DNA from: Nocardiopsis potens DSM 45234
Lineage (GTDB): Bacteria > Actinomycetota > Actinomycetes > Streptosporangiales > Streptosporangiaceae
Direction: 5' to 3'
NCBI RefSeq assembly: GCF_000341105.1
Contig: NZ_ANBB01000055.1
Coordinates: 44,539 to 108,538, forward strand
Length of the DNA stretch: 64,000 nucleotides
Shown here: in pieces, positions 1 to 64,000 of the stretch
Numbering within the stretch: the stretch's first letter is position 1
Layout of the letters: each line of letters starts with the position of its first letter
Made by a program: the position numbers and the translations under genes
Notes under the pieces: model-generated
Told to the model about the DNA's origin: nothing
The model's input: only the letters and a program-made list of their open reading frames with translations
Database searches by the model: none

Positions 1-1
1 G

Positions 2-136
2 ACCTGGACCAACGAGGACCAGAACAAGGTCGCCCGGATGATCGCCGAGGAGGGGAAGGAACCGGAGCAGGCCGCCCGGGCCTGGGCCGAGGAGAACCCG
101 GACGTCTGGCGGAAGTGGATCCCCGAGGGGGCCTGA
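2..136 (+). CDS. C-terminal fragment of a glycine betaine/choline-type ABC transporter substrate-binding protein (start lies outside the window)
   Basis: Translation TWTNEDQNKVARMIAEEGKEPEQAARAWAEENPDVWRKWIPEGA* is nearly identical to the C-terminus of the 2337..3332 protein (paralog). Stop TGA at 134..136. Confidence 0.6.
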   Translation, partial: TWTNEDQNKVARMIAEEGKEPEQAARAWAEENPDVWRKWIPEGA

Positions 137-356
137 CCGCCGCCCCCTCCGCCGCGCATGCCCCGGCCCGCCCCGCCCCGGACGGCCCGGGGCCGCCGCC
201 GTCCCCGGCCGCCGGGTCGGCGCCGCCTCCGGGGAGCGGTACGCCCCGCTGCGACCGGTCCGCGCGGTGCCGCCCGGTCGCGCTCGCCCCGGTCGCGCGG
301 CGCTCCGCTCCGGCTCCGGGACGGGCCGCGTGCCGGAGCGGGGCCGCCGGCGCGCG

Positions 357-2156
357 CTATCCGGCGGCGAAGAGCGGGGGAACCGGCTCCTTCCCGTACG
401 GGTCGGGGGCCGGTCCGACGACGTACCGGTCGCCGCTCTCGTGCAGCCGCACCGGGGTGGTCTCCAGCCAGGGCACGTCCGGCAGGCCGTCGGCGACGAG
501 CTCGGCCGGGCCCTCCCCGTCGGCGGGCAGCGCCAGGATCCGGGTCCGCGGCGGGGCGCCGTCCTCGCCGCCGCTCCCGGGGTCCCGGGAGACGGCGAGC
601 ACCCGGCCGCCGCCGGCGCCGGCGACCCGCACGAAGTGGTCCTCCGCCACCAGGCGGTTCCACCGGACCTCGCCGCGCTCCAGGTCGAAGGCGAGGACCC
701 GGTTCCCGCCCGGGTCGTCCGTCTCGATGTAGAGCACCCCGTCCGAGGCGGTCGGCCTGCTGCGGCGGGGGTCGAGCCGCCACGCCTCCTCCGCCGAGCC
801 CACGCCGGCGGTGCCCTCGGCATCGATCCGGGTCCACCCGCCGTCCGCCGCCACCAGCAGCTCGTCCCCCTCCGGGACCCGGCCCTCGGAGAGGAGGTAC
901 TCGGAGCCGGCGGGAAGGGGGTCGCTGTGCACGGTGACCGGGTCGGCCGCGACCAGGGTCAGCGCCCCCGGGCCGGAGCGGACGGCGTCCTCGGGCAGCG
1001 CGCGCCGCTCCGACACCTCGCCGGTCGCGGTGTCCAGCACCCCGGTGAAGACCGCCTCCTCTCGGGGGCCGCAGGAGCCCAGCACCGCGGCGCTCCCATC
1101 GCCCCGGGACAGCGGCCGGTGCCGGGCGAACGTGCACTCCGTACCGCTCCACAGCTCCTCGCCGCTCCCGGCGTCGAACCCGGCCAGCAGGGGGCCGCGG
1201 GCGATCACCGCGTGCGGCCCGGTGGACCAGGCGATCACCGGCCCCGCGGTGGCCTCCGCGCCGGCCCCGGTGGGGCCGGGCAGCGGGGACTCCCACAGCT
1301 CCGCCCCGGTGGCGAGGTCGATGCCGAGGACGGTGTCGCAGCCGCGGACGTCCTCGCCGTCGCCGCCGTCCCGCTCCACGACCACCACGCCGACGCCGCC
1401 GTCCGCCGGGTCCGCGGCCGCCGCGCAGAGCCCCGCGCCGCCGGGGGCGGTGCGCCACACCGTGCCGCCGTCGGCGGTGCCGTAGGCGGTGGCGCCCGCC
1501 CGGTCGGCGCGGACCACGGAGTCGCCGGCCGGCCAGGACGCGACCGTGTCCTCGAAGCGGGACGGGAAGGTCCGGCCGCCCCGGGGGCGGAACGCGAACG
1601 CGGTGTCCGGGGAGGCCGCCCAGAGCGGGCCGAGCACGGCGCCCTCCTCGGAGGAGATCCCCAGCGGCGGGTCCGACCAGGCGCTCAGCCGCTCACTGGC
1701 CGCGATGTACACCAGGAAGGGCAGGGCCAGGAGGACCACGGCGAGCAGCGCCCGGTTCCGCTTCCACCGGAACATCCGGGCGAAGTCGGACCTGCGCGGG
1801 CCGGAGAGGACGTGCTTCAGCGAGCCGGCGCCCTCGACCGTCAGCGAGGAGCGCACGTGCCGGTCGTCCAGCGGGACGCCCCACTCGTCGCGGGCGATCC
1901 GCGGCCCGCCGCCGGAGCGCTCGGCGAGCAGCGCCTCGGCGATCGCCCGCTGCGCCTCGCTCGCCCGCCTGCTCCGCAGGTCGCGCCGCTTGCCGCGGCG
2001 CGAGTCGGCCTCGCGCGCCTTGCGCAGGAGCAGCCTCCGCAGCCGCCCGGCGGCGGAGCCGCTCCGGCGGCCGGGGCCGGTTCCGGGATCCTCTGCCATC
2101 GGGTCCTCCCGGATCGGCGGCGGGTTTTTCGGAGGGCTTCGCTGGTCGGCGGCCAT
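357..2156 (-). CDS. PQQ-like beta-propeller repeat protein with an N-terminal membrane anchor; function unknown
   Basis: 599-aa ORF. One hydrophobic helix (LLAVVLLALPFLVYIAA) is followed by repeated W/G-rich blades (GxxWxx, AxDxxTGxxxW) typical of PQQ/BamB-like propellers. Divergent from the proX-like gene at 2337. Confidence 0.55.
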   Translation of the reverse strand: MAADQRSPPKNPPPIREDPMAEDPGTGPGRRSGSAAGRLRRLLLRKAREADSRRGKRRDLRSRRASEAQRAIAEALLAERSGGGPRIARDEWGVPLDDRHVRSSLTVEGAGSLKHVLSGPRRSDFARMFRWKRNRALLAVVLLALPFLVYIAASERLSAWSDPPLGISSEEGAVLGPLWAASPDTAFAFRPRGGRTFPSRFEDTVASWPAGDSVVRADRAGATAYGTADGGTVWRTAPGGAGLCAAAADPADGGVGVVVVERDGGDGEDVRGCDTVLGIDLATGAELWESPLPGPTGAGAEATAGPVIAWSTGPHAVIARGPLLAGFDAGSGEELWSGTECTFARHRPLSRGDGSAAVLGSCGPREEAVFTGVLDTATGEVSERRALPEDAVRSGPGALTLVAADPVTVHSDPLPAGSEYLLSEGRVPEGDELLVAADGGWTRIDAEGTAGVGSAEEAWRLDPRRSRPTASDGVLYIETDDPGGNRVLAFDLERGEVRWNRLVAEDHFVRVAGAGGGRVLAVSRDPGSGGEDGAPPRTRILALPADGEGPAELVADGLPDVPWLETTPVRLHESGDRYVVGPAPDPYGKEPVPPLFAAG

Positions 2157-2336
2157 CCGATGGGACGCGCGGCCGGCGGCCGGGGTTCCGGTGCCGACCG
2201 ATATGCATCATCCGCCCCATTGGTCGCAATAGAATGACGTGTCCTGCGCGGCGGTGGGCGACGGAACGCCCGCCCCGCCCGCTTCTCGGTGATAGAACGG
2301 CGTCCGTTCCCCCGGGCGCCGTCTGGTGAGGTCCGA

Positions 2337-3332
2337 ATGCGCAGCCACCCCTCTCCCGCCCGCACTCCCGCCCCGAGACGCCCGGCCCGCGTGCTCCGCT
2401 CGGCCGCGGCGGCCGCCTCCCTCGTCCTCCTCGCGACCGCCTGCGGCAGCGGCGGCGGAGAGGAGGAGGGGGACGACAAGACGGTGCGCATGGCCGTCAA
2501 CCCGTGGGCCGGCTACGAGGCCTCCGCGGCGGTGCTGACCTACCTGCTGGAGCACGAGCTCGACGTCGAGGTCGAGCAGGTCGAGCTGGACGTCGAGCCG
2601 ACCTGGCAGGAGATGGCCGCCGGCAAGGTCGACGTCAACCTGGAGAACTGGCGCCGCGACGACCTGATGGAGATCTACGGCGACCCCGGGTCCCCGAAGG
2701 TCGTCGACGGCGGTGAGACCGGCCTCTACGGCGACCACGGCTGGTACGTGCCGGCCTACGTCGCCGAGCAGTACCCCGAGGTCATGACCTTGGACGGCCT
2801 GGCGGAGCACACCGAGATCTTCTCCACCCCGGAGACCCCGGGCGACACCGGCCGGTTCATCTCCAGCGACCCGCTCTTCCAGAGCCAGGACCCCGGCATC
2901 ATCAACCACTACGAGCTGGACCTGGAGATCGACTACACCGGCTCGGAGGCGAACCAGATCGCGGCGGTCCGGGAGGCCTACGAGAAGGAGGAGCCGGCCC
3001 TCTTCTACTTCTACGCGCCGCAGTGGGTCTTCGAGGACATGGACCTGGTCGAGATCGAGATGCCGGAGTACGTCGACATGTGCGAGGTCGACCCGGACGA
3101 CGTCGCCTGCGGCTACCCCTCCTACGACCTCACCAAGGTCTTCAACAAGGAGTTCGCGGACCGGGGCGGCGTCGCCTACCGCTTCCTCGACCGGTGGCAG
3201 TGGTCGAACGAGGACCAGAACAAGGTCGCCAAGATGATCGCCGACCAGGGCATGGAGCCGGAGAAGGCGGCCGAGGCCTGGGTCGAGGAGAACGAGGACC
3301 TTTGGAAGGAATGGATCCCGCCGGAGGCCTGA
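2337..3332 (+). CDS. Glycine betaine/proline-betaine ABC transporter substrate-binding lipoprotein (OpuAC/ProX family)
   Basis: ATG at 2337 follows a GGTGAGG ribosome-binding site. Signal peptide with an RR-containing n-region and lipobox LLATAC. Mature domain matches the OpuAC fold family, with conserved W residues (NPWAGYE, ENWRRDD, GDHGWYVPAY). A paralog ends at 136. Confidence 0.8.
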   Translation: MRSHPSPARTPAPRRPARVLRSAAAAASLVLLATACGSGGGEEEGDDKTVRMAVNPWAGYEASAAVLTYLLEHELDVEVEQVELDVEPTWQEMAAGKVDVNLENWRRDDLMEIYGDPGSPKVVDGGETGLYGDHGWYVPAYVAEQYPEVMTLDGLAEHTEIFSTPETPGDTGRFISSDPLFQSQDPGIINHYELDLEIDYTGSEANQIAAVREAYEKEEPALFYFYAPQWVFEDMDLVEIEMPEYVDMCEVDPDDVACGYPSYDLTKVFNKEFADRGGVAYRFLDRWQWSNEDQNKVAKMIADQGMEPEKAAEAWVEENEDLWKEWIPPEA

Positions 3333-3366
3333 CCCCGCGCCGGTGCGGGGCCGCGGCGCCCGCCCC

Positions 3367-3432
3367 GCGATGATCTTGACGTTCCGGGCCTATCAACGCG
3401 GATTGATAGGCCCGGAACGTCAAGATCATCGC
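3367..3432. repeat. REP-like perfect palindrome (copy 1 of a three-member family); likely bidirectional terminator between convergent genes
   Basis: GCGATGATCTTGACGTTCCGGGCCTATCAACGCGGATTGATAGGCCCGGAACGTCAAGATCATCGC is a perfect inverted repeat around a 4-nt centre. It lies between the stop codons of convergent CDSs (3332 and 3441). The same architecture recurs at 6232..6301 and 7925..7980. Confidence 0.7.
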
Positions 3433-3440
3433 GGTAGGGC

Positions 3441-4139
3441 TCAGCCCGGCAGGCCGGTGAGGAAGGCGCGCACCGCGCGGACCCAGCCGTCGAAGTCGTC
3501 CTCCCAGATGAGGTGGCCCGATTCCAGCTCGGCGACGCGCGCTCCGGGGATGCCGGCCGCGAGCTCGTCGGAGTTCTCCGGCAGCACCAGGTCGTCCCGG
3601 AGGGTCTTGACGACCAGCGTGGGCGCGGTGATCCGGGGCAGGTCGGCGCTGGTGTCGTTGCGCAGCAGCAGGTCGATCTGGTCCAGCGCGCCGGGCTGCG
3701 GGTGCGGCTCGGCGGCTCCGGCGACCTCGGCCCGCCAGGCCTCGACCACCTTCCGGTTGGCCGGGGAGAGCCGGGCCAGGCCCGCGCTGAGCACGAGCGC
3801 CTCGACCCGCTCCGGGTACAGGACCGCGGCGCGGACCGCGACCTGGCTGCCCATGGAGAAGCCGAGCAGGGCGAAGCGCTCCAGCCCGGCGTCGTCGGCG
3901 GCGGCCACCAGGAGGTGGGCCAGGTCGTCCAGGTCGAGCGGGCCGCCGGTGCGCGGAGTGGAGCCGGAGCCCGGGTAGTCCGCCGCGACCACCGCGCGGG
4001 AGGGCGCGAACGCCTCGATCAGCCCGGTGAAGTTGTCCGCGACCGAACCGGTGGCCCCGTGCGCGAGGAGCAGGCCCGGTCCGGAGCCCGCGACGGCGGC
4101 GGAGAGCCGGGCGGGCATCGGTCGTTCGTTGTCGGTCAT
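3441..4139 (-). CDS. Alpha/beta-fold hydrolase
   Basis: ATG at 4139 gives MTDNERPMPARL. HGxxGS-like LLAHGATGS motif, nucleophile elbow GFSMGS, and a C-terminal H (ESGHLIW) typical of alpha/beta hydrolases. Confidence 0.75.
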   Translation of the reverse strand: MTDNERPMPARLSAAVAGSGPGLLLAHGATGSVADNFTGLIEAFAPSRAVVAADYPGSGSTPRTGGPLDLDDLAHLLVAAADDAGLERFALLGFSMGSQVAVRAAVLYPERVEALVLSAGLARLSPANRKVVEAWRAEVAGAAEPHPQPGALDQIDLLLRNDTSADLPRITAPTLVVKTLRDDLVLPENSDELAAGIPGARVAELESGHLIWEDDFDGWVRAVRAFLTGLPG

Positions 4140-4218
4140 GACATGGCAGGTTACGCCTCCCCACCGACGGAACGGGCGACCGGGACCGGGACGCTCCGGG
4201 GCGTCTATCGTTTTCCGC

Positions 4219-5325
4219 ATGCGTGTGCGGAGCGGGTTCGCGGCGGCGTGGCCGATGGCCGGCGCCTGGCTGCTGCTCGGCGCGGTGGCCGCCGGGTACG
4301 CGGCGCTGTGCTGCCTGGCCCTGTGGGCGGCGGGCCGGCTGTGGCTGCCCTGGCTGCCGTGGTGGCCGGGGTTGCTTCCGATCGCCGTATCGCTGGCCGC
4401 GGGCGCGGTCCAGCGCCGCCCGCTCCCGGACCCGGTGGCCTACGGCATCGAGGTGAGCCGGGTCTCCGAACCGGTGCTGCACGGGGTGCTGGACCGGCTG
4501 TGCGCGCTCTCCGGCCAGGAGCGGCCGGAGGTCCGGGTCTTCGCCTCCGCGGCGCCCAACTCCCTGGTCTCCGACCACCGGGGCGAGCGGCCGGTGCTCT
4601 ACGTCAGCAGGGGCCTGCTGGACACGCTGGACGCGCCGGGGCTGGAGGCGGTCGTCGCGCACGAGCTGGCGCACATCGCGCACCGCGACTCACGGGTGCT
4701 CTCCGTCGCCGCCGGGATGGTCACCTGGATCGTCCTTCTCCCGGGGTACCTGTTCACCGGTCTGGGCCACCTGGACCTCCCGTTCGCCGGGCTGGGACGG
4801 CTGTGCGGCCGGCCCTGGGAGCCGATGTTCGGCTCCGACGCCTGGAAGCGGAGGCCTCCGCCGGTGCGCCGCGTCCCGCGGCCCCTGGTCCCCCCGGTCC
4901 TGGCGGCCGCAGGGCTCGCCCGGACGGTGGTCTGGGCGCTCGCCATCACCGCCGCGCTGGCCGGCCTGTTCGGTGCGCTCGTGCTGGGCCTGCCGGGCTT
5001 CGCCGCGATGGGTCGCCTGGTCCGCCGCCGGGAGCTGGCCGCGGACCGCGCGGCCGCCGTGCTCACCGGCTCCCCGTCCGCCCTCGCCGCCGCGCTGGGG
5101 GCGGTCGAGGGCGGCATGGCCGCCGTCCCCGAGATCGACCTGCGCGCGCTGAGCTCCGCCTCGGCGCTGGCGGTGGTCCCGTTCGGCAGCCCCGACCCCG
5201 ATCAGGGGAGACTGGGCCTGGCCCTGGACCGGGCGCTGCGCACCCACCCGCCCACCTCGAAGCGGGTCGCCCGGCTGGAGGCGCTCTCCCGCAGGTTCGC
5301 GGAGGCCCCCGGCCCGCTTCGCTGA
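4219..5325 (+). CDS. M48-family zinc metalloprotease (HtpX-like), membrane bound
   Basis: HEXXH motif (AHELAHIAHRD) sits between hydrophobic TM segments on both sides. ATG at 4219. Confidence 0.75.
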   Translation: MRVRSGFAAAWPMAGAWLLLGAVAAGYAALCCLALWAAGRLWLPWLPWWPGLLPIAVSLAAGAVQRRPLPDPVAYGIEVSRVSEPVLHGVLDRLCALSGQERPEVRVFASAAPNSLVSDHRGERPVLYVSRGLLDTLDAPGLEAVVAHELAHIAHRDSRVLSVAAGMVTWIVLLPGYLFTGLGHLDLPFAGLGRLCGRPWEPMFGSDAWKRRPPPVRRVPRPLVPPVLAAAGLARTVVWALAITAALAGLFGALVLGLPGFAAMGRLVRRRELAADRAAAVLTGSPSALAAALGAVEGGMAAVPEIDLRALSSASALAVVPFGSPDPDQGRLGLALDRALRTHPPTSKRVARLEALSRRFAEAPGPLR

Positions 5326-5423
5326 CTCCCGCCCCGGGGCGGCGCCGGGCCCCGCGCCGAGCGGCGCCGGGCCGGTCAGAGGGTCTCCCGGGGACCCGCG
5401 GACCGGCCCGGCGGAGGCGCCGG

Positions 5424-6104
5424 TCAGTCGGCCCGGCCCGCGGTCCGGGCGGCCGCGGAGGCCATGCCGAGCCAGGTGTGCGGGTTGCCCTCCCAGCACC
5501 AGCCCAGCTTGGGGGCGCGGTCGCTGATCCACAGCGCCGGGACCCGGCGGTCGCCGCAGCGCGAGCCGCCCAGGGAGAAGCACTTGTTCTTCTCCAGGGC
5601 GGCCGGGAAGAGCGTCACCAGGGCGATGCCCTCCTCGATGGTCAGCGGAGTGCGGCCGCGCGCCCGGATCGCGGCCATCGCGTCGGCGGGCACCGCCCCG
5701 CAGAACTCCTCGCCCCGGTCCACACCGGTGAGCAGGTAGGCGCGCGGATCGGGGAGCGCGGTCTCCTCGGTGGCGGTGAACCGGGCGAGCGCGCCCTCCT
5801 CGTAGGAGCGGTCGACGAACCCCGGCTTGCGCCCGCGGGGCAGCGCGGTGCGCACCATGCTCTCCTCGATCGGGACCACGTCCCTGGTCACCACCAGGAC
5901 GAACGGGATCCGCCCGGGGGAGCCGCCGTCCTCGCCGGGCCACGGCCCGCCGTCCGCCCCGGCCGCCTCCACCGCCGCGTCGCGCAGCGGCTTCACCAAT
6001 GCGGCGAACCCCTCCGCTCCCAGCCCGGAGAGCCCGGGGTAGTCCTTCTCGGCCAGTACGCGCACCTGCCGGTCGAATTCCTCGTATGCCCGGGAACGCT
6101 GCAT
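5424..6104 (-). CDS. Conserved hypothetical protein (actinobacterial)
   Basis: 226-aa ORF from ATG at 6104 (MQRSRAYEEFDRQ...) with coding-like codon usage. No motif I can assign. The upstream extension of the ORF in the track is the palindrome read through. Confidence 0.5.
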   Translation of the reverse strand: MQRSRAYEEFDRQVRVLAEKDYPGLSGLGAEGFAALVKPLRDAAVEAAGADGGPWPGEDGGSPGRIPFVLVVTRDVVPIEESMVRTALPRGRKPGFVDRSYEEGALARFTATEETALPDPRAYLLTGVDRGEEFCGAVPADAMAAIRARGRTPLTIEEGIALVTLFPAALEKNKCFSLGGSRCGDRRVPALWISDRAPKLGWCWEGNPHTWLGMASAAARTAGRAD

Positions 6105-6231
6105 GCGCCTCTCCTCACTGCCGGAAGCCCTCGGTCGTACGGCGTATGATCGTACGCCGTACGGGATTGGAACGCGGCGACCCCGCCCCTTGTTCCCGGA
6201 CGGGGGATCGAATTCGGAAGAATCTCCGGCA

Positions 6232-6301
6232 CCCCGATGATCTTGACGCTGCGGGCCTGTCAGAACGCTCTGACAGGCCCGCAGCGTCAAGATCATCGGG
6301 G
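6232..6301. repeat. REP-like palindrome (copy 2)
   Basis: CCCCGATGATCTTGACGCTGCGGGCCTGTCAGAACGCTCTGACAGGCCCGCAGCGTCAAGATCATCGGGG is a perfect palindrome with the same GATGATCTTGACG...CGTCAAGATCATC ends as copy 1. It lies just downstream of the 6315..6569 gene. Confidence 0.7.
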
Positions 6302-6314
6302 AGGGCGGCCGCGG

Positions 6315-6569
6315 TCAGCGCTCGTGGCGCAGGCGCTGGTAGACCCAGTAGACGTTGAGCAGCGAGGCCGCCAGGGCCGCAGCGAAGACGAAGACGAGCA
6401 TGGCGTTCCGGGCCCAGGTCCAGGCCAGGACGGTGGCGGCGAGCAGGACGGCGGCGCCGAAGACCGCGAGGATCAGGCGGAACGCCAGGGCGCTCGCGGG
6501 GCGGTCGTGGCTGCCGAGCGGCCCCTTGAGGCGTCCGCGGCGCTTGGGGCCGCCGTACTCGTTCTCCAT
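6315..6569 (-). CDS. Small membrane protein (84 aa), hypothetical
   Basis: Two predicted TM helices (LILAVFGAAVLLAATVLAW and MLVFVFAAALAASLLNVYWVY). ATG start. Followed by the palindrome at 6232..6301. Confidence 0.5.
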   Translation of the reverse strand: MENEYGGPKRRGRLKGPLGSHDRPASALAFRLILAVFGAAVLLAATVLAWTWARNAMLVFVFAAALAASLLNVYWVYQRLRHER

Positions 6570-6775
6570 GTCTCCCGGTCCTGTCGGGGCGCTCTGCCCC
6601 TGCTCCCCAGCCTACGCCCGGGGGTGCGGGCGGCCGAGGCGGGATGACGGTTGTCACGGGGCACGGCCGGAAAATGTCAGCGGAAAGCGGTGACCGCGGC
6701 GACTGGGGCGGGCACCCGCCGCCGCGGGATGCTCGGGACCAGGCAGGAAGAGCAGCGTCGAACGGAGAGACCGCG

Positions 6776-7909
6776 ATGAGCGCGTTGAGCGGACACCCCG
6801 GCCCCGGCCCGGTGCCGGAGGACCGCCGGGACGGCGCCGGCGGGCACCCGGCCCCGGGCCCGGCCTACGAGGGGAGCGCCGGAGGCACCGTCCCGGGGCC
6901 CGGGCCGGAGGGGACCGCCGGGGGCACCGCTCCGGGTCCCGGGCCGGAGGAGTCCGCCGGACGGGAGGCGCCCCCGGCCCCCGCGCCCCGGGTCGGGGCG
7001 GCCCCGGCGGGCACCCCCTACCACCTGCTCGCCCGCAACCGGTGGAACTCCTGGTGGCGGCCGATCGCCGGAACCGCCGCCTTCCTGGTGCCCGCCCTGG
7101 TGGTGATGGTCGCGCTGAGCATGGGCGCCGGGGTCGTCGCCTTCCTCAACGGGGGGATGGACGCCGGGGACGACCCGGTGGCGATGCTGGAGGCGGCCCC
7201 GCTGGCCTTCCTCGGCGCCACCCTGCTCGGCCTGGCGAGCGCGCTCCCGATGGTCCTGCTGACCGCCCGGCTGGTGCAGCGGAGGCCGGCCGGGACCCTC
7301 TCCTCGGTGGCCGGCCGGTTCCGCCGGCGGTGGGCGCTGGCCTGCGCCGGGGCCGCGGCCGCCGCGATCGCCCTCGGCTACGCGGTCAGCGTCGCCACCT
7401 ACCTGGCGGCCGGCCGGGACCTCGGGGAGGTCTTCGGCGCGCAGGGCTGGGAGTGGTCCGGGTGGGGCGCGTTCCTCCCCGCCGCCGCGCTGGTCCTGCT
7501 GCTCGTGCCGTTCCAGGCCGCCGCCGAGGAGTACGTCTTCCGCGGCTGGCTGATGCAGGCCTTCGGCTCGTTCATCCGCACCCCGTGGCCGGGCATCGTG
7601 GCCGGCTCGCTGCTCTTCATGTCGGTGCACGGCTACACCGGCTGGGGCGCCGCCTGGATCTTCGTCTGGGCGATGACGCTGGCCTGGCTGAGCGTGCGCA
7701 CCGGCGGCCTGGAGGCGGCGGTGGTCATGCACGTGCTGCACAACCTCACCGGGATGCTCGTCACCTCGGCGATGGGCGACATCGCCGCCCCGCTGGACCA
7801 GGGCGCCGTCCCGTGGGAGTTCATCCCCGGCGCGCTCGCCCAGACCTTCGCCTTCGTGGCGCTGACCGTGTTCCTCGCCCGCCGGCGCGGGGTGCGGACC
7901 CGCTCCTGA
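6776..7909 (+). CDS. CPBP-family intramembrane metalloprotease (CAAX protease/Abi-like)
   Basis: Motif 1 EEYVFRGW (EExxxR), motif 2 FxxxH (FMSVHGY) and motif 3 HxxxN (HVLHNL) lie within multi-TM segments. ATG at 6776 follows GGAGAG; the in-frame upstream extension to 6644 is Gly/Pro-rich and probably untranslated. Confidence 0.75.
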   Translation: MSALSGHPGPGPVPEDRRDGAGGHPAPGPAYEGSAGGTVPGPGPEGTAGGTAPGPGPEESAGREAPPAPAPRVGAAPAGTPYHLLARNRWNSWWRPIAGTAAFLVPALVVMVALSMGAGVVAFLNGGMDAGDDPVAMLEAAPLAFLGATLLGLASALPMVLLTARLVQRRPAGTLSSVAGRFRRRWALACAGAAAAAIALGYAVSVATYLAAGRDLGEVFGAQGWEWSGWGAFLPAAALVLLLVPFQAAAEEYVFRGWLMQAFGSFIRTPWPGIVAGSLLFMSVHGYTGWGAAWIFVWAMTLAWLSVRTGGLEAAVVMHVLHNLTGMLVTSAMGDIAAPLDQGAVPWEFIPGALAQTFAFVALTVFLARRRGVRTRS

Positions 7910-7924
7910 GCGGACCCGGGCGAA

Positions 7925-7980
7925 GATCTCGACGCCGCGGCCCTGCCAGAGCGTTCTGGCAGGGCCGCGGCATCGAGATC
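7925..7980. repeat. REP-like palindrome (copy 3, diverged)
   Basis: GATCTCGACGCCGCGGCCCTGCCAGAGCGTTCTGGCAGGGCCGCGGCATCGAGATC has one mismatch between the arms. Same architecture as copies 1 and 2 (GATCT(T/C)GACG ... CCTG(T/C)CAGA). It lies between convergent genes 7909 and 8047. Confidence 0.65.
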
Positions 7981-8046
7981 ACCGGGAGGAGCGGGCCCCG
8001 GCGGGGGCGCACCCCGCCGGGGCCCGGCCGGTTCCGGGGCTCCGGG

Positions 8047-10356
8047 TCACTCCCCGTCGAAGATGGCGGGCAGGGTGGACTCGTAGGCGGTGCGCAGCTC
8101 CTGCAGCGGGATGTCGAACCCGCCGCCGGGGTGGCTCACCGACAGCGAGGAGCCGCCGACCGTGCCGATCGCCGCCGCCGGGACGCCGTGCCGGGAGCAC
8201 AGCTCCTTGAAGGCCTCCTCGGCCTCCGGGCGGACCGCGACCACCGCGCGCGCACCGGACTCGCTGAACAGCGCGGTGAACGGGTCGGCCAGGCCGCCGT
8301 CGAGGCTGATCCGGCAGCCGGTGCCGCCGCGCAGCGCCGACTCGGCCAGCGCCGCCGCCAGGCCGCCGTCGGACAGGTCGTGCGCGGCCGCCGCGACGCC
8401 GTACTCGGCGGCGGAGGCCAGCACCTCGCCCAGCGCCGCCTCGGCGGCCAGGTCCACCTCGGGCGGCAGCCCGCCCAGGTGGCCGTGGATCACGTCGGCC
8501 CAGGCCGACCCGCCGAGCTCGTCCCGGGTCTCGCCCAGAAGGTAGATCGCCGCGCCGTCGTCGGCGGCGCTGAACGCGCTGGTCAGCCGGTCGTGCACGT
8601 CGCCGATGACGCCCAGCACGCCGATCACCGGGGTCGGGTTGATCGCGGTCTCGCCGGTCTGGTTGTAGAAGCTGACGTTGCCGCCGGTGACCGGGGTGCC
8701 CAGCTGGTTGCAGGCCTCGGCCAGGCCCCGGGTGGACTCGGCGAACTGCCACATCACCGCCGGGTCCTCGGGGGAGCCGTAGTTGAGGCAGTTGGTGACG
8801 GCCAGCGGCCGGGCGCCGGTGGCGGCGACGTTCCGGTAGGCCTCGGCGAACGCGGCCCGGGTGCCGGTGTAGGGGTCGAGCCGGGTGTAGCGGCCGTTGC
8901 CGTCGGTGGCCAGCGCCACGCCCCGGTCGGAGTCGTCGGAGATCCGGATCATCCCGCCGTCGTGCGGGGCGCGCAGCACCGTGTTGCCCAGAACGTAGCT
9001 GTCGTACTGCCGGGTGATCCAGGACGGGTCGCAGACGCCGGGCGCGGCCAGCACGGTCAGCAGCTGCTCGCGCAGGGAGGCGTCGTCCTTGGGCCGGTCC
9101 AGCCGGTCCGGGGTGTCGGCCTGCAGCGCGTCCTGCTCGGCGGGGCGCGCGTAGGGGCGCTCGTAGACCGGGCCCTCGTCGGCCGCGGTGCGCGGCGGCA
9201 GGTCCACGATGGTCTCGCCGTGCCAGGTCATCACCAGCCGGCCGCCGCGCTCGGCCTCCTCCGGGGTGACGTCGGAGACCTCGCCGATCACCGCGGCCTC
9301 GATGTTCCACTTGCGGCACACGGCCAGGAAGTCGTCCAGGCGGCCGGGCTCGACCACCGCCATCATCCGCTCCTGCGACTCGCTCATCAGGATCTCCTCC
9401 GGAGTGAGCGTGGAGTCGCGCAGCGGGACCCGGTCCAGCTCGATGCGCATGCCGCCGGTGCCGCCGGCGGCCAGCTCGGTGGTGGCGCAGGAGACGCCGG
9501 CCGCGCCCAGGTCCTGGATGCCCACCACCAGGTCCTGGGCGAACAGCTCCAGGCTGCACTCGATCAGCAGCTTCTCCAGGAACGGGTCGCCGACCTGCAC
9601 GCTGGGCCGCTTGGCCTGGCTCTCCTCGTCGAAGGTGGCGCTGGCCAGTACCGACGCCCCGCCGATGCCGTCCGGGCCGGTGGTGGCGCCGAACAGCACC
9701 ACCTTGTTGCCGGGGCCGGGCGCCTGCGCCAGCTTGATGTCGGAGTGCTTCATCACGCCCACGCACAGCGCGTTGACCAGCGGGTTGCCCGCGTAGCCGG
9801 CGCCGAAGCCGACCTCGCCGCCGATGTTGGGCAGGCCCAGGCAGTTGCCGTAGAAGGAGATGCCGGAGACCACGCCGGGCAGCACCCGCCGGGTGTCCGG
9901 GGCGTCGGCCGGGCCGAAGCGCAGCGCGTCCATCACCGCCACCGGCCGGGCGCCCATGGTGAGGATGTCCCGGACGATCCCGCCGACGCCGGTGGCCGCG
10001 CCCTGGTGCGGCTCGACGTAGGAGGGGTGGTTGTGCGACTCGATCTTGAAGGTGACCGCCCGGCCCTCGCCGACGTCCACCACGCCCGCGTTCTCGCCCA
10101 TGCCGACCAGCAGCGCGTCGCTGTCCGGGGCGAGTTCGCCGAACTTCTTCAGGTGCACCCGGGAGCTCTTGTAGGAGCAGTGCTCGCTCCACATCACCGA
10201 GTAGATCGCCAGCTCGGCGGCGGTGGGCCGGCGGCCGAGGATGGTGCGGACGCGGGCGTACTCGTCGTCGGCCATCCCGAGCTCGGCGTAGGGCTGCTCG
10301 GCCTCGGGCGTGCTCTCGGCGGTGGCCACGGTGTCGATGGCGCGGGAGTGGGACAT
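8047..10356 (-). CDS. purL: Phosphoribosylformylglycinamidine synthase subunit PurL
   Basis: Strong family similarity: N-terminus [42 protein letters not shown] and the AIR-synthase-related fold repeated twice. Start taken at MSHSR (10356); the track ORF extends to 10377. Confidence 0.9.
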
Positions 10357-10402
10357 GCGGTTTCCGTTCGGATGCAAGGGCGGGCGAGTGGAGCGGGCGG
10401 CT

Positions 10403-10903
10403 CTAGTAGTGGGCGAGCACCACTGCGGCCGGGGTCGAGTCGTCGTGGGAGACCGGGCTGGCCATCGCCATCACGGTCCCGTCGGTGAGCACGAACTCCT
10501 CCGCCGGGACCTCGTCGGGGTCGGTGTCGGAGGAGGGGACGAGCGGCTGCCAGCCGTCGTCCAGCAGCGCGCCGCGCACCTCCTCCAGGGCGCCGGCGGC
10601 GTCCAGGTCCTCCTCCCCGACGTCCAGCCCGACGGTGCGGTAGCACTCCTCGGGCCGACCGGGGGCGACGGCGCCGCACTCCTGGTCCAGGTCGACGTAG
10701 TCGACCGGGTCCGGGGCGCCGCCCAGGGCGCCCACCGGCGGGGCGTCGCGCGGCGGCGCCGCGCTCTGCCCGCCGTCGGCCCCCTGGGGGTCGGGTGCGT
10801 TCAGCGCGTTGATCAGGCCGACCGCGCCGGTGGCGACCATCCCGACCACGACCAGGCCGACGAGGACCAGCATCGTCCGCCTGGACCGCAGCAGCGCCAT
10901 CAT
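10403..10903 (-). CDS. Hypothetical membrane-anchored/secreted acidic protein inserted between purQ and purL
   Basis: 166-aa ORF with an N-terminal TM/signal segment ([23 protein letters not shown]) and a D/E-rich C-terminal part. Start overlaps the purQ stop (ATGA). Confidence 0.5.
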
Positions 10904-11604
10904 CGCGCCGACGACCCCGCGGGAACGCCGTCGGCCAGGTGGGCCAGGACCGAGGTGAAGAACCCCAGGCCGTCCTCGGAGGGGCCGGTGAGCGCTTCGA
11001 CGGCGTGCTCCGGGTGCGGCATCAGGCCGACCACGTTGCCGTGCTCGTTGGTGATCCCGGCGATGCCGCGCTCGGAGCCGTTCGGGGCCCCGCCGGTGTA
11101 GCGGACCACCACCCGGCCGGTGCGCTCCAGCTCGTCCAGGGTGTCCGGGGCGGCGGTGTAGCGGCCCTCACCGCTCTTCAGCACCACCAGGATCTCCTCG
11201 CCGGCGGTGTACCGGTTGGTCCAGGCGGTGCCGGCCGACTCCACCCGGAGCCGCTGCTCGACGTTGATGAAGTGCAGCGATTCGTTCCGGGTCAGCGCGC
11301 CCGGGAGCAGGTGGCTCTCGCAGAGGATCTGGAAGCCGTTGCAGATGCCCAGCACCGGCAGGGCCCCGGAGCGGGCGGCCGGCACCAGCTCCGTCATGAT
11401 CGGGGCGAACCGGGCGATGGCCCCGCAGCGGAGGTAGTCCCCGTAGGAGAAGCCCCCCGGGAGCACGACCGCGTCGACGCCCTTGAGGTCGGCGTCGTCG
11501 TGCCAGAGGGGGACGGGCTGAGCTCCTGCGATCCGGACGGCGCGCGCCGCGTCCTTGTCGTCGAGGGAGCCGGGGAAGGTGACGACGCCCACACGGGCTG
11601 TCAT
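10900..11604 (-). CDS. purQ: Phosphoribosylformylglycinamidine synthase subunit PurQ (glutamine amidotransferase)
   Basis: [13 protein letters not shown]... with catalytic Cys in [10 protein letters not shown] and His/Glu in [11 protein letters not shown] at 11604. Confidence 0.9.
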
Positions 11605-11745
11605 GGGCACTCTCCGAAGTTTCGTCGGTATGAGTCGCTGGTGGCCGCGGCCGCCGCGGCCACGACCGGGTGAGGGTGGGCGGCGGGCGGAGCTCCCCCA
11701 TGAGGTTACCCGCACCGGGGGGAGCGGTGGGCCCGCCCCCCGAGG

Positions 11746-12162
11746 TCACGGGCAGGGTTCGCGCTCGGGCAGCCGTTCGCGGAGCCGGACCAGGGTGCGC
11801 CCGGTCCGGCCCGGAGGCGGGCAGTCGAGGTCGACCTCGTCCACCAGGCGGCGCATCATCGGCAGGCCGCGCCCGGACTCGGCCTCGGGGCCGGGCATCC
11901 GCGGGGCGGGGACGGCGAAGCCCGGGCCGCGGTGGGCGACGGCGATCAGGCAGTCCGCCGGGCCGAACCGGACCTCCACCCGGTAGGCGCCCCGGGAGCC
12001 GTGCTCGACGGCGTTGGTGCACGCCTCGGTGGCGGCGGTGAGCAGGCGGAATGCGCGGTCTCCGGTGATGCCCCGCTCGCTGAGGGCCCGTCCGAGGATG
12101 CGGCGCATCACCGGCAGGGAACCGGGCTCCGCGGGCAGGGCGAACGAGATTCCGTCGTCCAT
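11746..12162 (-). CDS. Anti-sigma regulatory factor / serine protein kinase (RsbW/SpoIIAB-like HATPase_c)
   Basis: N-box ATEACTNAVEHG and G2-box ESGRGLPMM. 138 aa, ATG at 12162. It sits between purS and purQ. Confidence 0.65.
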   Translation of the reverse strand: MDDGISFALPAEPGSLPVMRRILGRALSERGITGDRAFRLLTAATEACTNAVEHGSRGAYRVEVRFGPADCLIAVAHRGPGFAVPAPRMPGPEAESGRGLPMMRRLVDEVDLDCPPPGRTGRTLVRLRERLPEREPCP

Positions 12163-12262
12163 GGGGAAGTCCTCACCGTCGGCCTCACTAGAGCGATGCC
12201 CGGGGACCGGTGGACGAAACGGAGCAAATGGAGCCGAACGGGTACCGCACGCCAATCGGGCG

Positions 12263-12505
12263 CTACTCCACCCGGAGCTCGAAGTCCTCGATGACCGGGT
12301 TGGCCAGCAGCGTCTCGGCGAGGCGGCGGACGTCGGCCAGGCGGGCCTCGTCGGCCTCGCCCTCGATCTCCACCTCGAACCGCTTGCCCTGGCGGACCTG
12401 CTCGACGCCGGCGAAGCCGAGGCGCCCGCAGGCGCCCACGATCGCCTGGCCCTGGGGGTCCAGGATCTCGGGCTTGAGCATGACGTCGACGATGACGCGG
12501 GCCAC
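12263..12505 (-). CDS. purS: Phosphoribosylformylglycinamidine synthase subunit PurS
   Basis: 80 aa from GTG at 12505 (VARVIVDVMLKPEILDPQGQAI...). Classical PurS size and KPxxLDPQG motif. Confidence 0.8.
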   Translation of the reverse strand: MARVIVDVMLKPEILDPQGQAIVGACGRLGFAGVEQVRQGKRFEVEIEGEADEARLADVRRLAETLLANPVIEDFELRVE

Positions 12506-12781
12506 GGGGTCCTCCACGCTGATTTGTCCGCTGGTGCCGCGCGGGCTGCGCCGCGCGGGAAAAGCGTACGGCACCGGTGTCCGGCCCGGGGCACGGGGCG
12601 GCCCCGGTCCGCCGAGGTCAGCGCGGTCGGATCCGGCCCCGGAGCGGCCGCGGCGGAGGGTGTCCTATACCGCATCCCGGGTCACGAAACGGCGACGATA
12701 CGGGCATCGGCGGCACCGAGTGACCCTTATCACCGCCAAAGGTGTCATCATTGCGCGCTAGTCTGCGCGTCTAACAGTTCG

Positions 12782-12795
12782 ATACCGATCGGTAT
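12782..12795. promoter_or_regulatory. Perfect 14-bp palindrome ATACCGATCGGTAT about 30 bp upstream of the ECF sigma gene; candidate operator or promoter element
   Basis: Seen directly in the sequence. It is embedded in an AT-richer stretch (TAACAGTTCGATACCGATCGGTATTGAAC) immediately 5' of the sigma-factor start. Confidence 0.4.
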
Positions 12796-12825
12796 TGAAC
12801 GGCCGGTCGTCTCTAAGGGGGAGTC

Positions 12826-13422
12826 TTGACGACCATCGAACTGGACCGCACCGAGCAGCAGAACGGCGAGACCGAGACCCTGGACTTCGCGACCGCGGTC
12901 ACCCCGTACGCCGACCAGCTCTACCCCACCGCGCTGCGGATGACCCGCAACGCCGCCGACGCCGAGGACCTGGTCCAGGAGACCTTCACCAAGGCGTTCG
13001 CCAACTTCCACCAGTTCCGCGCCGGCACCAACCTGCGCGCCTGGCTGTACCGCATCCTCACCAACACGTTCATCAACGGCTACCGCAAGAAGCAGCGCGA
13101 GCCGCGCCAGGACTCCACCGACGAGATCAAGGACTGGCAGCTCGCCGCGGCCGAGGCGCACAGCTCCTCGGGTCCGCGCTCGGCCGAGGCCGAGGTCCTG
13201 GACCACATGCCCGACTCCGGCGTCCGCGCCGCGCTCGCCGCGCTGCCCGAGGAGTTCCGCATGGTCGTCTACCTGGTCGACGTCGAGGGCTACCCCTACA
13301 AGGAGGTCGCCGCGCGGATGGGCACCCCGCTGGGCACGGTGATGTCCCGGCTGCACCGGGCCCGCCGTCAGCTCCGCGAGCAGCTCGTCGACTACGCCCC
13401 CGCGCCGCGCTCCGGCGAGTGA
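12826..13422 (+). CDS. sigE: ECF (group 4) RNA polymerase sigma factor, closest in sequence to mycobacterial SigE
   Basis: Sigma-2 region [46 protein letters not shown] closely resembles M. tuberculosis SigE. Sigma-4 region [39 protein letters not shown]. No anti-sigma gene is evident immediately downstream. Confidence 0.8.
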
Positions 13423-13886
13423 GACCGCGCCGGCCCCTCCGGCGCCCCTCCCGCCCCTCTGCGGCACCCGGGCCGCCCCCGGCCCGCGCGACGGTCCCCT
13501 CGGGTGACCACGGGTGATCGTCGCCACCCCTTATCGTCACTCTCGGTGACTCATGGTTCGGTTCCCTGCGACCGGTCCGCGTTCGGCGCGGACCGGTCGC
13601 CGCCGTTTCCGGGGCTTTTCGGAACCGGTCATAGGACGCCCGAAATTTTCTTCGGACGGCCTTGCTGTTGCTAGGAAGTCCTGGTAGTTGCGGTTTTTCC
13701 GGGGTCGTGGATCATGGGGCCCCAGGCGAAAAGGCGGCGCCGGGGCTTGCGCTGGGCGTGGTGAGTTCTGTCACGATATGCGGAGGGCTGCCCGCCAAGA
13801 CCCGTTACCCCGGGTGAGCGGGTGGAGGATCGGCCGATCAGCGCTCACCCTCGCGACGTCGGCCCCGAGAACCCGAGGAGCGACAG

Positions 13887-15002
13887 GTGTCGGACAACAC
13901 CGCGCATGAGGAACCGGAGCTCGTCCAGCTCCTGACCCCGGAAGGGGAGCTGCGGACGCACCCCGACTACCCCTTCGAGATCAGCGGCGAGGAGGCGCGC
14001 GGGCTCTACCGGGACATGGTCCTGGTCCGGCGCTTCGACTCCGAGGCGGTGGCGCTGCAGCGCCAGGGCGAACTCGGGCTGTGGGCCTCGCTGCTCGGCC
14101 AGGAGGCGGCCCAGATCGGATCGGGCCGGGCGCTGCGCGACGGCGACATGGCCTTCCCCTCCTACCGCGAGCACGGCGTCGCCTGGTGCCGCGAGGTCCC
14201 CCCGCGGGAGCTGCTGGGCATGTTCCGCGGCGTCACCAACGGCGGCTGGGACCCCAACGAGCACCGGCTGCACCTGTACACGATCGTCATCGGCAGCCAG
14301 GCGCTGCACGCCACCGGCTACGCCATGGGCGTCCAGCGCGACGGCGCGGTCGGCGAGGACGGAGAGGCGGTCATCTCCTACTTCGGCGACGGCGCCACCA
14401 GCCAGGGCGACACCAACGAGGCGTTCAACTACGCCGCGGTCAACAACGCGCCGGTCGTGTTCTTCTGCCAGAACAACCAGTGGGCCATCTCCGAGCCGCT
14501 GGAGCGCCAGTCCCGGGTGCCGATCTACCGGCGCGCCGCCGGCTTCGGCTTCCCCGGCATCCGCATCGACGGCAACGACGTCTTCGCCTCGCTGGCGGTC
14601 ACCCGCGCCGCGCTGGACGGCGCCCGCGAGGGCCAGGGGCCGACGCTGATCGAGGCGTTCACCTACCGGATGGGCGCGCACACCACCAACGACGACCCGA
14701 GCCGCTACCGGGCCTCCGCCGAGCTGGAGGAGTGGAAGCGCAAGGACCCGATCTCCCGGCTCCGCGCCTACCTGGAGAAGCAGGGCCTGGCCGGCGAGGA
14801 CTTCTTCGCCGGCGTCGAGGCCGAGGCCGACGCGCTCGGCGAGCGGGTCCGCCGCGAATGCCGCGAGCTGCCCGACCCCGCCCCGCTGGAGATCTTCGAC
14901 GAGGTCTACGCGGAGCCGCACACCGGACTGGACCGCCAGCGGGCGGAGTTCGCCGACTACCTCGCGTCCTTCGAGGGCGCCGGTGCCGAAGGGGGCCGCT
15001 GA
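13887..15002 (+). CDS. bkdA: 2-oxoisovalerate/pyruvate dehydrogenase E1 component alpha subunit (TPP dependent)
   Basis: GTG at 13887 follows GAGGAG. TPP-binding motif GDGATSQGDTNEAFNYAAV. E1-alpha family. Confidence 0.85.
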   Translation: MSDNTAHEEPELVQLLTPEGELRTHPDYPFEISGEEARGLYRDMVLVRRFDSEAVALQRQGELGLWASLLGQEAAQIGSGRALRDGDMAFPSYREHGVAWCREVPPRELLGMFRGVTNGGWDPNEHRLHLYTIVIGSQALHATGYAMGVQRDGAVGEDGEAVISYFGDGATSQGDTNEAFNYAAVNNAPVVFFCQNNQWAISEPLERQSRVPIYRRAAGFGFPGIRIDGNDVFASLAVTRAALDGAREGQGPTLIEAFTYRMGAHTTNDDPSRYRASAELEEWKRKDPISRLRAYLEKQGLAGEDFFAGVEAEADALGERVRRECRELPDPAPLEIFDEVYAEPHTGLDRQRAEFADYLASFEGAGAEGGR

Positions 15003-15005
15003 GCG

Positions 15006-15983
15006 ATGACCGACCTCACCATTGGCAAGGCCATCAACGCGGGCCTGCGCCGGGCGATGGAGAACGACCCCAAGGTGCTGGTGATGGGGGAGGACGTGGG
15101 CCGGCTCGGCGGTGTCTTCCGCGTCACCGACCAGCTGCACAAGGACTTCGGTGCGGAGCGGGTCATCGACACCCCGCTGGCCGAGTCCGGCATCGTCGGC
15201 ACCGCCATCGGCCTGGCGCTCCGCGGCTACCGGCCGGTCTGCGAGATCCAGTTCGACGGCTTCTTCTTCCCGGCCGCCAACCAGACCTTCACCCAGCTGG
15301 CCAAGATGCGCCGCCGCTCGGCGGGCACCCTGAGCATGCCGGTCGTGCTGCGCATCCCCTACGGCGGCGGGATCGGCGCGGTCGAGCACCACAGCGAGTC
15401 GCCGGAGGCCTACTTCGCGCACACCGCCGGGCTGCGGGTGGTCACCGTCGCCAACGCGGTGGACGCCTACTGGATGATCCAGCAGGCCATCACCTCCGAC
15501 GACCCGGTGGTCTTCCTGGAGCCCAAGCGGCGCTACTACGAGAAGGCGGCGGTGGACACCTCGGCGTCCCCGGAGTCCGCCGAGCCGATGGGGGCGGCCC
15601 GCATCGCCCGCCCCGGCACCGACGCCACCCTGATCGCCTACGGCCCGATGGTGAAGACCGCGCTGCAGGCGGCCGAGGCCGACGAGGACCACTCCATCGA
15701 GGTGATCGACCTGCGGTCGATCTCCCCGGTCGACTACGACACCGTCACCGCCTCGGTGCGCCGCACCGGGCGGGTGGTCATCACGCACGAGGCGCCGGTC
15801 GGCAACGGCGTCGGCGCGGAGATCGCCGCGCGGATCACCGAGGACTGCTTCTACCACCTGGAGGCCCCGGTGATCCGGGTCGGCGCGTTCGACACGCCCT
15901 ACCCGCAGTCCAGGCTGGAGGAGCACTACCTGCCCGACCTGGACCGGGTTCTGGACGGCGTCGACCGAGCGTTCGCGTACTGA
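15006..15983 (+). CDS. bkdB: 2-oxoacid dehydrogenase E1 component beta subunit
   Basis: Transketolase-like pyrimidine-binding and C-terminal domains ([29 protein letters not shown]...). 4-nt gap after the alpha-subunit gene. Confidence 0.9.
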
Positions 15984-16002
15984 TCAGGGAGTCGGAGAAG
16001 AC

Positions 16003-17406
16003 ATGGCCAACAGTGGAGTCCAGCGTTTCCGGCTGCCCGACGTCGGTGAGGGGCTGGTCGACGCCGAGATCCTCCAGTGGTACGTCAAGCCGGGCGACCG
16101 GGTCGAGGTCAACCAGATGATCTGCGAGATCGAGACCGCCAAGGCCGCCGTGGAGCTGCCCAGCCCGTTCGCCGGCACCGTCACCGAGCTGCTGGTGGAG
16201 GAGGGGGCCACGGTCGACGTGGGCACCCCGATCATCGCGGTGGACGACGGCACCGGCGGCGACGGCTCCGGGGACGGGGCCGCCGAGGAGACCGAGGAGC
16301 GGGAGAAGCCGCTGGTCGGCTACGGCGAGAAGGCGGCGTCCACGCAGCGCCGCCCGCGCCGCCGGCCGGCCCCGGCCGCGGCGGCCGCCAACGGCGGCGC
16401 CGCCGCCCCGCCCGCCGAGCCCGCCCCCGAGCCGGCCCCGGCCCCCGCCCCGGCGGTGCCGGAGCAGGCGTCCCCGGCCGGCCCGGTGCTCACCAAGCCC
16501 CCGGTGCGCAAGCTCGCCAAGGACCTCGGCGTCGACCTGCGCACGGTCACCCCGACCGGCGAGGGCGGCCTGGTCACCCGGGAGGACGTGCGCCGCGCCG
16601 CCGAAGGGGAGCCCGCCGGGGCGGCCCCGGCCCCCGAGGTCGCGGCCGAGGCCCCGGCCGCGGCCGCGGCGGCTCCGGCGGCCCCGGCCGCCGACCGGTC
16701 GGCGCTGGAGGAGCGCATCCCGATCAAGGGGGTGCGCAAGCGCACCGCGGCGGCGATGGTGTCCAGCGCCTTCACCGCCCCGCACGTCACCGAGTTCCTG
16801 CAGGTGGACGTCACCAAGACGATGAAGGCGGTGCGCCGGCTGCGCGAGCGGCCGGAGTTCGCCGGGGTCAAGGTGTCCCCGCTGCTGCTGGTGGCGCGGG
16901 CGCTGCTCACCGCGGTGCGCCGGCACCCGGAGATCAACGCGGCCTGGGACGAGCAGGCGCAGGAGATCGTGGTCAAGCGCTACGTGAACCTGGGCATCGC
17001 CGCGGCCACCGACCGCGGCCTGGTCGTGCCGAACGTCAAGGACGCGCACGCCAAGCCGCTGCCGGAGCTGGCGAAGGGCCTGCAGGAGCTGACCGAGACG
17101 GCGCGGGCCGGGAAGACGACCCCGGCCGACATGACCGGCGGCACCATCACCGTCACCAACGTGGGCGTCTTCGGCGTGGACGCGGGCACCCCCATCCTCA
17201 ACCCGGGGGAGGCGGCCATCCTGGCCTTCGGCCAGATCCGCGACATGCCCTGGGCGCACAAGGGGGAGCTCAAGCTGCGCAAGGTGACCACCCTGTCGCT
17301 CTCCTTCGACCACCGGCTGGTCGACGGCGAGCTGGGCTCGAAGGTCCTCCGCGACGTCGGGGCCTTCCTCGAGGACCCGGAGGGGACCGCCCTCAGCTGG
17401 GGCTGA
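16003..17406 (+). CDS. bkdC: Dihydrolipoamide acyltransferase E2 component (lipoyl domain, Ala/Pro linkers, catalytic domain)
   Basis: Lipoyl-lysine motif [16 protein letters not shown], Ala/Pro-rich linkers, and catalytic DHRLVDG motif near the C-terminus. Confidence 0.9.
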
Positions 17407-17428
17407 CCCCTTCCCGCCCGCCGAGAAC

Positions 17429-17463
17429 GGGGCCCCGGACCGGCACCGACCGGCCCGGGGCCC
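17429..17463. terminator. GC-rich hairpin between convergent bkdC and PhzF-like genes (putative intrinsic terminator, no U-tract)
   Basis: GGGGCCCCGGACCGGCACCGACCGGCCCGGGGCCC: stem GGGGCCCCGG / CCGGGGCCC with a short loop, immediately after the E2 stop codon. Confidence 0.4.
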
Positions 17464-17600
17464 TTCGCGTCCGGCCCAGGGCCCGGCCCGCCGCCGCGCT
17501 CCGGCGGCCGGGACCGCCGCCCCTGCGGTCTGACGCGGCCCGTCCCCGGGATCCGGGAGAGGCGGCCGGGCCTCCGGCCCGCGGACCGCCCCGGGGCGGC

Positions 17601-18329
17601 TCAGGCCTCGACGGTGCGGGTCTCCACCGGGACGACCCGGCCGCCCACCTCGACGGTGCCGCCGGGGCCCGGCCGGGTGCGGATCAGCGAGGCGCGGCCC
17701 TGGTGGACGTCGAGCGGGCGGCCCAGCTCGGCGGTGAGCACGATGGCCGCGGCGCCGGTGGCCTCGTCCTCGGCGACGCCGCCGGGGCGGCGCGGGAAAC
17801 CGCGGGCGCGCACCCGGCCGGCCGGCTCGTCCAGCCATGCCCACGCGTACAGCCAGCCGTCGCCCTCCGGCGGGCCGTCCAGCGCCTCCAGCTCCGCCAC
17901 CGAGCCGAACCGCTCGGTGCGCCGCCCCGCCGCCCACTCCGGGCGGGCCCGGATCCAGCCGGTGCCCTCCGCGCCGCCGTCCTCCCAGGCGGACACCGGC
18001 CCGGCCTCGGTGACCAGGCCCTCCACCGGGAGGCCGGTGCGGCGCAGCAGCCAGGCGGCCCCGATCAGCGGGTGCCCGGCGAACGGCAGCCGGGCGCCGG
18101 GGGCGTAGATGTCCACCGCCCCCGATCCCGGGTCGTCGATGAACACGGTCTCGCTGAAGCCGAGCCGGTCGGCGAGGGCCTGGCGGCGCGCCCGGTCCGG
18201 CACGGCCGCGCCGTCCGGGACGATGCCGAGCGGGTTGCCGCCGGTCCCGCCATCGCCGCAGAAGACGCGCACGACGTGCAGCTCAATGGCGGTCTCAGAG
18301 ATGCTCTTCGGATTCACGGGTAGATTCAA
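17601..18329 (-). CDS. PhzF-family phenazine-biosynthesis-like isomerase/epimerase
   Basis: Family-typical N-terminal segment VRVFCGDGGTGGNPLGIV and overall DAP-epimerase-like fold. The true start may lie at a downstream GTG/TTG. Confidence 0.65.
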   Translation of the reverse strand: MNLPVNPKSISETAIELHVVRVFCGDGGTGGNPLGIVPDGAAVPDRARRQALADRLGFSETVFIDDPGSGAVDIYAPGARLPFAGHPLIGAAWLLRRTGLPVEGLVTEAGPVSAWEDGGAEGTGWIRARPEWAAGRRTERFGSVAELEALDGPPEGDGWLYAWAWLDEPAGRVRARGFPRRPGGVAEDEATGAAAIVLTAELGRPLDVHQGRASLIRTRPGPGGTVEVGGRVVPVETRTVEA

Positions 18330-18451
18330 CCAGCTTCCCTCGGCCCGGTTGAAATGTCCGTCTCCGGCCGCGCCGGAGGGGTGCCCCCGGCCGCGCGGGG
18401 TGGTATACGACGCGGTAAGGCCACCGAAACCCGCGAAGGGAGCACCCCCGG

Positions 18452-18760
18452 GTGACCATCGTCGACTTTCTCAGCGCGCGCCTGGACGAGGACGAGCGGG
18501 CCGCGCACGCCGCCTCGCCCGGAACCGGCGGACCCGGCCGGGCCCGCGCCGACGTCGCGGCCAAGAGGCGGATCGTCAACGAGTACGTCCGGGCCCACCG
18601 GGAGCAGATGAGCGCGGTCGCCGGTGCGAGCGGCAGCCGGGGCGGAACCCCCGGAACCCCCGAGGCATGGGGCGCGCTGCACGCCTGGCGGAAGGCGGTG
18701 GAGCACCTCGCCGCGGCCTACGCGGGCCACCCGGACTACGACCGCTCCTGGGCGGTGTGA
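18452..18760 (+). CDS. DUF6221-family protein (actinobacterial, unknown function)
   Basis: N-terminus MTIVDFLSARLDEDERAAHAA... and C-terminal WRKAVEHLAAAYAGHPDYD match the conserved Streptomyces DUF6221 pattern. Confidence 0.65.
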   Translation: MTIVDFLSARLDEDERAAHAASPGTGGPGRARADVAAKRRIVNEYVRAHREQMSAVAGASGSRGGTPGTPEAWGALHAWRKAVEHLAAAYAGHPDYDRSWAV

Positions 18761-18928
18761 CGCCCGGAGCCGTGACGTCCGGGGCGGGTAACCGCCCGGT
18801 GCGGAGTCGGTCAAGGGGCGCGGCGGGGGCCGCCGGGGGAGCGGGGCCGTGAATAGCGTGCGCAGCGGGTCGCCGGTCCGGAACGGCGACGGCCCGGGGC
18901 GCCCGGCCCCGGGCGGTAAGGAGGGCCC

Positions 18929-20305
18929 ATGGCTCCGCACGAGGCCGGCCGCGCCGCCGAGGGGCGCCCGGACGACGTCTACGCCGCGCCGCTGAGCGGG
19001 GAGCCGCTGCCCCGCCACCGGATGCCCGACCGGGAGGCCGACCCCCGGGTCGCCTACGCGCTGGTGCGCGACGAGCTCTCGCTGGACGGCGACTCCTCGC
19101 AGAACCTCGCCACCTTCTGCACCACCTGGGCCGAGGAGGAGGCCCGGCGGCTGACGGCGGAGAACCTCGACAAGAACATGATCGACAAGGACGAGTACCC
19201 GCAGACCGCGGAGATCGAGTCGCGCTGCGTGCGCATCCTCGCCGACCTGTGGAACTCCCCCGACCCCCGGAACACCGTCGGCTGCTCCACCACGGGCTCC
19301 AGCGAGGCGGCCATGCTCGGCGGCCTCGCGCTGAAGTGGCGGTGGCGGGAGCGCCGGCGCGCCGCCGGGGCCGACGCCTCCCGGCCCAACCTGGTCTGCG
19401 GGCCGGTCCAGATCTGCTGGGAGAAGTTCGCCCGCTACTTCGACGTGGAGCTGCGCCGGGTGCCCCTGGAGGAGGGGGAGACCGGGCTGCGCCCGCACCA
19501 GCTCCGCGCCTACGTCGACGAGAACACCATCGGCGTGGTCGGCATCCTGGGCGTCACCTACACCTGCGACTACGAGCCGATCGCCGGGCTGGCGGCGGAG
19601 CTGGACGCGATCCAGCAGGACACCGGCCTCGACGTCCCGCTGCACGTGGACGCCGCCAGCGGCGGCTTCGTCGCCCCGTTCTGCGATCCCGGGCTGGAGT
19701 GGGACTTCCGCCTGGAGCGGGTCGCCTCGATCAACGCCTCCGGGCACAAGTACGGGCTGGCGCCGCTGGGCGTCGGCTGGGCGGTGTGGCGCACCGCCGA
19801 CCTGCTCCCCGATGACCTGGTCTTCCAGGTGGACTACCTCGGCGGCGACATGCCGACGTTCGCGCTCAACTTCAGCCGCCCCGGCGGCGAGGTCATCGCG
19901 CAGTACTACCACTTCGTGCGGCTGGGCCGGGAAGGCTACCGGAAGGTCCAGCAGCGCTGCCTGGACACCGCCGCGAGGCTGGCCGAGGAGATCTCCGGCA
20001 TGGGCCCGTTCTCCCTGGTCTACCCGGGGAGCGGCGCGCTGCCCGCGGTCAGCTACACCCTCGCCGACCCGGGGGCCGGGTTCACCCTGTACGACCTGAG
20101 CGACCGGCTGCGCACCCGCGGCTGGCAGGTGCCCTCCTACCCGCTGCCGCCCGACCGGGACCGCACCGTCGTCCAGCGGGTGCTGATCCGGCACGGCGTC
20201 AGCGCCGACAAGGCGGCCCTGCTCGCCGAGGACATGCGGCGGTCACTGGAAGAGCTGTCCTCCGGCGCACGCAGTGGCGCCGAGCGGATCGGCTTCCACC
20301 ACTGA
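18929..20305 (+). CDS. gadB: Glutamate decarboxylase (PLP dependent)
   Basis: PLP-lysine motif SINASGHKYG. Group II decarboxylase family similarity throughout (NLATFCTTW, DKDEYPQTAEIE). Confidence 0.9.
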   Translation: MAPHEAGRAAEGRPDDVYAAPLSGEPLPRHRMPDREADPRVAYALVRDELSLDGDSSQNLATFCTTWAEEEARRLTAENLDKNMIDKDEYPQTAEIESRCVRILADLWNSPDPRNTVGCSTTGSSEAAMLGGLALKWRWRERRRAAGADASRPNLVCGPVQICWEKFARYFDVELRRVPLEEGETGLRPHQLRAYVDENTIGVVGILGVTYTCDYEPIAGLAAELDAIQQDTGLDVPLHVDAASGGFVAPFCDPGLEWDFRLERVASINASGHKYGLAPLGVGWAVWRTADLLPDDLVFQVDYLGGDMPTFALNFSRPGGEVIAQYYHFVRLGREGYRKVQQRCLDTAARLAEEISGMGPFSLVYPGSGALPAVSYTLADPGAGFTLYDLSDRLRTRGWQVPSYPLPPDRDRTVVQRVLIRHGVSADKAALLAEDMRRSLEELSSGARSGAERIGFHH

Positions 20306-20324
20306 AGGACGCGCAGAGACCGCA

Positions 20325-20700
20325 CCGGACCGGGGGTCGGCCGGGCGGCGACGGCAGCGGTGGGGCGTGCCGGCCGGTCGGTCGGGTGCGGCGCCCCACG
20401 GGGCGAAGGTTCAGGCCGGCGGCGATGGCAGAGGTGGGGGCGGGGCGGGCGCCTCACCCGGGCGCGGCGTCTCACGGAGTCGAGGTTCAAACCGGCGGCG
20501 ACGGCGCAGGTGGGGGCGTGGCGGAGGTGGTCGCCCGGGCTCGGCGTCTCGCGGAGTGAGGGTTCAAGCGGGCAGCGAAGGCGGGAGGGGGACCGGCCGG
20601 TCGGTCGGGCGCGGCGCCTCGCGGAGCGAAGGTCAAGACGGGCGGCGACGGCGCAGGTGGGGGCGTGGCGGGGGCGGTCACCCGGGTGCGGCCTCTTGTG
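20325..20700. repeat. Array of about five ~75-bp tandem repeats (family 1, left arm)
   Basis: Unit starts at about 20390, 20467, 20543 and 20613 (GGCG(C/T)CTC(A/G)CGGAG(C/T)GA(A/G)GGTTCAA(A/G)C(C/G)GGC(G/A)GCGA(C/A)GGCG(C/G)AGG(T/G)GGGGG...). A partial unit sits at 20328..20389. Confidence 0.7.
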
Positions 20701-21159
20701 GGGCGGGATCGCCGTGCCCGCGTCGCCCGGGCGCCGGGGCCGGCCGCCTCCGAAACCGCTACCCCTCTCTGACCTGGGTGAATACGCAGGGTGATGGCGG
20801 TGTGGGGCGCCCTGCGCACCGCGAGAGCACCCCGGTGATTCCCGGGCGCGCATCCCGGTCCGGATCGGCCCCCGGAAGCCCCGAATCGCCTCGATCGGGC
20901 CGGTGTTCGGGGGTTCGAGGCGCCCGGAAGGCCGCAAGGCAGGGGGCTGGAACCCGGGAAGGGGTGGCGGGGGAACGAGATGTCGTATTCGTCCCTCCGA
21001 TTGGCCACTCTGGGTAATCGGCGAGGGGTCGGCGGGGGGCTCGGGGCTTACTACTCGCTGGTAGATGTAAACGGGGTGCTCTCGCGGTGCGCAGGCCGCC
21101 CCTGCCTCCGCCCGATACCTGCCGCAAACCCGGCATAGGGGATAAGGCCCCCTGGTGGG

Positions 21160-21545
21160 CGCGGGCCGGGCCGGTGAACGCGGCGCCCGGCCCCCCTCCC
21201 GCCCTCGCCGCCCGCTTGAACCCCCGCCCCGTGAGGCGCCGCGCCCGGGCGATCGCCTCCGCTCCGCCCCCACTGGCGCCGTCGCTGCCCGTCTTGACCT
21301 TCGCTCTGCGGGGCGCCGCGCCCGGCCGACCGGCCGGTCCCCCTCCCGCCTTCGCTGCCCGCTTGAACCTCCGCTCCGTGAGGCGCCGCGCCCGGCTGGA
21401 GTGCCAAGCCCCGCCCCTACCTCCGCCGTCGCCGCCTGCTTGAACCTGCACTCCGTGAGGCGCCGCGCTCGGCCGACCGGCCGGTCCCCCTCCCGCCTTC
21501 GCTGCCCGCTTGAACCCCCGCCCCGCGAGGCGCCGCGCTTGACCG
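21160..21545. repeat. Array of ~75-bp tandem repeats (family 1, right arm; reverse complement of the left arm)
   Basis: Units of the form ...TCCCGCCTTCGCTGCCCGCTTGAACC(T/C)CCGC(T/C)CCGTGAGGCGCCGCGCCCGG... are the reverse complement of the 20325..20700 units. Together with the inner inverted repeat (20804..20834 vs 21072..21102) they form a ~1.2-kb imperfect palindrome around a unique ~236-bp core. Confidence 0.7.
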
Positions 21546-21586
21546 GAGGGCTCGTCCCACTCCTACCTGTTTCGCGTCGTTGCAGG

Positions 21587-22939
21587 TCAGGGCTCCAGGC
21601 GTTCCAGGGCGACCAGGTAGCCCTCGCTGTAGGTGGGGAACTGGGCGATGCCGTCGGTGAGTCGGTCGATCGGGATTCGCTCGCGGATCGCCAGAGCTGC
21701 GGAGTGGATCCACTCGCCCGCCATCGGGGCGAGGGCCCAGGCGCCGAGGAGCACCCCGTGTCGGTGGTCGGCCAGCACCCCGAGACGGCCGGTGGGGGAG
21801 GTGGAGTAGGTCCACGGCCGGGCCAGTTCGGCGGTCAGGTCGATCTCTGCGTAGGAGGTCTTCAGCCCCATCTCCCGGGCCTGGGCCGGGGTGAGGCCGA
21901 CCGCGGCCGCCTCGGGGTCGGTGAACAGCACCCGGGGCACCCCGGTGTAGTCGGCGTGGCGCTCGCGGCCGAGCAGGTTGTCGGCGACCACCCGGCCCTG
22001 GTATTTCGCCACGTGGGTGAGGAGCGCGGTGCCGGTGGCGTCGCCGACCGCCCACAGCCCTTCGGCGACGCGGCACCGGTCGTCCACCTCCACCCCGCGC
22101 CGGCCCACCGGCACCCCCAGCTCCTCCAGGCCCAGACCGGAGGTGTTCGGCACCCGACCAGTGGCGGCCAGCACCACCTCCGCGGAGACCTCGCCGCCCC
22201 CGTCCAGCTCCAGCACCGCCGACCCGTCGGCGGTGCGGCGGGCCCGCCGCACCGCGGTGCCGGTGCGCACGTCCGCCCCGTCGGCGCGGAGCGCCTCGGC
22301 CACCGCCGCGCCGAGCCGCGGGTCCTCCCGGCCGAGCAGGTGGCCGCCGCGCTCCAGCAGCACCACCCGGGCGCCCATCCGGACGAGGAACTGGCCCATC
22401 TCCACCGCGACCGCGCCGCCGCCGATCACCGCGACCGAGGACGGGATCCGGTCCAGCGCGGTCGCCTCCCGGTTGGTCCACACCTCGACCGAGTCCAGCC
22501 CCTCCACCGGCGGCACCAGCGGCGACGACCCGGTGGCCAGCACCACCTCCGGCGCGGTCAGCTCCCGCCCCGCCGCCACCCGCCACGGGTCGCGCCCGGT
22601 CAGCCGGGCTTCGCCCTTGACCACCTCGACGCCCTGCTCCTCGTACCCTGCGACCTGCCGGGAGTCGTCGCGGTGGCGCACCATGGCGTCCCGGTAGTCG
22701 CGGATCCCCTCCCAGTCCAGGGCGGGCTCCGCGGTCCCGGCCGCGCCCCGCGCCTCGGCCCGCACCTCGGGAGGGCGCAGCAGCGCCTTGGACGGGATGC
22801 ACGCGTAGTAGCCGCACTCCCCGCCGATCAGCTCCTTCTCCACCACGGCCACCCGCCGCCCGGCGGCGGCCAGCCGGGAGGCGACCGTCTCCCCGCCCGG
22901 CCCCATCCCGATGACGATCGCGTCGAACCGCTCCACCAT
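21587..22939 (-). CDS. FAD-dependent pyridine nucleotide-disulfide oxidoreductase (dihydrolipoamide dehydrogenase / mycothione reductase-like)
   Basis: FAD-binding GMGPGG motif, redox-active CxxxxC (GGECGYYACIPSK), NAD-binding GGGAVAVE, and C-terminal dimerisation domain with HP..E-like residues. Confidence 0.8.
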   Translation of the reverse strand: MVERFDAIVIGMGPGGETVASRLAAAGRRVAVVEKELIGGECGYYACIPSKALLRPPEVRAEARGAAGTAEPALDWEGIRDYRDAMVRHRDDSRQVAGYEEQGVEVVKGEARLTGRDPWRVAAGRELTAPEVVLATGSSPLVPPVEGLDSVEVWTNREATALDRIPSSVAVIGGGAVAVEMGQFLVRMGARVVLLERGGHLLGREDPRLGAAVAEALRADGADVRTGTAVRRARRTADGSAVLELDGGGEVSAEVVLAATGRVPNTSGLGLEELGVPVGRRGVEVDDRCRVAEGLWAVGDATGTALLTHVAKYQGRVVADNLLGRERHADYTGVPRVLFTDPEAAAVGLTPAQAREMGLKTSYAEIDLTAELARPWTYSTSPTGRLGVLADHRHGVLLGAWALAPMAGEWIHSAALAIRERIPIDRLTDGIAQFPTYSEGYLVALERLEP

Positions 22940-23150
22940 GCCGCCTCCCCGCCCGGTGCCGTACGCCTTCAGAGTCCTGTGCTACCCCGCCCGGGGTCCC
23001 GGCTACCCCGCTCGGGGCCGGCGGTACCGCGGGACGCGCCGCACGGCCGGGCATCACCTCGGCGGCCGCCGCCGGTGCGCGCGCCGACCGGGAGCCCCGC
23101 CCCTCCGCCGGGGCCGCACGGGCCGGGGGGCGGCCGTGCGGGGGCGCGGT

Positions 23151-24407
23151 TCAGCCGCGGCGGACCGGGGACGGCAGGGAGAAGCGGACCGTCTCCCGGG
23201 TGGTCTCGTGCTCGGTCACAGAGAGCGGGCCCAGGCCGCGCAGCGCCGCGATGACCTCGTCCACCAGTGCCGGCGGTGCCGACGCGCCGGCGGTGAGCCC
23301 GATCGCGGCCGCCCCTTCCAGCCAGCCGGGGCGGATGTCGGCGGGGCCGTCGATCAGGTGGGCCGGGGTCCCGTGCCGCTCGGCCAGCTCCACCAGCCGC
23401 ACCGAGTTGGAGGAGTTGCCCGAGCCGACCACCAGCACCAGGTCGGTCTCGGCGGCGATCGCGGACAGCGCCTCCTGGCGGTTGGTGGTGGCGTAGCAGA
23501 TGTCGGCGGAGTCGGGGCCGCGCAGCTCGGGGAAGCGGTCGCGGAGCGCGTCCACCACGCCGGCCGTCTCGTCCACCGCCAGGGTGGTCTGGGTCAGGTA
23601 GGAGACCCGGCCGGGGTCGTCCACCTCCAGGGCCGCGGCCTGCTCGGCGTTCTCCACCAGCACCGTCCGCTCCGGCGCCTCGCCCAGCGTGCCCTCCACC
23701 TCCTCGTGCCCGGCGTGCCCGATGAGCACGACGGTGTCCCCCCGCCCGGCGAACCGCCGCGCCTCGGCGTGCACCTTGGAGACCAGCGGGCAGGTCGCGT
23801 CGATCACCCCGAGCCGGCGGCGCTCGGCCTCGGCGTGGACCGCAGGGGAGACGCCGTGCGCGGAGAAGACCGTCACCGCGCCCTCCGGGACGGCGTCCAG
23901 CTCGTCCACGAAGACCGCGCCGCGCTCCTCCAGCTCGGCGACGACCCGGGAGTTGTGCACGATCTGCTTGCGCACGTAGACCGGCGGCCCGTGCTGTTCC
24001 AGGGCGCGCTCGACCGCCTCCACGGCCCGCTCCACCCCGGCGCAGAACGAGCGCGGTGCGGCGAGCAGCACCCGCCGCGGGACACCGGCCACCGCCCGCC
24101 AGGCGCCGAACGCGGCGCGGGCGGCCTCCCCGGCGGCGGGATCGTCCGGGGCCGCCGCCGCGCCGAGCCCGGCGGTCCCGCCGTCCGGGCCGTCGAACAC
24201 GGCGGTCAGCACCCCCTCCTCGGTCCCCGGCCCGGGCAGCGGGATCGGACCGCTCCGGTGCGCGGCGCCGGCCCGCGCGAGCTCCCCGGCGAGCAGCACG
24301 CCCGCCGGGCAGGGCACCGCCGGGCCGTCGGCGGGCAGCAGGGCGTCGGCGACGAGCACCCGCGGGGGTGGTCCCCCGTCAGCGGCGTCGAAGTCGCTGG
24401 TGGGCAT
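23151..24407 (-). CDS. ispH: 4-hydroxy-3-methylbut-2-enyl diphosphate reductase IspH (LytB) with an ~105-aa low-complexity N-terminal extension
   Basis: Core matches IspH from [19 protein letters not shown] through the conserved Cys ligands ([20 protein letters not shown]) to the SGNSSNS motif. ATG at 24407 follows GAGGAGG. An Ala/Gly/Pro/Asp-rich N-terminal region precedes the core. Confidence 0.85.
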
Positions 24408-24429
24408 GGGCAGGGCCTCCTCAGGGGTC

Positions 24430-24930
24430 GGTGTGCGGGACTGCGTTGCGGACCAGGGCCGTCCTGCGGGTTGCGGTGGGCGAGCGGAGCGGGCGATGCC
24501 CTCCCGGCCGCGGGGCCGGCGGGACCGGGTTCCGGTTGTCGGCGGGGCGGCCCGTCCGGCGTGCTCCGTGCGGTGGCTCCGGCCGTCCTGCGGGCTGCTC
24601 TGGGGGTGAGCGGCGCCGGCGGTGACCCTCCCGGCCACGGGGCCGGTGGGATGGCCCGTCCGTGTCCGCCCTGCGCGGGGTTCCGGCCGTCCTGCGGACT
24701 GCGGCGGGCGAGCGGCGCCGGCGTTGACCCTTCCGGCCGCGGAGGCCGGTGGGACGGGCTTCCGGCCGTCGGCGGGGCGGCCCGTCCGCGCCCGCCCCGC
24801 GCGGGGCCCTGGTCCCCGTCCCGCCCCGGAGCCTTGTGCGCGGGGGCGGGGCTGGGCCGCCGCAGAGTGCCGGTGCCGGGCCGGCCGGTTCCGGAACCGG
24901 CCCGGGCGTCCGGGCCGGGCCGGGGACCCC
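24430..24930. repeat. Tandem repeat array (family 2, ~110-120-bp units, at least three copies) between the polyprenyl synthase and ispH
   Basis: Repeated block CCGGCCGTCCTGCGG(A/G)(C/T)TGCG...GAGCGGCGCCGGCG(G/T)TGACCCT(C/T)CCGGCC(G/A)CGG(A/G)GCCGG(T/C)GGGA(C/T)GG(G/C)C... with internal GGACGGGC/GCCCGTCC stems. Units start near 24452, 24570 and 24683. Confidence 0.6.
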
Positions 24931-25994
24931 TAGCCATCGCGGTGTGCGGCGAGGCGGGCCAGGGCCGCCAGTTCCTCGCGGGGCGCCCCGTGCAGGGCGG
25001 CGGCGTCCAGCGATGCCGCGGCGCGCTCCAGCAGCTCCGCCGCGCGCTCATCGCACCAGGCCCTGCCCCCGGCGGCCTCCACCAGCTCCGCCGCGTGCGC
25101 CGCCGACTCGCCGGTCATCGGCTCCTCCCCGGCCATCAGCGCGCCCAGCCGCTCGCCGGCGTCGGTCCCCGAGGTCAGGGCGGCGACCACCGGCAGCGAC
25201 TTCTTCCGGCTGCGCAGGTCGGAGTGGACCGGCTTCCCGGTGGCCGCCGGGTCGCCCCAGATGCCGAGCAGGTCGTCGGTGATCTGGAAGGCCAGCCCCA
25301 GATCCGCGCCGAAGTCGCGGAGCGCGTCCACCCGGTCCGGCTCGGCGCCGCCGAGCAGCGCGCCCAGCGCGGTGCAGCAGCCCAGCAGGGCCCCGGTCTT
25401 CCCGCAGGCCATGGCGGTGCACTCGGCCAGGTCGACGTCGCTGCGGCGCTCGAAGGACAGGTCGGCGGCCTGCCCGCCGACCAGCGCCTGCACCGCCGCG
25501 CCCAGCATCCGCCCGGCCTCCGCGGCGCGCGGGCGGCCGTCGCCGGCCAGCACCTCGAAGGCGAGGGTGAGCAGGGCGTCCCCGGCGAGCACCGCCGGAC
25601 TGGGGCCGAACACGCTCCACGCGGTGGGCCGGTGCCGCCTGGTGGTGTCGCCGTCCATCACGTCGTCGTGGAGCAGGGAGAAGTTGTGCACCAGCTCCAC
25701 CGCGACGGCGGCGGGCAGCGCCGCGCGGGCGGTGCCGCCGACCGCCTCCGCGGCCAGCAGCACCAGGGCGGGGCGGAGTGCCTTCCCGCCGTCCTCGGAG
25801 GCGGGGCGCCCCTCGGCGTCGCACCAGCCGAAGTGGTACCCGGCGATGCGGCGCATCGGCTCGGGCAGGCCGTCCGCGGCCTCGCGCAGCGCGGGGGCGA
25901 CCAGGTCGCGGGCGCCGGTCAGGATCTCGGTGGTGGTGCGGGCGGCGCCGGCCGGGCCGGCGGCCGGCTCGGTGGCGGAGTCGATGGCGGTCAC
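24930..25994 (-). CDS. Polyprenyl diphosphate synthase (FPP/GGPP synthase family)
   Basis: First aspartate-rich motif LLHDDVMDGD and second motif FQITDDLLGIWGD. trans-IPPS fold. Confidence 0.85.
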   Translation of the reverse strand: MTAIDSATEPAAGPAGAARTTTEILTGARDLVAPALREAADGLPEPMRRIAGYHFGWCDAEGRPASEDGGKALRPALVLLAAEAVGGTARAALPAAVAVELVHNFSLLHDDVMDGDTTRRHRPTAWSVFGPSPAVLAGDALLTLAFEVLAGDGRPRAAEAGRMLGAAVQALVGGQAADLSFERRSDVDLAECTAMACGKTGALLGCCTALGALLGGAEPDRVDALRDFGADLGLAFQITDDLLGIWGDPAATGKPVHSDLRSRKKSLPVVAALTSGTDAGERLGALMAGEEPMTGESAAHAAELVEAAGGRAWCDERAAELLERAAASLDAAALHGAPREELAALARLAAHRDG

Positions 25995-26058
25995 GGGGCC
26001 TCCCGTTCGTTCGGCGGTCGGGTCGGTGGCGCTGGGGTCGGCCGTCGGGCGCGGGCGG

Positions 26059-27492
26059 TCAGCGGCCGAGCTCGACCCCTTCCAGGACGCCGAGGGCGTC
26101 GGGGACCAGCACGGCGGCCGAGTGGTAGGCGGTGACGAGGAACCGCCGGACGGCCTGGCCGCCGATGTCCATCCGCCGCACGGACACGCCCGGCTCGTAC
26201 TCGTCGGGCAGCCCGGTGCGGTGCAGCCCGACCACCCCGGAGTGCTCTTCGCCGGTCCGCATCACCAGCACCGACGTGGTCCGGGTCCGGCTGACCGGGA
26301 TCTTGTCGCAGGGCAGCAGGGGAACCCCGCGCCAGGCGGTGACGGTGCGCCCGGCGACCAGGGCGGTCTCCGGCAGCACCCCGCGCCGGGTGCACTCCCT
26401 GCCGAACGCGGCGATCGCCGCCGGGTGCGCGAGGAAGAAGTCCGACCGGCGCCGCCGGCAGAGCAGGTCGTCCAGGTCGTCCGGGGTGGGCGGGCCGCTG
26501 CGGGCCGGGATGCGCTGCTTGGCGTCGGCGCTGTGCAGCAGCCCGAAACCGGGGTCGTTGACCAGGTCGTGCTCCTGGCGCTCGCGCAGCGCCTCGACGG
26601 TCAGCCGGATCTGCTGCTCCTGCTGGTCCATCGGCTCGCTGTAGAGGTCGGCGACCCGGGTGTGCACGCGCAGCACGGTCTGCGCGATGCCGAGCGCGTA
26701 CTCCCGCGGCGCCGGGTCGTAGTCGACGAAGGTCCCCGGGACGACGGGCTCGCCGGTGTGCCCGGAGGCCATGGCGATCGAGGCCTCGCCGTGCTTGTTG
26801 CCGTCCGGGGGCGGGGCCCCGGTGGCGGCGCGCACCCGCCGGTCCAGCAGCGGAGAGCGGTCCCGCAGCCGCTGGAAGGCGTCGCGGGTCAGCTCCAGCA
26901 CGGTGCACGGGGTGGCGGCGCGCAGCGTCTCCGGCCAGGCGCCTCCGGTCCCGGAGCCGTCGGCGCCGAGCACGGTGGAGCCGGCCACCTCCCCCGCGGT
27001 CATGGTGCCCAGCAGCACCGGGTCGCCGTGCTCGCCGGAGCGGGTCCGCCGGACCCGGCCGTGCGCGATCAGCAGCACCCGGTCGGCGGGGCGGCCGGCC
27101 TCGGCGATCACGTCGCCGGGGTGGTACCGCGCGGCGGTGAAGGCGTCGGCGACCGCGCACAGCGCCGCCATGCCGCCGTCCGCCCCCTCGTCCAGCCCGC
27201 GCAGCACGGTCAGCTCGCGCAGGCCGGCCGGGAGCGGCCGGGGGTCGGTGCGCTCGCCGACCACGGGGACGCGGCCGTCGCCCACCTGGTGGGTGAGCCG
27301 CCGGTTCACCCGGTAGGCGCCGCCGGGCACCTCCACCCAGGGCAGCATCCGCAGCAGCCAGCGCGGCGAGGTCTCCCGGGTCTGCGGGGGCGTCTTTGTG
27401 GTGGTGGACAGCTGCCGTGCGGCCCGGGTGTCGAGGCTCTGCCGCGGGGCCGCTCCGCCGTCGGCGGCGTCCGTCTCCGGGGTGAGGGTCAT
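26059..27492 (-). CDS. Family 2B encapsulin nanocompartment shell protein (shell component 1; internal cNMP-binding-like domain)
   Basis: 477 aa. Disordered N-terminus, a Crp-like cNMP-binding insertion ([23 protein letters not shown]...), and an HK97-like C-terminal body. About 60% identical to the 29745..31173 paralog over conserved blocks (GHTGEPxxPGTFVDY, [37 protein letters not shown]). Start ATG at 27492 overlaps the terpene cyclase stop. Confidence 0.7.
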
Positions 27493-29738
27493 GATGCGCA
27501 CCGTCCGTTCGGTCGGGGGTCGAGGTCTCGCCGGCCGGGCGGCCGGGCGGCCGAGGTGCCCAGGCCGCGCGGTCCGCCCAGCAGGCGGTTGAGGGCGGGG
27601 TGGCGCGGCCCGGCTGCGCCGGCCCGGTAGCGGCCGGTGGTCAGCGTCCACTCCCGGTGCCCGGCGAGCCACAGCCGCAGCGCCTCGATGTAGCGGTCGA
27701 CCAGGGACCGGGCGGACCCGTCCAGGCCGAGCTCCGCGCAGAGCGCCGGGACGTCGTGCCGGGAGGCCCGGTCGAACTCGCGGAGCCGGGCGTCGGCCGC
27801 GTCCGCCAGGACGTCGGCGGCCTGCTGCGCGGTGATCCCGAAGAACCGCTGCGCCACCAGCACCCCGTTGTTGACCTCGGCCTCCTCCTCCATCTCCTTG
27901 CGGAACGAGGCGATGTCGTTGCGGAGCGGCCCGATGTCGGACCACGACTCGGTGAGCGAGCGGACCTGGTCGGAGGCGAGGAACTCCTCGGGGAGCGGTT
28001 CGCCCTCCGGGCCGGAGAGCGCCAGCCGGGCCAGCGCCAGGGAGAGCGCGGTGCCGCCGGTGCGGCGGCGCATCTCGATGTAGTCGATCGGGTCCGGGAC
28101 GCGGTGCTGGACGTCGTTGCCGAGCTCCCACAGCCAGGACTCGGTGAACTCCCGGACGAGGCCGGGGAACTCCCGCCGGGCCGCCTCCGGCAGCACCGGC
28201 GCGGTCCGCCGCCACAGGTCGGCGAGGGCTAGCTGGGCCGGGTCGGCCGGTACCGGGGCGGTGGCCGGGTCCGGCGGCATGAACGCCCGGAGCGCCTCCA
28301 GGTAGGCGCGGGCCCCCGGGACGTTCCGGGGCACCTTGAACTCCTGGGCGAACAGGTCGTCCAGGTAGGAGCTCCACAGGTGCCAGCCGGCGACCAGCTC
28401 CAGGGTGTCGCGGTCGGCCCAGGGGTGGGTGAGCGCCGCGAACCGCGGGTGGTCGGCGGCGTCGAAGGCCGCCCCGTCCCAGACCGGGCCGTCCAGCAGG
28501 CCGGTCCGGCGTGCCCAGTCCCGGGAGCGCGCCCGGACCGCCTCCAGGTGCGGGCTGACCCGGTGCGGGTAGGGCATGGTGAACGCCGGGACCCGGACCG
28601 GTTCGGCCGGGGTGCGCGGCACCGGGGCGTGCGCGGCGGCGAGTGCGCGCGCCCCCAGGGAGAGCGTCGCCGCGGCGCGCGCCGCGGCCGTGCCCAGGCC
28701 CTCGGCGCCCGGCGGGCCCCCGGGGGCGCCGGCCGCCGCCGCACCCGGGTAGCGGCCGGACCGCAGGTGCCACTCGTCGGTGCCGGAGAACCACTCCTGC
28801 AGGCCCTTCACGTAGCGCAGCACCCGGCCGCACTCCTCGGCGTCCAGGCCGTGCTCGGCGAAGAGCTCCGGGAGCTCGGTGGCGGCGGTGTTCTCGATCT
28901 GCCGCATCCGGGAGCCGACCACGTCGCGCATGATCTCCGCGGCGCGCTGCGGCCCGCAGCCGAAGAAGGTGTCCATCACCAGGACGCCGTTGTCCAGCTC
29001 GCCCTCCTCCTCCACCTCGCGCTGGTAGGAGTAGACGTCGTTGTGCATGCCGGCGGCGTCGGCGAAGGAGTCGGTGATCACCCGCAGCGGGCGGGTGCGG
29101 GCGACGCGGGCCGGCAGCTCCGCGCCCAGGGCCGCCTCGACCAGCCCGGCGGACCACTCGGCGCCCCCGGCCCGGCGGCGCATCTGCAGGTAGTCGATGG
29201 GGTTGGCGACCTCGCCCGAGGCGATGGAGACCAGCTCGCGCAGGGACTCGTCGGTCAGGTTGCGGGTGTAGCCGAGGAACCGCTCGCGCCAGTCGACCGA
29301 CATCGCCGGGGCGGTGCGCCGCCACAGGTCGGCCAGGGCCCGCTCGACCGGGGCGGAGGTCTCCGGGACCTCCGCCTCCGGGTCGAGCGGCATGAAGGCG
29401 CGCAGGCCGGTCAGGTAGGCCTGGGCGGCTTCGCGGTCCCGGCCGCGCTTGAACATCTCCAGGAAGTGGTCGTCGAAGTAGAACACCCACACGTACCAGT
29501 CCGCGACCAGCCCCATGACCTCCTCGGAGCAGTCCGGGTGGGTGTAGGCGGCCAGCAGCGGGAAGTCGTGCGCCTCGTACTTCGCCCGGGTCCAGACGGG
29601 GGAGCCGTCCGGGCCGGTGTCGTCGAGGATGCCCATCTCCTCCGTCCAGGCTCTGGAGTGGGCCCGCGCGGCCTCCACGTGCGGGTTCAGCCGCGCGGGG
29701 TGGGGCGTGTAGAACGCCGGGATCTCGTAGGGGTGCAT
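27489..29738 (-). CDS. Two-domain terpene cyclase, germacradienol/geosmin synthase-like
   Basis: N-terminus [20 protein letters not shown] as in geosmin synthases. N-terminal domain DDHFLE (FYFDDHFLE) plus NSE triad [10 protein letters not shown]-terminal domain has a second Asp-rich motif (SSYLDDLF) and NSE (NDIASFRKE). 749 aa. Confidence 0.85.
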
Positions 29739-29744
29739 CGCGGC

Positions 29745-31173
29745 TCAGGAGCCCTCTCGGCCGATCTCCACGTGCTCCAGGATCCCCAGCGCGTCCGGCA
29801 CCAGCACCGCGGCCGAGTAGTAGGTGCTGACCAGGTAGGAGATGATCGCCTTCTCGCTGATGCCCATGAAGCGCACGGACACCCCGGGCTCGTACTCGTC
29901 CGGCAGGCCGGTCTGGTTCAGGCCGACCACGCCCTGGTTCTCCTCGCCGGCGCGCATCAGCATGATGGAGGAGGTGCGGGTGGAGGAGACCGGGATCTTG
30001 TTGCACGGGAAGATCGGCACCCCGCGCCAGGCCGGGACGTGGTTCCCGGCGTACTCCACGCTCTGCGGGTAGATGCCGCGCTCGGAGCACTCCCGGCCGA
30101 ACGCGGCGATGGCGCGCGGGTGGGCGAGGAAGAACGTGGGCTCCTTCCACACCAGGCTGAGCAGCTCGTCCATGTCGTCGGGGGTGGGCGGCCCGGTGCG
30201 GGTGGGGATGCGCTGGGACATGTCCGCGTTGTGCAGCAGCCCGATCTCGCGGTTGTTGACCATCTCGTGCTCCTGGCGCTCGCGCAGCGCCTCGATGGTC
30301 AGCCGGAGCTGCTCGCCGACCTGGCTCATCGGCTCGTTGTAGAGGTCGGCGACCCGGGTGTGCACGCGCAGCACGGTCTGCGCGACGCTCAGCTCGTACT
30401 CGCGCGGGGAGAGCTCGTAGTCGACGAATGTGCCGGGCAGGTCGGGCTCGCCGGTGTGCCCGGAGGACATGCCGATCGCGGCCTCGCCGTGCTCGTTGCT
30501 CGGGGTGTCCCGGCCGGCGAGGAACGCCGACACGTGCTCGCGCAGCGCCGGGGAGTTCTCCGCGACCTGCTGGAAGTCCGACCGGTGCAGCGAGAGCACG
30601 GTGGTCGCGGTGACCGCCTTGACGGTGATCTCCCACCGGTCGTCCTCGTCGACGAGGGAGAGGTCGCCGAAGTGGTCGCCGCCGACCAGGGTCTCCAGCA
30701 CGACGGGGTCGCCGAACTCGCCGGTGCCGATCTCGTTGGCCTTGCCGTGCGCGATCAGGTGGACGTGCTCGGCCGCGTCGCCCGCCTGCACGATGGGCTC
30801 GCCCGCCGCGTACTCCCGCTGCTCGAAGCGGTCGGCCAGCGCGGCGAGCGGGGCGTCGTCCTCGAAGCCGCGGAGCAGCGGCAGTTCGCGCAGCTCCTGC
30901 GGGACGACCGAGATGTCGGCGCCGGTGTTGGTGAAGGAGACCCGGCCGTCGCCCACCACGCAGCTGAGCCGGCGGTTCACCCGGTAGGCGCCGCCGGCGG
31001 TGCGCACCCAGGGCAGCAGGCGCAGCAGCCACCGCGAGGAGATCTCCTGCATCTGCGGCGGGGTCTTGGTGGTCGTCGCCAGGTTGCGTGCGGCCGCCGT
31101 CCCCAGGCTGAGTCGGGACTGCTCGGCACCGCCGCTCTGCGCGCCGCTCTCGGATTCGAGCTGCTCGGTCACA
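29745..31173 (-). CDS. Family 2B encapsulin nanocompartment shell protein (shell component 2)
   Basis: Paralog of 26059..27492 with the same cNMP-binding-like insertion and C-terminal blocks. Start assigned to the GTG at 31173 by alignment with the paralog N-terminus (..TTTKTPPQ..SxRWLLR(M/L)LPWV). Stop is 6 nt upstream of the terpene cyclase start. Confidence 0.65.
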
Positions 31174-31910
31174 GTGCACCGCCGTTTCTGCGTGCTCAGG
31201 AAAAAGAGGGTCGTTGATTCGGGGGTTCGCCCGAGCGGGGGCGGCCGGGGCGCGGGGCGCCGTCGGGGGTCGGTGGAGAATCCGCCTTTCCGCTTCCCGG
31301 GCGGGAAGCGCGCTCGGTCGTCCCCCGTTGTATCACCGCGTTTCCGGCGGCATGCGGCCGATCGGAAACAGGGGTTGTGGAAAAACCCGGAAGTGCGGCG
31401 GGGCGGCGCCATTCGGACATGGCGGATCGCTCGGCTGCGGCGCGAGAGGGGTGCTGTGAACAGTGGTGATCTTGCAGGGGTGGGGTTGCGGACACGATGT
31501 AAGAAGTCCGAATCCGATCCGGTCGGGGAAATCCGGGTTCCGTGGTGCGCACGGTTCTCCCCGGGGAGAATCCCCGCCCTTGGGGAGACCGATTCCGATT
31601 TTCTGAAATAAATAGTTCGAGTGTTCAGCGGCGTGTGAGAGGAAAGTCTGTTTCGAGTCTTATATCGGTAGATGTAAGGCGGAAACGGTTCGGTCGGTCG
31701 CGTCGAGCGGCCCCCGCCGGACGGGCCGGCCGTCCCGGGGGCGGGTGCGCCGGAGCGCGCTCCGGGCCGAACGCGTGTGATCCGCGCCGCCCCGGAAACC
31801 GCCGAGAACGCGGGAGCGTCCAGGAGAATGCGAGGGCGGTGGCGGGCGGCGACGCCTCCCCTCCGCGGGCTGGATCCGACGCGCAGGGCCGGAGCGGGGA
31901 AGGGGCGCCG

Positions 31911-33152
31911 ATGGAGCCGAAGCGGCGCGCGCGGCGCAGGACCGCGCGGGAGTGGGCACTGGACGTGACGGCGTTCCTGTTCGCGGTGGTCTGGGCCGGG
32001 CTGGTGGTGCTGGCCTACGAGCTCGACGACGCCCCGATGGCCGTGCCCGGCTGGGCGGTGACCGCCGACTTCTACGGCTGGGCCGCCGGCTGCCTGCTGG
32101 TGTGGGCGCGCCGCGGCCGGCCGGTGCCGGTGGCCCTGGCCACGGTGCTGCTCTCCGCGGTCTCCGGCGCGGCCGCCGGGGCGATGCTGGTGGCGCTGTA
32201 CGGCGCCGCCGCGCGCCGGCCGCCGCGCACCGCGCTCCTGCTCGGCCTGCTCGCGGTCGCCTGCGGCGCGGCCAACACGCTGATCTGGCGCGACCTGACC
32301 CTCCCGCTCTGGGGCAACCTGCTGTTCGGCGCGGTGTTCACCGCGGTCGTCGCCTTCTCGGTGATCGGCTGGGGGATGCTGGTCGGCGCGCGGCGGCGGC
32401 TGATCGGCTCGCTCCGCGAGCGGGCGGTGCGCGCGGAGCGGGAGGCGGAGCTCCGGGCCGAGCAGGTCCGGCTGGCCGAGCGGGAGGCCCGGCTCCTCGC
32501 CGAGCAGGCCCGGCGGGCCGAGCGGGAGCGCATCACCCGGGAGATGCACGACGCCCTGGGGCACCGGCTGTCCCTGCTCAGCGTGCACGCCGGCGCGCTG
32601 GCCTACCGCACCGACGCCTCCCGGGAGGAGGTGGCGCGGGCCGCCGGGGTGATCCGGGAGAGCGCCCACCAGGCCCTGCAGGACCTGCGCGAGGTGATCG
32701 GAATGCTCCGCTCCGGGGAGGAGGACGAGGGCGCCGGCGCCGACCGCCCGCAGCCGACCCTGGCCGGGGTCGAGGAGCTGGTGGCGGAGTCCGCGGACGC
32801 GGGCATGCGGGTCCGGCTGGACGACCGGGTCGGCGGCGCGGACGCGGAGCGGGCCCCGGGCACGCTGGCCCGCAGCGCCTACCGGATCGTCCAGGAGGCG
32901 CTGACCAACGCCCGCAAGCACGCCCCGGGCGCCGAGGTCCGGGTGGTGCTGGAGGGCGGCCGGGAGGAGGGGCTGACCGTGGAGGTCTCCTCCGGCCCCG
33001 CCGCCGAGGCCGCCCCGCGGCTCCCGGCCGGCTCCGGCCAGGGCCTGATCGGCCTGGCCGAGCGCGCCGCCCTGGTCGGCGGCGAACTGGAGCACGGCCC
33101 CACCCCGGACGGCGGCTTCCGGGTGCGGGCCCGGCTGCCCTGGCCGTCCTGA
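31911..33152 (+). CDS. Membrane-embedded sensor histidine kinase (NarL-partner / DesK-LiaS-like HisKA_3 family)
   Basis: Five to six N-terminal TM helices, coiled-coil, H-box [12 protein letters not shown], and HATPase ([21 protein letters not shown]). ATG at 31911. Confidence 0.8.
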
Positions 33153-33200
33153 CGGGCGAAGACCCCCGTTCGATTCCTACTTCTTTGATAAAGTTGATTC

Positions 33201-33485
33201 ATGGTCGCAGAGAGTTATGGGATCGGTGAAGGGCCGGCGACTCGGGTCAGCTTGTCGCTGCCCGAAGGAACCGCTGAAGCGATTCGTGAACGCATCGGAA
33301 AGCGAGAGTTCTCCGCCTTCGTTGCGGAGGCGGTCGAACGCGAGCTGCGCGGCCGAATCCTCGATGAGTACCTGGCCGATCAGGAGTGTCGCTACGGCCC
33401 GGTTTCCGACCAGGCACGGAAGCAGGCAGAGGAGATCTTCGACGAGGCATTCGGTGGGGAGGGGCGGTGGCCCGCCGCAAGCTGA
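33201..33485 (+). CDS. Type II antitoxin, ribbon-helix-helix (CopG/VapB-like)
   Basis: 94 aa with N-terminal beta-strand plus helix RVSLSLPEGTAEAIRERIGKREFSAFVAEAVEREL. Overlaps the downstream PIN gene. Confidence 0.55.
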   Translation: MVAESYGIGEGPATRVSLSLPEGTAEAIRERIGKREFSAFVAEAVERELRGRILDEYLADQECRYGPVSDQARKQAEEIFDEAFGGEGRWPAAS

Positions 33486-33880
33486 GTCGGGAAGGGACTC
33501 TGATACTGGACGGTGAAGGCTTCTCGAAGCTGCTGAGTGGCGACGAAAAGGTGCGTGCCGTGGTCGAAGCGGCCCGTCGGCGGGGTGTGGAAACGGTCGT
33601 CTGCTCGCTGACCATCATCGAAGCCGTACACGCGAACACCGATAAGGCGCGGTTGCGGTGGGTGCTGTCCGGGCTTCGCGTCCTCCCGGTGGGCGAAGAC
33701 GAGGCCAAAGCGGCCTCGGCGCTGCTGATGTCGGCCGGGCTGCACGGTCATAAGTACGCGATCGACGCCGCCGTCGCCGAGGCCGCTCTGCGGCAGAGGC
33801 GCCCTGTCGTCATGCTGACGTCGGACGTCGACGACATGAAGAAGCTCTGCGGTGATCGGATCGCCCTCTCTGCGGTGTAG
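33467..33880 (+). CDS. PIN-domain toxin (VapC-like)
   Basis: 137 aa from GTG at 33467. Acidic residues in PIN positions (LILDGEGF, E in VVEAARRR, MLTSDVDDM). Overlaps the antitoxin stop by 19 nt. Confidence 0.55.
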   Translation: MARRKLSREGTLILDGEGFSKLLSGDEKVRAVVEAARRRGVETVVCSLTIIEAVHANTDKARLRWVLSGLRVLPVGEDEAKAASALLMSAGLHGHKYAIDAAVAEAALRQRRPVVMLTSDVDDMKKLCGDRIALSAV

Positions 33881-33893
33881 TTACGCTGGCCCC

Positions 33894-34580
33894 ATGACCG
33901 ACACCCAGTCCCGGCCCCCCGTCCGCGTGCTGCTCGTCGACGACGACGCCCTGGTCCGGTCCGGGCTGGTGCTGATGCTCGGCGGGGCGCCGGACGTGGA
34001 GGTGGTCGGCGAGGCCGGCGACGGCTCCGAGGTCATGGACCTGGTGGGGCGGACCCGCCCGGACGTGGTGCTGATGGACATCCGGATGCCCGGCACCGAC
34101 GGGCTGGAGGCGACCGAGGCGCTGCGCGCCCTGCCGGACGGGCCCGAGGTCATCATCCTGACCACGTTCGACACCGACGAGCACGTGCTGCGCGCGCTGC
34201 GCGCCGGCGCCGCCGGGTTCCTGCTGAAGGACACCCGCCCGGAGGACATCGTCGCCGCACTGCGCCGGCTGCGCGCCGGGGAGCCGGTGCTCTCCCCGGC
34301 GGTCACCCGCCGGCTAATCGCGCACGTCACCGGCCCGGTCGACGAGACCGCCGCCCGCCGCCGGCGCGCCCGGGAGCGCCTCGCCGCGCTCAGCGACCGG
34401 GAGCGCGAGGTCGCCGCGGCGATCGGCCGCGGCGCCTCCAACGCGGAGATCGCCGCCGGCCTCTACATGAGCCTGCCGACGGTGAAGACGCACGTCTCCC
34501 GGATCCTCACCAAGCTGGACCTGAACAACCGGGTGCAGATCGCGCTGCTCGCCAGCGACGCCGCCGAGGACGGGGCCTGA
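33894..34580 (+). CDS. Two-component response regulator, NarL/FixJ family (REC + LuxR HTH)
   Basis: Receiver motifs RVLLVDDD, VVLMDIRMPG and LTTFD. C-terminal LuxR-type HTH LSDREREVAAAIGRGASNAEIAAGLYMSLPTVKTHVSRILTKL. Confidence 0.9.
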   Translation: MTDTQSRPPVRVLLVDDDALVRSGLVLMLGGAPDVEVVGEAGDGSEVMDLVGRTRPDVVLMDIRMPGTDGLEATEALRALPDGPEVIILTTFDTDEHVLRALRAGAAGFLLKDTRPEDIVAALRRLRAGEPVLSPAVTRRLIAHVTGPVDETAARRRRARERLAALSDREREVAAAIGRGASNAEIAAGLYMSLPTVKTHVSRILTKLDLNNRVQIALLASDAAEDGA

Positions 34581-34709
34581 CCGCCCGCCGGTCCGCCGCG
34601 CGGCCTCCGCTCCCGCCCTCCGCCCGGGTGTGACCCGCGTCGCATCCCCTTGACCTCAACAATGGTTGGGGTTTGAGGATTCGGGGAGGCGACGACGGAG
34701 GAGAACCGG

Positions 34710-36245
34710 ATGACGGCGGAACGCGGACGCCCCCGCGGGCGGGTCGGTGCGGTGATGACGCTGCTCGGCGTCATGCTCGGGGTGCTGGTGGTGGCGATGT
34801 CGATCGCCGGGACGGCGGTGGCGGTCCCGGGCATCGGCGCGGAACTGGGCGCCTCGGGAGCGGCGCTGCACTGGGTGGTGGCCGGCTACAACCTGACGTT
34901 CGCCGCGTTCACCCTGGTCTGCGGTTCACTGGCGGACCTGTTCGGCCGCCGGCTGCTGTTCGCCGCCGGCGCCGCGGTGTTCGCGGCCGGGAACCTGGTG
35001 AGCGCGCTGGCCGGCGGCATCCTGCTGCTGGACGCGGCGCGGCTGGCCACCGGGGTCGGCGGCGCCGCGGTGATGGCGGGCGGCGGGGCGCTGCTCGCCA
35101 CCGCCTTCGACGGGCCGGCGCGCACCCGGGCGTTCGCCGCGATGGGCACCATGGCGGGGGTCGGCATCGCCGTCGGCCCGACCCTGGCCGGGCTGCTGGT
35201 GGGCGCGCTGGGCTGGCGCGCCTCCTTCCTCTGCTACGTCGCGGTGGGCGTGCTGGTGCTGGTCGCGGCGGTGTTCATGGCGGAGTCGCGGGCGTCGGCG
35301 AAGCCCAGGGTGGACTGGGCGGGGTCGGCCGCCTTCGTCGCCGGCCTGGCACTGGTGATGTACGCGGTCATCGAGGGGCCGGAGCTGGGCTGGACGGCGC
35401 TCCCGGTGGCCGGCGCGCTCGCCGCCGGGCTGCTGCTCCTGGTGGTGTTCGTGCTGATCGAGCGGGCCGTGCCGCAGCCGGTGCTGGACCTGGGCCTGGT
35501 CCGCGACGGCCGGTTCTCGGCGTGGTGCCTGGCGACGCTGATCACCTCGGTCGGCTTCCTCGGCGTCCTGGTCTTCCTGCCCACCTACCTGCAGGGCGTG
35601 CAGGGGGCCTCGGCGCAGGCGGCCGGCCTGACCATGCTCCTGCTCACCGCCCCGGTGCTGGTCGTGCCCCCGCTCGGCGGCTCGCTCGTGGCCAGGGGCG
35701 TCCCGCCCCGCGGCCTGATCACCGCGGCGCTGCTGCTGGTGGCGGCGGGAAACGCGGGGCTCGCCCTGCTCCACCCGGGGATCGCCCCACTGGGGCTGGC
35801 CGCGCCGCTGCTGCTGATCGGCGTCGGCATGGGGCTGTCCTTCGGCATCACCGACGGGCAGGCGATGAGCACCGTCGACCCGCACCGGGTGGGCATGGCC
35901 GCGGGGTTCCTGAACACCATCCGCGGCGGGGCGGAGGCCCTGGTCATCGCGGTCTTCGGGGCGGCGCTCAGCGGCATCGTCGCGGCCCGCGCGGGCTCGG
36001 CGGACGCGGGGGCGCGGGCCACCGCCGGCGACCTGTCCGGCCCGGACGGCGCGGCGCTCGCCGACCACCTGACCGCGGCGTGGGTGATCGTCTCGTGGAC
36101 CGCGGCCGGGCTGGTGCTGGTCACCGCGGCGGTGGTGTTCGTCCTGCTGGCGAGGGCCCGCCGGCCCGCGTCCCCGGGGTCCGACGGGGCCGCCGGGAGC
36201 GGAGGGGCCGGAAGGGCGGACCGCTCCGAGGCCGCCGACCGCTGA
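34710..36245 (+). CDS. MFS transporter (DHA2-type, 14 TM drug:H+ antiporter-like)
   Basis: Fourteen hydrophobic segments. MFS signature GSLADLFGRRLLF between TM2 and TM3. Confidence 0.85.
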   Translation: MTAERGRPRGRVGAVMTLLGVMLGVLVVAMSIAGTAVAVPGIGAELGASGAALHWVVAGYNLTFAAFTLVCGSLADLFGRRLLFAAGAAVFAAGNLVSALAGGILLLDAARLATGVGGAAVMAGGGALLATAFDGPARTRAFAAMGTMAGVGIAVGPTLAGLLVGALGWRASFLCYVAVGVLVLVAAVFMAESRASAKPRVDWAGSAAFVAGLALVMYAVIEGPELGWTALPVAGALAAGLLLLVVFVLIERAVPQPVLDLGLVRDGRFSAWCLATLITSVGFLGVLVFLPTYLQGVQGASAQAAGLTMLLLTAPVLVVPPLGGSLVARGVPPRGLITAALLLVAAGNAGLALLHPGIAPLGLAAPLLLIGVGMGLSFGITDGQAMSTVDPHRVGMAAGFLNTIRGGAEALVIAVFGAALSGIVAARAGSADAGARATAGDLSGPDGAALADHLTAAWVIVSWTAAGLVLVTAAVVFVLLARARRPASPGSDGAAGSGGAGRADRSEAADR

Positions 36246-36329
36246 TCCGGGATCCGGCGGCCGGAGCCCGGGGCGAGGACGTCCGATCCGTCCAAGCCCC
36301 GGGCCGCACCGGGAGCGGAGACTGGGCCC

Positions 36330-36878
36330 ATGAGCGAGATCTCCGACCGATACCGTGTCCGCGCCGCCGAGTTCACCCGCCGGGTGGAGGCCGTCCCCGA
36401 GGACGGCTGGGACGCCCCGTCGCCCTGCGACGGGTGGACCGCCCGCGACGTGCTCGACCACATGTTGGACAACCACCGCAACATGCCCGGCTACGCGGGG
36501 GTGGGGCTGGACCTCCCGCGCACCGCCGCGGACGACCCGGGGAAGGCCTGGGCCGAGGCGGTCGCCGCGATGCAGGACCTGCTGGACGACCCGGAGCGGG
36601 CGGGCAGGGAGTACGACGGGTACTTCGGCCGCACCAGCATCGAGAGGACCGTCGACGAGTTCCTCGGCGCGGACCTGCTCGTCCACGCCTGGGACATCGC
36701 CCGGGCCACCGGCCAGGACGAGGCCCTTCCCGCCGACGATGTCCACAGGCTGTGGACCGCTTCCCACGAGTGGGGCGACGCCATCCGGATGGAGGGCGTC
36801 TGCGGCCCGGCGGTCCCGGTCCCGGACGACGCCTCGGAGCAGGACCGCCTGCTGGCCTTCTTCGGCCGGAGGCCCTGA
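36330..36878 (+). CDS. Maleylpyruvate isomerase N-terminal domain / TIGR03086-type mycothiol-dependent metal-binding protein (DinB-like)
   Basis: WDAPSPCDGWTARDVLDHM matches the DinB_2 metal-binding helix pattern. Confidence 0.6.
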   Translation: MSEISDRYRVRAAEFTRRVEAVPEDGWDAPSPCDGWTARDVLDHMLDNHRNMPGYAGVGLDLPRTAADDPGKAWAEAVAAMQDLLDDPERAGREYDGYFGRTSIERTVDEFLGADLLVHAWDIARATGQDEALPADDVHRLWTASHEWGDAIRMEGVCGPAVPVPDDASEQDRLLAFFGRRP

Positions 36879-37121
36879 CCCGGACGCCGGCCGGCCCGGC
36901 GGGGGGGGGGGCGGAAGCGGCCGAGAGCCGCCGTGAACCGGGGAAGGACCCCGGGCCGGCCGGGACGCCTCCCGGGTGCGCAGGGGCGGTCCCCTCGGTG
37001 ATCGCCGCGGCCCGCCGGCTCGGGAGCGCCTCCCGCGTGCGCGGGGGCGGTCCCGAGCCGGGATCGCGGCCGGGCGGCGGAGGAGGGCGCCCCCGCGGAG
37101 GCGCGGGGAGCGCCCCTCGGC

Positions 37122-38162
37122 TCAGATGCTCGACGCGTCGATGACGAACCGGTACCGGACGTCGCTGGCGAGCACGCGCTCGTAGGCCGTGTTGATCTCG
37201 TCCGCCCGGATCAGCTCGATCTCGGCGCCGAAGCCGTGCTCGGCGCAGAAGTCCAGCATCTCCTGGGTCTCGGCGATGCCGCCGATCATCGACCCGGCGA
37301 GCGTCTTGCGGCCGCCGATGACCGAGAACAGGTTGATCGACACCGGCTCCTCCGGGGCGCCCACGTTCACCAGGGCGCCGTCCGGCTTGAGCAGGGACAG
37401 GTAGGCGTCCAGGTTCAGCGGCGCGGACACCGTGGACAGGATCAGGTCGAACGAGCCGGCCAGCTTCTCGAAGGTCGCCGGGTCGCCGGTGGCGTGGTAG
37501 TGCGCGGCGCCCAGCCGGAGCCCGTCCTCCTCCTTGCGGAGCGACTGGCTGAGCACGGTCACCTCGGCGCCCAGCGCGTGCGCGATCTTGACGCCCATGT
37601 GCCCGAGGCCGCCCATGCCCACCACGGCGACGCTCTTGCCGGGCCCGGCCTTCCAGCGCTTCAGCGGCGAGTAGGTGGTGATGCCCGCGCACAGCAGCGG
37701 CGCGGCCACGTCCAGCGGCAGCTCGTCCGGGATCCGGAGGACGTAGTTCTCGTCGACCACGACGGCGCGGGAGTACCCGCCGTAGGTGGGCTCCCCGTTC
37801 CCGTCCCGGTCGTTGTAGGTGTTGGTGGCGCCCTTCGCGCAGTACTGCTCCTCGCCCTTGAGGCAGTACTCGCACTCGCGGCACGAGTCGACGAAGCAGC
37901 CGACGCCGACCCGGTCGCCGACCGCGTACCGGGTGACGCCGGGGCCGACCTCGGCGACCACGCCGGCGATCTCGTGCCCGGGGACCATGGGGAAGATCGC
38001 CTCGCCCCACCCCTCCCGGGCCTGGTGGATGTCGGAGTGGCAGATGCCCGCGTACTTGATGTCGATCAGGACGTCGAACTCGCCGACCGGGCGGCGCTCG
38101 ACGGTGGTGCGCTCGAGCGGGGCCTTGGCCGCGGGCGCGGCGTAAGCGGCGATGGTGGTCAT
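37122..38162 (-). CDS. Zinc-dependent NAD(P) alcohol dehydrogenase (cinnamyl/AdhP-like)
   Basis: GICHSDIH catalytic zinc motif, structural zinc CxxCxxC ([15 protein letters not shown]), and Rossmann motif GMGGLGHMG. Confidence 0.9.
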
Positions 38163-38334
38163 CGGTGAGTGCTCCTAGAAATCGGTCCGCGCCCGGTCTC
38201 CCTCTGAACCGGGCACGGTACCGAGCGTGCCGCGGCGCTCCGGGTTCTCCCAGGCCTCGGTTCTGCCTACGACCGCTGTTCCTACCACTGACAGGATCAC
38301 GTTCCCGCAGCTGACACGGGGAATACTGGACGGC

Positions 38335-39282
38335 ATGGAAGAACGATCGGGCGAGGGGAGCGGGCCGGCCGGCCCCGGTTCGGAGTCCGGGGCGGAAGAG
38401 GGGCAGATCGACCGCAGGTCCGAGCTCAGCGAGTTCCTGCGCACCCGCAGGGCGCGGCTGAAGCCGGAGGACGTCGGACTGCCGGACTACGGCCGCTACC
38501 GGAGGGTGCCGGGGCTGCGCCGGGAGGAGCTGGCGCAGCTCGCCGGGGTGTCCGCGGCCTACTACACCCGCCTGGAGCAGGGCAACGGGCGCAACGTCTC
38601 GGCGGACGTGCTGGACTCGATCGCCAGGGCGCTGCGGCTGACCGAGGCCGAGCACGCGCACCTCACCCACCTCGCCAAACCGAAGCGGCACAAGAAGAAG
38701 GCGGAGGCGCGGACGCAGCGGGTGCGGGGCGCGCTGCGGCAGCTGCTGGACACGATGGAGGGCGTCCCGGCCTACGTGGCGGGGCGCCGGTCGGACATCC
38801 TCGCCTGGAACAGGATGGCGGCGGCGCTCTTCGGCGACTGGGGCGAGCTGCCCGCCCAGGAGCGGAACTGGGCGCGGCTGATCTTCCTCCGCCCGGACTA
38901 CCGGGAGCTGTTCGTGGACTGGGAATCGAAGGCGGCCGACATCGTCAGCCACCTGCGGATGGACGCGGGCTGCTACCCGGACGACCCGAAGCTGTCCGCG
39001 CTGGTCGGGGAGCTGTCGGTGAAGAGCGACGATTTCCGCCTGCTCTGGGCCGCGCACAACGTCCGGGAGAAGGGGCACGGCACCAAGCGCTTCCACCACC
39101 CGGTGGTGGGCGACCTGACGCTCGCCTTCGAGACCTTCCACCTCCCGGACGACTCGGCCCAGTCCCTGTTCACCTACCACGCCGAACCGGGCTCCCCCTC
39201 GGCCGAGGCCCTCCGCCTCCTCGCCAGCTGGGGCGTGGACACCCTGAAGGAGGAACCGCCCTCACGCTCGCGGAGCGAGTGA
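38335..39282 (+). CDS. XRE-family HTH transcriptional regulator with a C-terminal DUF5753-like domain
   Basis: HTH LSEFLRTRRARLKPEDVGLPDYGRYRRVPGLRREELAQLAGVSAAYYTRLEQG typical of the Streptomyces XRE/DUF5753 regulators. Confidence 0.7.
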   Translation: MEERSGEGSGPAGPGSESGAEEGQIDRRSELSEFLRTRRARLKPEDVGLPDYGRYRRVPGLRREELAQLAGVSAAYYTRLEQGNGRNVSADVLDSIARALRLTEAEHAHLTHLAKPKRHKKKAEARTQRVRGALRQLLDTMEGVPAYVAGRRSDILAWNRMAAALFGDWGELPAQERNWARLIFLRPDYRELFVDWESKAADIVSHLRMDAGCYPDDPKLSALVGELSVKSDDFRLLWAAHNVREKGHGTKRFHHPVVGDLTLAFETFHLPDDSAQSLFTYHAEPGSPSAEALRLLASWGVDTLKEEPPSRSRSE

Positions 39283-39507
39283 CCGTTCACGGGAGAGGAA
39301 GCGAGGGCGGAGCGGAGGTCCTTGAGTAAAGTGTTCGAAAATGGGGCTGTGCTCGGAAAACCTGGATAGGTGAGTTCCCGCCTTGTTCGAACGAGGAGAT
39401 GCCGCTGACAGTTGATAGGGTTCCGATCAACTATTAGGTCACTCCAGCCGAAGCGGGATGGCCTCGGTGTCCAGGGGCATCCTGCCGGTAGATTCAGAGC
39501 ATTCCCC

Positions 39508-40107
39508 ATGGGAAGAGCGGGAGGGCAGATGCGCGCTCAGTCGATTCCCGAATGGCTGCTTCCGCCGTCTCAAGGATTCCGAGCCGACGATCTCGATAGG
39601 CTCCCCGGGCTGCCCCCGCACACTGAGCTCATCGACGGGAGTCTCATTCTCGTGAGCCCGCAGAGCATCCTGCACTCGCTGGTGATCGACCTTCTGGTGG
39701 CCGGTCTTCGGGCAGAGGCCCCTGAGGGCCACCGGGTTCGCCGGGAGATCTCGGTGGTGCTCGACGAGCGACAGCGGCCCGAACCGGATGCGATCGTGGT
39801 GCGGCATGCTCCCGGGGTCGAGGGGAGCGGAACCGCGTACCCGGCCGAGGCGGTCGTGCTGGCGATCGAGGTCGTCTCACCGGAGTCGGAGCGCCGCGAC
39901 CGGGAGCGCAAGCCGCAGCTTTACGCGAAGGCCGGGATCGAGCACTTCTGGCGGGTGGAGCTGAAGGAAGGGCGGCCCGTCGTCTACGTCTACGAGTTGG
40001 ACGAGGCCACGGAGGCGTACGGGCTCACCGGTATCCACCATGAGCGGCTGAAGCTCGGCCTCCCCTTCCCGGTCGACATCGATCTGACCGCCGTCGGCGA
40101 CATGTGA
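39508..40107 (+). CDS. Uma2-family (DUF820) putative endonuclease
   Basis: PD-(D/E)xK-like core EPDAIVV ... AVLAIEVVSPES ... KPQLYAKAGIEHFWRVE. Paralog of 45733..46356. Confidence 0.7.
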   Translation: MGRAGGQMRAQSIPEWLLPPSQGFRADDLDRLPGLPPHTELIDGSLILVSPQSILHSLVIDLLVAGLRAEAPEGHRVRREISVVLDERQRPEPDAIVVRHAPGVEGSGTAYPAEAVVLAIEVVSPESERRDRERKPQLYAKAGIEHFWRVELKEGRPVVYVYELDEATEAYGLTGIHHERLKLGLPFPVDIDLTAVGDM

Positions 40108-40230
40108 CCGGGAACCCCGTCGATCCGTCTTCGGTTCGGCGCGGGGCGGTGCGGATGGGCTTGCACCTTCCGTGGCGGCATGTGGTCCAGTGGACCCGTG
40201 CCCCGGTTCCTTGAGGAAAGGTCCCCGCTC

Positions 40231-41139
40231 ATGCTCTCGTCCTTCATGCCGCCCCGCCGGGTCGGGATCGGTGATGCGGCGGCCTTCGCCGGCACCACGC
40301 CGCGGGCGATCCGCCACTACCACGAGATCGGCCTGCTCCCCGAGCCCGAGCGGGGCGGCGGTGACCGCCGCCGCTACGGGTACGAGGACATGATCCGCCT
40401 GCTGTGGATCCGCAGGACGGCCGAGGCCGGGGTCGCCCTGGACGACATCCGGGACGCCTTCGCCGCCGGCGCGGCTTCCGCCGGTGCGGACGGCGGGGAC
40501 GAGGTCGCGGGCGTCCTGGAGCGGCTGGAGGAGACCCTCGCCGAGCAGGAGGCGGAGTTGCGGCGGCAGCGGGCCGCCGTGCGGCGGATGCGCACCGAGG
40601 GCAGCCGGATGGGCCTGCTCTCCGACTTCGTCACCGAACGCCTCAAGGGCCTGCCCGAGGGGGCCCTGCGCCAGGCGGACCTGGACGGCCTGCTGGTCAC
40701 CGAGCGGATCTTCGGTCCGCTCGGCGCGGCCCTCCAGGCCACCCGCCTCATCGTCCTGGCCGCGCACCCCGCTCTGCGGGAGGAGTCCGACCGCATCGAT
40801 GCGGCCGAGGAGGCGCTCGACGACGGCGTCGCCGTCGATGATCCGAGGGTGGCCCGGGTGGCCGCCGAGCGGCACGCCTTCGAGAGCGCCCTGCAGGCCG
40901 CCATCGAGGAGTCCGGCCTGGACGAGGACGACGATGCCCTCTTCGACGCCTGGGACGCCTTGCACCCTGCCGCCACCGGGGAGACCGGGGACGCCGGGGT
41001 CGGCTCCGGCAGGCGGGAGGCCGGCTCCATGAGCGCGTACGAAGCCGTCGGCAAGATGCCCTACGACCTCTCCCCGGCCCGCCTGCGCTGCGCGGAACTG
41101 GTCGAAGAGCTGGCCGCCCAGGACCCGCCCGCCGCCTAG
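40231..41139 (+). CDS. MerR-family transcriptional regulator
   Basis: N-terminal MerR HTH (IGDAAAFAGTTPRAIRHYHEIGLLPEPERGGGDRRRYGYEDMIRLLWIRR) followed by coiled coil. Confidence 0.75.
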   Translation: MLSSFMPPRRVGIGDAAAFAGTTPRAIRHYHEIGLLPEPERGGGDRRRYGYEDMIRLLWIRRTAEAGVALDDIRDAFAAGAASAGADGGDEVAGVLERLEETLAEQEAELRRQRAAVRRMRTEGSRMGLLSDFVTERLKGLPEGALRQADLDGLLVTERIFGPLGAALQATRLIVLAAHPALREESDRIDAAEEALDDGVAVDDPRVARVAAERHAFESALQAAIEESGLDEDDDALFDAWDALHPAATGETGDAGVGSGRREAGSMSAYEAVGKMPYDLSPARLRCAELVEELAAQDPPAA

Positions 41140-41161
41140 ACCCGCCACCCGGCCCCGCCGC

Positions 41162-42598
41162 TCAGGGCATGGCCGGGGCCTCCTTCGGTGCCGTCCGCAT
41201 GCCGATGGAGACGTACGGGGTGCCGTCCGGAAGAGTGGAGAAGACCACCGGCATCCAGTCCTCGTTGAACGCGGTGCCCGCACCGGAGGCGGCGAAGACC
41301 GTTTCGGTTACCGGTGCCCCGTCCGGGCCCGGGGCGGTCTGCCGGGCGACCGGCACCAGCTCCACCTCGATCGGGGCGGAGAAGGCCGCCATGCCGCCGG
41401 TGAGCTCGTACACCAGGCGCAGCCCGCCGGGGTGCTCGGCCACCCTGGTGGTGACGCCTTCGCGCAGGTAGGCGCCGACGAACGGGGCGGGGTCGATCGC
41501 GGGAGGCCGCGCCGGCGGGCCGAAGGGCTCCGGCGTCCGCACCCCGGCGAGTTCGGCGAGGAGCTCGCGGAAGAGGCCGGCGGAGAGCCGCCGCGCCGCC
41601 CCGCCGTTGGTCAGCAGGGCGGCGGCGACGCCCGCCTCCGGGACGGCGCGCAGGTAGGAGTACTGCCCGAGGGTGGCGCCGTCGTGGCCGAAGCCGGGGA
41701 CGCCGTCCCAGTCGTACAGGGTCCAGCCCAGCCCCCAGCCGTCCGCGCCCACCGTCCACCTGTCCGGGACGCGCACCGCGCGGCGGCGCATCTCCGCCGT
41801 GCTTCCGGGGGAGAGCACCCGGGTGCCGTCCGGGGCGGTGCCGCCGTCCAGGTGCATCCGGGCGAGCCGGACCACGTCGCCGGCGGTGGCGCAGACCCCG
41901 CCGTAGGGGCCGGAGGAGCGCGGCATGGCGTTCCACTCCGGCGCCGGCTCGGGCCGGCCGCCCGGTCCGCCCAGGTGGCTCATGGCCGCGCGGAACCTCA
42001 GCACCTCCTCGGGCAGCGTCATGGTCTGCTCCAGGCCGAGCGGGTCGAGCAGCAGCTCCTTCAGCGCCCGGTCCCAGACCCGGCCGGTCAGCACCTCGAC
42101 GATCCGGCCCAGGACGTTGTACCCGGTGCTGCTGTAGGAGGCCGCCGTCCCCGGCGGGCAGTCCAGGGGGACGTCCCGGCACGCCTCGACGTAGCGGGCG
42201 AGGCAGTCGTCGCCGCGCCCGGTGTCCAGGGTGAAGTCCCCGCTGATGCCGGAGGTGTGCGAGAGCAGCTGCCGGGGGGTCACCGACGCGGAGGCGCCCG
42301 GGTCGGCCACGGCGAAGTCCGGCAGGACGTCGCGCACCGGCGCGTCCAGGTCGAGGGCCCCGGAGTCGGCCAGCCGCATGACCAGGGAGGCGGTGTAGAC
42401 CTTGGCGATCGAGCCGAGCTGGAAGACCGAGTCGGGGGTCGCGGCGACGCCGGTGCCCTGGTGCAGGACCCCGCCGGCCAGCTCGTGCACCTCCCCGTCG
42501 ACCAGTACGGCCAGGGCGGCGCCGGGCACGCGGTGGGCGGCGAGCAGCTCGTCCAGCAGGGCCTGCCAGCGGGCGGGATCGGGTGCGCGGCGCGTCAT
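41162..42598 (-). CDS. Serine hydrolase (beta-lactamase/esterase family, class C-like)
   Basis: SxxK motif (LGSIAKVYT), YxN-like and HxG (FGHDGAT) elements. About 479 codons. The start coordinate is +/-1 nt uncertain from my reading. Confidence 0.75.
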   Translation of the reverse strand: MTRRAPDPARWQALLDELLAAHRVPGAALAVLVDGEVHELAGGVLHQGTGVAATPDSVFQLGSIAKVYTASLVMRLADSGALDLDAPVRDVLPDFAVADPGASASVTPRQLLSHTSGISGDFTLDTGRGDDCLARYVEACRDVPLDCPPGTAASYSSTGYNVLGRIVEVLTGRVWDRALKELLLDPLGLEQTMTLPEEVLRFRAAMSHLGGPGGRPEPAPEWNAMPRSSGPYGGVCATAGDVVRLARMHLDGGTAPDGTRVLSPGSTAEMRRRAVRVPDRWTVGADGWGLGWTLYDWDGVPGFGHDGATLGQYSYLRAVPEAGVAAALLTNGGAARRLSAGLFRELLAELAGVRTPEPFGPPARPPAIDPAPFVGAYLREGVTTRVAEHPGGLRLVYELTGGMAAFSAPIEVELVPVARQTAPGPDGAPVTETVFAASGAGTAFNEDWMPVVFSTLPDGTPYVSIGMRTAPKEAPAMP

Positions 42599-42685
42599 GG
42601 TCCTTCTCCTCCTCGGAGCCGGGGGCAGGGCGGACAGGTGCCGGGACGAGGCGCCCTTCCGGCCTTCCGAGGCCCGGAGAAACGA

Positions 42686-42760
42686 TGCGCACACTGTTCG
42701 CCGAATTGCGCACACTGTACTCATCGGGATGGGTGTGCGCAATGGCGAACGGTGTGCGCT
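42686..42760. promoter_or_regulatory. Pair of ~28-bp inverted repeats (TGCGCACACTGTTCGCCGAATTGCGCACAC / GTGTGCGCAATGGCGAACGGTGTGCGC) between divergent serine hydrolase and tetR genes; candidate TetR operator
   Basis: Seen directly in the sequence. Position and symmetry are typical of TetR-family autoregulatory operators. Confidence 0.5.
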
Positions 42761-42788
42761 ACGGTGGCCCGGAACGGGAGGAGAGGGC

Positions 42789-43529
42789 ATGGCGGAGGAC
42801 GGCGGGCGCCCCATCGCCTCGGCGTGGACCCGGCCGCGGAAGCGGCGCGAGCAGCCCGCGCTGAGCAGGGAGCAGATCGTGGCCGAGGCGGTCCGGCTGC
42901 TGGACGGGGAGGGGCTCGACGCGCTGAGCATGCGCCGCCTGGGCGGCAGGCTGAACGCCGGGGCCACTTCGCTCTACCGGCATGTGGCCAACCGCGACGA
43001 GCTGCTCGAACTGGTGGTGGACGAGGTCTACGGCGAGATCGAGGCGCCGCCGGCCGACACCCCGGAGGAGTGGCGCGGGGCCGCGGCCGTGTGCGCCCGG
43101 AGCGCGCGCTCGGTGGTGCTGCGGCACCCCTGGATCGCGCCGCTGATCGGCCAGATCGGAATGGCCTACCTGGGGCCGAACGTGATGCGGCTGCACGAGG
43201 GGATGCTCGCCCTGTTCGAGGCCGGGGGCTTCGACCCGGTCGACGCCGACGGCGCGCTCAACACCCTGATGGCCTTCGTGCTGGGCTCGGCGAGCAGCGA
43301 GGCCGCGTGGAAGACCACGGTCGCCCGCAGCGGGATCGGCGAGGACGAGTGGCTCCGCCGCCTGCGCCCCGCCGCCGAGGAGGCGGCCCGCCCCTACCGG
43401 CGGCTGCACGCCCGCTACCTCGCCGACGAGGGGGAGGACCCGGCGCAGGTCCGCGACGCCTCCTTCGAGTACGGCCTGCAGCGGGTCCTCGACGGCCTGG
43501 AGGCGCGACTCGGGCGGACGGACGGCTGA
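42789..43529 (+). CDS. TetR/AcrR-family transcriptional regulator
   Basis: N-terminal HTH LSREQIVAEAVRLLDGEGLDALSMRRLGGRLNAGATSLYRHVANRDELL. Confidence 0.85.
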   Translation: MAEDGGRPIASAWTRPRKRREQPALSREQIVAEAVRLLDGEGLDALSMRRLGGRLNAGATSLYRHVANRDELLELVVDEVYGEIEAPPADTPEEWRGAAAVCARSARSVVLRHPWIAPLIGQIGMAYLGPNVMRLHEGMLALFEAGGFDPVDADGALNTLMAFVLGSASSEAAWKTTVARSGIGEDEWLRRLRPAAEEAARPYRRLHARYLADEGEDPAQVRDASFEYGLQRVLDGLEARLGRTDG

Positions 43530-43784
43530 CCGGCGCCCTGCGGCGCGGGGCGAGGCGTTCCTGCTGCGGACCGGGGCTCGGCTGCGGGCGCCGCCATCGG
43601 GCGGGCGGATCGGAGTGCGCGCTCACCGGCGCCTGAATGCGAAGTGAATGGAAAAGGCCCACTCGCCCGGAAGACCTCCAGGCCGACAAGCCCCGCGCCC
43701 CGCGCAGGCGGGGATGGTCCGGGGGTTCTCGGCGAGCCTGACGAGGTCCGGGAGTGCTCCCCGCGCGCGCGCGGGGCCGCCCCG

Positions 43785-44897
43785 CTACTCCGCCCGGGTG
43801 AAGCGGATGTCGTAGTCCTCCGCCTCCGGGGCCCAGAAGCCCAGCAGGCGGGCTCCTTCCTCCATGACGGCTCCGCGGGTCTCGCCCTGGGCGGGGGTGA
43901 ACTCCTCGATGGTGAGGACGGCCGAGCCGCCCTGCTCGGCCACCCGCCACATGGCGCGGACCTCGCCGTCGACCAGGACGGTCGGGGCGACGACGGCGCC
44001 GATGCAGACGCGGCGGCGGACGTCGTCCCGCATGACCCGGGTGCGGTCGTGGTAGGCGACCAGCAGGTTGTCGAGTGCGGGCAGGAGGCGGACCGGCGCC
44101 TCGGCGTCCGCGGGGACCACCGGGAGGTCCGGCAGGTCGAACAGCTCGCGGCCGGCGTCGTCGGTGAAGGTGCGCAGCTCCGGGCGGAGGCCCTCGAACA
44201 CCTGCTGCGTCCGGCTCAGCCCCGACCAGGCGTGGAAATCGCGGACCGAGGCCGGGCCGAACGCCGCCAGGTAGCGGCGGATCAGGTCGGCCACCGGGCG
44301 TCCGGGCTCCATCGGGGCGCCCGTCCACTCCTCGGCCAGGGTGAACGGGGTGCGGCCGCTCCGGCCCCACAGCCCGCTCGGCGGTACGTGGACCAGCGGC
44401 AGCATCAGCTGCGCCAGCTGGCCCAGGGCGGTGCGGTCGCAGTCCGGCCACCGCTCGGCGAGCAGCCGGGCCAGTTCGGGGCGGGACAGGGTGCGGCCCG
44501 CGAGCAGCTCCGCGGCGATCTTGGCCGCCTCCTCCGGGTCGAGGCCCGGGCTGCGCTTGCCGAACGCGCCCCTCCAGATCCGCTCCAGGACCGGCTGGAC
44601 CAGCGGGCGGATCCAGCGGAAGTCCTCCGCGGCGGCCATGTGCTGGGTGCCGCGCAGGATCGACGAGCGCACCACCGCCCGGCCGTGCAGCAGCCGGGCC
44701 AGGTCGTCCTTCTCGAAGGCGGCCAGCCTGGTCCACAGCCCGACGTAGGGCGGGTTGGGCTCCTGGGCCTGCACGGCGACCAGGCGGCGCACCGCGTCCA
44801 GGGCCGAGCGCGGTTCGCGCCGCAGCAGCCACTGCCGCTCCAGCGCCGTCCGGTTGAGCGTCCGGCGGTCGATCCGATTCCCGCTGCCGTTCTCCAT
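43785..44897 (-). CDS. Winged-helix DNA-binding domain protein of the AlkZ/YcaQ family (putative DNA glycosylase for crosslink/alkylation damage)
   Basis: 370 aa. N-terminal LNRTALERQWLL... and a Q-phi-Q catalytic-type motif (VAVQAQEPN) as in AlkZ-like HTH_42 proteins. Confidence 0.6.
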   Translation of the reverse strand: MENGSGNRIDRRTLNRTALERQWLLRREPRSALDAVRRLVAVQAQEPNPPYVGLWTRLAAFEKDDLARLLHGRAVVRSSILRGTQHMAAAEDFRWIRPLVQPVLERIWRGAFGKRSPGLDPEEAAKIAAELLAGRTLSRPELARLLAERWPDCDRTALGQLAQLMLPLVHVPPSGLWGRSGRTPFTLAEEWTGAPMEPGRPVADLIRRYLAAFGPASVRDFHAWSGLSRTQQVFEGLRPELRTFTDDAGRELFDLPDLPVVPADAEAPVRLLPALDNLLVAYHDRTRVMRDDVRRRVCIGAVVAPTVLVDGEVRAMWRVAEQGGSAVLTIEEFTPAQGETRGAVMEEGARLLGFWAPEAEDYDIRFTRAE

Positions 44898-44960
44898 GCC
44901 CGGATCATCCCCCGGGACGCGGACGTTTTCCGTCCGCGATCCGGGCGGGGAGCGGGGCGG

Positions 44961-45725
44961 TCAGCCGGTGGCGTGGCTCAGCTCCAGGCCGAGCAGGGCG
45001 CGGGGCGGGACGCCGGCCAGGGCCCTGCAGTCCCGGTTCAGGTGCGGCTGGTCGGCGTAGCCGGCCATCGAGGCCAGGACCGACAGGTCGGTGGTGGCGG
45101 CGGGGTGCCGGGCCAGGCGGAGGAAGCGCTGCAGGCGGAGGATGCGGCGGAGCACCGCCGGGCCGTAGCCGAACGCGGAGGTGCAGCGCCGGTGCAGCTG
45201 GCGCTCGCTGAGCCCGGCGGCGCGGGCCAGCTCGGCCACCGGCGACGACGGGTCGTCGCCGAGCATCCCGGAGACCAGCGCGGCGGTCCGCGCCGACCCG
45301 TGCACCGCGGGCGGCGGCGGTACGGTGCGCAGCCGCTCGCGCACCCCGTCCTGGAGCAGGTGCAGCCGGTGCTCCGCGGTGCAGGCCGCGTCCATCCGCT
45401 CCAGCAGGATCCGCTGGGTGCGGGCGCCGAGCACGTCGGCCAGCTCGATCCGCCGGTTCAGCGACCCGGGGGTGTCCAGCCCCAGCGCGGCGGCGGCCAG
45501 CCCGGGGCGGAACCGCACCCCCACCGCCTCGGTCCCGGCGGGCAGCTCGAACGACCACCCGGAGGTCTCCGGCCCGCACACCACGATCCGGCCGGTGCTC
45601 AGCCAGAGCACGTCCACGCAGCCGTCCGGCACCAGCGTGTGCGCCCCGCCGGCGCGCGCGGTCCACCCGGTGGCCAGCTCCGCGGAGAGGTCGGCGGCCA
45701 CTGGGACCGGGGTGTACCAGGACAC
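44961..45725 (-). CDS. AraC-family transcriptional regulator
   Basis: C-terminal AraC HTH pair (ELARAAGLSERQLHRRCTSAFGYGPAVLRRILRLQRFLRLA...MAGYADQPHLNRDCRALAGVPP). Start assigned to the GTG at 45725 to avoid overlap with the upstream gene. Confidence 0.65.
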   Translation of the reverse strand: MSWYTPVPVAADLSAELATGWTARAGGAHTLVPDGCVDVLWLSTGRIVVCGPETSGWSFELPAGTEAVGVRFRPGLAAAALGLDTPGSLNRRIELADVLGARTQRILLERMDAACTAEHRLHLLQDGVRERLRTVPPPPAVHGSARTAALVSGMLGDDPSSPVAELARAAGLSERQLHRRCTSAFGYGPAVLRRILRLQRFLRLARHPAATTDLSVLASMAGYADQPHLNRDCRALAGVPPRALLGLELSHATG

Positions 45726-45732
45726 GGGGCCG

Positions 45733-46356
45733 CTACCCCAGCCCCATCGTGGGCAGAAGGCGCTCGAGGTCGGCGCTGATCGGGAACGGCAGGGAGACCT
45801 CGAGGCGCTTCCGGAAGACGCCCGTAGGCGCGTAGAGGCCCGTGGTGGCGTCCCGTTCATAGGTGTGCACCACCGGGACGTCGTCCTCGTTCTCCACCCG
45901 CCAGAAGTGCGCGATCCCCGCGCCCGCGTACTTGCCCGGCTTCACCTTGCGGTCCCGGTGCGCCGATTCGGGGGAGACGACCTCGACGGCGAGCGCGACG
46001 TCCGAGGCGGCGAAGCAGGTGCGCTTCGACTCGAACGGGATCGGGGCGAACAGCACGTCCGGCTCGGGGCGGTTGTACCGGTCGAGCTTGACGGTCATCT
46101 CGCGCTCCACGGTCGTGCCCTCCGGCGCCTGCCGCTTGAGCATGACGGTCATCGAGGTGACGGTCTGGCCGTGCCAGGACCGCTGCGGCGACATCATGAA
46201 GACGAGGGCTCCGTCGATGAGTTCGGTGTGCCTGGGAGCTTCGGGCAGCTTGTCCAGGTCTTCGGCGATCCACCCCTCGTCGCGGGGCGGATGCATCCAT
46301 CCCGGAAGCCCGCCCGGTCCCATCCCGGGGGCTGTGCATTCCGGCTGCGCGGTCAT
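45733..46356 (-). CDS. Uma2-family (DUF820) putative endonuclease, paralog 2
   Basis: Same conserved blocks as 39508..40107 (HTELIDG, EPDVLF, ALAVEVVSPES, AGIAHFWRVE). Confidence 0.7.
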   Translation of the reverse strand: MTAQPECTAPGMGPGGLPGWMHPPRDEGWIAEDLDKLPEAPRHTELIDGALVFMMSPQRSWHGQTVTSMTVMLKRQAPEGTTVEREMTVKLDRYNRPEPDVLFAPIPFESKRTCFAASDVALAVEVVSPESAHRDRKVKPGKYAGAGIAHFWRVENEDDVPVVHTYERDATTGLYAPTGVFRKRLEVSLPFPISADLERLLPTMGLG

Positions 46357-46437
46357 GCCTTCAGCGTAGCCTGCGGTGCCCTGCCGCGGACGGGAAAGAC
46401 GGGGCCGCCGGAGCGGCCCCGCCGGAGATCCGTCCGC

Positions 46438-49400
46438 TCAGCCCCGCTCCGGGCCCGGGAAGCGGTCCGCGGCGCGTTCGATGGCGGAGTGGACGTCGCC
46501 GACCCGGTCGGCGAGGAGGCCGACCGCGCCGACCGCGCGGGAGAGCGGGTCGTCATCGCCGCCCAGCGCCTTGGCGCGCAGGTGGCCGGCCTTCACCTCG
46601 GCCCACCGCTCCGCCTGCTCCGGGGTGAGGGTGCCGCGCAGCTCGCCCAGTTTGAGCAGGTTGGCCTCGGCGCCGGAGGTGAGGGTCTGCGCCTCGCCGA
46701 GGTAGTGGTCGTCGATCACCGCCTCCAGCTCGGCGTCGTTCATCACCGGCACCACCTTCTCCGCCAGCCGGTTCATGTTCCGGTAGGAGCCCTGCAGCCG
46801 GAACGGCGGCTCGGTGCGGGCGTCGTCGGAGCGCGCCGCGGAGGCGATGTAGGCCCGGTTGACGGCGAGCACCACCTGCTGCACCCGGAGCAGCTTGCCC
46901 AGCACCGCCAGGATCTGCTCCAGCTCCACCTGCGAGTACGGGTGGGAGAGCCGGTCCGGGCGGACCGAGTCGTCCCCGCCGGCCATCCGCACCAGCAGCT
47001 CGATGTCGCCGCGGTCCCGGCCGGACAGCGGCGCCAGCACCGGGTTGGCGGTCAGCGCGTTCTCGATGTAGCTGAGCGCGAACACGTCCTCCTTGCCGGA
47101 GAGCACGTCGCCGAGGTTGTACACGTCGGCCCGGTTGGCCAGCATGTCCGGGATCCGGAACCGCTGCCCCTGCTCGGTGTAGGGGTTGCCCGCCATGCAC
47201 ACCGCGAACCGCTTGCCGCGCAGGTCGTAGGTGCGGGTGCGGCCCTCCCAGACGCCCTCCATCCGGCGCTGGCCGTCGCAGAGCGAGATGAACTTCTGCA
47301 GCAGCTCCGGGTTGGTGTGCTGGACGTCGTCCAGGTAGAGGAGCACGTTGCTCCCCATCTCCAGGGCGAACCCGATCTTCTCCACCTCCTGGCGGGCGGT
47401 GGCGTCCGGCGCGTCCGCCGGGTCCAGCGAGGTCACCGCGTGCCCCAGCGCGGGGCCGTTGACCTTCACGAACACCAGGCCGAGCCGGCTCGCCACGTAC
47501 TCCATCAGGGTGGTCTTGCCGTAGCCGGGCGGGGAGATGAGCAGCAGCAGGCCGTTGTTGTCGGTCCGCTTGCCGTCCCCGGCCGAGCCCAGCTGCTTGG
47601 CCAGGTTGTCGCCGATCAGCGGCAGGTAGGAGTCGTCCAGCAGCCTGTTGCGGACGAAGCCGCTCATCACCTTGGGCGTGTACTCCTCCAGCCGCAGCCG
47701 GGACCGCTCCGCCTCGACCAGTCCGTTGCGGCGGCGCAGGTACTCCCGGAACGCCGGGGCGCGCTCCTCGCGGAACCGCCGGGTGCGCTCCAGGAACTCG
47801 TCCAGCCGCAGCTCCAGCCGGCGCTCCGCGATCCGCGGGTGCGTGCCGAGCAGCCCCTGCACGGTCGCGGACAGCTCGGTGGAGGAGTCGTACTGCTGCA
47901 CCTCGGCCCCGCACAGCTCCACCGCGACCGCCTCCTCCAGCACGTCGGCGGGGGGCGCGGCGCCGTCCAGCGTCGCCGCGTAGCCGCCCAGCCAGGCCGA
48001 GGCGAGCTGGTGCCGCTCGGCCAGACCGCCCAGCGCGGCCAGGTCGGCGGCGAACTCCTTGTGCGCCGCGGACGACGGGCCGCCCAGCGCCGCCCGGAAC
48101 CCCTCCAGCAGCGCGCGGGCCTCCGCGCTGGTGCCGAAGCCCGCCGGGGCCTGGGAGAGCTCCTCGAACAGGTAGCCGCCGGCCGCCGCCGCGGGCGCGT
48201 CCGGCAGCCCCGCCCCGCCGAGGAACGCGCCGATCGCGCCGGCCAGCTCGGCGCGGAGGGCGCCGACCGCCGGCGAGCCGCGCAGCCCGAACGCGTCCCG
48301 GGCCCGGGCCAGCGAGACCGCCCGGGTCCGCCACGGCTCCCGGGCCTCCGGCGCGGCGCCGAACGCCCAGAACAGCCGGGCCGCGGCGCGCGCCCGCGCC
48401 GGGTGCCGGAGCAGCCCGGCGGCGGCCCGCAGCCGCAGCACCTCGCGGAGGATCAGCGCGGCGTCGTGGTCGTGCACGCCGCGCTCGTACCCCTCGTCGT
48501 AGCGGGCCTCGGCGGCGGCGCGCACCAGGGGCGCCAGCGCCCCGCCGTCGCCCAGCGCGGCCTCGGACAGCTCCGCCACCGACGGGCCGTCCGCGCCCGC
48601 CTCGGCGTCCGCCAGGACCGCCGCGGCCAGGTACTCCGACCGGTACACCTCCGGCGACTCCGAGGGCAGCAACTGCTCCCAGAACTCCCGGGTGGCCTGG
48701 AACTCCGGGTCGCGCACCGGCTGCCGGAAGTCGGTGCCGGTCACCGTCACGGCCATCTCGCCCCGGTGCGGCACCATGGTCAGGTCGATCGGCTGGGTGT
48801 TGACCGCGAACCGGTGCCGGCCCAGCCGCAGCGTCTCCCCGCCGTCGTCGTAGAGGTCGATCCGGTCGAGCAGCGCCCGCCCGGCCTCCTGCCGGGCCGC
48901 CTTGACCCGGCCGTCCAGCTCCTCGGCGCGCACCGTGTCGCCCAGGCCGCGCAGCTCCTCGGCGGTCGAGCGGAGCTTGGCCACCATCGGGTCGGAGGCG
49001 AAGTAGGTGTTGACGTCGTCGACCGTCTCCAGGGCCGCGGCGCGGCGGCGCACCCCGGACAGGATCCGCTCGGCCGAGGCGGCCAGCCGGTCGGCCCGGC
49101 GCGCCCGCTCGTCCAGCAGCGCCTGCTTGCGCGCGGACAGCGCCTCGTAGACGTCCTCCCGCTTGGCGGACAGGTCGGTGAGGAAGTCGTCGAACTCGGC
49201 GAACCGCGACTCCAGGTTCTCCAGCCGCAGCATCAGCCGGCCGAGCTGCTCGTCGCAGGCGTCCGGGGTGCCGGCGGCGGCCAGCGCCGCGGTCACCGCC
49301 TGGCCGAGCAGCGCGAACTCGGCGGCGAACTCGGCGCGCCCCTCGGAGTCCATCAGCTCCCGGCGGCGCGCCTGCAGGGCGGCGCGGGCCCGGTTGACCG

Positions 49401-51456
49401 CCCCGGCCACCTCGCCGATCCGCTCCAGCACCGCGGTGCGCACCTGCGCGTCGCCGATGTCCAGGGCGCCGACGACCTCGGTGACCACCTCCAGGCCCTC
49501 GGTCTGCTCGGCCAGCCGGTCGGCCACCGGGGCGGCCCCGGCGACCGAGGAGATCGCCTCCGCCTCGGCGGCCAGCCGCTCCACCTCGACGTGGTAGGCG
49601 GCGAACGCCTCCTCGCCGCGGAGGAACTCCACCGCGCGCCGGCCGGTGGCGTCCAGCTCCTCGTCGAGCAGCCGCTGCAGGCCGTCCACCCGGTCGGCGT
49701 CGACGTGCCGCATCTCGCCGAGGGCCACCGCCCGGCCCTGCGCCCGGCGCAGCTCGGCCAGGAGGCCGACCCAGGCGTCGGCGGAGCCGCCGTCCTCCGC
49801 GCGGGCCCGGCGGACCAGCGCGGCCGCCTCCGCCTCGGCGGCGCCCATCGCCTCGGCCGCCTGCGCGGTCAGCGCCTGGACCTTCTCGAACTCCTCCAGT
49901 ACCTGCCCGGCGGTGGCGCGCACCTCCTGGACCGGGCCGGCCAGGGCGCCCAGCTCCTCCTCGCCGAGCCAGTGGTAGTGGTCGCCGAGCCGCCGGCAGG
50001 CGGCGATGAGCGCCTCGAACACCGCGGTGGACGGCGACATCTCGTCCACCATCCGGGTGACCGACAGGCAGTCGGAGATGCCGCGGACCAGGTCGGCGTT
50101 GCCGATCCGCTCCAGCGGGCCGGTGCCCGCGGGCTGCGCCGCGGCGTGCACGTCGGAGACGAACGGGGTGGCCCACACCTGCAGCGGGTGCACCCGGGTC
50201 GGCTCGTCGCCGGAGCTGCGGAACACCACCAGGGTGCCGTCGTCGAACAGCGAGTACCCGTGGCAGTCGATCGGGTTGGCGACCTCCTTGCGGATCACGT
50301 TGTAGGGCAGCAGCAGGCTGCGCCCCTCCGCGCGCCCGTGGAAGGCGTAGAGCACGTCCTCGCCGTTGGGCGAGCGGATGGTCCGCTCGAACTCCAGGTC
50401 GGCGATGTCGGTGTCGAAGGTCTTCACCGCGCCGGTGGCCAGGTAGCAGCCGCCGGGGAAGATGATGCCCTGGTCCTCGGGGAGCCGCCGGCAGGCCCGG
50501 CCGATCCCGTCGAGCCGGACCACCTCCTTGGTGCGGGTGTTGAACACCAGGTACCGGTGGTCGTCCTCGTTGTAGGGCCGGACCCGGAGCAGGACCAGCG
50601 GCCCCACCTCGGCGTAGTGCACCTCGGCGTCGGCCAGGCTCTGCAGCGGCTCGGCCACCGGCTCGCTGTAGACGCCCTCGCCGACCTCGGTGTTGTTCTC
50701 CACCTTGACGGTCAGGTCGCCGCCGACCGTCTCCACGAACACCTTCCCCCGGACGGAGATGTGCGGGTGGCGGCCGAGGACGTGGTCCTCCCGGGTGGTC
50801 TCGGTCCAGTCGAAGTCGTACGGGGACGGGAAGACGTGGTCCCTGTCGCCCCGGTTGTCCCGGTAGGAGACCTCGCCGCGGGGCGTGACCGACCAGCGCA
50901 GCACCCGGGTGTCGTCGGTGCGCGGCCCGGTCTGGAAGACCGCCAGCAGCCGCCCCTCGACCCGGCGCAGCTGCATCAGCCGGGTGTCCTTGTAGTAGCG
51001 GTACAGCTCGCCGAAGTCGCGGCGGAACCGGTCCTCGTCGAGCAGGCCGGGGAGTTCGCCGTGGCCGGCCTCGGCGAACCGGAACCCGTCGCCGCCGTGC
51101 TCCCGCTCGAAGGCGTGCAGCGCGAACACGTCGCCGACGGTGGTCTCCGGTTTGAGGCCGATGAACACGTTGTAGCCGAACAGCATCAGCCCGCCCACGG
51201 CCACGATGTCCCGCGGCACGCAGTTGTGCTCGGTGCGGATGCGCTCGGTGCCCAGCAGCCGCAGCTTGCTGGAGCCGAACACCTCCAGCCGCCGCTCGTT
51301 CAGCCGCTCGGCGCGCCGGGACAGCTCGGCCGCCTGCTCGGCGAGGCGGCCGCGGAGGACCTCGTAGGTCCCGGCGTCGAGCTCGGAGGCCGGGCCGGAA
51401 CCGGGGGCGGGGCCCTCCGCCGCGGCGGAGGGCCCGTCGGTCTGCACGTCGGTCAC
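46438..51456 (-). CDS. Very large (1672 aa) protein with a C-terminal AAA+ ATPase core; function unknown, coupled to the flotillin operon
   Basis: Single uninterrupted ORF. Walker A LLLLISPPGYGKTTLMEY, Walker B LLYLDDVQH, and sensor-1-like CMAGNP near residues 1270-1420. The first ~1250 aa are alpha-rich with no motif I can assign. Start is 7 nt downstream of the flotillin stop. Confidence 0.7.
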   Translation of the reverse strand: MTDVQTDGPSAAAEGPAPGSGPASELDAGTYEVLRGRLAEQAAELSRRAERLNERRLEVFGSSKLRLLGTERIRTEHNCVPRDIVAVGGLMLFGYNVFIGLKPETTVGDVFALHAFEREHGGDGFRFAEAGHGELPGLLDEDRFRRDFGELYRYYKDTRLMQLRRVEGRLLAVFQTGPRTDDTRVLRWSVTPRGEVSYRDNRGDRDHVFPSPYDFDWTETTREDHVLGRHPHISVRGKVFVETVGGDLTVKVENNTEVGEGVYSEPVAEPLQSLADAEVHYAEVGPLVLLRVRPYNEDDHRYLVFNTRTKEVVRLDGIGRACRRLPEDQGIIFPGGCYLATGAVKTFDTDIADLEFERTIRSPNGEDVLYAFHGRAEGRSLLLPYNVIRKEVANPIDCHGYSLFDDGTLVVFRSSGDEPTRVHPLQVWATPFVSDVHAAAQPAGTGPLERIGNADLVRGISDCLSVTRMVDEMSPSTAVFEALIAACRRLGDHYHWLGEEELGALAGPVQEVRATAGQVLEEFEKVQALTAQAAEAMGAAEAEAAALVRRARAEDGGSADAWVGLLAELRRAQGRAVALGEMRHVDADRVDGLQRLLDEELDATGRRAVEFLRGEEAFAAYHVEVERLAAEAEAISSVAGAAPVADRLAEQTEGLEVVTEVVGALDIGDAQVRTAVLERIGEVAGAVNRARAALQARRRELMDSEGRAEFAAEFALLGQAVTAALAAAGTPDACDEQLGRLMLRLENLESRFAEFDDFLTDLSAKREDVYEALSARKQALLDERARRADRLAASAERILSGVRRRAAALETVDDVNTYFASDPMVAKLRSTAEELRGLGDTVRAEELDGRVKAARQEAGRALLDRIDLYDDGGETLRLGRHRFAVNTQPIDLTMVPHRGEMAVTVTGTDFRQPVRDPEFQATREFWEQLLPSESPEVYRSEYLAAAVLADAEAGADGPSVAELSEAALGDGGALAPLVRAAAEARYDEGYERGVHDHDAALILREVLRLRAAAGLLRHPARARAAARLFWAFGAAPEAREPWRTRAVSLARARDAFGLRGSPAVGALRAELAGAIGAFLGGAGLPDAPAAAAGGYLFEELSQAPAGFGTSAEARALLEGFRAALGGPSSAAHKEFAADLAALGGLAERHQLASAWLGGYAATLDGAAPPADVLEEAVAVELCGAEVQQYDSSTELSATVQGLLGTHPRIAERRLELRLDEFLERTRRFREERAPAFREYLRRRNGLVEAERSRLRLEEYTPKVMSGFVRNRLLDDSYLPLIGDNLAKQLGSAGDGKRTDNNGLLLLISPPGYGKTTLMEYVASRLGLVFVKVNGPALGHAVTSLDPADAPDATARQEVEKIGFALEMGSNVLLYLDDVQHTNPELLQKFISLCDGQRRMEGVWEGRTRTYDLRGKRFAVCMAGNPYTEQGQRFRIPDMLANRADVYNLGDVLSGKEDVFALSYIENALTANPVLAPLSGRDRGDIELLVRMAGGDDSVRPDRLSHPYSQVELEQILAVLGKLLRVQQVVLAVNRAYIASAARSDDARTEPPFRLQGSYRNMNRLAEKVVPVMNDAELEAVIDDHYLGEAQTLTSGAEANLLKLGELRGTLTPEQAERWAEVKAGHLRAKALGGDDDPLSRAVGAVGLLADRVGDVHSAIERAADRFPGPERG

Positions 51457-51463
51457 GCGCCGA

Positions 51464-53482
51464 TCACCGCTTCGCGCCGTCGAGGGCGGCCAGCGCGGCC
51501 ACGCTGTGGTCGGCGACGCCCAGCTCGCGGGCGGTGTCCAGGAGCCGCTGCAGCTTGTCCGACTCCGGCGAGCCGCCCCGGATCAGCTTGACCAGCAGCG
51601 CGGAGACGGTGAGGTTCTTCAGGTCGGCGGTGTCCACCGAGCCGAGCAGCCGGGACAGGTCGGCGGTGAAGTCGGACTCGCCGTTCAGCCACGGGCCGGC
51701 CAGGTTCTGCGCGACCTCGGAGTTGCCGACGAAGCCGTCCACCGCCTTGCCCAGCCCGATCGAGTTGACCATCCGGTCGAAGAACATGCCGTCGCCGCCG
51801 ACGATGTTGATGTCGGCGTTCTCCAGGCCGGTGGCGAGCACCGTGGCCTGCGCCTCGGCGACCTGCCGGTGCACGTCGATGCCGGCCAGGCGGACCTCCT
51901 TCTCCGCCTCCAGGCGCAGCCGGTACTCCTCGTGCTCCCGGCTGACCTGGTCCAGCGCGGCCATCGCGCCGGCCTTGTCGTTCAGGCCCTCCGCCTCGGC
52001 CTTGAGCTTCGCGGCGATGGCCTCGGCCTCGATCGCGGCCTTCTCCCGGGCGACGGTGTTCTCCGCGCGGCCGACCTTCTCCACCGCGGCGGCGTCGGAC
52101 TCGCGCACCTGGACGGCGGCCAGGCCCTCCGCGGCGGCCTCGGCCTGCTTGCCCTCGGCCAGCCGGATCTGGGAACGGGCGTCCAGGTCGGCGGCCTGCT
52201 GCCGGGCCTCGGCCAGGGTGAGCTCCTCGGCGGCGCGGTGCTTGGCCGCCTCCTCCGCGGCCTCGGCGGCCTTGATGTCCTTGACCAGGTTCTCCTGCGC
52301 CTCGGCCTCGGCCTTGATGACGATGGCCTGGCGCTCCCGCTCGGCCTCCTCGACCGCGCGCAGCCGCTTGATCGCCTCCTCCTGCTCGGCCACGGTCCTG
52401 TCCACCGCGACCCGCTCCCGGATGACGTCGGCGACCTCGCGCTTCTCCGCCTCGACCTCCTTGTCCTTGGCGATCGTGGAGAGCTGCACCTCGCGGTCGC
52501 GGGCGACGACCTCCAGCAGCCGGTCCTTCTCGATCCGCTCCGACTCCACCGCGATGACGCGCTCGCGGTTCTTCTCCGCGACGGCGATCTCGCGCTGCTG
52601 GTTCTCCCGCTGCACGCCGAGCTGCTCCTCGGTGCGGAGCTGGGCGGCGCGCGCCTTGAGCGTCTCCTCGGCCTGGACCCGCTGGGTCTCGGCCTCCTCG
52701 CGGGCCTGGATCGTCTCGATCTCGCGCTTGGCGCGGGCCTTCGCCTCGGCCTCCTGGCGCTCCAGCTCGGCCAGGGTCTCGGCGGTCTCGGTGTCGCTCC
52801 GCTTGATCTCCTTGTCGCGCTCGTTCTCCAGCTCGTTGGTGCGCCGGTGCTGGAGGGCGGTGCGCTCGGTGATCTTGGTGATGCCCTCGGCGTCGAGGAT
52901 GTTGTTCGGGTCGTGCTGGTCCAGCGGGGTCTGCTTGAGGTCGGCGATGGCCGCGTCCTCCAGGACGTAGCCGTACAGGTCGTTGCCGATGACCTCGACG
53001 ATCCGGTCGCGGAACTCCTTGCGCTGGGTGTAGAGGTCCTCGAAGTCGAAGTACTTGCCGACGGTCTTCAGCGCCTCCTCGAACTTGGCGTCGAAGAGGT
53101 CCTGCAGCTTCTCCTGGCTGCTGGCGTTCTCCACGCCGATGTTCTTGGCGACCCGCAGGATGTCGGTCTTCTCCGGGTTGACGCGGATGAAGAACTTGAT
53201 CCGGATGTCGGCGAGGATGTTGTCCTTGCAGGTCAGAGCGTTCCTTCCGGAGCGCTCCAGCAGGATGGACTTCTGCGAGATGTCCATCAGCTCGGCCTTG
53301 TGCAGCACCGGGAGGACGACCGCGCCGGTCAGCGTCACGTCGACATCGCGGACCTTGGAGATGATGAGCGCCTCACCCTGCTTCACCTTGCGGAACAGGC
53401 GGATGAGGATGATCGGGAGCACGATCGCGATGAGGACGAGGGCGGCGATGAGCACACCGCCGGCGATGCCGATGGCTTCCAT
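51464..53482 (-). CDS. Flotillin-family SPFH-domain protein (FloT-like) with a long Ala/Glu-rich coiled coil
   Basis: N-terminal TM helix then SPFH domain (ALIISKVRDVDVTL..., ADIRIKFFIRVNPEK) and extended EA-repeat coiled coil. 672 aa. Confidence 0.9.
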   Translation of the reverse strand: MEAIGIAGGVLIAALVLIAIVLPIILIRLFRKVKQGEALIISKVRDVDVTLTGAVVLPVLHKAELMDISQKSILLERSGRNALTCKDNILADIRIKFFIRVNPEKTDILRVAKNIGVENASSQEKLQDLFDAKFEEALKTVGKYFDFEDLYTQRKEFRDRIVEVIGNDLYGYVLEDAAIADLKQTPLDQHDPNNILDAEGITKITERTALQHRRTNELENERDKEIKRSDTETAETLAELERQEAEAKARAKREIETIQAREEAETQRVQAEETLKARAAQLRTEEQLGVQRENQQREIAVAEKNRERVIAVESERIEKDRLLEVVARDREVQLSTIAKDKEVEAEKREVADVIRERVAVDRTVAEQEEAIKRLRAVEEAERERQAIVIKAEAEAQENLVKDIKAAEAAEEAAKHRAAEELTLAEARQQAADLDARSQIRLAEGKQAEAAAEGLAAVQVRESDAAAVEKVGRAENTVAREKAAIEAEAIAAKLKAEAEGLNDKAGAMAALDQVSREHEEYRLRLEAEKEVRLAGIDVHRQVAEAQATVLATGLENADINIVGGDGMFFDRMVNSIGLGKAVDGFVGNSEVAQNLAGPWLNGESDFTADLSRLLGSVDTADLKNLTVSALLVKLIRGGSPESDKLQRLLDTARELGVADHSVAALAALDGAKR

Positions 53483-53670
53483 ACGGGGCTGGTCTCCCTA
53501 CCTGCCGAGGGGATGAGTGCGGCGGGCCGCGGATCCGGTGCGGGAGCGAGCGGCGGGGCGGGCCCCGGGGCCGCTCTGCTCGGTTCCGACCCACCGGGTG
53601 CGACGCGGCCGGGCACCCCCCGGTTCCGCGTCCCGCCTGGCCGCAAGCGGCCTCGGGGGAACCAGGGGGC

Positions 53671-54318
53671 TCAGGATTCCCCGGGGTCCAGGGCCGGATC
53701 GAACCGGGAGACGCGGAAGAAGCCGGCCTTGGCGTCGTGGTCGAAGATCAGCGCGGTGTCGCCGGAGGCGAGCGGCTCGTCGTCGATCGTGCGCACCTGG
53801 ATGAGCATGGTCGAGCCGTCCCCGGAGACCACCTCGGCCTGCCCGAACTCGCGGTCCACCCGCAGGGTGCGCACGGTGCAGGTGCGCCCGACCAGCTCGC
53901 CGGAGGTGCGCGCCGCCCGCACGCCGGGGAGGAATCTGCGCACCCCCATGACGATGCCGCTGGTCACGCCCCAGGCCAGGGTGGCGGCGATGATCAGGGC
54001 GAGGATGCCGAGGACGATGAGGACCGGGGTGGACAGCGACCCCGCGAGGGAATCGATCACGACGTTCCCAACCAGGCTGAAGAACCAGGCCAGCGCGATG
54101 AGCAGGGACAGGGAGACGGTGGCCGGCACTCCGCGGAGCCCGACGGCGCCGAGCAGCGCGGCCGGGCCGGGCCCGTCGCCGTCCCCGGCGTCGGAGTCGA
54201 GCAGGCCGACGTCGAGCGCGCCGAGCAGCGCCAGCACCCAGTAGACCAGTACGGCCGCCATGGCGAAGGAGAACAGGGCCGTGGGGAACCCCAGTGCCGC
54301 GTCGAGGAACTCGCCCAT
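53671..54318 (-). CDS. NfeD-like/YqiJ-like membrane protein (flotillin-associated)
   Basis: Three to four TM helices followed by a C-terminal OB-fold-like soluble beta domain (TCTVRTLRVDREFGQAEVVSGDGSTMLIQVRT). Genomic position immediately upstream of flotillin. Confidence 0.65.
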   Translation of the reverse strand: MGEFLDAALGFPTALFSFAMAAVLVYWVLALLGALDVGLLDSDAGDGDGPGPAALLGAVGLRGVPATVSLSLLIALAWFFSLVGNVVIDSLAGSLSTPVLIVLGILALIIAATLAWGVTSGIVMGVRRFLPGVRAARTSGELVGRTCTVRTLRVDREFGQAEVVSGDGSTMLIQVRTIDDEPLASGDTALIFDHDAKAGFFRVSRFDPALDPGES

Positions 54319-54388
54319 GCTCCGCCCCGCCGCTCCCTCCGGCTTCCGGCGCACCGCCCGGTGCGGGCGGTGCGGATGCCCGACGACC

Positions 54389-55366
54389 TTATAGGAGGCC
54401 CTCCTGCCGGGCCGAAGCCGCCCCGTCCGCTGACCGGAACCGGCCGCGGGACGGCCGGCCGGGCCGGGCCGGGCGGCGCCCCCGGGGACCCTCCCGGCCG
54501 CCGCCCCGGGCGGGGAGGCGGCCGTCCGGCACCGACATCAGCGCGATGCCGTAGGCGGCGAGCATCCCGCACAGCACCGCGATCCCGGCGCCGGTCCACC
54601 CGGCGGTGTAGGACTCGCCCATGAAGGCGACGCCGACCGCGGAGGCGGCGACCGGGTTGGCGACGGCGGTGACGCCGAGCGGGGCGCCCAGCTCCATGCC
54701 CTGGTAGGCGGCCTGCGCCAGGAGCAGGCCGAGGACCGCGATCGCCGCGGTGCCGCACGCGGCGGGGTGCAGCAGGAACGCGGCGCCGTCGGCGGCCGCC
54801 ACCGCGATGGCGGTCTTGGTGGTCGCCGAGGCCACCCCGAATGCGGTCCCCGCGCCGGCCCCGAGCAGGCAGCTGCGCATTCGGAGGGAGGACGCCCGCC
54901 CCGCGGCCCAGGCGAGGCCGCTGATCAGCACCAGGGCCCCGACCACCACGGCCGCCGAGGTCCAGGCGTCCATCGGCCGGCTCCGGCCCCCGGTCACCGC
55001 CGCCCACAGCAGCAGCGCCAGCGCCAGCACGGTGAGCACCGCGCCGCGCCACTCCCGGGGCGTGACCCGCCGCCCGCCGAGCCGCGCCGACCACGGCAGA
55101 CCGAACACCAGGACCAGGACGCCGAGCGGCTGCACCACGGTCAGCGGCGCGAAGGCCAGCGCCGCCACCTGCAGCCCGGCCCGCCCCGCGTTGAGCACGG
55201 CCGAGGTCCACCACAGCGGGTGCCGCAGCAGCCGCGACAGCGGCCGCCCGCCGGTCAGCGGCTCGGGCAGCGCGACGGCCAGCCGCCGCTGCGCCACGGC
55301 CGCGGCGCTGTAGCAGGCCGTGGAGAGCACGCCCAGCACGATCCCGATCCAGATCCCGATCTCCAT
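54389..55366 (-). CDS. Integral membrane protein (about 10 TM), hypothetical
   Basis: 325-aa highly hydrophobic ORF. Ends 70 bp upstream of the NfeD-like gene on the same strand. Confidence 0.5.
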
Positions 55367-55597
55367 GCCCCCGACCCTCCCGGGGCGAGACGTCCGCTGT
55401 CGTCCCCCTTCGGGCGTCTTCGGCGTACGTCAGGCGTCGTATGACCGGCCTCACACACCGGGCCCGGCCGGTGCGGGCGCGGCCGGCCGGAGGCCGCCGG
55501 AGCGGTCCGCACGCGCCTCCCGCGGCGGCGCTCCGCACCGCGACCGTACCCCGGAACGGGGCCGCCATGAAGAGGGGACCGCAGGTCGGCGCGGTGG

Positions 55598-55627
55598 TCT
55601 GCCGGGAGCAGATCTCCCCCCGGCAGA
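55598..55627. promoter_or_regulatory. Inverted repeat TCTGCCGGG-N12-CCCGGCAGA ~95 bp upstream of clpP; candidate ClgR/PopR-type operator
   Basis: Seen directly in the sequence, upstream of the clpP start codon at 55721. Confidence 0.35.
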
Positions 55628-55720
55628 AACCGTGGCATCGGGGGGCGCGGCCGCCGCAGGGTGGGAGGACCGGACGCGGTGGGCGGGTGCCCGCCGCAGG
55701 GCCGGGGCGAGGAGGAGCAC

Positions 55721-56409
55721 ATGCTTGCGGACACACTGCGGGCGACCGCGGAGGCCGGCCCGGTCGGCGGCATCGACGACCAGATCGCGACGCGGCTGCT
55801 GCACGGCCGGATCGTGCTGCTCGGCGCGGCCGTGGACGACGCGGTCGCCAACCGGGTGAGCGGGCAGCTGATGCTGCTCGCGGAGGAGGACCCCAAGCGG
55901 GACATCATCCTGCTGATCAACAGCCCGGGCGGGTCGGTCACCGCCGGGATGGCCATCTACGACACCATGCGGTTCATCCCCAACGACGTGGCCACCCTGG
56001 TCATGGGGTCGGCCTACAGCATGGGCCAGTTCCTGCTCTGCGTGGGCGCGGCGGGCAAGCGGTACAGCCTGCCGCACGCGCGGATCATGATGCACCAGCC
56101 CTCCGGCGGGCTGGCCGGGACCGCGGCCGACATCGCCATCCAGGCGGAGAACCTGGCCTACACCAAGAAGACCATGCAGCGGCTGATCGCCGAGCACACC
56201 GGCCAGAGCCTGGAGCGGGTCGCCGAGGACCAGCGGCGGGACCGCTGGTTCACCCCGGAGCAGGCCGAGGAGTACGGCTTCATCGACAAGGTGGTGGAGA
56301 GCGTCGCCGACATCGGCGGGGACACCGCGCGCCGGTTCGGCTTCGGCGCCCCGGGCGGCGTCGGCATGGCGGTGCGGCAGGCGGCGGACGCGAAGGGAGC
56401 GGGCGAATG
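55721..56409 (+). CDS. clpP: ATP-dependent Clp protease proteolytic subunit (ClpP paralog, first of a tandem pair)
   Basis: ClpP fold with Ser (GSAYSMGQ), His (MMHQPSGG) and Asp residues. RBS GAGGAGGAG. Stop overlaps the next start (ATGA). Confidence 0.9.
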
Positions 56410-57015
56410 AGCACCTACACCGTGCCCACCGTGGTGGAGCGGCGGCCGGACGGGGAGCGCGCCTACGACGTGTTCTCCCGGCTGCTCGCGGAGCGGATCA
56501 TCTTCATCGGCACCCCGATCGACGACGGGGTGGCCAACGTGGTGATGGCCCAGCTGCTCCACCTGGACCACGAGAACCCGGAGCGGGACGTCCAGCTCTA
56601 CATCAACTCGCCGGGCGGCTCGAACACCGCGCTGACCGCCATCTACGACACCATGCAGTACGTCCGCTCCGACGTGGCCACGGTGTGCATGGGGCAGGCG
56701 GCCTCGGCCGCCGCGGTGCTGCTCGCGGCGGGCGCGCCGGGCAAGCGCGCCGCGCTCCCGCACGCCCGGGTCCTGCTCCACCAGCCCTCCACCGAGGGCC
56801 AGGGCGAGGCCGCCGACCTGGAGATCCAGGCCGCGGAGATCCTCCGGGTCCGGTCCCAGATCGAGGACATCCTCGCCCGGCACACCGGCCAGAGCACCGA
56901 GCGGCTGCGCGAGGACACCGACCGGGACAAGATCTTCACCGCCGCCCAGGCCGAGGAGTACGGCCTGATCGACGGGATCATCGAGGCCCGCTCCCCGGCG
57001 GCCCGCGCCGCCTGA
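56407..57015 (+). CDS. clpP: ATP-dependent Clp protease proteolytic subunit (second ClpP of the pair)
   Basis: [24 protein letters not shown]. Classic clpP1P2-like (or clpP3P4-like) bicistron. Confidence 0.9.
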
Positions 57016-57195
57016 CCCGAGTCCCGCACCGCCCCGCCCGCGGGCCCCCTCCCCGCGGGCGGGGCGGTGCGCGCGGTCCCGGGCGTTCTGCCGTGCGCAG
57101 AACGGGGCGGCACCCCATGGCGGGGGAGGGGGCCCGGAACTATCGTCGGGGGGACGACGGACCCGAGCACCGCGCCGAGCACAGCGGAGGCACCC

Positions 57196-57642
57196 ATGAC
57201 CGAGCGCGTCCTGCGCCCCGTTCTCGACGAGGCCGCCGAGGACGGCGCGGAGCAGCGCCCCGGCGGCTTCCCGGTCGGCTTCTCCCTGCCCGGCGGGGCT
57301 CCCCGGCCCGCGCCGCCGTCCGAGGAGCAGGACGACGAGCCGCTGATGCGCGAGGCGGTCGGCGCGCTGCTCCGCCGGGTCCGCCTGGAGCAGGGGCGGA
57401 CGCTGCGCGAGGTCGCCGACGCCGCCCAGGTGTCGCTGCCCTACCTCTCCGAGGTCGAGCGCGGCCGCAAGGAGCCGTCCTCCGAGGTCCTCGCGGCGAT
57501 CCGGCGCGCCCTCGGGCTCCGGCTGATCGACCTGATCGGCGGCCTCCACCTGGACCTGGCCTCGGCCGAGGCGATCCCGTCCCGCCCGTCCGCCGGCGCC
57601 GCCCGCTTCGGCGGCCCCCGCGCCCTGCTGCTGGCCGCCTGA
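57196..57642 (+). CDS. XRE-family HTH regulator of the ClgR/PopR type (ends in Ala-Ala)
   Basis: HTH RTLREVADAAQVSLPYLSEVERGRKEPSSEVLAAIRRALGL. The C-terminal ...LLLAA-COOH resembles the ClpP-dependent degron of ClgR/PopR. Immediately downstream of clpP-clpP. Confidence 0.65.
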   Translation: MTERVLRPVLDEAAEDGAEQRPGGFPVGFSLPGGAPRPAPPSEEQDDEPLMREAVGALLRRVRLEQGRTLREVADAAQVSLPYLSEVERGRKEPSSEVLAAIRRALGLRLIDLIGGLHLDLASAEAIPSRPSAGAARFGGPRALLLAA

Positions 57643-57727
57643 GGGGATCCCCGGCGTACTTCCGGATGGTGCGCTCTCTGGAGCGAAAGGCCGTGGAACC
57701 AAGTGGTCCATGTGTACCATCGGTTCC

Positions 57728-57994
57728 ATGAGCGAGATTCCCGTCGAGTCCATCCGGCAGGTCCGTGACCACTTGGCCGATGTCGTCGACCGAGCGGACA
57801 GGGAAGACGAGCCGACGGTGATCACCAGGCGCGGGAGAGAGGTGGCCGCCGTCGTTCCGATCGATATGCTCCGCCGCTTCCAGGAGTACGAGGAGCAGGC
57901 CATCATCCGCATGGTCCGGGAGCGGATGGCCAACCCCGAGCCGGGAATCCCGCTTGAAGAGGTCATGGCGGAAACGCTGGCGCGGCCGGAATGA
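57728..57994 (+). CDS. Type II antitoxin, Phd/YefM family
   Basis: MSEIPVESIRQVRDHLADVVDRADREDEPTVITRRGREVAAVV - typical YefM N-terminal fold. Stop overlaps the toxin start (ATGA). Confidence 0.7.
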   Translation: MSEIPVESIRQVRDHLADVVDRADREDEPTVITRRGREVAAVVPIDMLRRFQEYEEQAIIRMVRERMANPEPGIPLEEVMAETLARPE

Positions 57995-58251
57995 CGGGGT
58001 ACAAGACGGTCTTCCGCCCTGAAGCCCGCGCGGAGCTGCGCAAGCTTCCCCGGGCCACTGCGATGAAGATCCTGCGCAAACTGGGTGAGTTGGAGAGTGA
58101 TCCGTTCGGTTTCAACACCACCGCACTGGTCGGCGATCCGGATCTGCGCAGGCTCAGAGTGGGGGACTACCGGGTCATCTACACCGTTGAAGCAGGACGG
58201 CTGATCATCTGGGTGATGAAAGTCGGTCACCGCTCGGGGATCTACGACTGA
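57991..58251 (+). CDS. Type II toxin, RelE/ParE/YoeB superfamily
   Basis: 86 aa. C-terminal RVGDYRVIYTVEAGRLIIWVMKVGHRSGIY as in RelE/ParE toxins. Confidence 0.7.
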   Translation: MTGYKTVFRPEARAELRKLPRATAMKILRKLGELESDPFGFNTTALVGDPDLRRLRVGDYRVIYTVEAGRLIIWVMKVGHRSGIYD

Positions 58252-58312
58252 ACCGGGCCGCCTCCCCGTCGGGAAGGCGGCCCGGTTCGGCTCTGCCCGG
58301 TGCCGGCCGGGG

Positions 58313-60919
<2,607 letters not shown>

Positions 60920-61027
60920 CTGTTCGCCGCCCCCTTCACGCGAATCATCGAACGGTCGTGCAAATCGGTCCGGGCCGGGGCGCACCGGCGCCCCCGGCCG
61001 CCGCGCCGGCCCCGCCGAGGGGGCCGG

Positions 61028-61486
61028 TCACTCGCCCTGGTCGCCCTGCCCGTCCTGGGGGCGGCCCGGGTGCGCCGCGGGGTTGAAGATGGTCACCCGG
61101 GTGCGCCGCACCGGGATCAGCTCGCCCCCCTTGGGGCGGGGCGCGCCGCCGCGCCGGGCGACCGCGCTGCGCGCCGCCTCCAGCTCGTTGTGCAGGTGGA
61201 ACACGGTCTCCCGGAGCTCCTCCACCTCCTGCTGCAGCTCCAGGATCCGCTTGATCCCGGCGAGGTTGATGCCCTCCTCCTGGGAGAGCCGCTGCACCTC
61301 GCGGAGGAGCCGGATGTCGCGCATCGAGTAGCGCCGGCCGCGGCCGGAGGTCCGGCCCGGACGGACCAGGCCCAGCCGGTCGTACTGGCGCAGCGTCTGC
61401 GGGTGGAGTCCGGAGAGTTCGGCGGCGACCGAGATCACGTAGACCGGGATGTCGTCGCCGACGCCGCCGTAGTTCATCGTGTTCAC
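61028..61486 (-). CDS. hspR: Heat-shock repressor HspR (MerR family)
   Basis: VYVISVAAELSGLHPQTLRQYDRLGLVRPGRTSGRGRRYSMRDIRLL matches the HspR HTH. Located downstream of dnaJ as in the dnaK operon. Confidence 0.9.
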   Translation of the reverse strand: MNTMNYGGVGDDIPVYVISVAAELSGLHPQTLRQYDRLGLVRPGRTSGRGRRYSMRDIRLLREVQRLSQEEGINLAGIKRILELQQEVEELRETVFHLHNELEAARSAVARRGGAPRPKGGELIPVRRTRVTIFNPAAHPGRPQDGQGDQGE

Positions 61487-62643
61487 GCTCCCTTGGCCCG
61501 GGCCTCCAGCCCGCGGCGCGGATCCTGGTCGGAGGTGGCGGCCCGGTACTTCTCCAGCGCCTCGCGGGCTTCGCTCCCGAGGTTCTGCGGCACCTGCACC
61601 TCGACGGTGACCAGCAGGTCGCCGAGGGTGCCGTCGCGGCGCCGGGAGCCCTTGCCGCGCACCCGCAGGGTCCGCCCGCTGGGCGTGCCCGGCGGGATCT
61701 TCACGGTGACCGACACCCCGTTCATCGTGGGCACCCGGATGTCCGCGCCGAGCACGGCCTCCGGGAAGGTCACCGGGACGGTGATGGTCAGGTTCTCCCC
61801 GGACTTGCCGAACACCGGGTGTTTCTGCACGTGCACCACCACATAGAGGTCTCCGGCCGGTCCCCCGTTCTCACCCGGCGCTCCCTTCCCCGCGATCTTG
61901 ATCCGCTGGCCGTCGGAGACGCCGGCGGGGATGCGGGCCTGAATCCTGCGGGTGCTCTTGCCGCGCCCGCTGCCGCTGCAGGTCGGGCAGGGGTCGTCGG
62001 TGACCAGACCGCGCCCCTTGCACTCGCTGCACGGCTCGGACAGCGAGAAGCCGCCCAGGTTCTTGCTCTCGTGGCCGGTGCCCGCGCACTTGGGGCAGAC
62101 CTTCGGCGCGCTGCCCGCCCGGGCGCCGCTGCCCTTGCAGGTCGGGCAGGCGGCGTCGCTGCTCAGCGCGAACGACCGGGTGACGCCCTCGGCCGCCTCG
62201 TTGAAGGTCAGCGTGGTCTCGGTCTCCACATCGGCGCCGCGCCGCGAGGACGCGGACCGGCCCCGCCCGCCGAACAGCCCGCCGAACAGGTCGCTCAGCC
62301 GCTCGCCGCCGCCCGGCGTGCCGGTCCCCCCGCCGCCGGCCCCGCCGAACAGGTCCCCGAGGTCGAATCCGCCCGCACCGGTTCCCCCGCCCGGCCGGTA
62401 AGACCCGCCGAACAGGGAGCGGGCGTCGTCGTACTCCTTGCGGCGCTTCTCGTCCGACAGGACGCTGTAGGCCTCGGAGATCTCCTTGAAGCGCTCCTCG
62501 GCCTGCGCGTCGCCGGTGTTGGCGTCGGGGTGGTTGGCGCGGGCGAGCTTGCGGTAGGCGGACTTGATCTCGTCCTGGGACGCCGACTTCGAGACTCCGA
62601 GGACCTTGTAGTAGTCCTTCTCGAGGTAGTCCTTGGTGCTCAT
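61483..62643 (-). CDS. dnaJ: Molecular chaperone DnaJ
   Basis: J-domain with HPD (ANHPDAN), Gly-rich region, four CxxCxGxG zinc-finger repeats. Stop overlaps hspR start. Confidence 0.95.
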   Translation of the reverse strand: MSTKDYLEKDYYKVLGVSKSASQDEIKSAYRKLARANHPDANTGDAQAEERFKEISEAYSVLSDEKRRKEYDDARSLFGGSYRPGGGTGAGGFDLGDLFGGAGGGGTGTPGGGERLSDLFGGLFGGRGRSASSRRGADVETETTLTFNEAAEGVTRSFALSSDAACPTCKGSGARAGSAPKVCPKCAGTGHESKNLGGFSLSEPCSECKGRGLVTDDPCPTCSGSGRGKSTRRIQARIPAGVSDGQRIKIAGKGAPGENGGPAGDLYVVVHVQKHPVFGKSGENLTITVPVTFPEAVLGADIRVPTMNGVSVTVKIPPGTPSGRTLRVRGKGSRRRDGTLGDLLVTVEVQVPQNLGSEAREALEKYRAATSDQDPRRGLEARAKGA

Positions 62644-62739
62644 CGACGCGTGCCTTCTCCCGCTTCCGAGTCCGCTGTGTCCCGCTACCGGCGTCCCCCG
62701 CCCCGGGCGCGGCCATGCGCCCGGGGCGGGGGACTTCTC

Positions 62740-63462
62740 CTACTTCTCCTGCTGCCCGCCGTCGGCGGAGCCGGCCCCGGGGGCCTCCTCCTCCGCGGCG
62801 GCCTCCCCCTCGGGGGCGGCGTCCCCGTCCGCGGCGGGGGCGGGGGCCTCCTCCTCGGCGGGGCCCGCCACGACCACCCGGGCCGGGCGGAGCACCCGCT
62901 CGCCGATGAGGTACCCGGGCTGGAACACCTCGATCACCGTCGGCACCTCGACCCCGGGCTGGGGGACGAGGGTCAGGGCCTCGTGCACGTTGGGGTCGAA
63001 CTCGTCGCCCTTGTCCGCGTACTTCTTCAGCCCCAGCCGGGTGACCAGCGACTCCAGCGACTCCCCGACCGACTTGAAGCCGCCGTTGAGCTCGTCGTGC
63101 TCGCGGGCCCGCCCGATGTCGTCGAGGATCGGCAGCAGCTCGCCGAGGACCTGCGCCAGCGCCTGCTCCTTCACCGCCTGCCGGTCGCGATCGACCCGCT
63201 TGCGGTAGTTGGCGTACTCCGCCTGCAGCCGCTTGAGGTCGTCGGTGAGCTCGGAGACCCGGACGTCCGCCTCGACGGCCGCCACGGCCTCCGCGTCGAT
63301 CACCGGCTCCTGGGCGCCGGCGCCGGCCTCCTCCTCGGCGGCCGCCTCCGGCGCCTCCCCCTCCGGGGTCCGCAGCTCGCCGGTCTCCGGATCGATGCGC
63401 CGCTTGTCGCGGATCACCGGCCCTTCCCCCTTCTCGCCGTTACCGTTCTCCGGCAGCGCCAT
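62740..63462 (-). CDS. grpE: Nucleotide exchange factor GrpE
   Basis: GrpE signature LKRLQAEYANYRKRVDRDR ... HEALTLVP. Confidence 0.9.
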   Translation of the reverse strand: MALPENGNGEKGEGPVIRDKRRIDPETGELRTPEGEAPEAAAEEEAGAGAQEPVIDAEAVAAVEADVRVSELTDDLKRLQAEYANYRKRVDRDRQAVKEQALAQVLGELLPILDDIGRAREHDELNGGFKSVGESLESLVTRLGLKKYADKGDEFDPNVHEALTLVPQPGVEVPTVIEVFQPGYLIGERVLRPARVVVAGPAEEEAPAPAADGDAAPEGEAAAEEEAPGAGSADGGQQEK

Positions 63463-63500
63463 TCGCTGCGCCTCCTTGCCTCGAAGAGTCCGGCCGCCGG

Positions 63501-64000
63501 TCAGGCGTTCCCGTCGCGCTTGCCGTTGTCCTCGTCGACGATCTCGGCGTCGACGACGTCCGGCTCCTCCTGGTCCTGCGCGGCACCGGCGCCGGCGGCG
63601 CCGTCGGCCGCCTGCTGCTGGCCGTAGATCGCCGAACCGATCTTCTGGCTGGCCAGGGCGACCTTCTCGCTGGCGGAGCGGATGGCCTCGATGTCCGAGC
63701 CCTCCAGGGCCTTCTTGAGCTCGCCCACGGCGGTCTCGGTCTCGGTCTTCACCTCGGCCGGGATCTTGTCCTCGTTGTCCTTGATGACCTTCTCGGTCTG
63801 GTAGACGAGGGACTCGGCGTTGTTGCGGACCTCGGCCTCCTCGCGGCGCTTGCGGTCCTCCTCGGCGTACTGCTCGGCCTCGCGGACCATCCGGTCGATG
63901 TCGTCCTTGGACATCGCCGAGCCGCCGGAGATGGTGACCGACTGCTCCTTGCCGGTGCCCAGGTCCTTCGCGGTCACGTTGACGATGCCGTTGGCGTCGA
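63501..64000 (-). CDS. dnaK: Molecular chaperone DnaK (C-terminal part only; gene continues beyond the window)
   Basis: ...[63 protein letters not shown]... is the Hsp70 substrate-binding/lid region. Stop at 63501. Confidence 0.9.

What the first reader, a model, noticed from the sequence alone, without database searches (positions are those of the whole stretch)
20325..21545. 1.2-kb non-coding imperfect palindrome built from inverted arrays of ~75-bp tandem repeats around a unique 236-bp core
Between convergent gadB and the FAD oxidoreductase there is no credible gene. The left arm (20325..20700) has about five direct repeats of a ~75-bp unit (periods 77, 76 and 70). The right arm (21160..21545) carries the reverse complement of the same units. 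A further 31-bp inverted repeat (20804..20834 and 21072..21102, one mismatch) brackets a unique core containing CTGGTAGATGTAAACGG. The whole region could fold into a very long hairpin or cruciform. The architecture resembles a MITE-like, foldback-type or otherwise mobile non-autonomous element, or an invertible or regulatory DNA structure, and is not explained by any annotated feature. The Gly/Arg-rich ORFs reading through the repeats on both strands are mirror images of each other and are most likely non-coding.
Basis: seen in the sequence. Interest (0 to 1): 0.7.

Follow-up and report, generated by a model that had tools for sequence, protein, structure and literature searches.

The report
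Foldback-type repeat element family in Nocardiopsis
The 1.3-kb non-coding palindrome between two convergent genes of Nocardiopsis potens is one old, end-trimmed copy of an apparently undescribed family of large hairpin-shaped repeat elements, with at least 26 full copies in a sister genome, that looks like selfish mobile DNA built like the foldback transposons of eukaryotes.

Summary
The intergenic 20306..21586 holds 4-5 direct ~75-bp units, 5 inverted units, a 31-bp inner inverted repeat and a 237-bp asymmetric core. It has no coding signal. The core is not unique in the genome. Nocardiopsis sp. CNT-189 carries at least 26 full copies with the same layout, spread over its chromosome. One of them lies at the orthologous gadB/FAD-oxidoreductase site. 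A metagenomic relative has another copy. All classifiable copies are intergenic and none lies between divergent genes. Some copies end in ~27-nt terminal inverted repeats. These repeats equal the arms of a dispersed ~60-bp perfect palindrome, of which the window holds three. At one orthologous site a relative has only that small palindrome where CNT-189 has the big element. Some paralogues are more alike (95%) than the orthologous pair (83%), so amplification or conversion continued after speciation. The interior lies in either orientation relative to the terminal modules. There is no Rfam hit, promoter, terminator, RNA covariation, plasmid or phage match. Best reading: a new foldback-type, non-autonomous repeat element. 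The window copy is old and lacks its termini. The mobilising enzyme and any target-site duplication remain unknown.

The parts
18929..20305 (+). Flanking gene gadB (glutamate decarboxylase). It is not part of the element. Its stop codon lies about 14 nt before the element remnant.
   Evidence: 100% identical to N. potens glutamate decarboxylase, PF00282. The C-terminus is conserved with orthologues that lack the element.
20306..20377 (+). Left terminal remnant. It holds the tail of a type-1 terminal module (agaccgcaccggaccggggg) and one degenerate outermost unit (about 20334-20356). The terminal inverted repeat and about 60 nt of the module are missing.
   Evidence: Comparison by eye with complete ends of other copies. 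88% identical to the orthologous copy L074.
20378..20700 (+). Left (u) arm: four units of 70-77 bp with the G-rich strand reading towards the core. Motif starts at 20408, 20484, 20561 and 20631.
   Evidence: The unit consensus is GGGCGCGGCGCC.CACGG.GCG..GGTTCAAGCGGGCGGCGACGGCG, from 205 units in 29 copies.
20701..20803 (+). Left linker between the array and the inner inverted repeat. It is weakly symmetrical with the right linker.
   Evidence: Family alignment. 88% identical to L074.
20804..20834 (+). Inner inverted repeat, left arm (GGGGCGCCCTGCGCACCGCGAGAGCACCCCG). It is the best-conserved block of the family.
   Evidence: The block CCTGCGCACCGCGAGA is at least 92% conserved in the other 25 aligned copies.
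20835..21071 (+). Asymmetric core. Conserved blocks are CATCCCGG (20851-20858), CCACTCTG (21005-21012), CTACTCGC (21051-21058) and GGTAGATGT (21060-21068). This copy has an 11-nt deletion relative to the other copies.
   Evidence: Aligns full-length to 26 other copies at 69-85%. No Rfam hit. No promoter or terminator.
21072..21102 (-). Inner inverted repeat, right arm. In this copy its centre (CTCTCGCG) is fully complementary to the left arm, unlike most copies including the orthologue.
   Evidence: 81% identical to L074 against 94% for the left arm.
21103..21183 (+). Right linker.
21184..21545 (-). Right (d) arm: five units, the reverse complement of the left-arm units. Motifs at 21200, 21277, 21347, 21424 and 21494.
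21546..21586 (-). Right terminal remnant: the tail of a type-2 terminal module (ctgcaacgacgcgaaacaggtaggagtgggacgagccctccgg). The terminal inverted repeat is missing. It abuts the stop codon of the next gene.
   Evidence: Similarity, judged by eye, to type-2 modules of L029, L037, L046 and L068. 100% identical to L074.
21587..22939 (-). Flanking gene for an FAD/NAD(P) oxidoreductase. Its orthologue in L083 carries Pfam Pyr_redox_2. It is not part of the element.
   Evidence: ORF list. The C-terminus is conserved with the L083 orthologue.
3369..3430 (.). Small ~62-bp perfect palindrome of the related family. Its arms match the terminal inverted repeats of complete big elements. It lies between convergent genes.
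   Evidence: Folds at -44.6 kcal/mol, z = -13.4. Context.
6236..6297 (.). Second small palindrome of the same family.
7922..7983 (.). Third, more degenerate small palindrome. It lies between convergent genes.

Best explanation
The region is one copy of a multi-copy, non-coding, foldback-type repeat element of the Nocardiopsis potens / CNT-189 lineage. A complete copy is 1.1-1.7 kb. Reading inwards, it has a ~27-30-nt terminal inverted repeat (GATGATCTYGACGTTG...), a ~100-nt terminal module, an array of 2-11 alternating 70/77-bp units, a ~100-bp linker, a conserved inner inverted repeat, and a ~240-290-bp asymmetric core. The same parts then follow in reverse on the other side. Shown: the family is dispersed and strictly intergenic, and none of the classifiable copies lies between divergent genes. 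Shown: each side of a copy resembles the same side of other copies rather than its own partner arm. Shown: the window copy sits at the same site in N. potens and CNT-189 and has lost both termini up to the stop codons of the flanking genes. Shown: arrays change unit number, and the interior occurs in both orientations relative to the terminal modules. Shown: the sites where the two orthologous copies differ are mainly sites that vary among paralogues. Inferred: the element is selfish, non-autonomous mobile DNA that enters palindromic, terminator-like sites downstream of genes. It may be moved by an enzyme acting in trans that recognises the termini it shares with the ~60-bp palindromes. Alternatively it may be copied by recombinational repair into the centre of such palindromes. 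Inferred: at this locus its effect is that of a large hairpin-forming spacer or transcription barrier between two convergent genes, not a gene or a switch.
For: Family and architecture: 27 CNT-189 loci hit, at least 26 complete copies, always + units, then 590-700 bp, then - units, spread from 0.17 to 6.79 Mb. The core aligns full-length to all of them. One more copy lies in a metagenome contig. Orthology: L074 flanks are 88-92% identical to the window and the element is present there. Non-coding. Termini: terminal inverted repeats and two module types on some copies, and the same ~27-nt sequence forms the arms of dispersed ~60-bp palindromes. Presence/absence: at the site of the L036 element, relative L085 has an intact small palindrome and no big element, and the right junction falls at the same nucleotide. 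Activity after speciation: paralogue pairs reach 95% and 92% core identity against 83% for the orthologous pair. Unit-wise propagation: u-arms match other u-arms best and d-arms other d-arms, never their own partner. Interior orientation: L014 versus L072 shows about 1045 bp inverted between co-linear ~100-bp ends, and the two copies with the minority configuration are not sisters. Context: 8 convergent, 8 tandem and 0 divergent among 16 classifiable. Neutral-or-faster evolution at this locus: third codon positions 90-92% identical, element 83%, arrays 76-80% with many gaps.
Against: No target-site duplication could be defined. Flanks next to the termini tend to be complementary rather than direct repeats (sequences, compared by eye). 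No transposase or autonomous partner was found, though only about 4% of the CNT-189 genome was readable. Only about 10 of 27 copies keep any terminal inverted repeat, and even the youngest subfamily (L036, L006, L041) differs in this respect. The terminal repeats of L036 are only about 55-70% like the L085 palindrome (compared by eye), so the polarity of that filled/empty pair is unresolved. An adjacent 1.5-kb inversion complicates it further. Several core blocks are nearly invariant among 25 copies. That could mean host function rather than cis-requirements for spread.
Confidence: 0.72

Rival explanations
1. A host-domesticated extragenic repeat, working like REP/BIME or BOX elements. The arrays and hairpins would be kept because they terminate or insulate transcription, stabilise upstream mRNAs, or bind a nucleoid or topology protein at gene 3' ends.
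For: Strict intergenic location with no copy between divergent genes. Retention at the orthologous site in two species. Nearly invariant blocks in the core and inside each unit across copies. Columns conserved among paralogues are also more conserved between the orthologues (92% against 71%, Fisher p = 3.6e-5).
Against: At the orthologous locus the element diverges as fast as or faster than third codon positions. The correlation is equally expected from ectopic gene conversion. Single units do not fold better than shuffles. No terminator-like or promoter-like site was found. The copy is absent where a close relative has only a small palindrome.
Confidence: 0.15
2. A multi-copy structured non-coding RNA gene. 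The core, closed by the inner inverted repeat as a long stem, would be the functional product, and the arrays would be flanking baggage.
For: The core plus inner repeat folds well (z = -5.3 on + and -5.8 on -). Conserved sequence blocks sit inside the core. A small conserved hairpin followed by TTTT lies in mid-core.
Against: No Rfam match at E <= 1 in the window copy or in 8 other copies. RNAalifold covariation terms are only -1.24 (+) and -0.02 (-), and most pairs are invariant or change on one side only. No sigma-70-like promoter was found, and no TANNNT motif conserved across copies was seen by eye. The good fold energy comes mostly from the closing inverted repeat.
Confidence: 0.08
3. A programmed invertible DNA switch, or a replication or partition site made of iteron-like or centromere-like arrays around a lower-GC core.
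For: Inverted repeats bracket a segment that is found in both orientations among copies. Inverted arrays around a core of lower GC (0.66-0.70 against 0.77-0.87 in the arms) recall iteron origins.
Against: There are at least 26 full copies per chromosome. The element holds no coding ORF, so it carries no recombinase, rep or par gene of its own; flanking genes were not systematically annotated. No promoter lies in the core. There is no plasmid or phage match. The orientation differences are between old paralogues, not within a locus.
Confidence: 0.03

Closest known systems
Foldback (FB) elements and FB-like transposons of eukaryotes (Drosophila FB, Galileo, Tetris)
   Same: Long inverted arms built from tandem sub-repeats. 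Arm length varies among copies through unit number. A central non-repetitive loop. No coding capacity in most copies. Association with inversions.
   Different: This element is bacterial. The units are 70/77 bp, alternating between two subtypes. No target-site duplication and no transposase partner are known. It has an extra conserved inner inverted repeat and conserved core blocks. The comparison rests on published descriptions (PMC4079207, PMC3573991, PMC4168063, abstracts seen) and on my own knowledge, not on sequence similarity.
Bacterial MITEs, including MITEs that carry an internal minisatellite (Porphyromonas gingivalis MITE, PMC4596501)
   Same: Non-autonomous, multi-copy and intergenic. 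Terminal inverted repeats on complete copies. Internal tandem repeats.
   Different: It is 1.1-1.7 kb rather than under about 0.6 kb. The repeats form two inverted arrays that make up most of the element. No parent insertion sequence and no target-site duplication were identified.
REP / BIME / REPIN and BOX-type extragenic repeats
   Same: Extragenic and found at gene 3' ends. Modular mosaic structure with a variable number of modules. The associated ~60-bp perfect palindromes behave like REP-type or terminator-like hairpins.
   Different: The 75-bp units are not hairpins. The REP families surveyed in PMC3733652 have 5-13-bp stems with GTAG or CGTC tags, and that paper's text does not mention Actinobacteria. 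No RAYT association could be tested.
Mycobacterial interspersed repetitive units (MIRU)
   Same: Actinobacterial. Intergenic tandem repeats of similar unit size (about 46-101 bp) at tens of loci, with variable copy number.
   Different: As I recall the literature, MIRUs are direct arrays inside operons, without a partner inverted array, core or terminal inverted repeats. No sequence comparison was made here.

Membership tests
MITE (miniature inverted-repeat transposable element) | Multiple dispersed copies with unrelated flanks | tested here: met
   At least 26 full copies across 6.8 Mb of CNT-189, plus N. potens and a metagenome relative.
MITE (miniature inverted-repeat transposable element) | Terminal inverted repeats | tested here: inconclusive
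   Present at both ends in L014, L029, L037, L072 and L036, and at one end in about 5 more copies. Absent from about 17 copies, including the window copy.
MITE (miniature inverted-repeat transposable element) | Target-site duplication | tested here: inconclusive
   No consistent direct repeat at the ends. Flanks such as CCCC...GGGG are complementary instead (sequences, compared by eye). No clean empty site was found.
MITE (miniature inverted-repeat transposable element) | No coding capacity | tested here: met
   No GC3 periodicity and no supported ORF in any copy; frame-breaking indels among copies.
MITE (miniature inverted-repeat transposable element) | Small size (usually under about 600 bp) and a related autonomous insertion sequence with the same termini | tested here: not met
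   Size is 1.1-1.7 kb. No transposase with these termini was seen in the roughly 250 kb that could be read.
Foldback-type element | Long inverted arms made of tandem sub-repeats, with variable arm length and a central loop | tested here: met
   2-6 and 2-11 units per arm, 70/77-bp periods and a conserved central core. The whole element folds as one hairpin.
Foldback-type element | Transposition shown by filled/empty sites with target-site duplication, and a dedicated transposase | tested here: inconclusive
   One site carries the big element in CNT-189 and only a small palindrome in L085. The polarity is unresolved, no target-site duplication is visible and no transposase is known.
REP/BIME/REPIN | The repeat unit is itself a short stable hairpin | tested here: not met
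   The 70-77-nt units fold no better than shuffles (z = +0.2 to +1.3). Only the separate ~60-bp palindromes are hairpins (z = -13.4).
REP/BIME/REPIN | Association with a RAYT (IS200/IS605-like) transposase gene | not testable with these tools
CRISPR array | Conserved repeats separated by unique spacers, with a leader and cas genes | tested here: not met
   The unit core is conserved and the linkers recur in two alternating subtypes, so there are no unique spacers. The arrays occur as inverted pairs at 27 loci.
Iteron origin / plasmid centromere | One or a few sites per replicon next to rep or par genes | tested here: not met
   At least 26 full chromosomal copies. The window copy is flanked by metabolic genes. 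No plasmid match.
Known structured RNA family (Rfam 15) | Match to a covariance model, or covariation supporting a fold | tested here: not met
   No hit at E <= 1 in 9 copies. Covariation terms are -1.24 and -0.02.
tRNA-derived repeat | tRNA-like cloverleaf in the ~75-nt units | tested here: not met
   ARAGORN finds no tRNA or tmRNA in the window.

The most novel reading that the evidence does not exclude
These would be the first bacterial foldback elements, spreading without a classical cut-and-paste transposase. In this reading the ~1-kb interior (inverted tandem-repeat arms plus core) is copied into the dyad centre of pre-existing ~60-bp palindromes. A hairpin or cruciform break would be repaired from an ectopic copy, giving a palindrome-targeted, homing-like mechanism. 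That would explain four observations: the lack of target-site duplication, the shared termini, the mosaic gene-conversion pattern, and the link with local inversions and indels.
Probability: 0.2. Interest if true: 0.8.

Novelty: new variant of a known kind. Interest (0 to 1): 0.6.

Why it matters
Large repeats of this shape, with long inverted arms made of tandem units around a conserved core, are to my knowledge described in eukaryotes (foldback transposons) but not in bacteria. A family of at least 26 full copies, showing signs of amplification or conversion after speciation, would give a tractable bacterial model for three questions: how long palindromic DNA is tolerated, how it spreads, and how it reshapes genomes. 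Here the elements coincide with an inversion, with gene-content differences and with a contig end. In practice such elements probably fragment short-read assemblies of Nocardiopsis, a genus mined for natural products. They could also be mis-called as Gly/Arg-rich ORFs. The conserved core blocks and unit motif are candidate binding sites for an unknown protein, and finding that protein would reveal the mobilisation machinery.

Tried and rejected
1. Protein-coding repeats: rejected. There is no GC3 periodicity, the unit periods are not multiples of 3, and copies differ by 1-nt indels.
2. tRNA-like units, suggested by the GGTTCAAGC motif and the ~75-nt period: rejected. ARAGORN finds nothing.
3. 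Known RNA family: no Rfam hit in 9 copies.
4. Conserved RNA fold: covariation is negligible on both strands.
5. Promoter or intrinsic terminator in the region: none found.
6. Plasmid or phage origin: no matches. The 16 single-strand viral hits to the terminal-repeat pattern are probably chance, because none shows the paired inverted match.
7. Recent local palindrome formation or homogenisation of the two arms: rejected. Arms are never closest to their own partner.
8. G-quadruplex arrays: only one canonical motif in the element.
9. Flanking gene ends derived from the element: rejected. Both C-termini are conserved in orthologues that lack the element.
10. Units as reiterated copies of the terminal repeat, that is transposase-binding sites: no significant similarity.
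11. dif/Xer-like site in the core (GGTGCGCA..., ATGTAAAC): only a partial resemblance seen by eye. The AAAC variant is peculiar to the window copy. Not pursued.
12. Empty site for the window locus: not obtainable. N. mwathae and Spiractinospora lack synteny. In L083 two genes lie between gadB and the oxidoreductase.
13. N. potens DNA outside the window, and some CNT-189 proteins, were not on record.
14. Glycomyces and Nonomuraea pattern hits: only a short shared motif and no core.

Full report
OBSERVATION. The window is high-GC (74.5%). It comes from Nocardiopsis potens: the gadB product and a CPBP protease encoded in the window are 100% identical to N. potens proteins. The 1281-bp intergenic region 20306..21586 lies between gadB (18929..20305, +) and a convergent FAD/NAD(P) oxidoreductase gene (21587..22939, -).
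- Tandem Repeats Finder reports 20344-20696 (period 77, 4.7 copies) and 21187-21538 (period 147, 2.4 copies; also period 70).
- The repeat finder reports arm pairs of 168-173 nt at 77-87% complementarity. It also reports the inner inverted repeat 20804-20834 / 21072-21102 (97%, 237 nt apart).
- BLAST of the region against the whole window aligns the arms as reverse complements (329 bp, 79.6%, E = 1.6e-79) and finds nothing outside the region.
- A 23-nt unit motif occurs 4 times on + and 5 times on -, against 0.03 expected.
- The codon-position GC signal collapses across the region, so the long Gly/Arg-rich ORFs are spurious.
- As a single strand the whole element folds as one hairpin (-551.7 kcal/mol).

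IT IS A FAMILY, NOT A UNIQUE LOCUS. Even so it returned 27 loci from a single 6.83-Mb contig of Nocardiopsis sp. CNT-189.
- At least 26 of these loci hold a full copy with the same layout. There are 2-6 units on +, then 590-700 bp, then 2-11 units on -, and the G-rich strand always reads inwards.
- The copies are spread from 0.17 to 6.79 Mb.
- The window's "unique" core aligns full-length to all of them at 69-85% identity, in either chromosomal orientation.
- One more copy lies on a soil-metagenome contig of a close relative. A unit array sits at a contig end of N. mangrovi.
- Across 29 copies, 205 units give a bimodal spacing of 70-71 and 76-77 bp. The conserved unit core is GGGCGCGGCGCC.CACGG.GCG..GGTTCAAGCGGGCGGCGACGGCG.

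THE WINDOW COPY IS OLD.
- Locus L074 of CNT-189 is the orthologue. Its flanks are 88-92% identical and the element is present there.
- Third codon positions of the two flanking genes are 90-92% identical. The element is 83% identical overall. The arrays are 76-80% identical with many gaps, and the core and linkers 87-89%.
- So at this locus the element evolves at least as fast as synonymous sites.
- In more distant relatives synteny is lost. In L083, two genes (an amino-acid permease and a DUF1706 protein) lie between gadB and the oxidoreductase.
- The C-termini of both flanking genes are conserved with orthologues that lack the element, so the genes do not end in element sequence.

TERMINI AND THE SMALL PALINDROMES.
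- Outside the outermost unit, several CNT-189 copies carry a ~100-nt terminal module. It begins with GATGATCTYGACGTTG... and comes in two diverged, mutually inverted types, t1 and t2.
- The first ~27 nt equal the arm of a separate dispersed family of ~60-bp perfect palindromes. Three of these lie in the window (3369-3430, 6236-6297, 7922-7983). Four lie in the CNT-189 loci and one in L085. They fold at z = -13.4.
- The window copy keeps only the inner tails of t1 (left) and t2 (right), cut flush with the two stop codons.
- About 10 of 27 copies keep at least one terminal repeat, and five keep both.

A FILLED/UNFILLED SITE. The metagenome contig L085 is 89-96% identical to the flanks of the L036 copy.
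- Where CNT-189 has the ~1.6-kb element, L085 has an intact 60-bp small palindrome and no trace of units or core.
- The right junction falls at the same nucleotide in both.
- The neighbouring 1.5-kb gene is inverted between the two genomes.
- The L036 termini are only about 55-70% like the L085 palindrome arms (compared by eye). So either form may have replaced the other, or both inserted independently at a preferred site. The polarity is unresolved.

DYNAMICS.
- In the core, the orthologous pair (window and L074) is 83% identical, while paralogue pairs reach 95% (L036-L006), 92% (L041) and 88-89%. This implies amplification or conversion after the species split.
- Each arm is most similar to the same-side arm of other copies and never to its own partner. 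The palindrome therefore predates the family's expansion, the element propagates as a whole, and there is no homogenisation within a copy.
- Columns that vary among the 25 other paralogues are only 71% identical between the orthologues. Conserved columns are 92% identical (p = 3.6e-5). This pattern fits ectopic gene conversion, or constraint on particular positions. The test cannot separate the two.
- L014 and L072 are co-linear in their ~100-bp ends but inverted over the ~1045-bp interior. The two copies with the minority configuration (L014, L029) are not sisters. So the interior has been inverted, or inserted in either orientation, more than once.
- The near-perfect 31-bp inner repeat of the window copy is a derived state shared with L047, L052 and L086. 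Most copies, including the orthologue, have a non-complementary centre.

CONTEXT. No copy contains a GC3-supported ORF. Of the 16 copies with classifiable neighbours, 8 lie between convergent genes, 8 between tandem genes and none between divergent genes. Counting the window and L074 as one locus, the chance of no divergent case among 15 is about 0.013 under a 25% expectation.

WHAT IT IS NOT.
- There is no tRNA and no Rfam family in 9 copies.
- There is no promoter-like or terminator-like site.
- RNA covariation is negligible on either strand (-1.24 and -0.02).
- There is no plasmid or phage relative.
- Single units are not hairpins and do not resemble the terminal repeat.
- There is no G-quadruplex enrichment worth noting.
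- Four full-text literature searches found no description of such an element in Nocardiopsis or other actinobacteria. The REP survey PMC3733652 does not mention Actinobacteria in its text.

INTERPRETATION. The best-supported reading is a new family of foldback-type, non-autonomous repeat elements. It is selfish DNA that occupies palindromic, terminator-like positions downstream of genes. It shares its termini with a family of small palindromes. It evolves by unit gain and loss, ectopic conversion and interior inversion. The dispersal, the architecture, the age of the window copy and the orientation variants are shown. The mode of spread is inferred: either a trans-acting enzyme or repair-mediated copying into palindrome centres. 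The local effect, a hairpin-forming barrier between convergent genes, is also inferred. Host-function and RNA-gene rivals are not excluded, because several core blocks and the unit core are nearly invariant among copies.

VERDICT. The element is a new variant of a known kind, closest in anatomy to eukaryotic foldback elements and to bacterial MITEs with internal minisatellites. Interest is moderate to high (0.6). It would rise if a transposase-independent, palindrome-targeted mechanism were demonstrated.

Noticed in passing
window 3369-3430, 6236-6297, 7922-7983: Three ~62-bp perfect palindromes (GATGATCTTGACG...CGTCAAGATCATC). The first and third lie just after stop codons between convergent genes. 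They are members of a dispersed family whose arms equal the terminal inverted repeats of the big elements. Their immediate flanks tend to extend the palindrome (CCCC...GGGG, CCGC...GCGG).
   Followed up: partly
window 6199-6314 and 7911-8023, compared with L103 5406-9537 and 11097-13160: Where N. potens has small palindromes #2 and #3, a close metagenomic relative has 4.1 kb and 2 kb of extra DNA, including a protein kinase gene. The palindromes therefore mark gene-content breakpoints. Palindrome #1 is shared, in degenerate form.
   Followed up: partly
L036 4526-6054, compared with L085 5574-7114: A 1.5-kb PQQ-repeat gene next to a big element is inverted between CNT-189 and a close relative. 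One breakpoint lies at the element or small-palindrome site.
   Followed up: partly
L103 4470-4567: A solo terminal module (terminal repeat plus a t1-like sequence) with no array, core or partner end. The corresponding window interval 5326-5411 lacks it.
   Followed up: no
window 30619-31126 (+): The only Rfam hit above gathering score in the window is RF02735, Sernc350 (Saccharopolyspora sRNA 350, antisense type), at 212 bits over the full model length. It is unrelated to the finding.
   Followed up: no
L069 2150-2340 (Glycomyces luteolus): Three tandem ~75-bp repeats that share only the short motif CGCCGCCCGCTTGAACC with the Nocardiopsis units. There is no core and no inverted partner array. 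This may be a distant relative or a coincidence.
   Followed up: partly
window 18929-22939, compared with L083: In a relative, gadB is followed by an amino-acid permease (possibly a glutamate/GABA antiporter) and a DUF1706 gene before the oxidoreductase. In N. potens and CNT-189 these two genes are missing and the element fills the gap.
   Followed up: no
L028 (N. mangrovi contig end); N. potens contigs of 22-108 kb: A unit array sits exactly at a contig end. This suggests these elements break short-read assemblies of Nocardiopsis.
   Followed up: no
window 20848-20858 and 20978-20988: A further conserved internal inverted repeat inside the core: GCGCATCCCGG and GAGATGTCGC, about 130 nt apart. 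It was predicted as a stem on the minus strand and is conserved in nearly all copies.
   Followed up: no

Follow-up and report, generated by a model that had tools for sequence, protein, structure and literature searches.

A Family 2B two-shell encapsulin locus of Nocardiopsis potens with a GeoA-like terpene cyclase as predicted cargo

Within the window analysed, a stretch of 64,000 nucleotides of Nocardiopsis potens DNA, three tightly packed minus-strand ORFs, encA, a gene for a two-domain terpene cyclase and encB, very probably encode a Family 2B two-shell compartment that encloses a GeoA-like cyclase and is fed by downstream precursor genes. encA (29745..31172, minus strand, GTG start) codes for an Enc1-type shell protein of 475 aa, the central gene (27489..29738, minus strand) for a GeoA-like cyclase of 749 aa, the predicted cargo, and encB (26059..27492, minus strand) for an Enc2-type shell protein of 477 aa. 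The spacing given in the original prediction was reproduced, with a 6-nt gap at 29739-29744 and a 4-nt overlap at 27489-27492. Of the shell lengths of 477 and 476 aa given there, the former is correct for encB, while encA is one residue shorter than the latter, and the proposed end at position 31173 overshoots the encA boundary by one base. The unit is also not confined to 26059-31173, as had been assumed, since it is continued by genes for a polyprenyl diphosphate synthase (24930..25994, minus strand, 354 aa), which represents 'PT' in operons of the TC/PT type, and for a long-form IspH (HMBPP reductase; 23151..24407, minus strand, 418 aa) with an N-terminal extra domain of about 112 aa. The operon type as such is already catalogued, and its counterpart in Myxococcus xanthus has been characterised experimentally.

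encA and encB each match the Pfam domains cNMP_binding and SrpI-like, and their scores of 768 and 673 bits against the encapsulin profile NF041163 (cut-off 400) place the family match far above chance, which bears out the Family 2B shell identity originally proposed. Both match the cryo-EM structures 9BJE, 9BIX and 9BHU over their full length, with E-values of 1e-151 to 3e-204. As had been suggested, the two are paralogs (56% identity over the full length, rising to 68% across the HK97 part and falling to 39% across the cNMP-like domain), and the conserved blocks listed for the shells and the cyclase, including GHTGEPxxPGTFVDY and the second DD/NSE pair, were all located. The best solved homolog of encA is Enc1 of Streptomyces lydicus (9BJE, E=3e-204) and that of encB is S. 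lydicus Enc2 (9BIX, E=1e-161); at diagnostic motif 1, encA carries the Enc1-type LVWK and encB the Enc2-type RRRR. Based on these partners and this motif, encA is thus assigned to the Enc1 type and encB to the Enc2 type. The studied S. lydicus system itself belongs to an operon of the xylulose-kinase type, for which no cargo is known (PMC12407261).

The two shell proteins differ at the cargo-binding site. The four residues that form the three-fold hydrophobic pocket of the S. griseus shell SgEnc (L264, L285, F430 and Y441) are all kept in encA, whereas three of the four positions are changed in encB relative to encA (Phe to Arg, Tyr to Phe and Leu to Ile). The Arg of encB at the position of SgEnc Phe430 lies in the sequence SVRRMD and is likewise present in Enc2 of M. 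xanthus strain AM003, the strain that supplied the M. xanthus sequences for this comparison and not necessarily the one studied experimentally. In the N-arm, encA contains the heptad LGTAAAR (31086..31106, minus strand, aa 23-29); this motif is kept across the Family 2B shells of 80 related loci, and the shell N-arm shares the heptad LGTxAAR with the cargo loading peptides. The N-arm Arg of encA aligns to Arg24 of MxEnc1, which reportedly pairs with Glu253 when the two-fold pore is closed (bioRxiv 10.64898/2026.07.21.739788). This pore-closing pair, the N-arm Arg and the Glu of PREY, is present in both encA and encB, as it is in M. xanthus.

The cNMP-binding insert noted earlier is present as a fold (in encA at 30555..30818, minus strand, aa 119-206; Pfam PF00027), but the ligand gating by cAMP or cGMP that had been derived from it appears unlikely. 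encA Trp180 aligns to Arg82 of CAP and to Trp176 of SgEnc, and both encA and encB, like the M. xanthus shells, have Trp at the position of the cAMP phosphate-binding Arg; neither SgEnc (PMC11550324) nor the M. xanthus shell MxEnc (bioRxiv 10.64898/2026.07.21.739788) binds cAMP. Judged from this substitution and these homologs, the cNMP-fold domains of encA and encB probably do not bind cAMP.

The central gene encodes a two-domain cyclase resembling germacradienol-geosmin synthases, in agreement with the original prediction. It has two Terpene_syn_C_2 stretches (Pfam), and its N-terminal domain, which contains DDHFLE and NDVYSYQRE, matches that of the S. coelicolor geosmin synthase (5DW7) with E=8e-126. 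The claim that the enzyme lacks an obvious loading domain, leaving its loading open, does not hold, as both known loading peptides are present. GLGTAAAR (28677..28700, minus strand, aa 347-354) lies between the two domains in a linker rich in Gly, Ala and Pro and aligns to the linker motif GP[N/T]GLGTSAAR of GeoA homologs, with Glu at the consensus Thr/Asn position and the preceding Pro absent, and GLGTSAAR (27543..27566, minus strand, aa 725-732), in the C-terminal tail, aligns to the C-terminal loading peptide of these homologs. Such peptides were predicted in 2021 (PMC8346489), and mutation or deletion of the two matching peptides lowered the loading of MxGeoA (bioRxiv 10.64898/2026.07.21.739788). 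By its sequence, the cyclase is thus a predicted cargo tagged by known shell-loading peptides.

The operon type "Enc1-TC-Enc2-PT", in which the cyclase gene sits between the two shell genes and the prenyltransferase gene directly follows Enc2, has been published (PMC12407261), and the arrangement also appears in PMC8346489; to date the type itself is catalogued only. The synteny in N. potens is exactly as these two studies describe, and the split of motif 1 into [TL]VWK and RRRK-type sequences also holds here. The N. potens member adds the long-form IspH, and it falls in the clade whose cyclases have a non-canonical C-terminal domain. The nearest relatives of the locus are found in Nocardiopsis genomes, and the order enc-TC-enc-PPT(-IspH) is shared across actinobacteria, among them members of Nocardiopsis, Actinomadura, Spirillospora, Kribbella, Saccharopolyspora and Pseudonocardiaceae, the position of the polyprenyl synthase after Enc2 being kept in many loci. 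This enzyme matches PF00348 and, with 473.1 bits (cut-off 450), the profile of family 2 encapsulin cargo polyprenyl transferases, NF041169. Only about 21 residues precede its conserved core, in contrast to the disordered domain of 50-100 residues described for encapsulin-associated prenyltransferases (PMC8346489). IspH, whose start was set by codon-position GC and by orthologs, matches PF02401 and NF002189. The pair of polyprenyl synthase and long IspH occurs in all six sampled genomes, in four of them behind Family 2B shell genes. Co-transcription of IspH is uncertain because a repeat-bearing spacer of 520 bp separates it from the upstream genes.

Among characterised systems, MxEnc1/MxEnc2/GeoA of M. 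xanthus (bioRxiv 10.64898/2026.07.21.739788) likewise combines two Family 2B shell paralogs with a two-domain GeoA-like cyclase. In myxobacteria, however, the genes are ordered TC-Enc1-Enc2, as against Enc1-TC-Enc2-PPT-IspH in the present locus, the M. xanthus operon has neither the prenyltransferase nor the IspH gene that follow the shell genes in N. potens, and the two cyclases are about 46% identical, with non-canonical C-terminal motifs only in that of N. potens. The S. griseus 2-methylisoborneol synthase encapsulin, EshA/SgEnc (PMC11550324; 9BHU), is also of Family 2B, has an external cNMP-fold domain and takes up a terpene cyclase with a GLGT-containing motif. It differs in its single shell protein and in its cargo, a one-domain monoterpene cyclase with an N-terminal disordered loading domain of about 120 residues in place of linker and C-terminal peptides.

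The closest homologs of encA and encB are still named 'Crp/Fnr family transcriptional regulator' in PDB and GenBank, and together with the cNMP_binding domain this might suggest that the flanking genes encode EshA-like or Crp/Fnr-family cyclic-nucleotide-responsive regulators of a terpene cluster. We consider this practically negligible: encA and encB lack a helix-turn-helix domain, their similarity to CRP is restricted to the cNMP domain (CRP residues 16-128), in which the phosphate-binding Arg is replaced, and their C-terminal 250 residues form an SrpI-like HK97-fold shell domain. Moreover, the PDB entries so named are cryo-EM encapsulin shells (PMC12407261), and EshA has been re-assigned as a shell protein (PMC11550324). 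If both are shell proteins, each might still build a compartment of its own, with the cyclase housed, for example, in Enc1 shells and the prenyltransferase in Enc2 shells. Separate assemblies were left as a possibility by the 2021 survey (PMC8346489), the locus holds two candidate cargo genes, and the altered pocket of encB could mean another cargo specificity. Yet both two-component systems tested, those of S. lydicus and M. xanthus, form mixed shells with stochastic tiling, M. xanthus Enc2 alone failed to assemble, and encB shares the Enc2 hallmarks RRRR and SVRRMD with Enc2 of strain AM003, which makes separate compartments improbable.

A more serious question is whether the cargo is a geosmin synthase at all. 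The cyclase shares the two-domain alpha-alpha architecture of the S. coelicolor germacradienol/geosmin synthase (SCO6073; 5DW7/5DZ2) as well as DDHFLE and ND(x)xSYQRE in the N-terminal domain, but its C-terminal domain carries the non-canonical Asp-rich motif DDLFAQEF (28338..28361, minus strand), where canonical GeoAs have DDY[FY]P, and also deviates from their near-invariant ND[IVL]FSYQKEIEFE. The S. coelicolor enzyme has the canonical C-terminal motifs DDYYP/NDVFSYQKE, which agree with the alignment consensus. Geosmin as the product is thus unproven. In an alignment of 80 homologs, the non-canonical motif is limited to 13 sequences from Streptosporangiales, namely those of the Nocardiopsis group, to which the N. 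potens cyclase belongs, and those of Actinomadura and Spirillospora, where it reads FDD[LF]F[AVT]ERF; these DDxxxE-like forms resemble the N-terminal domain, and nearly all of the other 67 homologs carry DDY[FY]P, at most with one residue changed. This clade might have re-modelled its C-terminal domain within the same architecture, and its enzymes would then make germacradienol plus another terpenoid or stop at germacradienol/germacrene D. Outside Nocardiopsis, all homologs share only 45-52% identity with the N. potens cyclase; within this enzyme, the C-terminal domain is 38-44% identical to those of canonical GeoAs, compared with a mean of about 54% for canonical pairs of comparable N-terminal divergence. 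Against NF041168 (cut-off 1200) the N. potens cyclase scores 922.8 bits and the clade 887-990, compared with 1176-1225 for canonical GeoAs. Two sampled Actinomadura cyclases with canonical motifs (L039 and L061) have no adjoining shell genes, which suggests a separate paralog, and the sole literature match on Nocardiopsis volatiles concerns 2-MIB, not geosmin. On the other hand, the C-terminal residues known to be essential in GeoA, namely the DD pair and the complete NSE triad, are all kept, the domain is not decaying (76% identity within Nocardiopsis versus 89% for the N-terminal domain, a gap like that of canonical GeoAs), and the literature holds no characterised clade enzyme with a different product. 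We regard a product other than geosmin as a real possibility, if somewhat short of an even chance.

For the two-shell compartment proposed here, homology predicts that encA and encB would co-assemble into a mixed T=1 shell of 60 subunits, roughly 27-29 nm in size, with the cNMP-fold domains outside and large two-fold pores. The cyclase would be packaged inside, GLGTAAAR and GLGTSAAR docking in the hydrophobic pocket that faces the lumen at the three-fold axis. Enc2 probably dilutes the cargo-binding sites, because its pocket Phe is Arg, and it is probably also what allows the pores to close. An adjoining encapsulin is reportedly absent from most geoA genes of actinobacteria, and in M. xanthus encapsulation shields the cleavage-prone two-domain enzyme and lifts the product titre (bioRxiv 10.64898/2026.07.21.739788). 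The gene content of the N. potens locus suggests that the polyprenyl synthase and IspH would make more IPP/DMAPP and farnesyl diphosphate available locally. Farnesyl diphosphate may enter via the two-fold pores and would be turned into germacradienol by the N-terminal domain of the cyclase, and the C-terminal domain would convert the germacradienol to geosmin or a related product.

Real genes in the window, whose GC content is about 75%, were told apart from many spurious long open reading frames by codon-position GC statistics. The three minus-strand genes of the original prediction were present as described, although the end at 31173 lies one base too far and the lengths it gave were slightly off. 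The Enc1-type shell gene encA (29745-31172, GTG start, 475 aa) and the Enc2-type shell gene encB (26059-27492, 477 aa) enclose the gene of a two-domain GeoA-like terpene cyclase, the predicted cargo (27489-29738, 749 aa), with the 6-nt gap and the 4-nt ATGA overlap already noticed, and all sequence blocks that had been quoted were found. The proposed limits of the unit, 26059-31173, turned out to be too narrow, as a polyprenyl synthase gene (24930-25994) comes next, 3' of encB, followed after a 520-bp spacer by the gene for IspH, a long-form HMBPP reductase (23151-24407, start set by codon-position GC and orthologs), both also on the minus strand. Divergent from encA, on the plus strand, are genes for a HisKA_3 histidine kinase (31542-33152) and a LuxR-type response regulator (33840-34580). 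Taken together, the finding is real and was named correctly, and it belongs to an already catalogued operon type with an experimentally characterised myxobacterial counterpart.

The paralogy of encA and encB is borne out by an identity of 56% overall, which amounts to 68% in the shell domain and to only 39% in the cNMP-like domain. Both proteins match the SrpI-like Pfam family PF19307 (E=6e-139 for encA, E=8e-126 for encB) and, over their full length and with E values from 1e-151 to 3e-204, the cryo-EM shell structures 9BJE and 9BIX, which are S. lydicus Enc1 and Enc2, and 9BHU, the S. griseus EshA shell (SgEnc). The suggested check against family 2 encapsulin profiles gave the same picture, with 768 bits for encA and 673 bits for encB in the 2B profile NF041163 (cut-off 400), in both cases above the score in the 2A profile NF041162. 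The feature separating 2B from 2A is a domain of the cNMP-binding fold inserted before the main shell domain, and PF00027 (cNMP_binding) was located ahead of that domain at aa 119-206 of encA and aa 122-212 of encB. Based on solved homologs that are 56-70% identical, encA and encB are predicted to self-assemble into a T=1 icosahedral, cargo-packaging shell. Homologous PDB shell entries are still titled "Crp/Fnr family transcriptional regulator", a legacy annotation. An identity as regulators of this family was considered and rejected, as no helix-turn-helix family was matched and the CRP model aligned only over the cNMP domain (positions 16-128 of 214); neither shell protein has an HTH domain. 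The assignment to the two shell types follows diagnostic motif 1, TVWK-type in Enc1 and RRRK-type in Enc2, which reads LVWK in encA and RRRR in encB, in agreement with the Enc1-Enc2 split over about 120 shells; among the related loci, [TLV]VWK was found in 62 of 64 Enc1 and RR[RK][KRG] in all 55 Enc2 proteins. For essentially all 2B domains, a tryptophan has been reported to replace the arginine that binds the cAMP phosphate (CAP R82, SgEnc W176). In encA, Trp180 aligns to CAP Arg82 and SgEnc Trp176, encB has the same tryptophan, and of about 125 aligned shells only one lacks it at this position; the alignment to the CAP sequence is consistent with the PDB matches.

Operons of this kind are well represented in the literature. 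A survey from 2021 listed 904 cyclase operons of Family 2B, of which 165 also encode a prenyltransferase; it found that operons often have two shell genes of about 60% identity, and described for geosmin-synthase-like cyclases a loading motif that lies between the two domains and is repeated at the C-terminus (PMC8346489). A 2025 paper on S. lydicus catalogued 503 two-component operons, among them a type with terpene cyclase and prenyltransferase (TC/PT) in which the cyclase can sit between Enc1 and Enc2 and the prenyltransferase straight after Enc2 (PMC12407261), a layout which is exactly that of the window. [quoted passage not shown] Our scan of one genome per species placed the cyclase closest to that of Nocardiopsis sp. 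CNT-189 (95% identity), followed by N. chromatogenes and N. endophytica (74%), with all others at 45-52%. The order enc-TC-enc-polyprenyl synthase, often continued by IspH, occurs in Actinomadura, Spirillospora, Kribbella, Saccharopolyspora, Pseudonocardiaceae and one Streptomyces, and the gene order of the window recurs in dozens of actinobacterial loci. In contrast, the order in myxobacteria is TC-enc-enc.

Terpene cyclase cargo of Family 2B is recognised by a GP[N/T]GLGTSAAR-type peptide in the linker and again at the C-terminus. In the alignment, the loading peptides of homologs correspond to two regions of the cyclase, aa 344-354 in a linker rich in Gly, Ala and Pro, with GLGTAAAR at aa 347-354, and aa 722-732 in the tail, with GLGTSAAR at aa 725-732. 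As both match published loading peptides, the statement of the original prediction that cyclase loading is open is unsupported, and published work already answers the main open question that it raised.

The product of the cyclase is less readily deduced. The enzyme consists of two class I cyclase domains, visible as two Terpene_syn_C_2 stretches in Pfam, and the N-terminal one, with DDHFLE (aa 89-94) and NDVYSYQRE (aa 233-241), matches the crystallised N-terminal domain of S. coelicolor geosmin synthase with E=8e-126. The C-terminal domain lacks the canonical motifs DDY[FY]P and ND[IVL]FSYQKE and has, by alignment, DDLFAQEF (28338-28361, minus strand) and NDIASFRKE (27894-27920, minus strand), which retain the DD pair and the metal ligands N, S and E but depart from the canonical sequence at the near-invariant Tyr, Pro and FSYQ positions. 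The same departure was seen in close relatives: four Nocardiopsis sequences, that of the window included, share DDLF[AV]QEF and NDI[AL]S[FY]R[KR]EMEEE, and nine sequences from Actinomadura and Spirillospora have FDD[LF]F[AVT]ERF-type motifs, one of them with DRF. Of the 80 aligned homologs, 67 lie outside this clade, and nearly all of these have DDY[FY]P, unchanged or with a single residue altered, together with ND[IVL]FSYQKEIEFE-type motifs. The replacement of DDY[FY]P by a DDxFxE-like motif delineates a shell-linked GeoA-like clade of Streptosporangiales (Nocardiopsis, Actinomadura, Spirillospora). The two sampled Actinomadura cyclases with canonical motifs (L039 and L061) have no shell genes nearby.

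A cyclase with a re-modelled second domain might either still produce geosmin or have moved to another product. The C-terminal domain is only 38-44% identical to that of canonical GeoA proteins, compared with a mean of about 54% for canonical pairs of similar N-terminal divergence, and the profile for family 2 encapsulin cargo terpene cyclases (NF041168, cut-off 1200) gave 922.8 bits, within the range of 887-990 for the non-canonical clade; M. xanthus GeoA reached 1224.6 and other canonical GeoA proteins 1176-1189. Relaxed selection on this domain was also considered and set aside, as the identity gap between the two domains within Nocardiopsis resembles that of canonical GeoA proteins; within the genus, the C-terminal domain shows no unusually fast evolution. 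Judging from these sequence comparisons, the C-terminal domain is probably functional, and we regard the chances that the cyclase makes geosmin as roughly even. Our literature search found neither a characterised clade with a non-canonical GeoA C-terminal domain nor geosmin from Nocardiopsis, and the one relevant Nocardiopsis isolate that it returned is a producer of 2-MIB.

The polyprenyl synthase scored 473.1 bits in the profile for family 2 encapsulin cargo polyprenyl transferases (NF041169), only marginally above the cut-off of 450. For such transferases, a disordered N-terminal domain of 50-100 residues has been proposed as the loading domain (PMC8346489). A long disordered N-terminus of this kind is missing here: the model starts after only about 21 residues (MTAIDSATEPAAGPAGAARTT), the reading frame cannot be extended upstream, and the N-termini of orthologous synthases in TC/PT operons are mostly shorter still. 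The enzyme was, thus, not accepted as a clear second cargo and is kept as an uncertain one. It has a phenylalanine five residues before the first DDxxD motif (NFSLLHDD), and according to established chain-length rules Phe at that position would favour short products.

The N-terminal part of IspH, about 112 aa (24072-24407), is a module of a large actinobacterial long-form subfamily. Its conserved, domain-like pattern (VLVADxLL..PCPAAxLLxGELRRRG...GLGVAA...WLAVAG) recurs in 109 of the 120 top homologs from many actinobacterial genera, and in these 109, which have a locatable core motif, the extension has a median length of 117 aa. The LPGPG and GLG strings of the extension recall published motifs, and it might be speculated to represent a new disordered cargo-loading domain. 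This is not the leading reading because the module is conserved and domain-like, because it has no Pfam match, because other enc-TC-enc-polyprenyl synthase-IspH operons have a short IspH, and because shell genes are lacking in the neighbourhood in two of six sampled genomes. The long IspH lies directly 3' of the polyprenyl synthase in all six of these, and in four of them the pair stands behind one or two Family 2B shell genes. Just downstream of IspH in the window is the gene for a 450-aa pyridine nucleotide-disulphide oxidoreductase (21587-22939, minus strand), which two of the Nocardiopsis relatives (L001 and L003) have at the same position; it is conceivable that it is linked to the Fe-S enzyme IspH.

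The 520-bp spacer between the polyprenyl synthase and IspH is filled by a GC-rich unit of about 100-125 bp that is repeated in tandem about three times (24457-24824); Tandem Repeats Finder gave a period of 102 and 82% matches for 24549-24754. In the 95%-identical Nocardiopsis relative this repeat is not conserved and only the 63 bp adjoining IspH align, and the corresponding spacers in other Nocardiopsis relatives measure about 75 to 855 bp. On the other side of the operon, the spacer between encA and the kinase gene comprises about 740 bp and includes stretches of lower GC. A LuxR-type regulator lies beside encA in all three Nocardiopsis relatives, and a 60%-identical regulator near three Actinomadura operons. 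Rfam searches of both spacers returned no riboswitch or known RNA. Within the coding region, RF02735 (Sernc350, a Saccharopolyspora antisense sRNA) matched at 30619-31126 on the plus strand with 212 bits against a gathering score of 50, on the strand opposite to the region encoding the N-terminus and cNMP domain of encA, and a weak second match at 27296-27326 (plus strand) is antisense to encB. This is probably encapsulin coding conservation read on the opposite strand; a real antisense transcript is possible. Scans for sigma-70 promoters gave no promoter-like sites, and those for intrinsic terminators only two, both within coding sequence, against 0.7 expected; neither scan is informative in DNA of 75% GC.

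The two shell proteins differ at the site where cargo would be bound. All four residues of the three-fold luminal pocket (SgEnc L264, L285, F430 and Y441) are kept in encA as L, L, F and Y, while encB has L, I, R and F, with Ile for Leu285, Phe for Tyr441 and no conservation at the Phe430 position. According to the alignment to SgEnc F430, the respective motifs are SVRFMG in encA (29862-29879) and SVRRMD in encB (26167-26184), both on the minus strand. The position is Phe or Tyr in 64 of 64 Enc1 proteins, whereas it is Phe in only 26 of 55 Enc2 proteins, which often have Arg as the substitute; the Enc2 of M. xanthus strain AM003 also reads SVRRMD, with Arg as in encB. The pair that closes the pore, an N-arm Arg and the Glu of a PREY motif, was found in both encA and encB. 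In the ortholog of strain AM003, these two residues, within LGTAAAR and PREY, are Arg24 and Glu253, which fits the numbering of the M. xanthus preprint, where closure of the two-fold pore of MxEnc1 is attributed to the Arg of the N-arm motif (bioRxiv 10.64898/2026.07.21.739788).

The N-arm LGTAAAR of encA (31086-31106) is the very heptad of the cyclase peptides GLGTAAAR (28677-28700) and GLGTSAAR (27543-27566), and when the 64-kb window was translated in all six frames, the strict pattern LGT.AAR was found at these three sites only. In the 80 related loci (six-frame, 3.1 million residues) it occurs 122 times, and 119 of these are in shell N-arms or at sites preceded by G, the latter presumed to be cyclase peptides. 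We found no mention of this sharing in the main text of the experimental papers searched. It might be hypothesized that the motif is shared because N-arm and cargo peptides are alternative ligands of one shell surface, the N-arm acting as a built-in imitation of the cargo peptide. Cargo occupancy of the three-fold pocket would then be mechanically coupled to closing of the two-fold pore by the N-arm, Enc2, with Arg at the pocket Phe position, would tune the balance, and substrate access would be gated by the loading state of the shell and not by a cyclic nucleotide. As a whole, we consider this scheme improbable.

In homologs, experiments have established shell assembly, mixed tiling and large two-fold pores, the binding of loading peptides to the three-fold pocket, the lack of cAMP binding and the protection of the enzyme from proteolysis; for the locus in the window, we infer every step of the mechanism. 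The prenyltransferase may supply FPP, from which the cyclase would make germacradienol and then, possibly, geosmin, and the prenyltransferase or IspH may be physically associated with the shell. The locus mainly confirms that encapsulated terpenoid biosynthesis reaches Nocardiopsis, and it makes an actinobacterial example of the order Enc1-TC-Enc2-PT-IspH available for comparison with the M. xanthus system. The non-canonical C-terminal cyclase domain, the pocket substitution in Enc2 and the motif shared by N-arm and cargo are modest, testable additions. Should the first of these hold true, the product formed within a protein shell by this shell-associated GeoA-like clade, with its re-modelled second domain, could be one other than geosmin. 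The shared LGTxAAR motif and the exchange of Phe for Arg in the Enc2 pocket would, if confirmed, provide concrete, mutable handles on the regulation of cargo loading and pore state in two-component shells of Family 2B.

Follow-up and report, generated by a model that had tools for sequence, protein, structure and literature searches.

The giant ATPase gene of Nocardiopsis potens DSM 45234 belongs to a three-gene unit, encoding a YqiJ-like membrane protein, a flotillin and a soluble ATPase, which is real and near-obligately linked across phyla. The locus in the window, i.e. the whole stretch of 64,000 nucleotides that we analysed, is an ordinary member of this widespread three-gene module. The gene arrangement was known before (Ravi et al. 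2024, PMC11237479), and we claim no discovery of the association. The analysis connects the actinomycete loci to this published PSP-associated operon and to the bac operon of Pseudomonas aeruginosa, where genetics exists, and it narrows the conserved unit down to three genes.

The ORF listing and its translations place four minus-strand genes at the locus, with intergenic gaps of 70, 188 and 7 nt, as in the original prediction of four same-strand genes. They encode a DMT-family transporter (54389-55366, 325 aa; NCBIfam DMT_1, 8e-23), the YqiJ-like small membrane protein that opens the conserved trio (53671-54318, 215 aa from an ATG), a YqiK-type flotillin of the SPFH/Band-7 class (51464-53482, 672 aa) and the giant soluble ATPase of the DUF3686-DUF7902-AAA+ family (46438-51456, 1672 aa, uninterrupted). 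The 5' end of the YqiJ-like ORF lies at 54318 or 54354, the 215-aa ATG start being backed by a 95%-identical homologue of 215 aa. At the flotillin-ATPase junction, 7 nt on the minus strand (51457-51463) separate the flotillin stop from a GTG start (TGA-tcggcgc-GTG). Third-position GC reaches 0.94-0.99 in the YqiJ-like, flotillin and ATPase frames, in a window of about 74% GC, and we thus take these three downstream frames to be real genes. An ORF of 2136 aa on the plus strand (45181-51591), which overlies the ATPase gene, was rejected as a high-GC antisense artefact. The operon of four genes that had been proposed is reduced to three, because, among the relatives examined, only the closest, N. 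halophila (locus L069), has the DMT transporter gene beside the cluster; this gene is a Nocardiopsis-specific neighbour, outside the conserved unit. The trio is flanked by housekeeping genes, not by defence islands. Downstream of it in the window are genes for an AlkZ-like DNA glycosylase and a Uma2 nuclease, of which AlkZ is missing from every other locus compared and Uma2 is found elsewhere only in N. halophila.

More than 5900 homologues of the ATPase, at about 70% identity, are spread across the actinomycete orders, and 1378 clusters (50% identity) match its first 1200 aa, most full-length members having 1600-1900 aa. Among the 149 loci with enough upstream sequence to be counted, 146 have a flotillin gene directly upstream of the ATPase gene on the same strand (78 of 78 close and 68 of 71 distant loci). 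Loci with both genes span Actinomycetota, Myxococcota, Acidobacteriota, Deinococcota, Bacteroidota and Gammaproteobacteria, and most of the loci have a YqiJ-like gene ahead of the flotillin gene, the order YqiJ-like, flotillin, ATPase seen in the window recurring in the 102 related loci that have all three genes. The reverse look-up, starting from two flotillins, found a DUF3686 ATPase directly downstream of each. The trio is also present in Hoyosella, Micromonospora, Deinococcus, Proteus and on plasmid pQBR103 of P. fluorescens, while the genes that flank it vary from genus to genus. In related loci the flotillin and ATPase genes frequently overlap by 4 nt or lie just a few nt apart, and the identities of the two proteins to those of the window co-vary (r = 0.67, n = 78). 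The ATPase occurs without a flotillin in two distant loci (L092 and L136). Co-conservation with flotillin is thus almost without exception and the ORF is uninterrupted; neither a frameshifted or absent ORF nor a lack of co-conservation, which the original prediction had named as grounds against itself, was found. Identity of the ATPase to its homologues amounts to 97% in the nearest Nocardiopsis, 68-77% in other Nocardiopsis, about 73% in Streptomonospora, 55-64% in Streptomyces and about 50-55% in Myxococcota. Because identity in this way tracks taxonomy, it suggests that the ATPase has been inherited vertically.

The first 1250 or so residues of the ATPase had been described as carrying no recognisable motif, a view that the profile search overturns by placing two Pfam domains there. 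DUF3686 (PF12458) matches residues 44-495 (49972-51327 on the minus strand) along the whole of its profile (positions 1-448 of 448; E = 6e-218, 724 bits against a cut-off of 25), and DUF7902 (PF25472) matches residues 616-700 (49357-49611, minus strand; E = 2e-28, 98.8 bits against a cut-off of 26); both were matched by 24 of 24 diverse family members. An AF2 model of the N-terminus (mean pLDDT 62.7) has a long helix at residues 27-60, then a beta-rich domain of about 26 strands at residues 81-422, followed by helices. The beta-rich domain is probably a beta-propeller, an assignment weakly supported by the model: Foldseek searches gave weak matches (best E = 1.4e-3, TM at most 0.23), most of the top 50 being judged beta-propeller proteins, and hhalign detected no internal repeat in the region. 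Next comes an elongated helical rod of predicted spectrin-like three-helix bundles (residues ~450-870; 48847-50109, minus strand), within which DUF7902 lies. The middle helical domain that follows holds the family-invariant motif RYDEGYERGVHDHDA (48460-48504, minus strand), in which G993, H995 and D998 are invariant both in an alignment of 24 sequences reaching down to ~30% identity (A3) and in a second one (A5). An AAA_5-like domain completes the order of N-terminal helix, beta-rich (probably propeller) head, spectrin-like rod and middle helical domain.

This AAA+ module (residues ~1296-1600; 46657-47571, minus strand) is recognised by Pfam AAA_5 at residues 1304-1429 (31.1 bits, cut-off 22) and by generic AAA (25.6 bits, also above its cut-off), and the two models matched 24 of 24 diverse members. 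The motifs ISPPGYGKTT, LLYLDDVQH and CMAGNP read earlier from the letters are all present in the 1672-aa translation. They comprise Walker A (SPPGYGKTT, with K1314), Walker B (LYLDD, with D1376-D1377, then QH) and MAGNP (N1424), to which ANRAD (R1442) and QGSYRNM (R1559) can be added, and all of these stay invariant or near-invariant down to ~27-30% identity. Walker A conforms to GxxxxGK[ST], PPGYGKTT being invariant. Walker B departs from the canonical hhhhDE in having DD for DE, with D1376 and D1377 invariant and no Glu; this conserved variant may make hydrolysis slow or regulatory. N1424, R1442 and R1559, all invariant, are candidates for sensor-1, the Arg finger and sensor-2, in a part of the AF2 model that is unreliable (pLDDT < 50); the AAA+ core is poorly modelled, with pLDDT below 50 around Walker A and sensor-1. 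No solved homologue of the ATPase aligns beyond the P-loop, and no NCBIfam MoxR model matched it. It has no TM segment, and the topology predicted for the trio is a soluble ATPase (0 TM) beside a membrane-anchored flotillin (1 TM) and a YqiJ-like protein (~3 TM).

The window flotillin consists of an N-terminal TM segment (residues 1-34), an SPFH region, an Ala/Glu-rich coiled coil (residues ~200-540) and a C-terminal module. It aligns with E. coli YqiK by BLASTP over 428 aa (27% identity, E = 7e-31, residues 16-438) and is, judged by sequence, a true YqiK homologue of the SPFH/flotillin class (YqiK type). The protein itself had no Pfam match at E <= 0.1, and its NCBIfam FloT match (1e-5, 24.7 bits) lies below the 700-bit cut-off; PF01145 is present in its homologues, which go under the names flotillin or YqiK. 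The C-terminal module, delimited by HMM alignments (residues ~460-672; 51467-52105, minus strand), may serve as the docking site of the ATPase. The actinomycete flotillin HMM aligns to ATPase-linked flotillins of the distant branch through position ~650 of 669, and the C-terminal piece alone matches these with E = 1e-56 to 1e-102. In E. coli YqiK the module was not detected, YqiK aligning to the actinomycete flotillin HMM only to position 443. As for the first gene of the trio, hydropathy gives its product ~3 TM segments (hydrophobic stretches 7-42, 58-92 and 85-126) ahead of a C-terminal soluble beta-rich part. It had been labelled NfeD-like, a label that the Pfam and NCBIfam searches, in which nothing matched it, do not support. 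Its topology is YqiJ-like, its profile A2 matches E. coli YqiJ marginally (hhalign, E = 8e-4, probability 24%), and close homologues, the 95%-identical one among them, bear the PGAP name DUF1449 family protein; YqiJ_N was matched by just one of 24 homologues, at 0.024. This YqiJ-like protein is a putative short NfeD-type partner of the flotillin.

The original prediction could not map the locus onto a characterised system, but the same gene order is given by Ravi et al. 2024 (mSystems, PMC11237479), who described operons running from YqiJ/YuaF through Band-7/flotillin to an ATPase with beta-propeller, coiled-coil and AAA domains, e.g. in the neighbourhood of Dokdonia donghaensis ANH61663.1. 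They tied the Band-7/flotillin-AAA+ operon to the phage-shock (PspA) envelope-stress network, suggested that Band-7 helps to assemble membrane complexes in the manner of a chaperone, and noted widely distributed 'abbreviated operons' without PspA. The window shares with these operons the gene order, the common strand and an ATPase with a beta-rich N-terminus, a helical/coiled-coil region and a C-terminal AAA+ domain, from which, together with the context, we infer that their ATPase, which carries no Pfam name in the paper, is the DUF3686 protein. It differs in lacking the CesT/Tir (DUF2170), PspA and phospholipase D genes: PspA and DUF2170 were not found in the window, nor was a phospholipase D gene at the locus. 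Because PspA and DUF2170 are absent there, the window locus is a PspA-less 'abbreviated' form of the operon. Fuller forms were found elsewhere. DUF2170 (YjfI) and then PspA (PF04012, 1e-41) come immediately before the trio in six metagenomic loci, and PspA adjoins it without a clustered DUF2170 in three more (L103, L115 and L131), on the opposite strand in L103 and with a short unassigned ORF between PspA and the YqiJ-like gene in L115 and L131. On pQBR103, PspA and polyamine genes precede the trio.

The 'biofilm-associated cluster' bacABCDEF of P. aeruginosa (PA3732-PA3727; Wallart et al. 2024, PMC10948618; PaFlo3 in PMC13086221) appears to be a six-gene version of the same operon. A single transcript encodes a DUF2170 protein (BacA), a PspA homologue (BacB), a short NfeD (BacC), the SPFH protein PaFlo3 (BacD), an 'ATPase' (BacE, PA3728) and BacF, and bacC, bacD and bacE match the window trio by gene order and published annotation. 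It differs in having six genes, PspA among them, and in being sigma-54-dependent and proteobacterial. Expression of all the bac genes rises 6-13x when bacA is mutated, phage infection induces PA3728-PA3732, and the biofilm defect of a paFlo3 mutant is only ~20%; the phenotypes measured are those of bacA, bacB and paFlo3, not of the ATPase. The NfeD-type and flotillin pairs yqiJ-yqiK of E. coli and yuaF-floT of B. subtilis match the first two genes of the trio. The likeness of E. coli YqiK to the window flotillin covers the TM segment, SPFH region and coiled coil, with a small multi-TM partner upstream there too, but no ATPase gene follows yqiK, and YqiK is without the C-terminal module of the ATPase-linked flotillins. 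FtsH-HflK/C, in which, as in the prohibitin-m-AAA protease, an SPFH cage encloses an AAA+ machine, is an analogue only: an SPFH-family scaffold and an AAA+ ATPase work together at the membrane. FtsH, however, is membrane-anchored and has an M41 peptidase, whereas the window ATPase is soluble, without a peptidase, three times larger and encoded in the same operon as its flotillin, of which there is one gene only instead of the paired HflK and HflC. HflK/C also face the periplasm, whereas a cytoplasmic orientation is generally assumed for YqiK-type flotillins. Two further comparisons are Vps4 with ESCRT-III (archaea, eukaryotes) and PspF with PspA, where an AAA+ ATPase is genetically coupled to a membrane-remodelling polymer; in several lineages the trio is linked to PspA, itself an ESCRT-III relative. 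Bacteria, according to a review (PMC7619361), seem to have no Vps4-like ATPase for PspA.

An energy-driven membrane-associated machine, as first proposed, is still the best reading of the locus. We think it somewhat better than an even chance that the trio ATPase is an ATP-driven remodeller of flotillin/NfeD (±PspA) assemblies at the cytoplasmic face of the membrane. The flotillin, anchored by its N-terminal TM helix, would build an oligomeric SPFH scaffold on that face with its YqiJ-like partner, and translational coupling would set a fixed ratio of ATPase to flotillin. The beta-rich head and rod of the ATPase would dock on the C-terminal module carried only by ATPase-linked flotillins, and ATP hydrolysis would drive assembly, disassembly or other remodelling of the scaffold. 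Where PspA is present, its ESCRT-III-type polymers may be a further target of the ATPase under membrane stress. One might speculate further, and more tentatively, that the DUF3686 ATPase is the missing dedicated remodeller of flotillin scaffolds and, with PspA, of PspA/ESCRT-III polymers, a counterpart of Vps4/NSF that docks on the flotillin C-terminal module through its beta-rich head and spectrin-like rod; this we hold to be possible, with the balance against it. If true, flotillin microdomains would be actively turned-over structures and not passive scaffolds. For the assembly and disassembly of bacterial flotillin microdomains and PspA polymers, an AAA+ protein of ~1650 aa whose gene nearly always follows a flotillin gene, across at least six phyla, readily suggests itself as a candidate motor, and the flotillin module offers a testable candidate docking site.

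Instead of the scaffold, the ATPase could have client membrane proteins as its substrate. It would then be a MoxR-like chaperone that inserts, extracts or unfolds proteins corralled in the flotillin/NfeD microdomain, with the scaffold as a platform, as HflK/C is for FtsH. That FtsH-HflK/C offers a precedent of SPFH cages housing an AAA+ machine speaks for this, as do the chaperone-like role suggested for Band-7 (Ravi et al., PMC11237479), the name 'MoxR-like ATPase' given to some members by JGI and the best Pfam AAA model, the dynein/MoxR-related AAA_5, whose 31.1 bits are barely above the 25.6 of generic AAA. However, the conserved unit includes no protease, vWA or other client-handling partner and no conserved client gene lies nearby, and a module specific to ATPase-linked flotillins fits direct coupling, though it is silent on the substrate. 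We consider this explanation rather unlikely, yet the most plausible of the alternatives. It is less probable still, by a good deal, that the trio serves in anti-phage defence or conflict, with the beta-rich head sensing infection and the AAA+ motor and flotillin executing a membrane-directed response. Defence systems often include large NTPases with sensor domains, and plasmids of Deinococcus and Streptomyces, as well as megaplasmids such as pQBR103, carry copies of the trio. The up-regulation of PA3728-PA3732 in phage-infected P. aeruginosa points the same way, but it would also be expected of a phage-shock-type membrane stress response. Searches of the four proteins against PADLOC-DB 2.0 gave only P-loop-level matches (IetA/mad8) at E >= 0.0026, no relative of the ATPase was found in 2.9 million viral contigs, and both an identity that follows taxonomy, suggesting vertical inheritance, and the housekeeping flanks argue against such a role.

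The databases offer a quite different answer, a DNA repair ATPase placed beside a flotillin incidentally. The Pfam description of DUF3686 and the PGAP product name both say 'DNA repair ATPase', weak RuvB_N matches to the P-loop occur here (E = 0.0024 over 45 residues) and in 11 of 24 family members, and the AlkZ-like and Uma2 genes downstream in the window might be read in the same sense. Yet across the 1672 aa no DNA-binding, helicase or nuclease domain was detected, and the RuvB-type similarity is confined to the P-loop and lies far below the cut-offs (E = 0.0024 in Pfam, 0.0006-0.002 in NCBIfam). The literature search found no mention of DUF3686, nor of a 'DNA repair ATPase' paired with a flotillin, and AlkZ and Uma2 do not travel with the trio beyond N. 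halophila, which has Uma2 only. We thus found no support for the database name, and regard a role in DNA repair as very improbable; the conserved partners of the ATPase are membrane proteins.

In the window, whose GC content is ~74%, the ORF listing and translations bore out the four minus-strand genes of the original prediction, with intergenic gaps of 70, 188 and 7 nt: a DMT-family transporter of 325 aa (54389-55366; NCBIfam DMT_1, 8e-23), a YqiJ-like protein of 215 aa from its ATG (53671-54318), a flotillin of 672 aa (51464-53482) and an ATPase of 1672 aa (46438-51456). A GTG 12 codons upstream is a possible alternative start of the second gene, yet a 95%-identical homologue is likewise 215 aa long. 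The flotillin and ATPase genes meet at TGA-tcggcgc-GTG; elsewhere these junctions are often 4-nt overlaps. We regard the YqiJ-like, flotillin and ATPase genes as genuine because third-position GC is 0.94-0.99 in the three frames (0.99 in that of the ATPase). A 2136-aa plus-strand ORF (45181-51591), antisense to the ATPase gene, was rejected as a high-GC artefact on the same minus-frame value of 0.99.

The conserved unit, however, is three genes and not the four that had been proposed. Every ORF of the fetched loci was searched with HMMs of the YqiJ-like protein, the flotillin and the ATPase, in a close set of 80 genomic loci (50-77% identity; Actinomycetota, Myxococcota, Acidobacteriota and one Clostridia MAG), brought to 82 by the look-up loci L001 and L002, and in a distant set of 80 metagenomic loci (~31-39% identity to the distant-branch seed). 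The flotillin gene lies directly upstream of the ATPase gene, on the same strand, in all 78 close loci with enough upstream sequence, including three initially scored as flotillin-negative where ORF calling had over-extended the ATPase start, and directly upstream in 68 of 71 distant loci. In one distant locus (L161) a nuclease gene separates the two, and in two others (L092, 4111-9657; L136, 7998-13235) the ATPase gene stands alone, with no flotillin in the sequenced flank; evidently, the ATPase can exist unlinked to flotillin. The neighbour of each lone gene encodes a kinase, either of the hybrid histidine type or a Ser/Thr kinase with a Cache domain. The YqiJ-like gene precedes flotillin in 102 loci, and its apparent absences in high-GC genomes, judged against tblastn, are mostly ORF-calling artefacts. 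Hoyosella and Micromonospora proved in independent look-ups to have this trio too, look-ups begun from two flotillins recovered it again, and the annotations of Deinococcus, Proteus mirabilis and the Pseudomonas fluorescens megaplasmid pQBR103 show it as well. The DMT, Uma2 and ClpP genes of the window recur only in N. halophila among the compared loci, and AlkZ in none; since conservation is confined at most to N. halophila, all four were excluded as operon members. When the 1662 flanking ORFs were clustered, no further neighbour was present in over ~10% of loci; those that recurred were PspA and DUF2170, both in the distant branch, and, in Streptomyces, a PucR-type regulator.

Six distant loci carry DUF2170 (YjfI) and PspA/IM30 (PF04012, 1e-41) directly before the trio and on the same strand, and three more have a nearby PspA gene without clustered DUF2170. 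In L103 that PspA gene is encoded on the other strand; in L115 and L131 a short unassigned ORF separates it from the YqiJ-like gene. On pQBR103 (L164; NC_009444.1, 1-12091), PspA and a polyamine-related block precede the trio, which is joined there to another PspA context, made up of PspA, rhomboid, DUF2491, DUF350, DUF1190 and glutathionylspermidine synthase. The plasmid locus therefore joins two PSP neighbourhoods that Ravi et al. (mSystems 2024, PMC11237479) list as separate. The same survey had already described the YqiJ-flotillin-ATPase arrangement, including its PspA link, found abbreviated operons without PspA to be widely distributed, and gives in its supplement the same gene order in Dokdonia. 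The flotillin-ATPase association is thus a published finding of comparative genomics, its proteins are routinely annotated, and the earlier view that the operon maps onto no characterised system does not hold. As neither PspA nor DUF2170 was found in the 64-kb window, our locus corresponds to the abbreviated form.

A similar arrangement is known from Pseudomonas aeruginosa, whose bacABCDEF operon (PA3732-PA3727; Wallart et al. 2024, PMC10948618; PMC13086221) encodes, in order, DUF2170 (BacA), a PspA homologue (BacB), a short NfeD (PA14_16160), the SPFH protein PaFlo3 (PA14_16180), PA3728, annotated 'ATPase', and BacF. We tentatively equate PA3728 with the DUF3686 ATPase from gene order and annotation. 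The operon is transcribed as one unit and has a sigma-54 site; mutation of bacA raises its products 6-13-fold, phage infection induces PA3728-PA3732, and a paFlo3 mutant forms ~20% less biofilm.

The ATPase belongs to a large family, and its N-terminal region, in which the original prediction could place no motif, matches two Pfam profiles: DUF3686 (PF12458, residues 44-495, end to end, E=6e-218) and DUF7902 (PF25472, residues 616-700, E=2e-28). AAA_5 and AAA match residues 1304-1429, all the Walker A, Walker B and sensor motifs quoted earlier were found in the translation, and there are no TM segments. A homologue search gave >5900 relatives, the closest (97%) from Nocardiopsis sp. CNT-189; the best 120 are full length, 67-97% identical and spread over several actinomycete orders, and almost every one bears the name 'DNA repair ATPase'. 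With residues 1-1200 as query, an exhaustive search gave 1378 clusters at 50% identity (460 with E<=1e-30), among whose wider family named representatives range from Nocardia (58% identity) through a gammaproteobacterial MAG (39%) to Aureibacter tunicatorum of the Bacteroidota (27%). Most full-length members measure 1600-1900 aa, and DUF3686, DUF7902 and AAA occur together in 24 of 24 diverse members tested. Down to ~27% identity, the Walker A PPGYGKT is unchanged, MAGNP, ANRAD and QGSYRNM are invariant, and the Walker B is a variant LYLDD (47326-47331, minus strand; D1376-D1377) followed by an invariant QH, hhhhDD standing where the canonical motif has DE. Judging by this invariance, ATP binding is under selection in the family, and hydrolysis probably is too. 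A further family-wide motif, EGYxRGVHDxDA (48460-48504, minus strand; residues 985-999, with G993, H995 and D998 invariant), lies within the middle helical domain, well away from the AAA+ core, and could serve to bind a metal, a ligand or a partner. Many distant-branch ORFs (L089, L097, L115 and others) run 100-250 codons past the query-aligned region (in L089, ORF 7953-13274 against a match end at 12827), which points to an extended C-terminus specific to this lineage.

In the PDB, both sequence and profile searches found matches to the P-loop alone. We describe the fold from AF2 models built on alignments restricted to homologues >=67% identical, which limited their depth. Residues 1-620 (pLDDT 62.7, moderate confidence) are laid out as a long N-terminal helix, ~26 beta strands (residues 81-422) and helical bundles. 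Their Foldseek matches are individually weak (best E=1.4e-3, TM<=0.23), the top 50 being judged mostly beta-propellers (GH130, GH43, Ctf4, prolyl oligopeptidases, Kelch, WD40), and profile self-comparison found no internal repeats. Residues 621-1672 (pLDDT 77.8) end in a small beta unit, the helical domain bearing EGYxRGVHDxDA, the AAA+ core, whose confidence is partly low, and a helical C-terminus. Overall, the predicted protein has a head rich in beta strands, then a long spectrin-like rod, with the motor at the C-terminus.

In the 215-aa membrane protein, about three TM segments precede a soluble C-terminus. It has no match in Pfam or NCBIfam, 24 of its homologues gave nothing significant for NfeD-type domains, and its profile did not recover YuaF or PH0471 from the PDB. 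We call it YqiJ-like because of this TM layout, the name 'DUF1449 family protein' on close homologues and a marginal (E=8e-4) co-linear alignment of E. coli YqiJ with the 24-sequence profile; it may plausibly belong to the NfeD family. The flotillin is a true YqiK-type protein: it has a single N-terminal TM segment and an Ala/Glu-rich stretch (residues 200-540), PF01145 is present in its homologues, and it aligns with E. coli YqiK over 428 residues spanning TM, SPFH and coiled coil (27% identity, E=7e-31). A C-terminal module (HMM positions ~460-667) is common to the ATPase-linked flotillins, and, taken alone, gives E=1e-56 to 1e-102 against those of the distant branch; the alignment of E. coli YqiK, a flotillin without an ATPase partner, stops at position 443.

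The gene for a soluble AAA+ protein whose nucleotide motifs are conserved thus almost always comes right after those of a membrane-anchored flotillin and its small membrane partner, and repeatedly lies beside PspA. We propose that the ATPase would dock by its head and rod onto the flotillin C-terminal module, that ATP would drive remodelling of the flotillin/YqiJ scaffold under membrane stress and that, where PspA is present, the ATPase may also remodel PspA polymers. The membrane-associated, ATP-driven module of the original prediction is retained; the labels 'unplaceable' and 'unmapped' and the four-gene core are not. A review (PMC7619361) leaves the Vps4-like ATPase role unassigned in bacteria; if our proposal is true, the DUF3686 ATPase would take it. 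The main rival, which fits our data too, is that the ATPase would be a MoxR-like chaperone for client membrane proteins inside the microdomain.

That the trio is a defence system is unlikely, as PADLOC and a search of viral contigs were negative and ATPase identity follows taxonomy. The database name, which would make the protein a DNA repair ATPase, finds no support: no DNA-related domain was detected, similarity to RuvB is limited to the P-loop level, and in the literature searched DUF3686 is nowhere mentioned and 'DNA repair ATPase' is never paired with flotillin. Directly downstream of the ATPase gene, on the minus strand, lie a Uma2-family putative endonuclease (45733-46356) and an AlkZ-like DNA glycosylase (43785-44897), which beside a gene so named could mislead an annotator; neither of these repair-type neighbours is conserved.

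As for regulation, 16 close-set loci (for example Streptomyces L068, 6266-7345, minus strand) have a gene for a PucR-type regulator (GGDEF_2 + HTH_30) upstream of the trio, in most cases on the other strand; it is a candidate for local control. The window also has, just upstream of the cluster, proteostasis and stress genes, namely a ClgR-like HTH regulator (57067-57642, plus; NCBIfam ClgR at 7.6e-26, short of the equivalog cut-off), a ClpP paralogue that stands alone (55661-56410, plus), ClpB (58313-60985, minus) and DnaJ (61483-62739, minus); the ClpP paralogue, the only one of them compared across loci, recurs in N. halophila (L069) alone. In mycobacteria, clp genes and the pspA operon are under the control of ClgR, so that a regulatory link between the ClgR-like regulator and the flotillin trio is conceivable.
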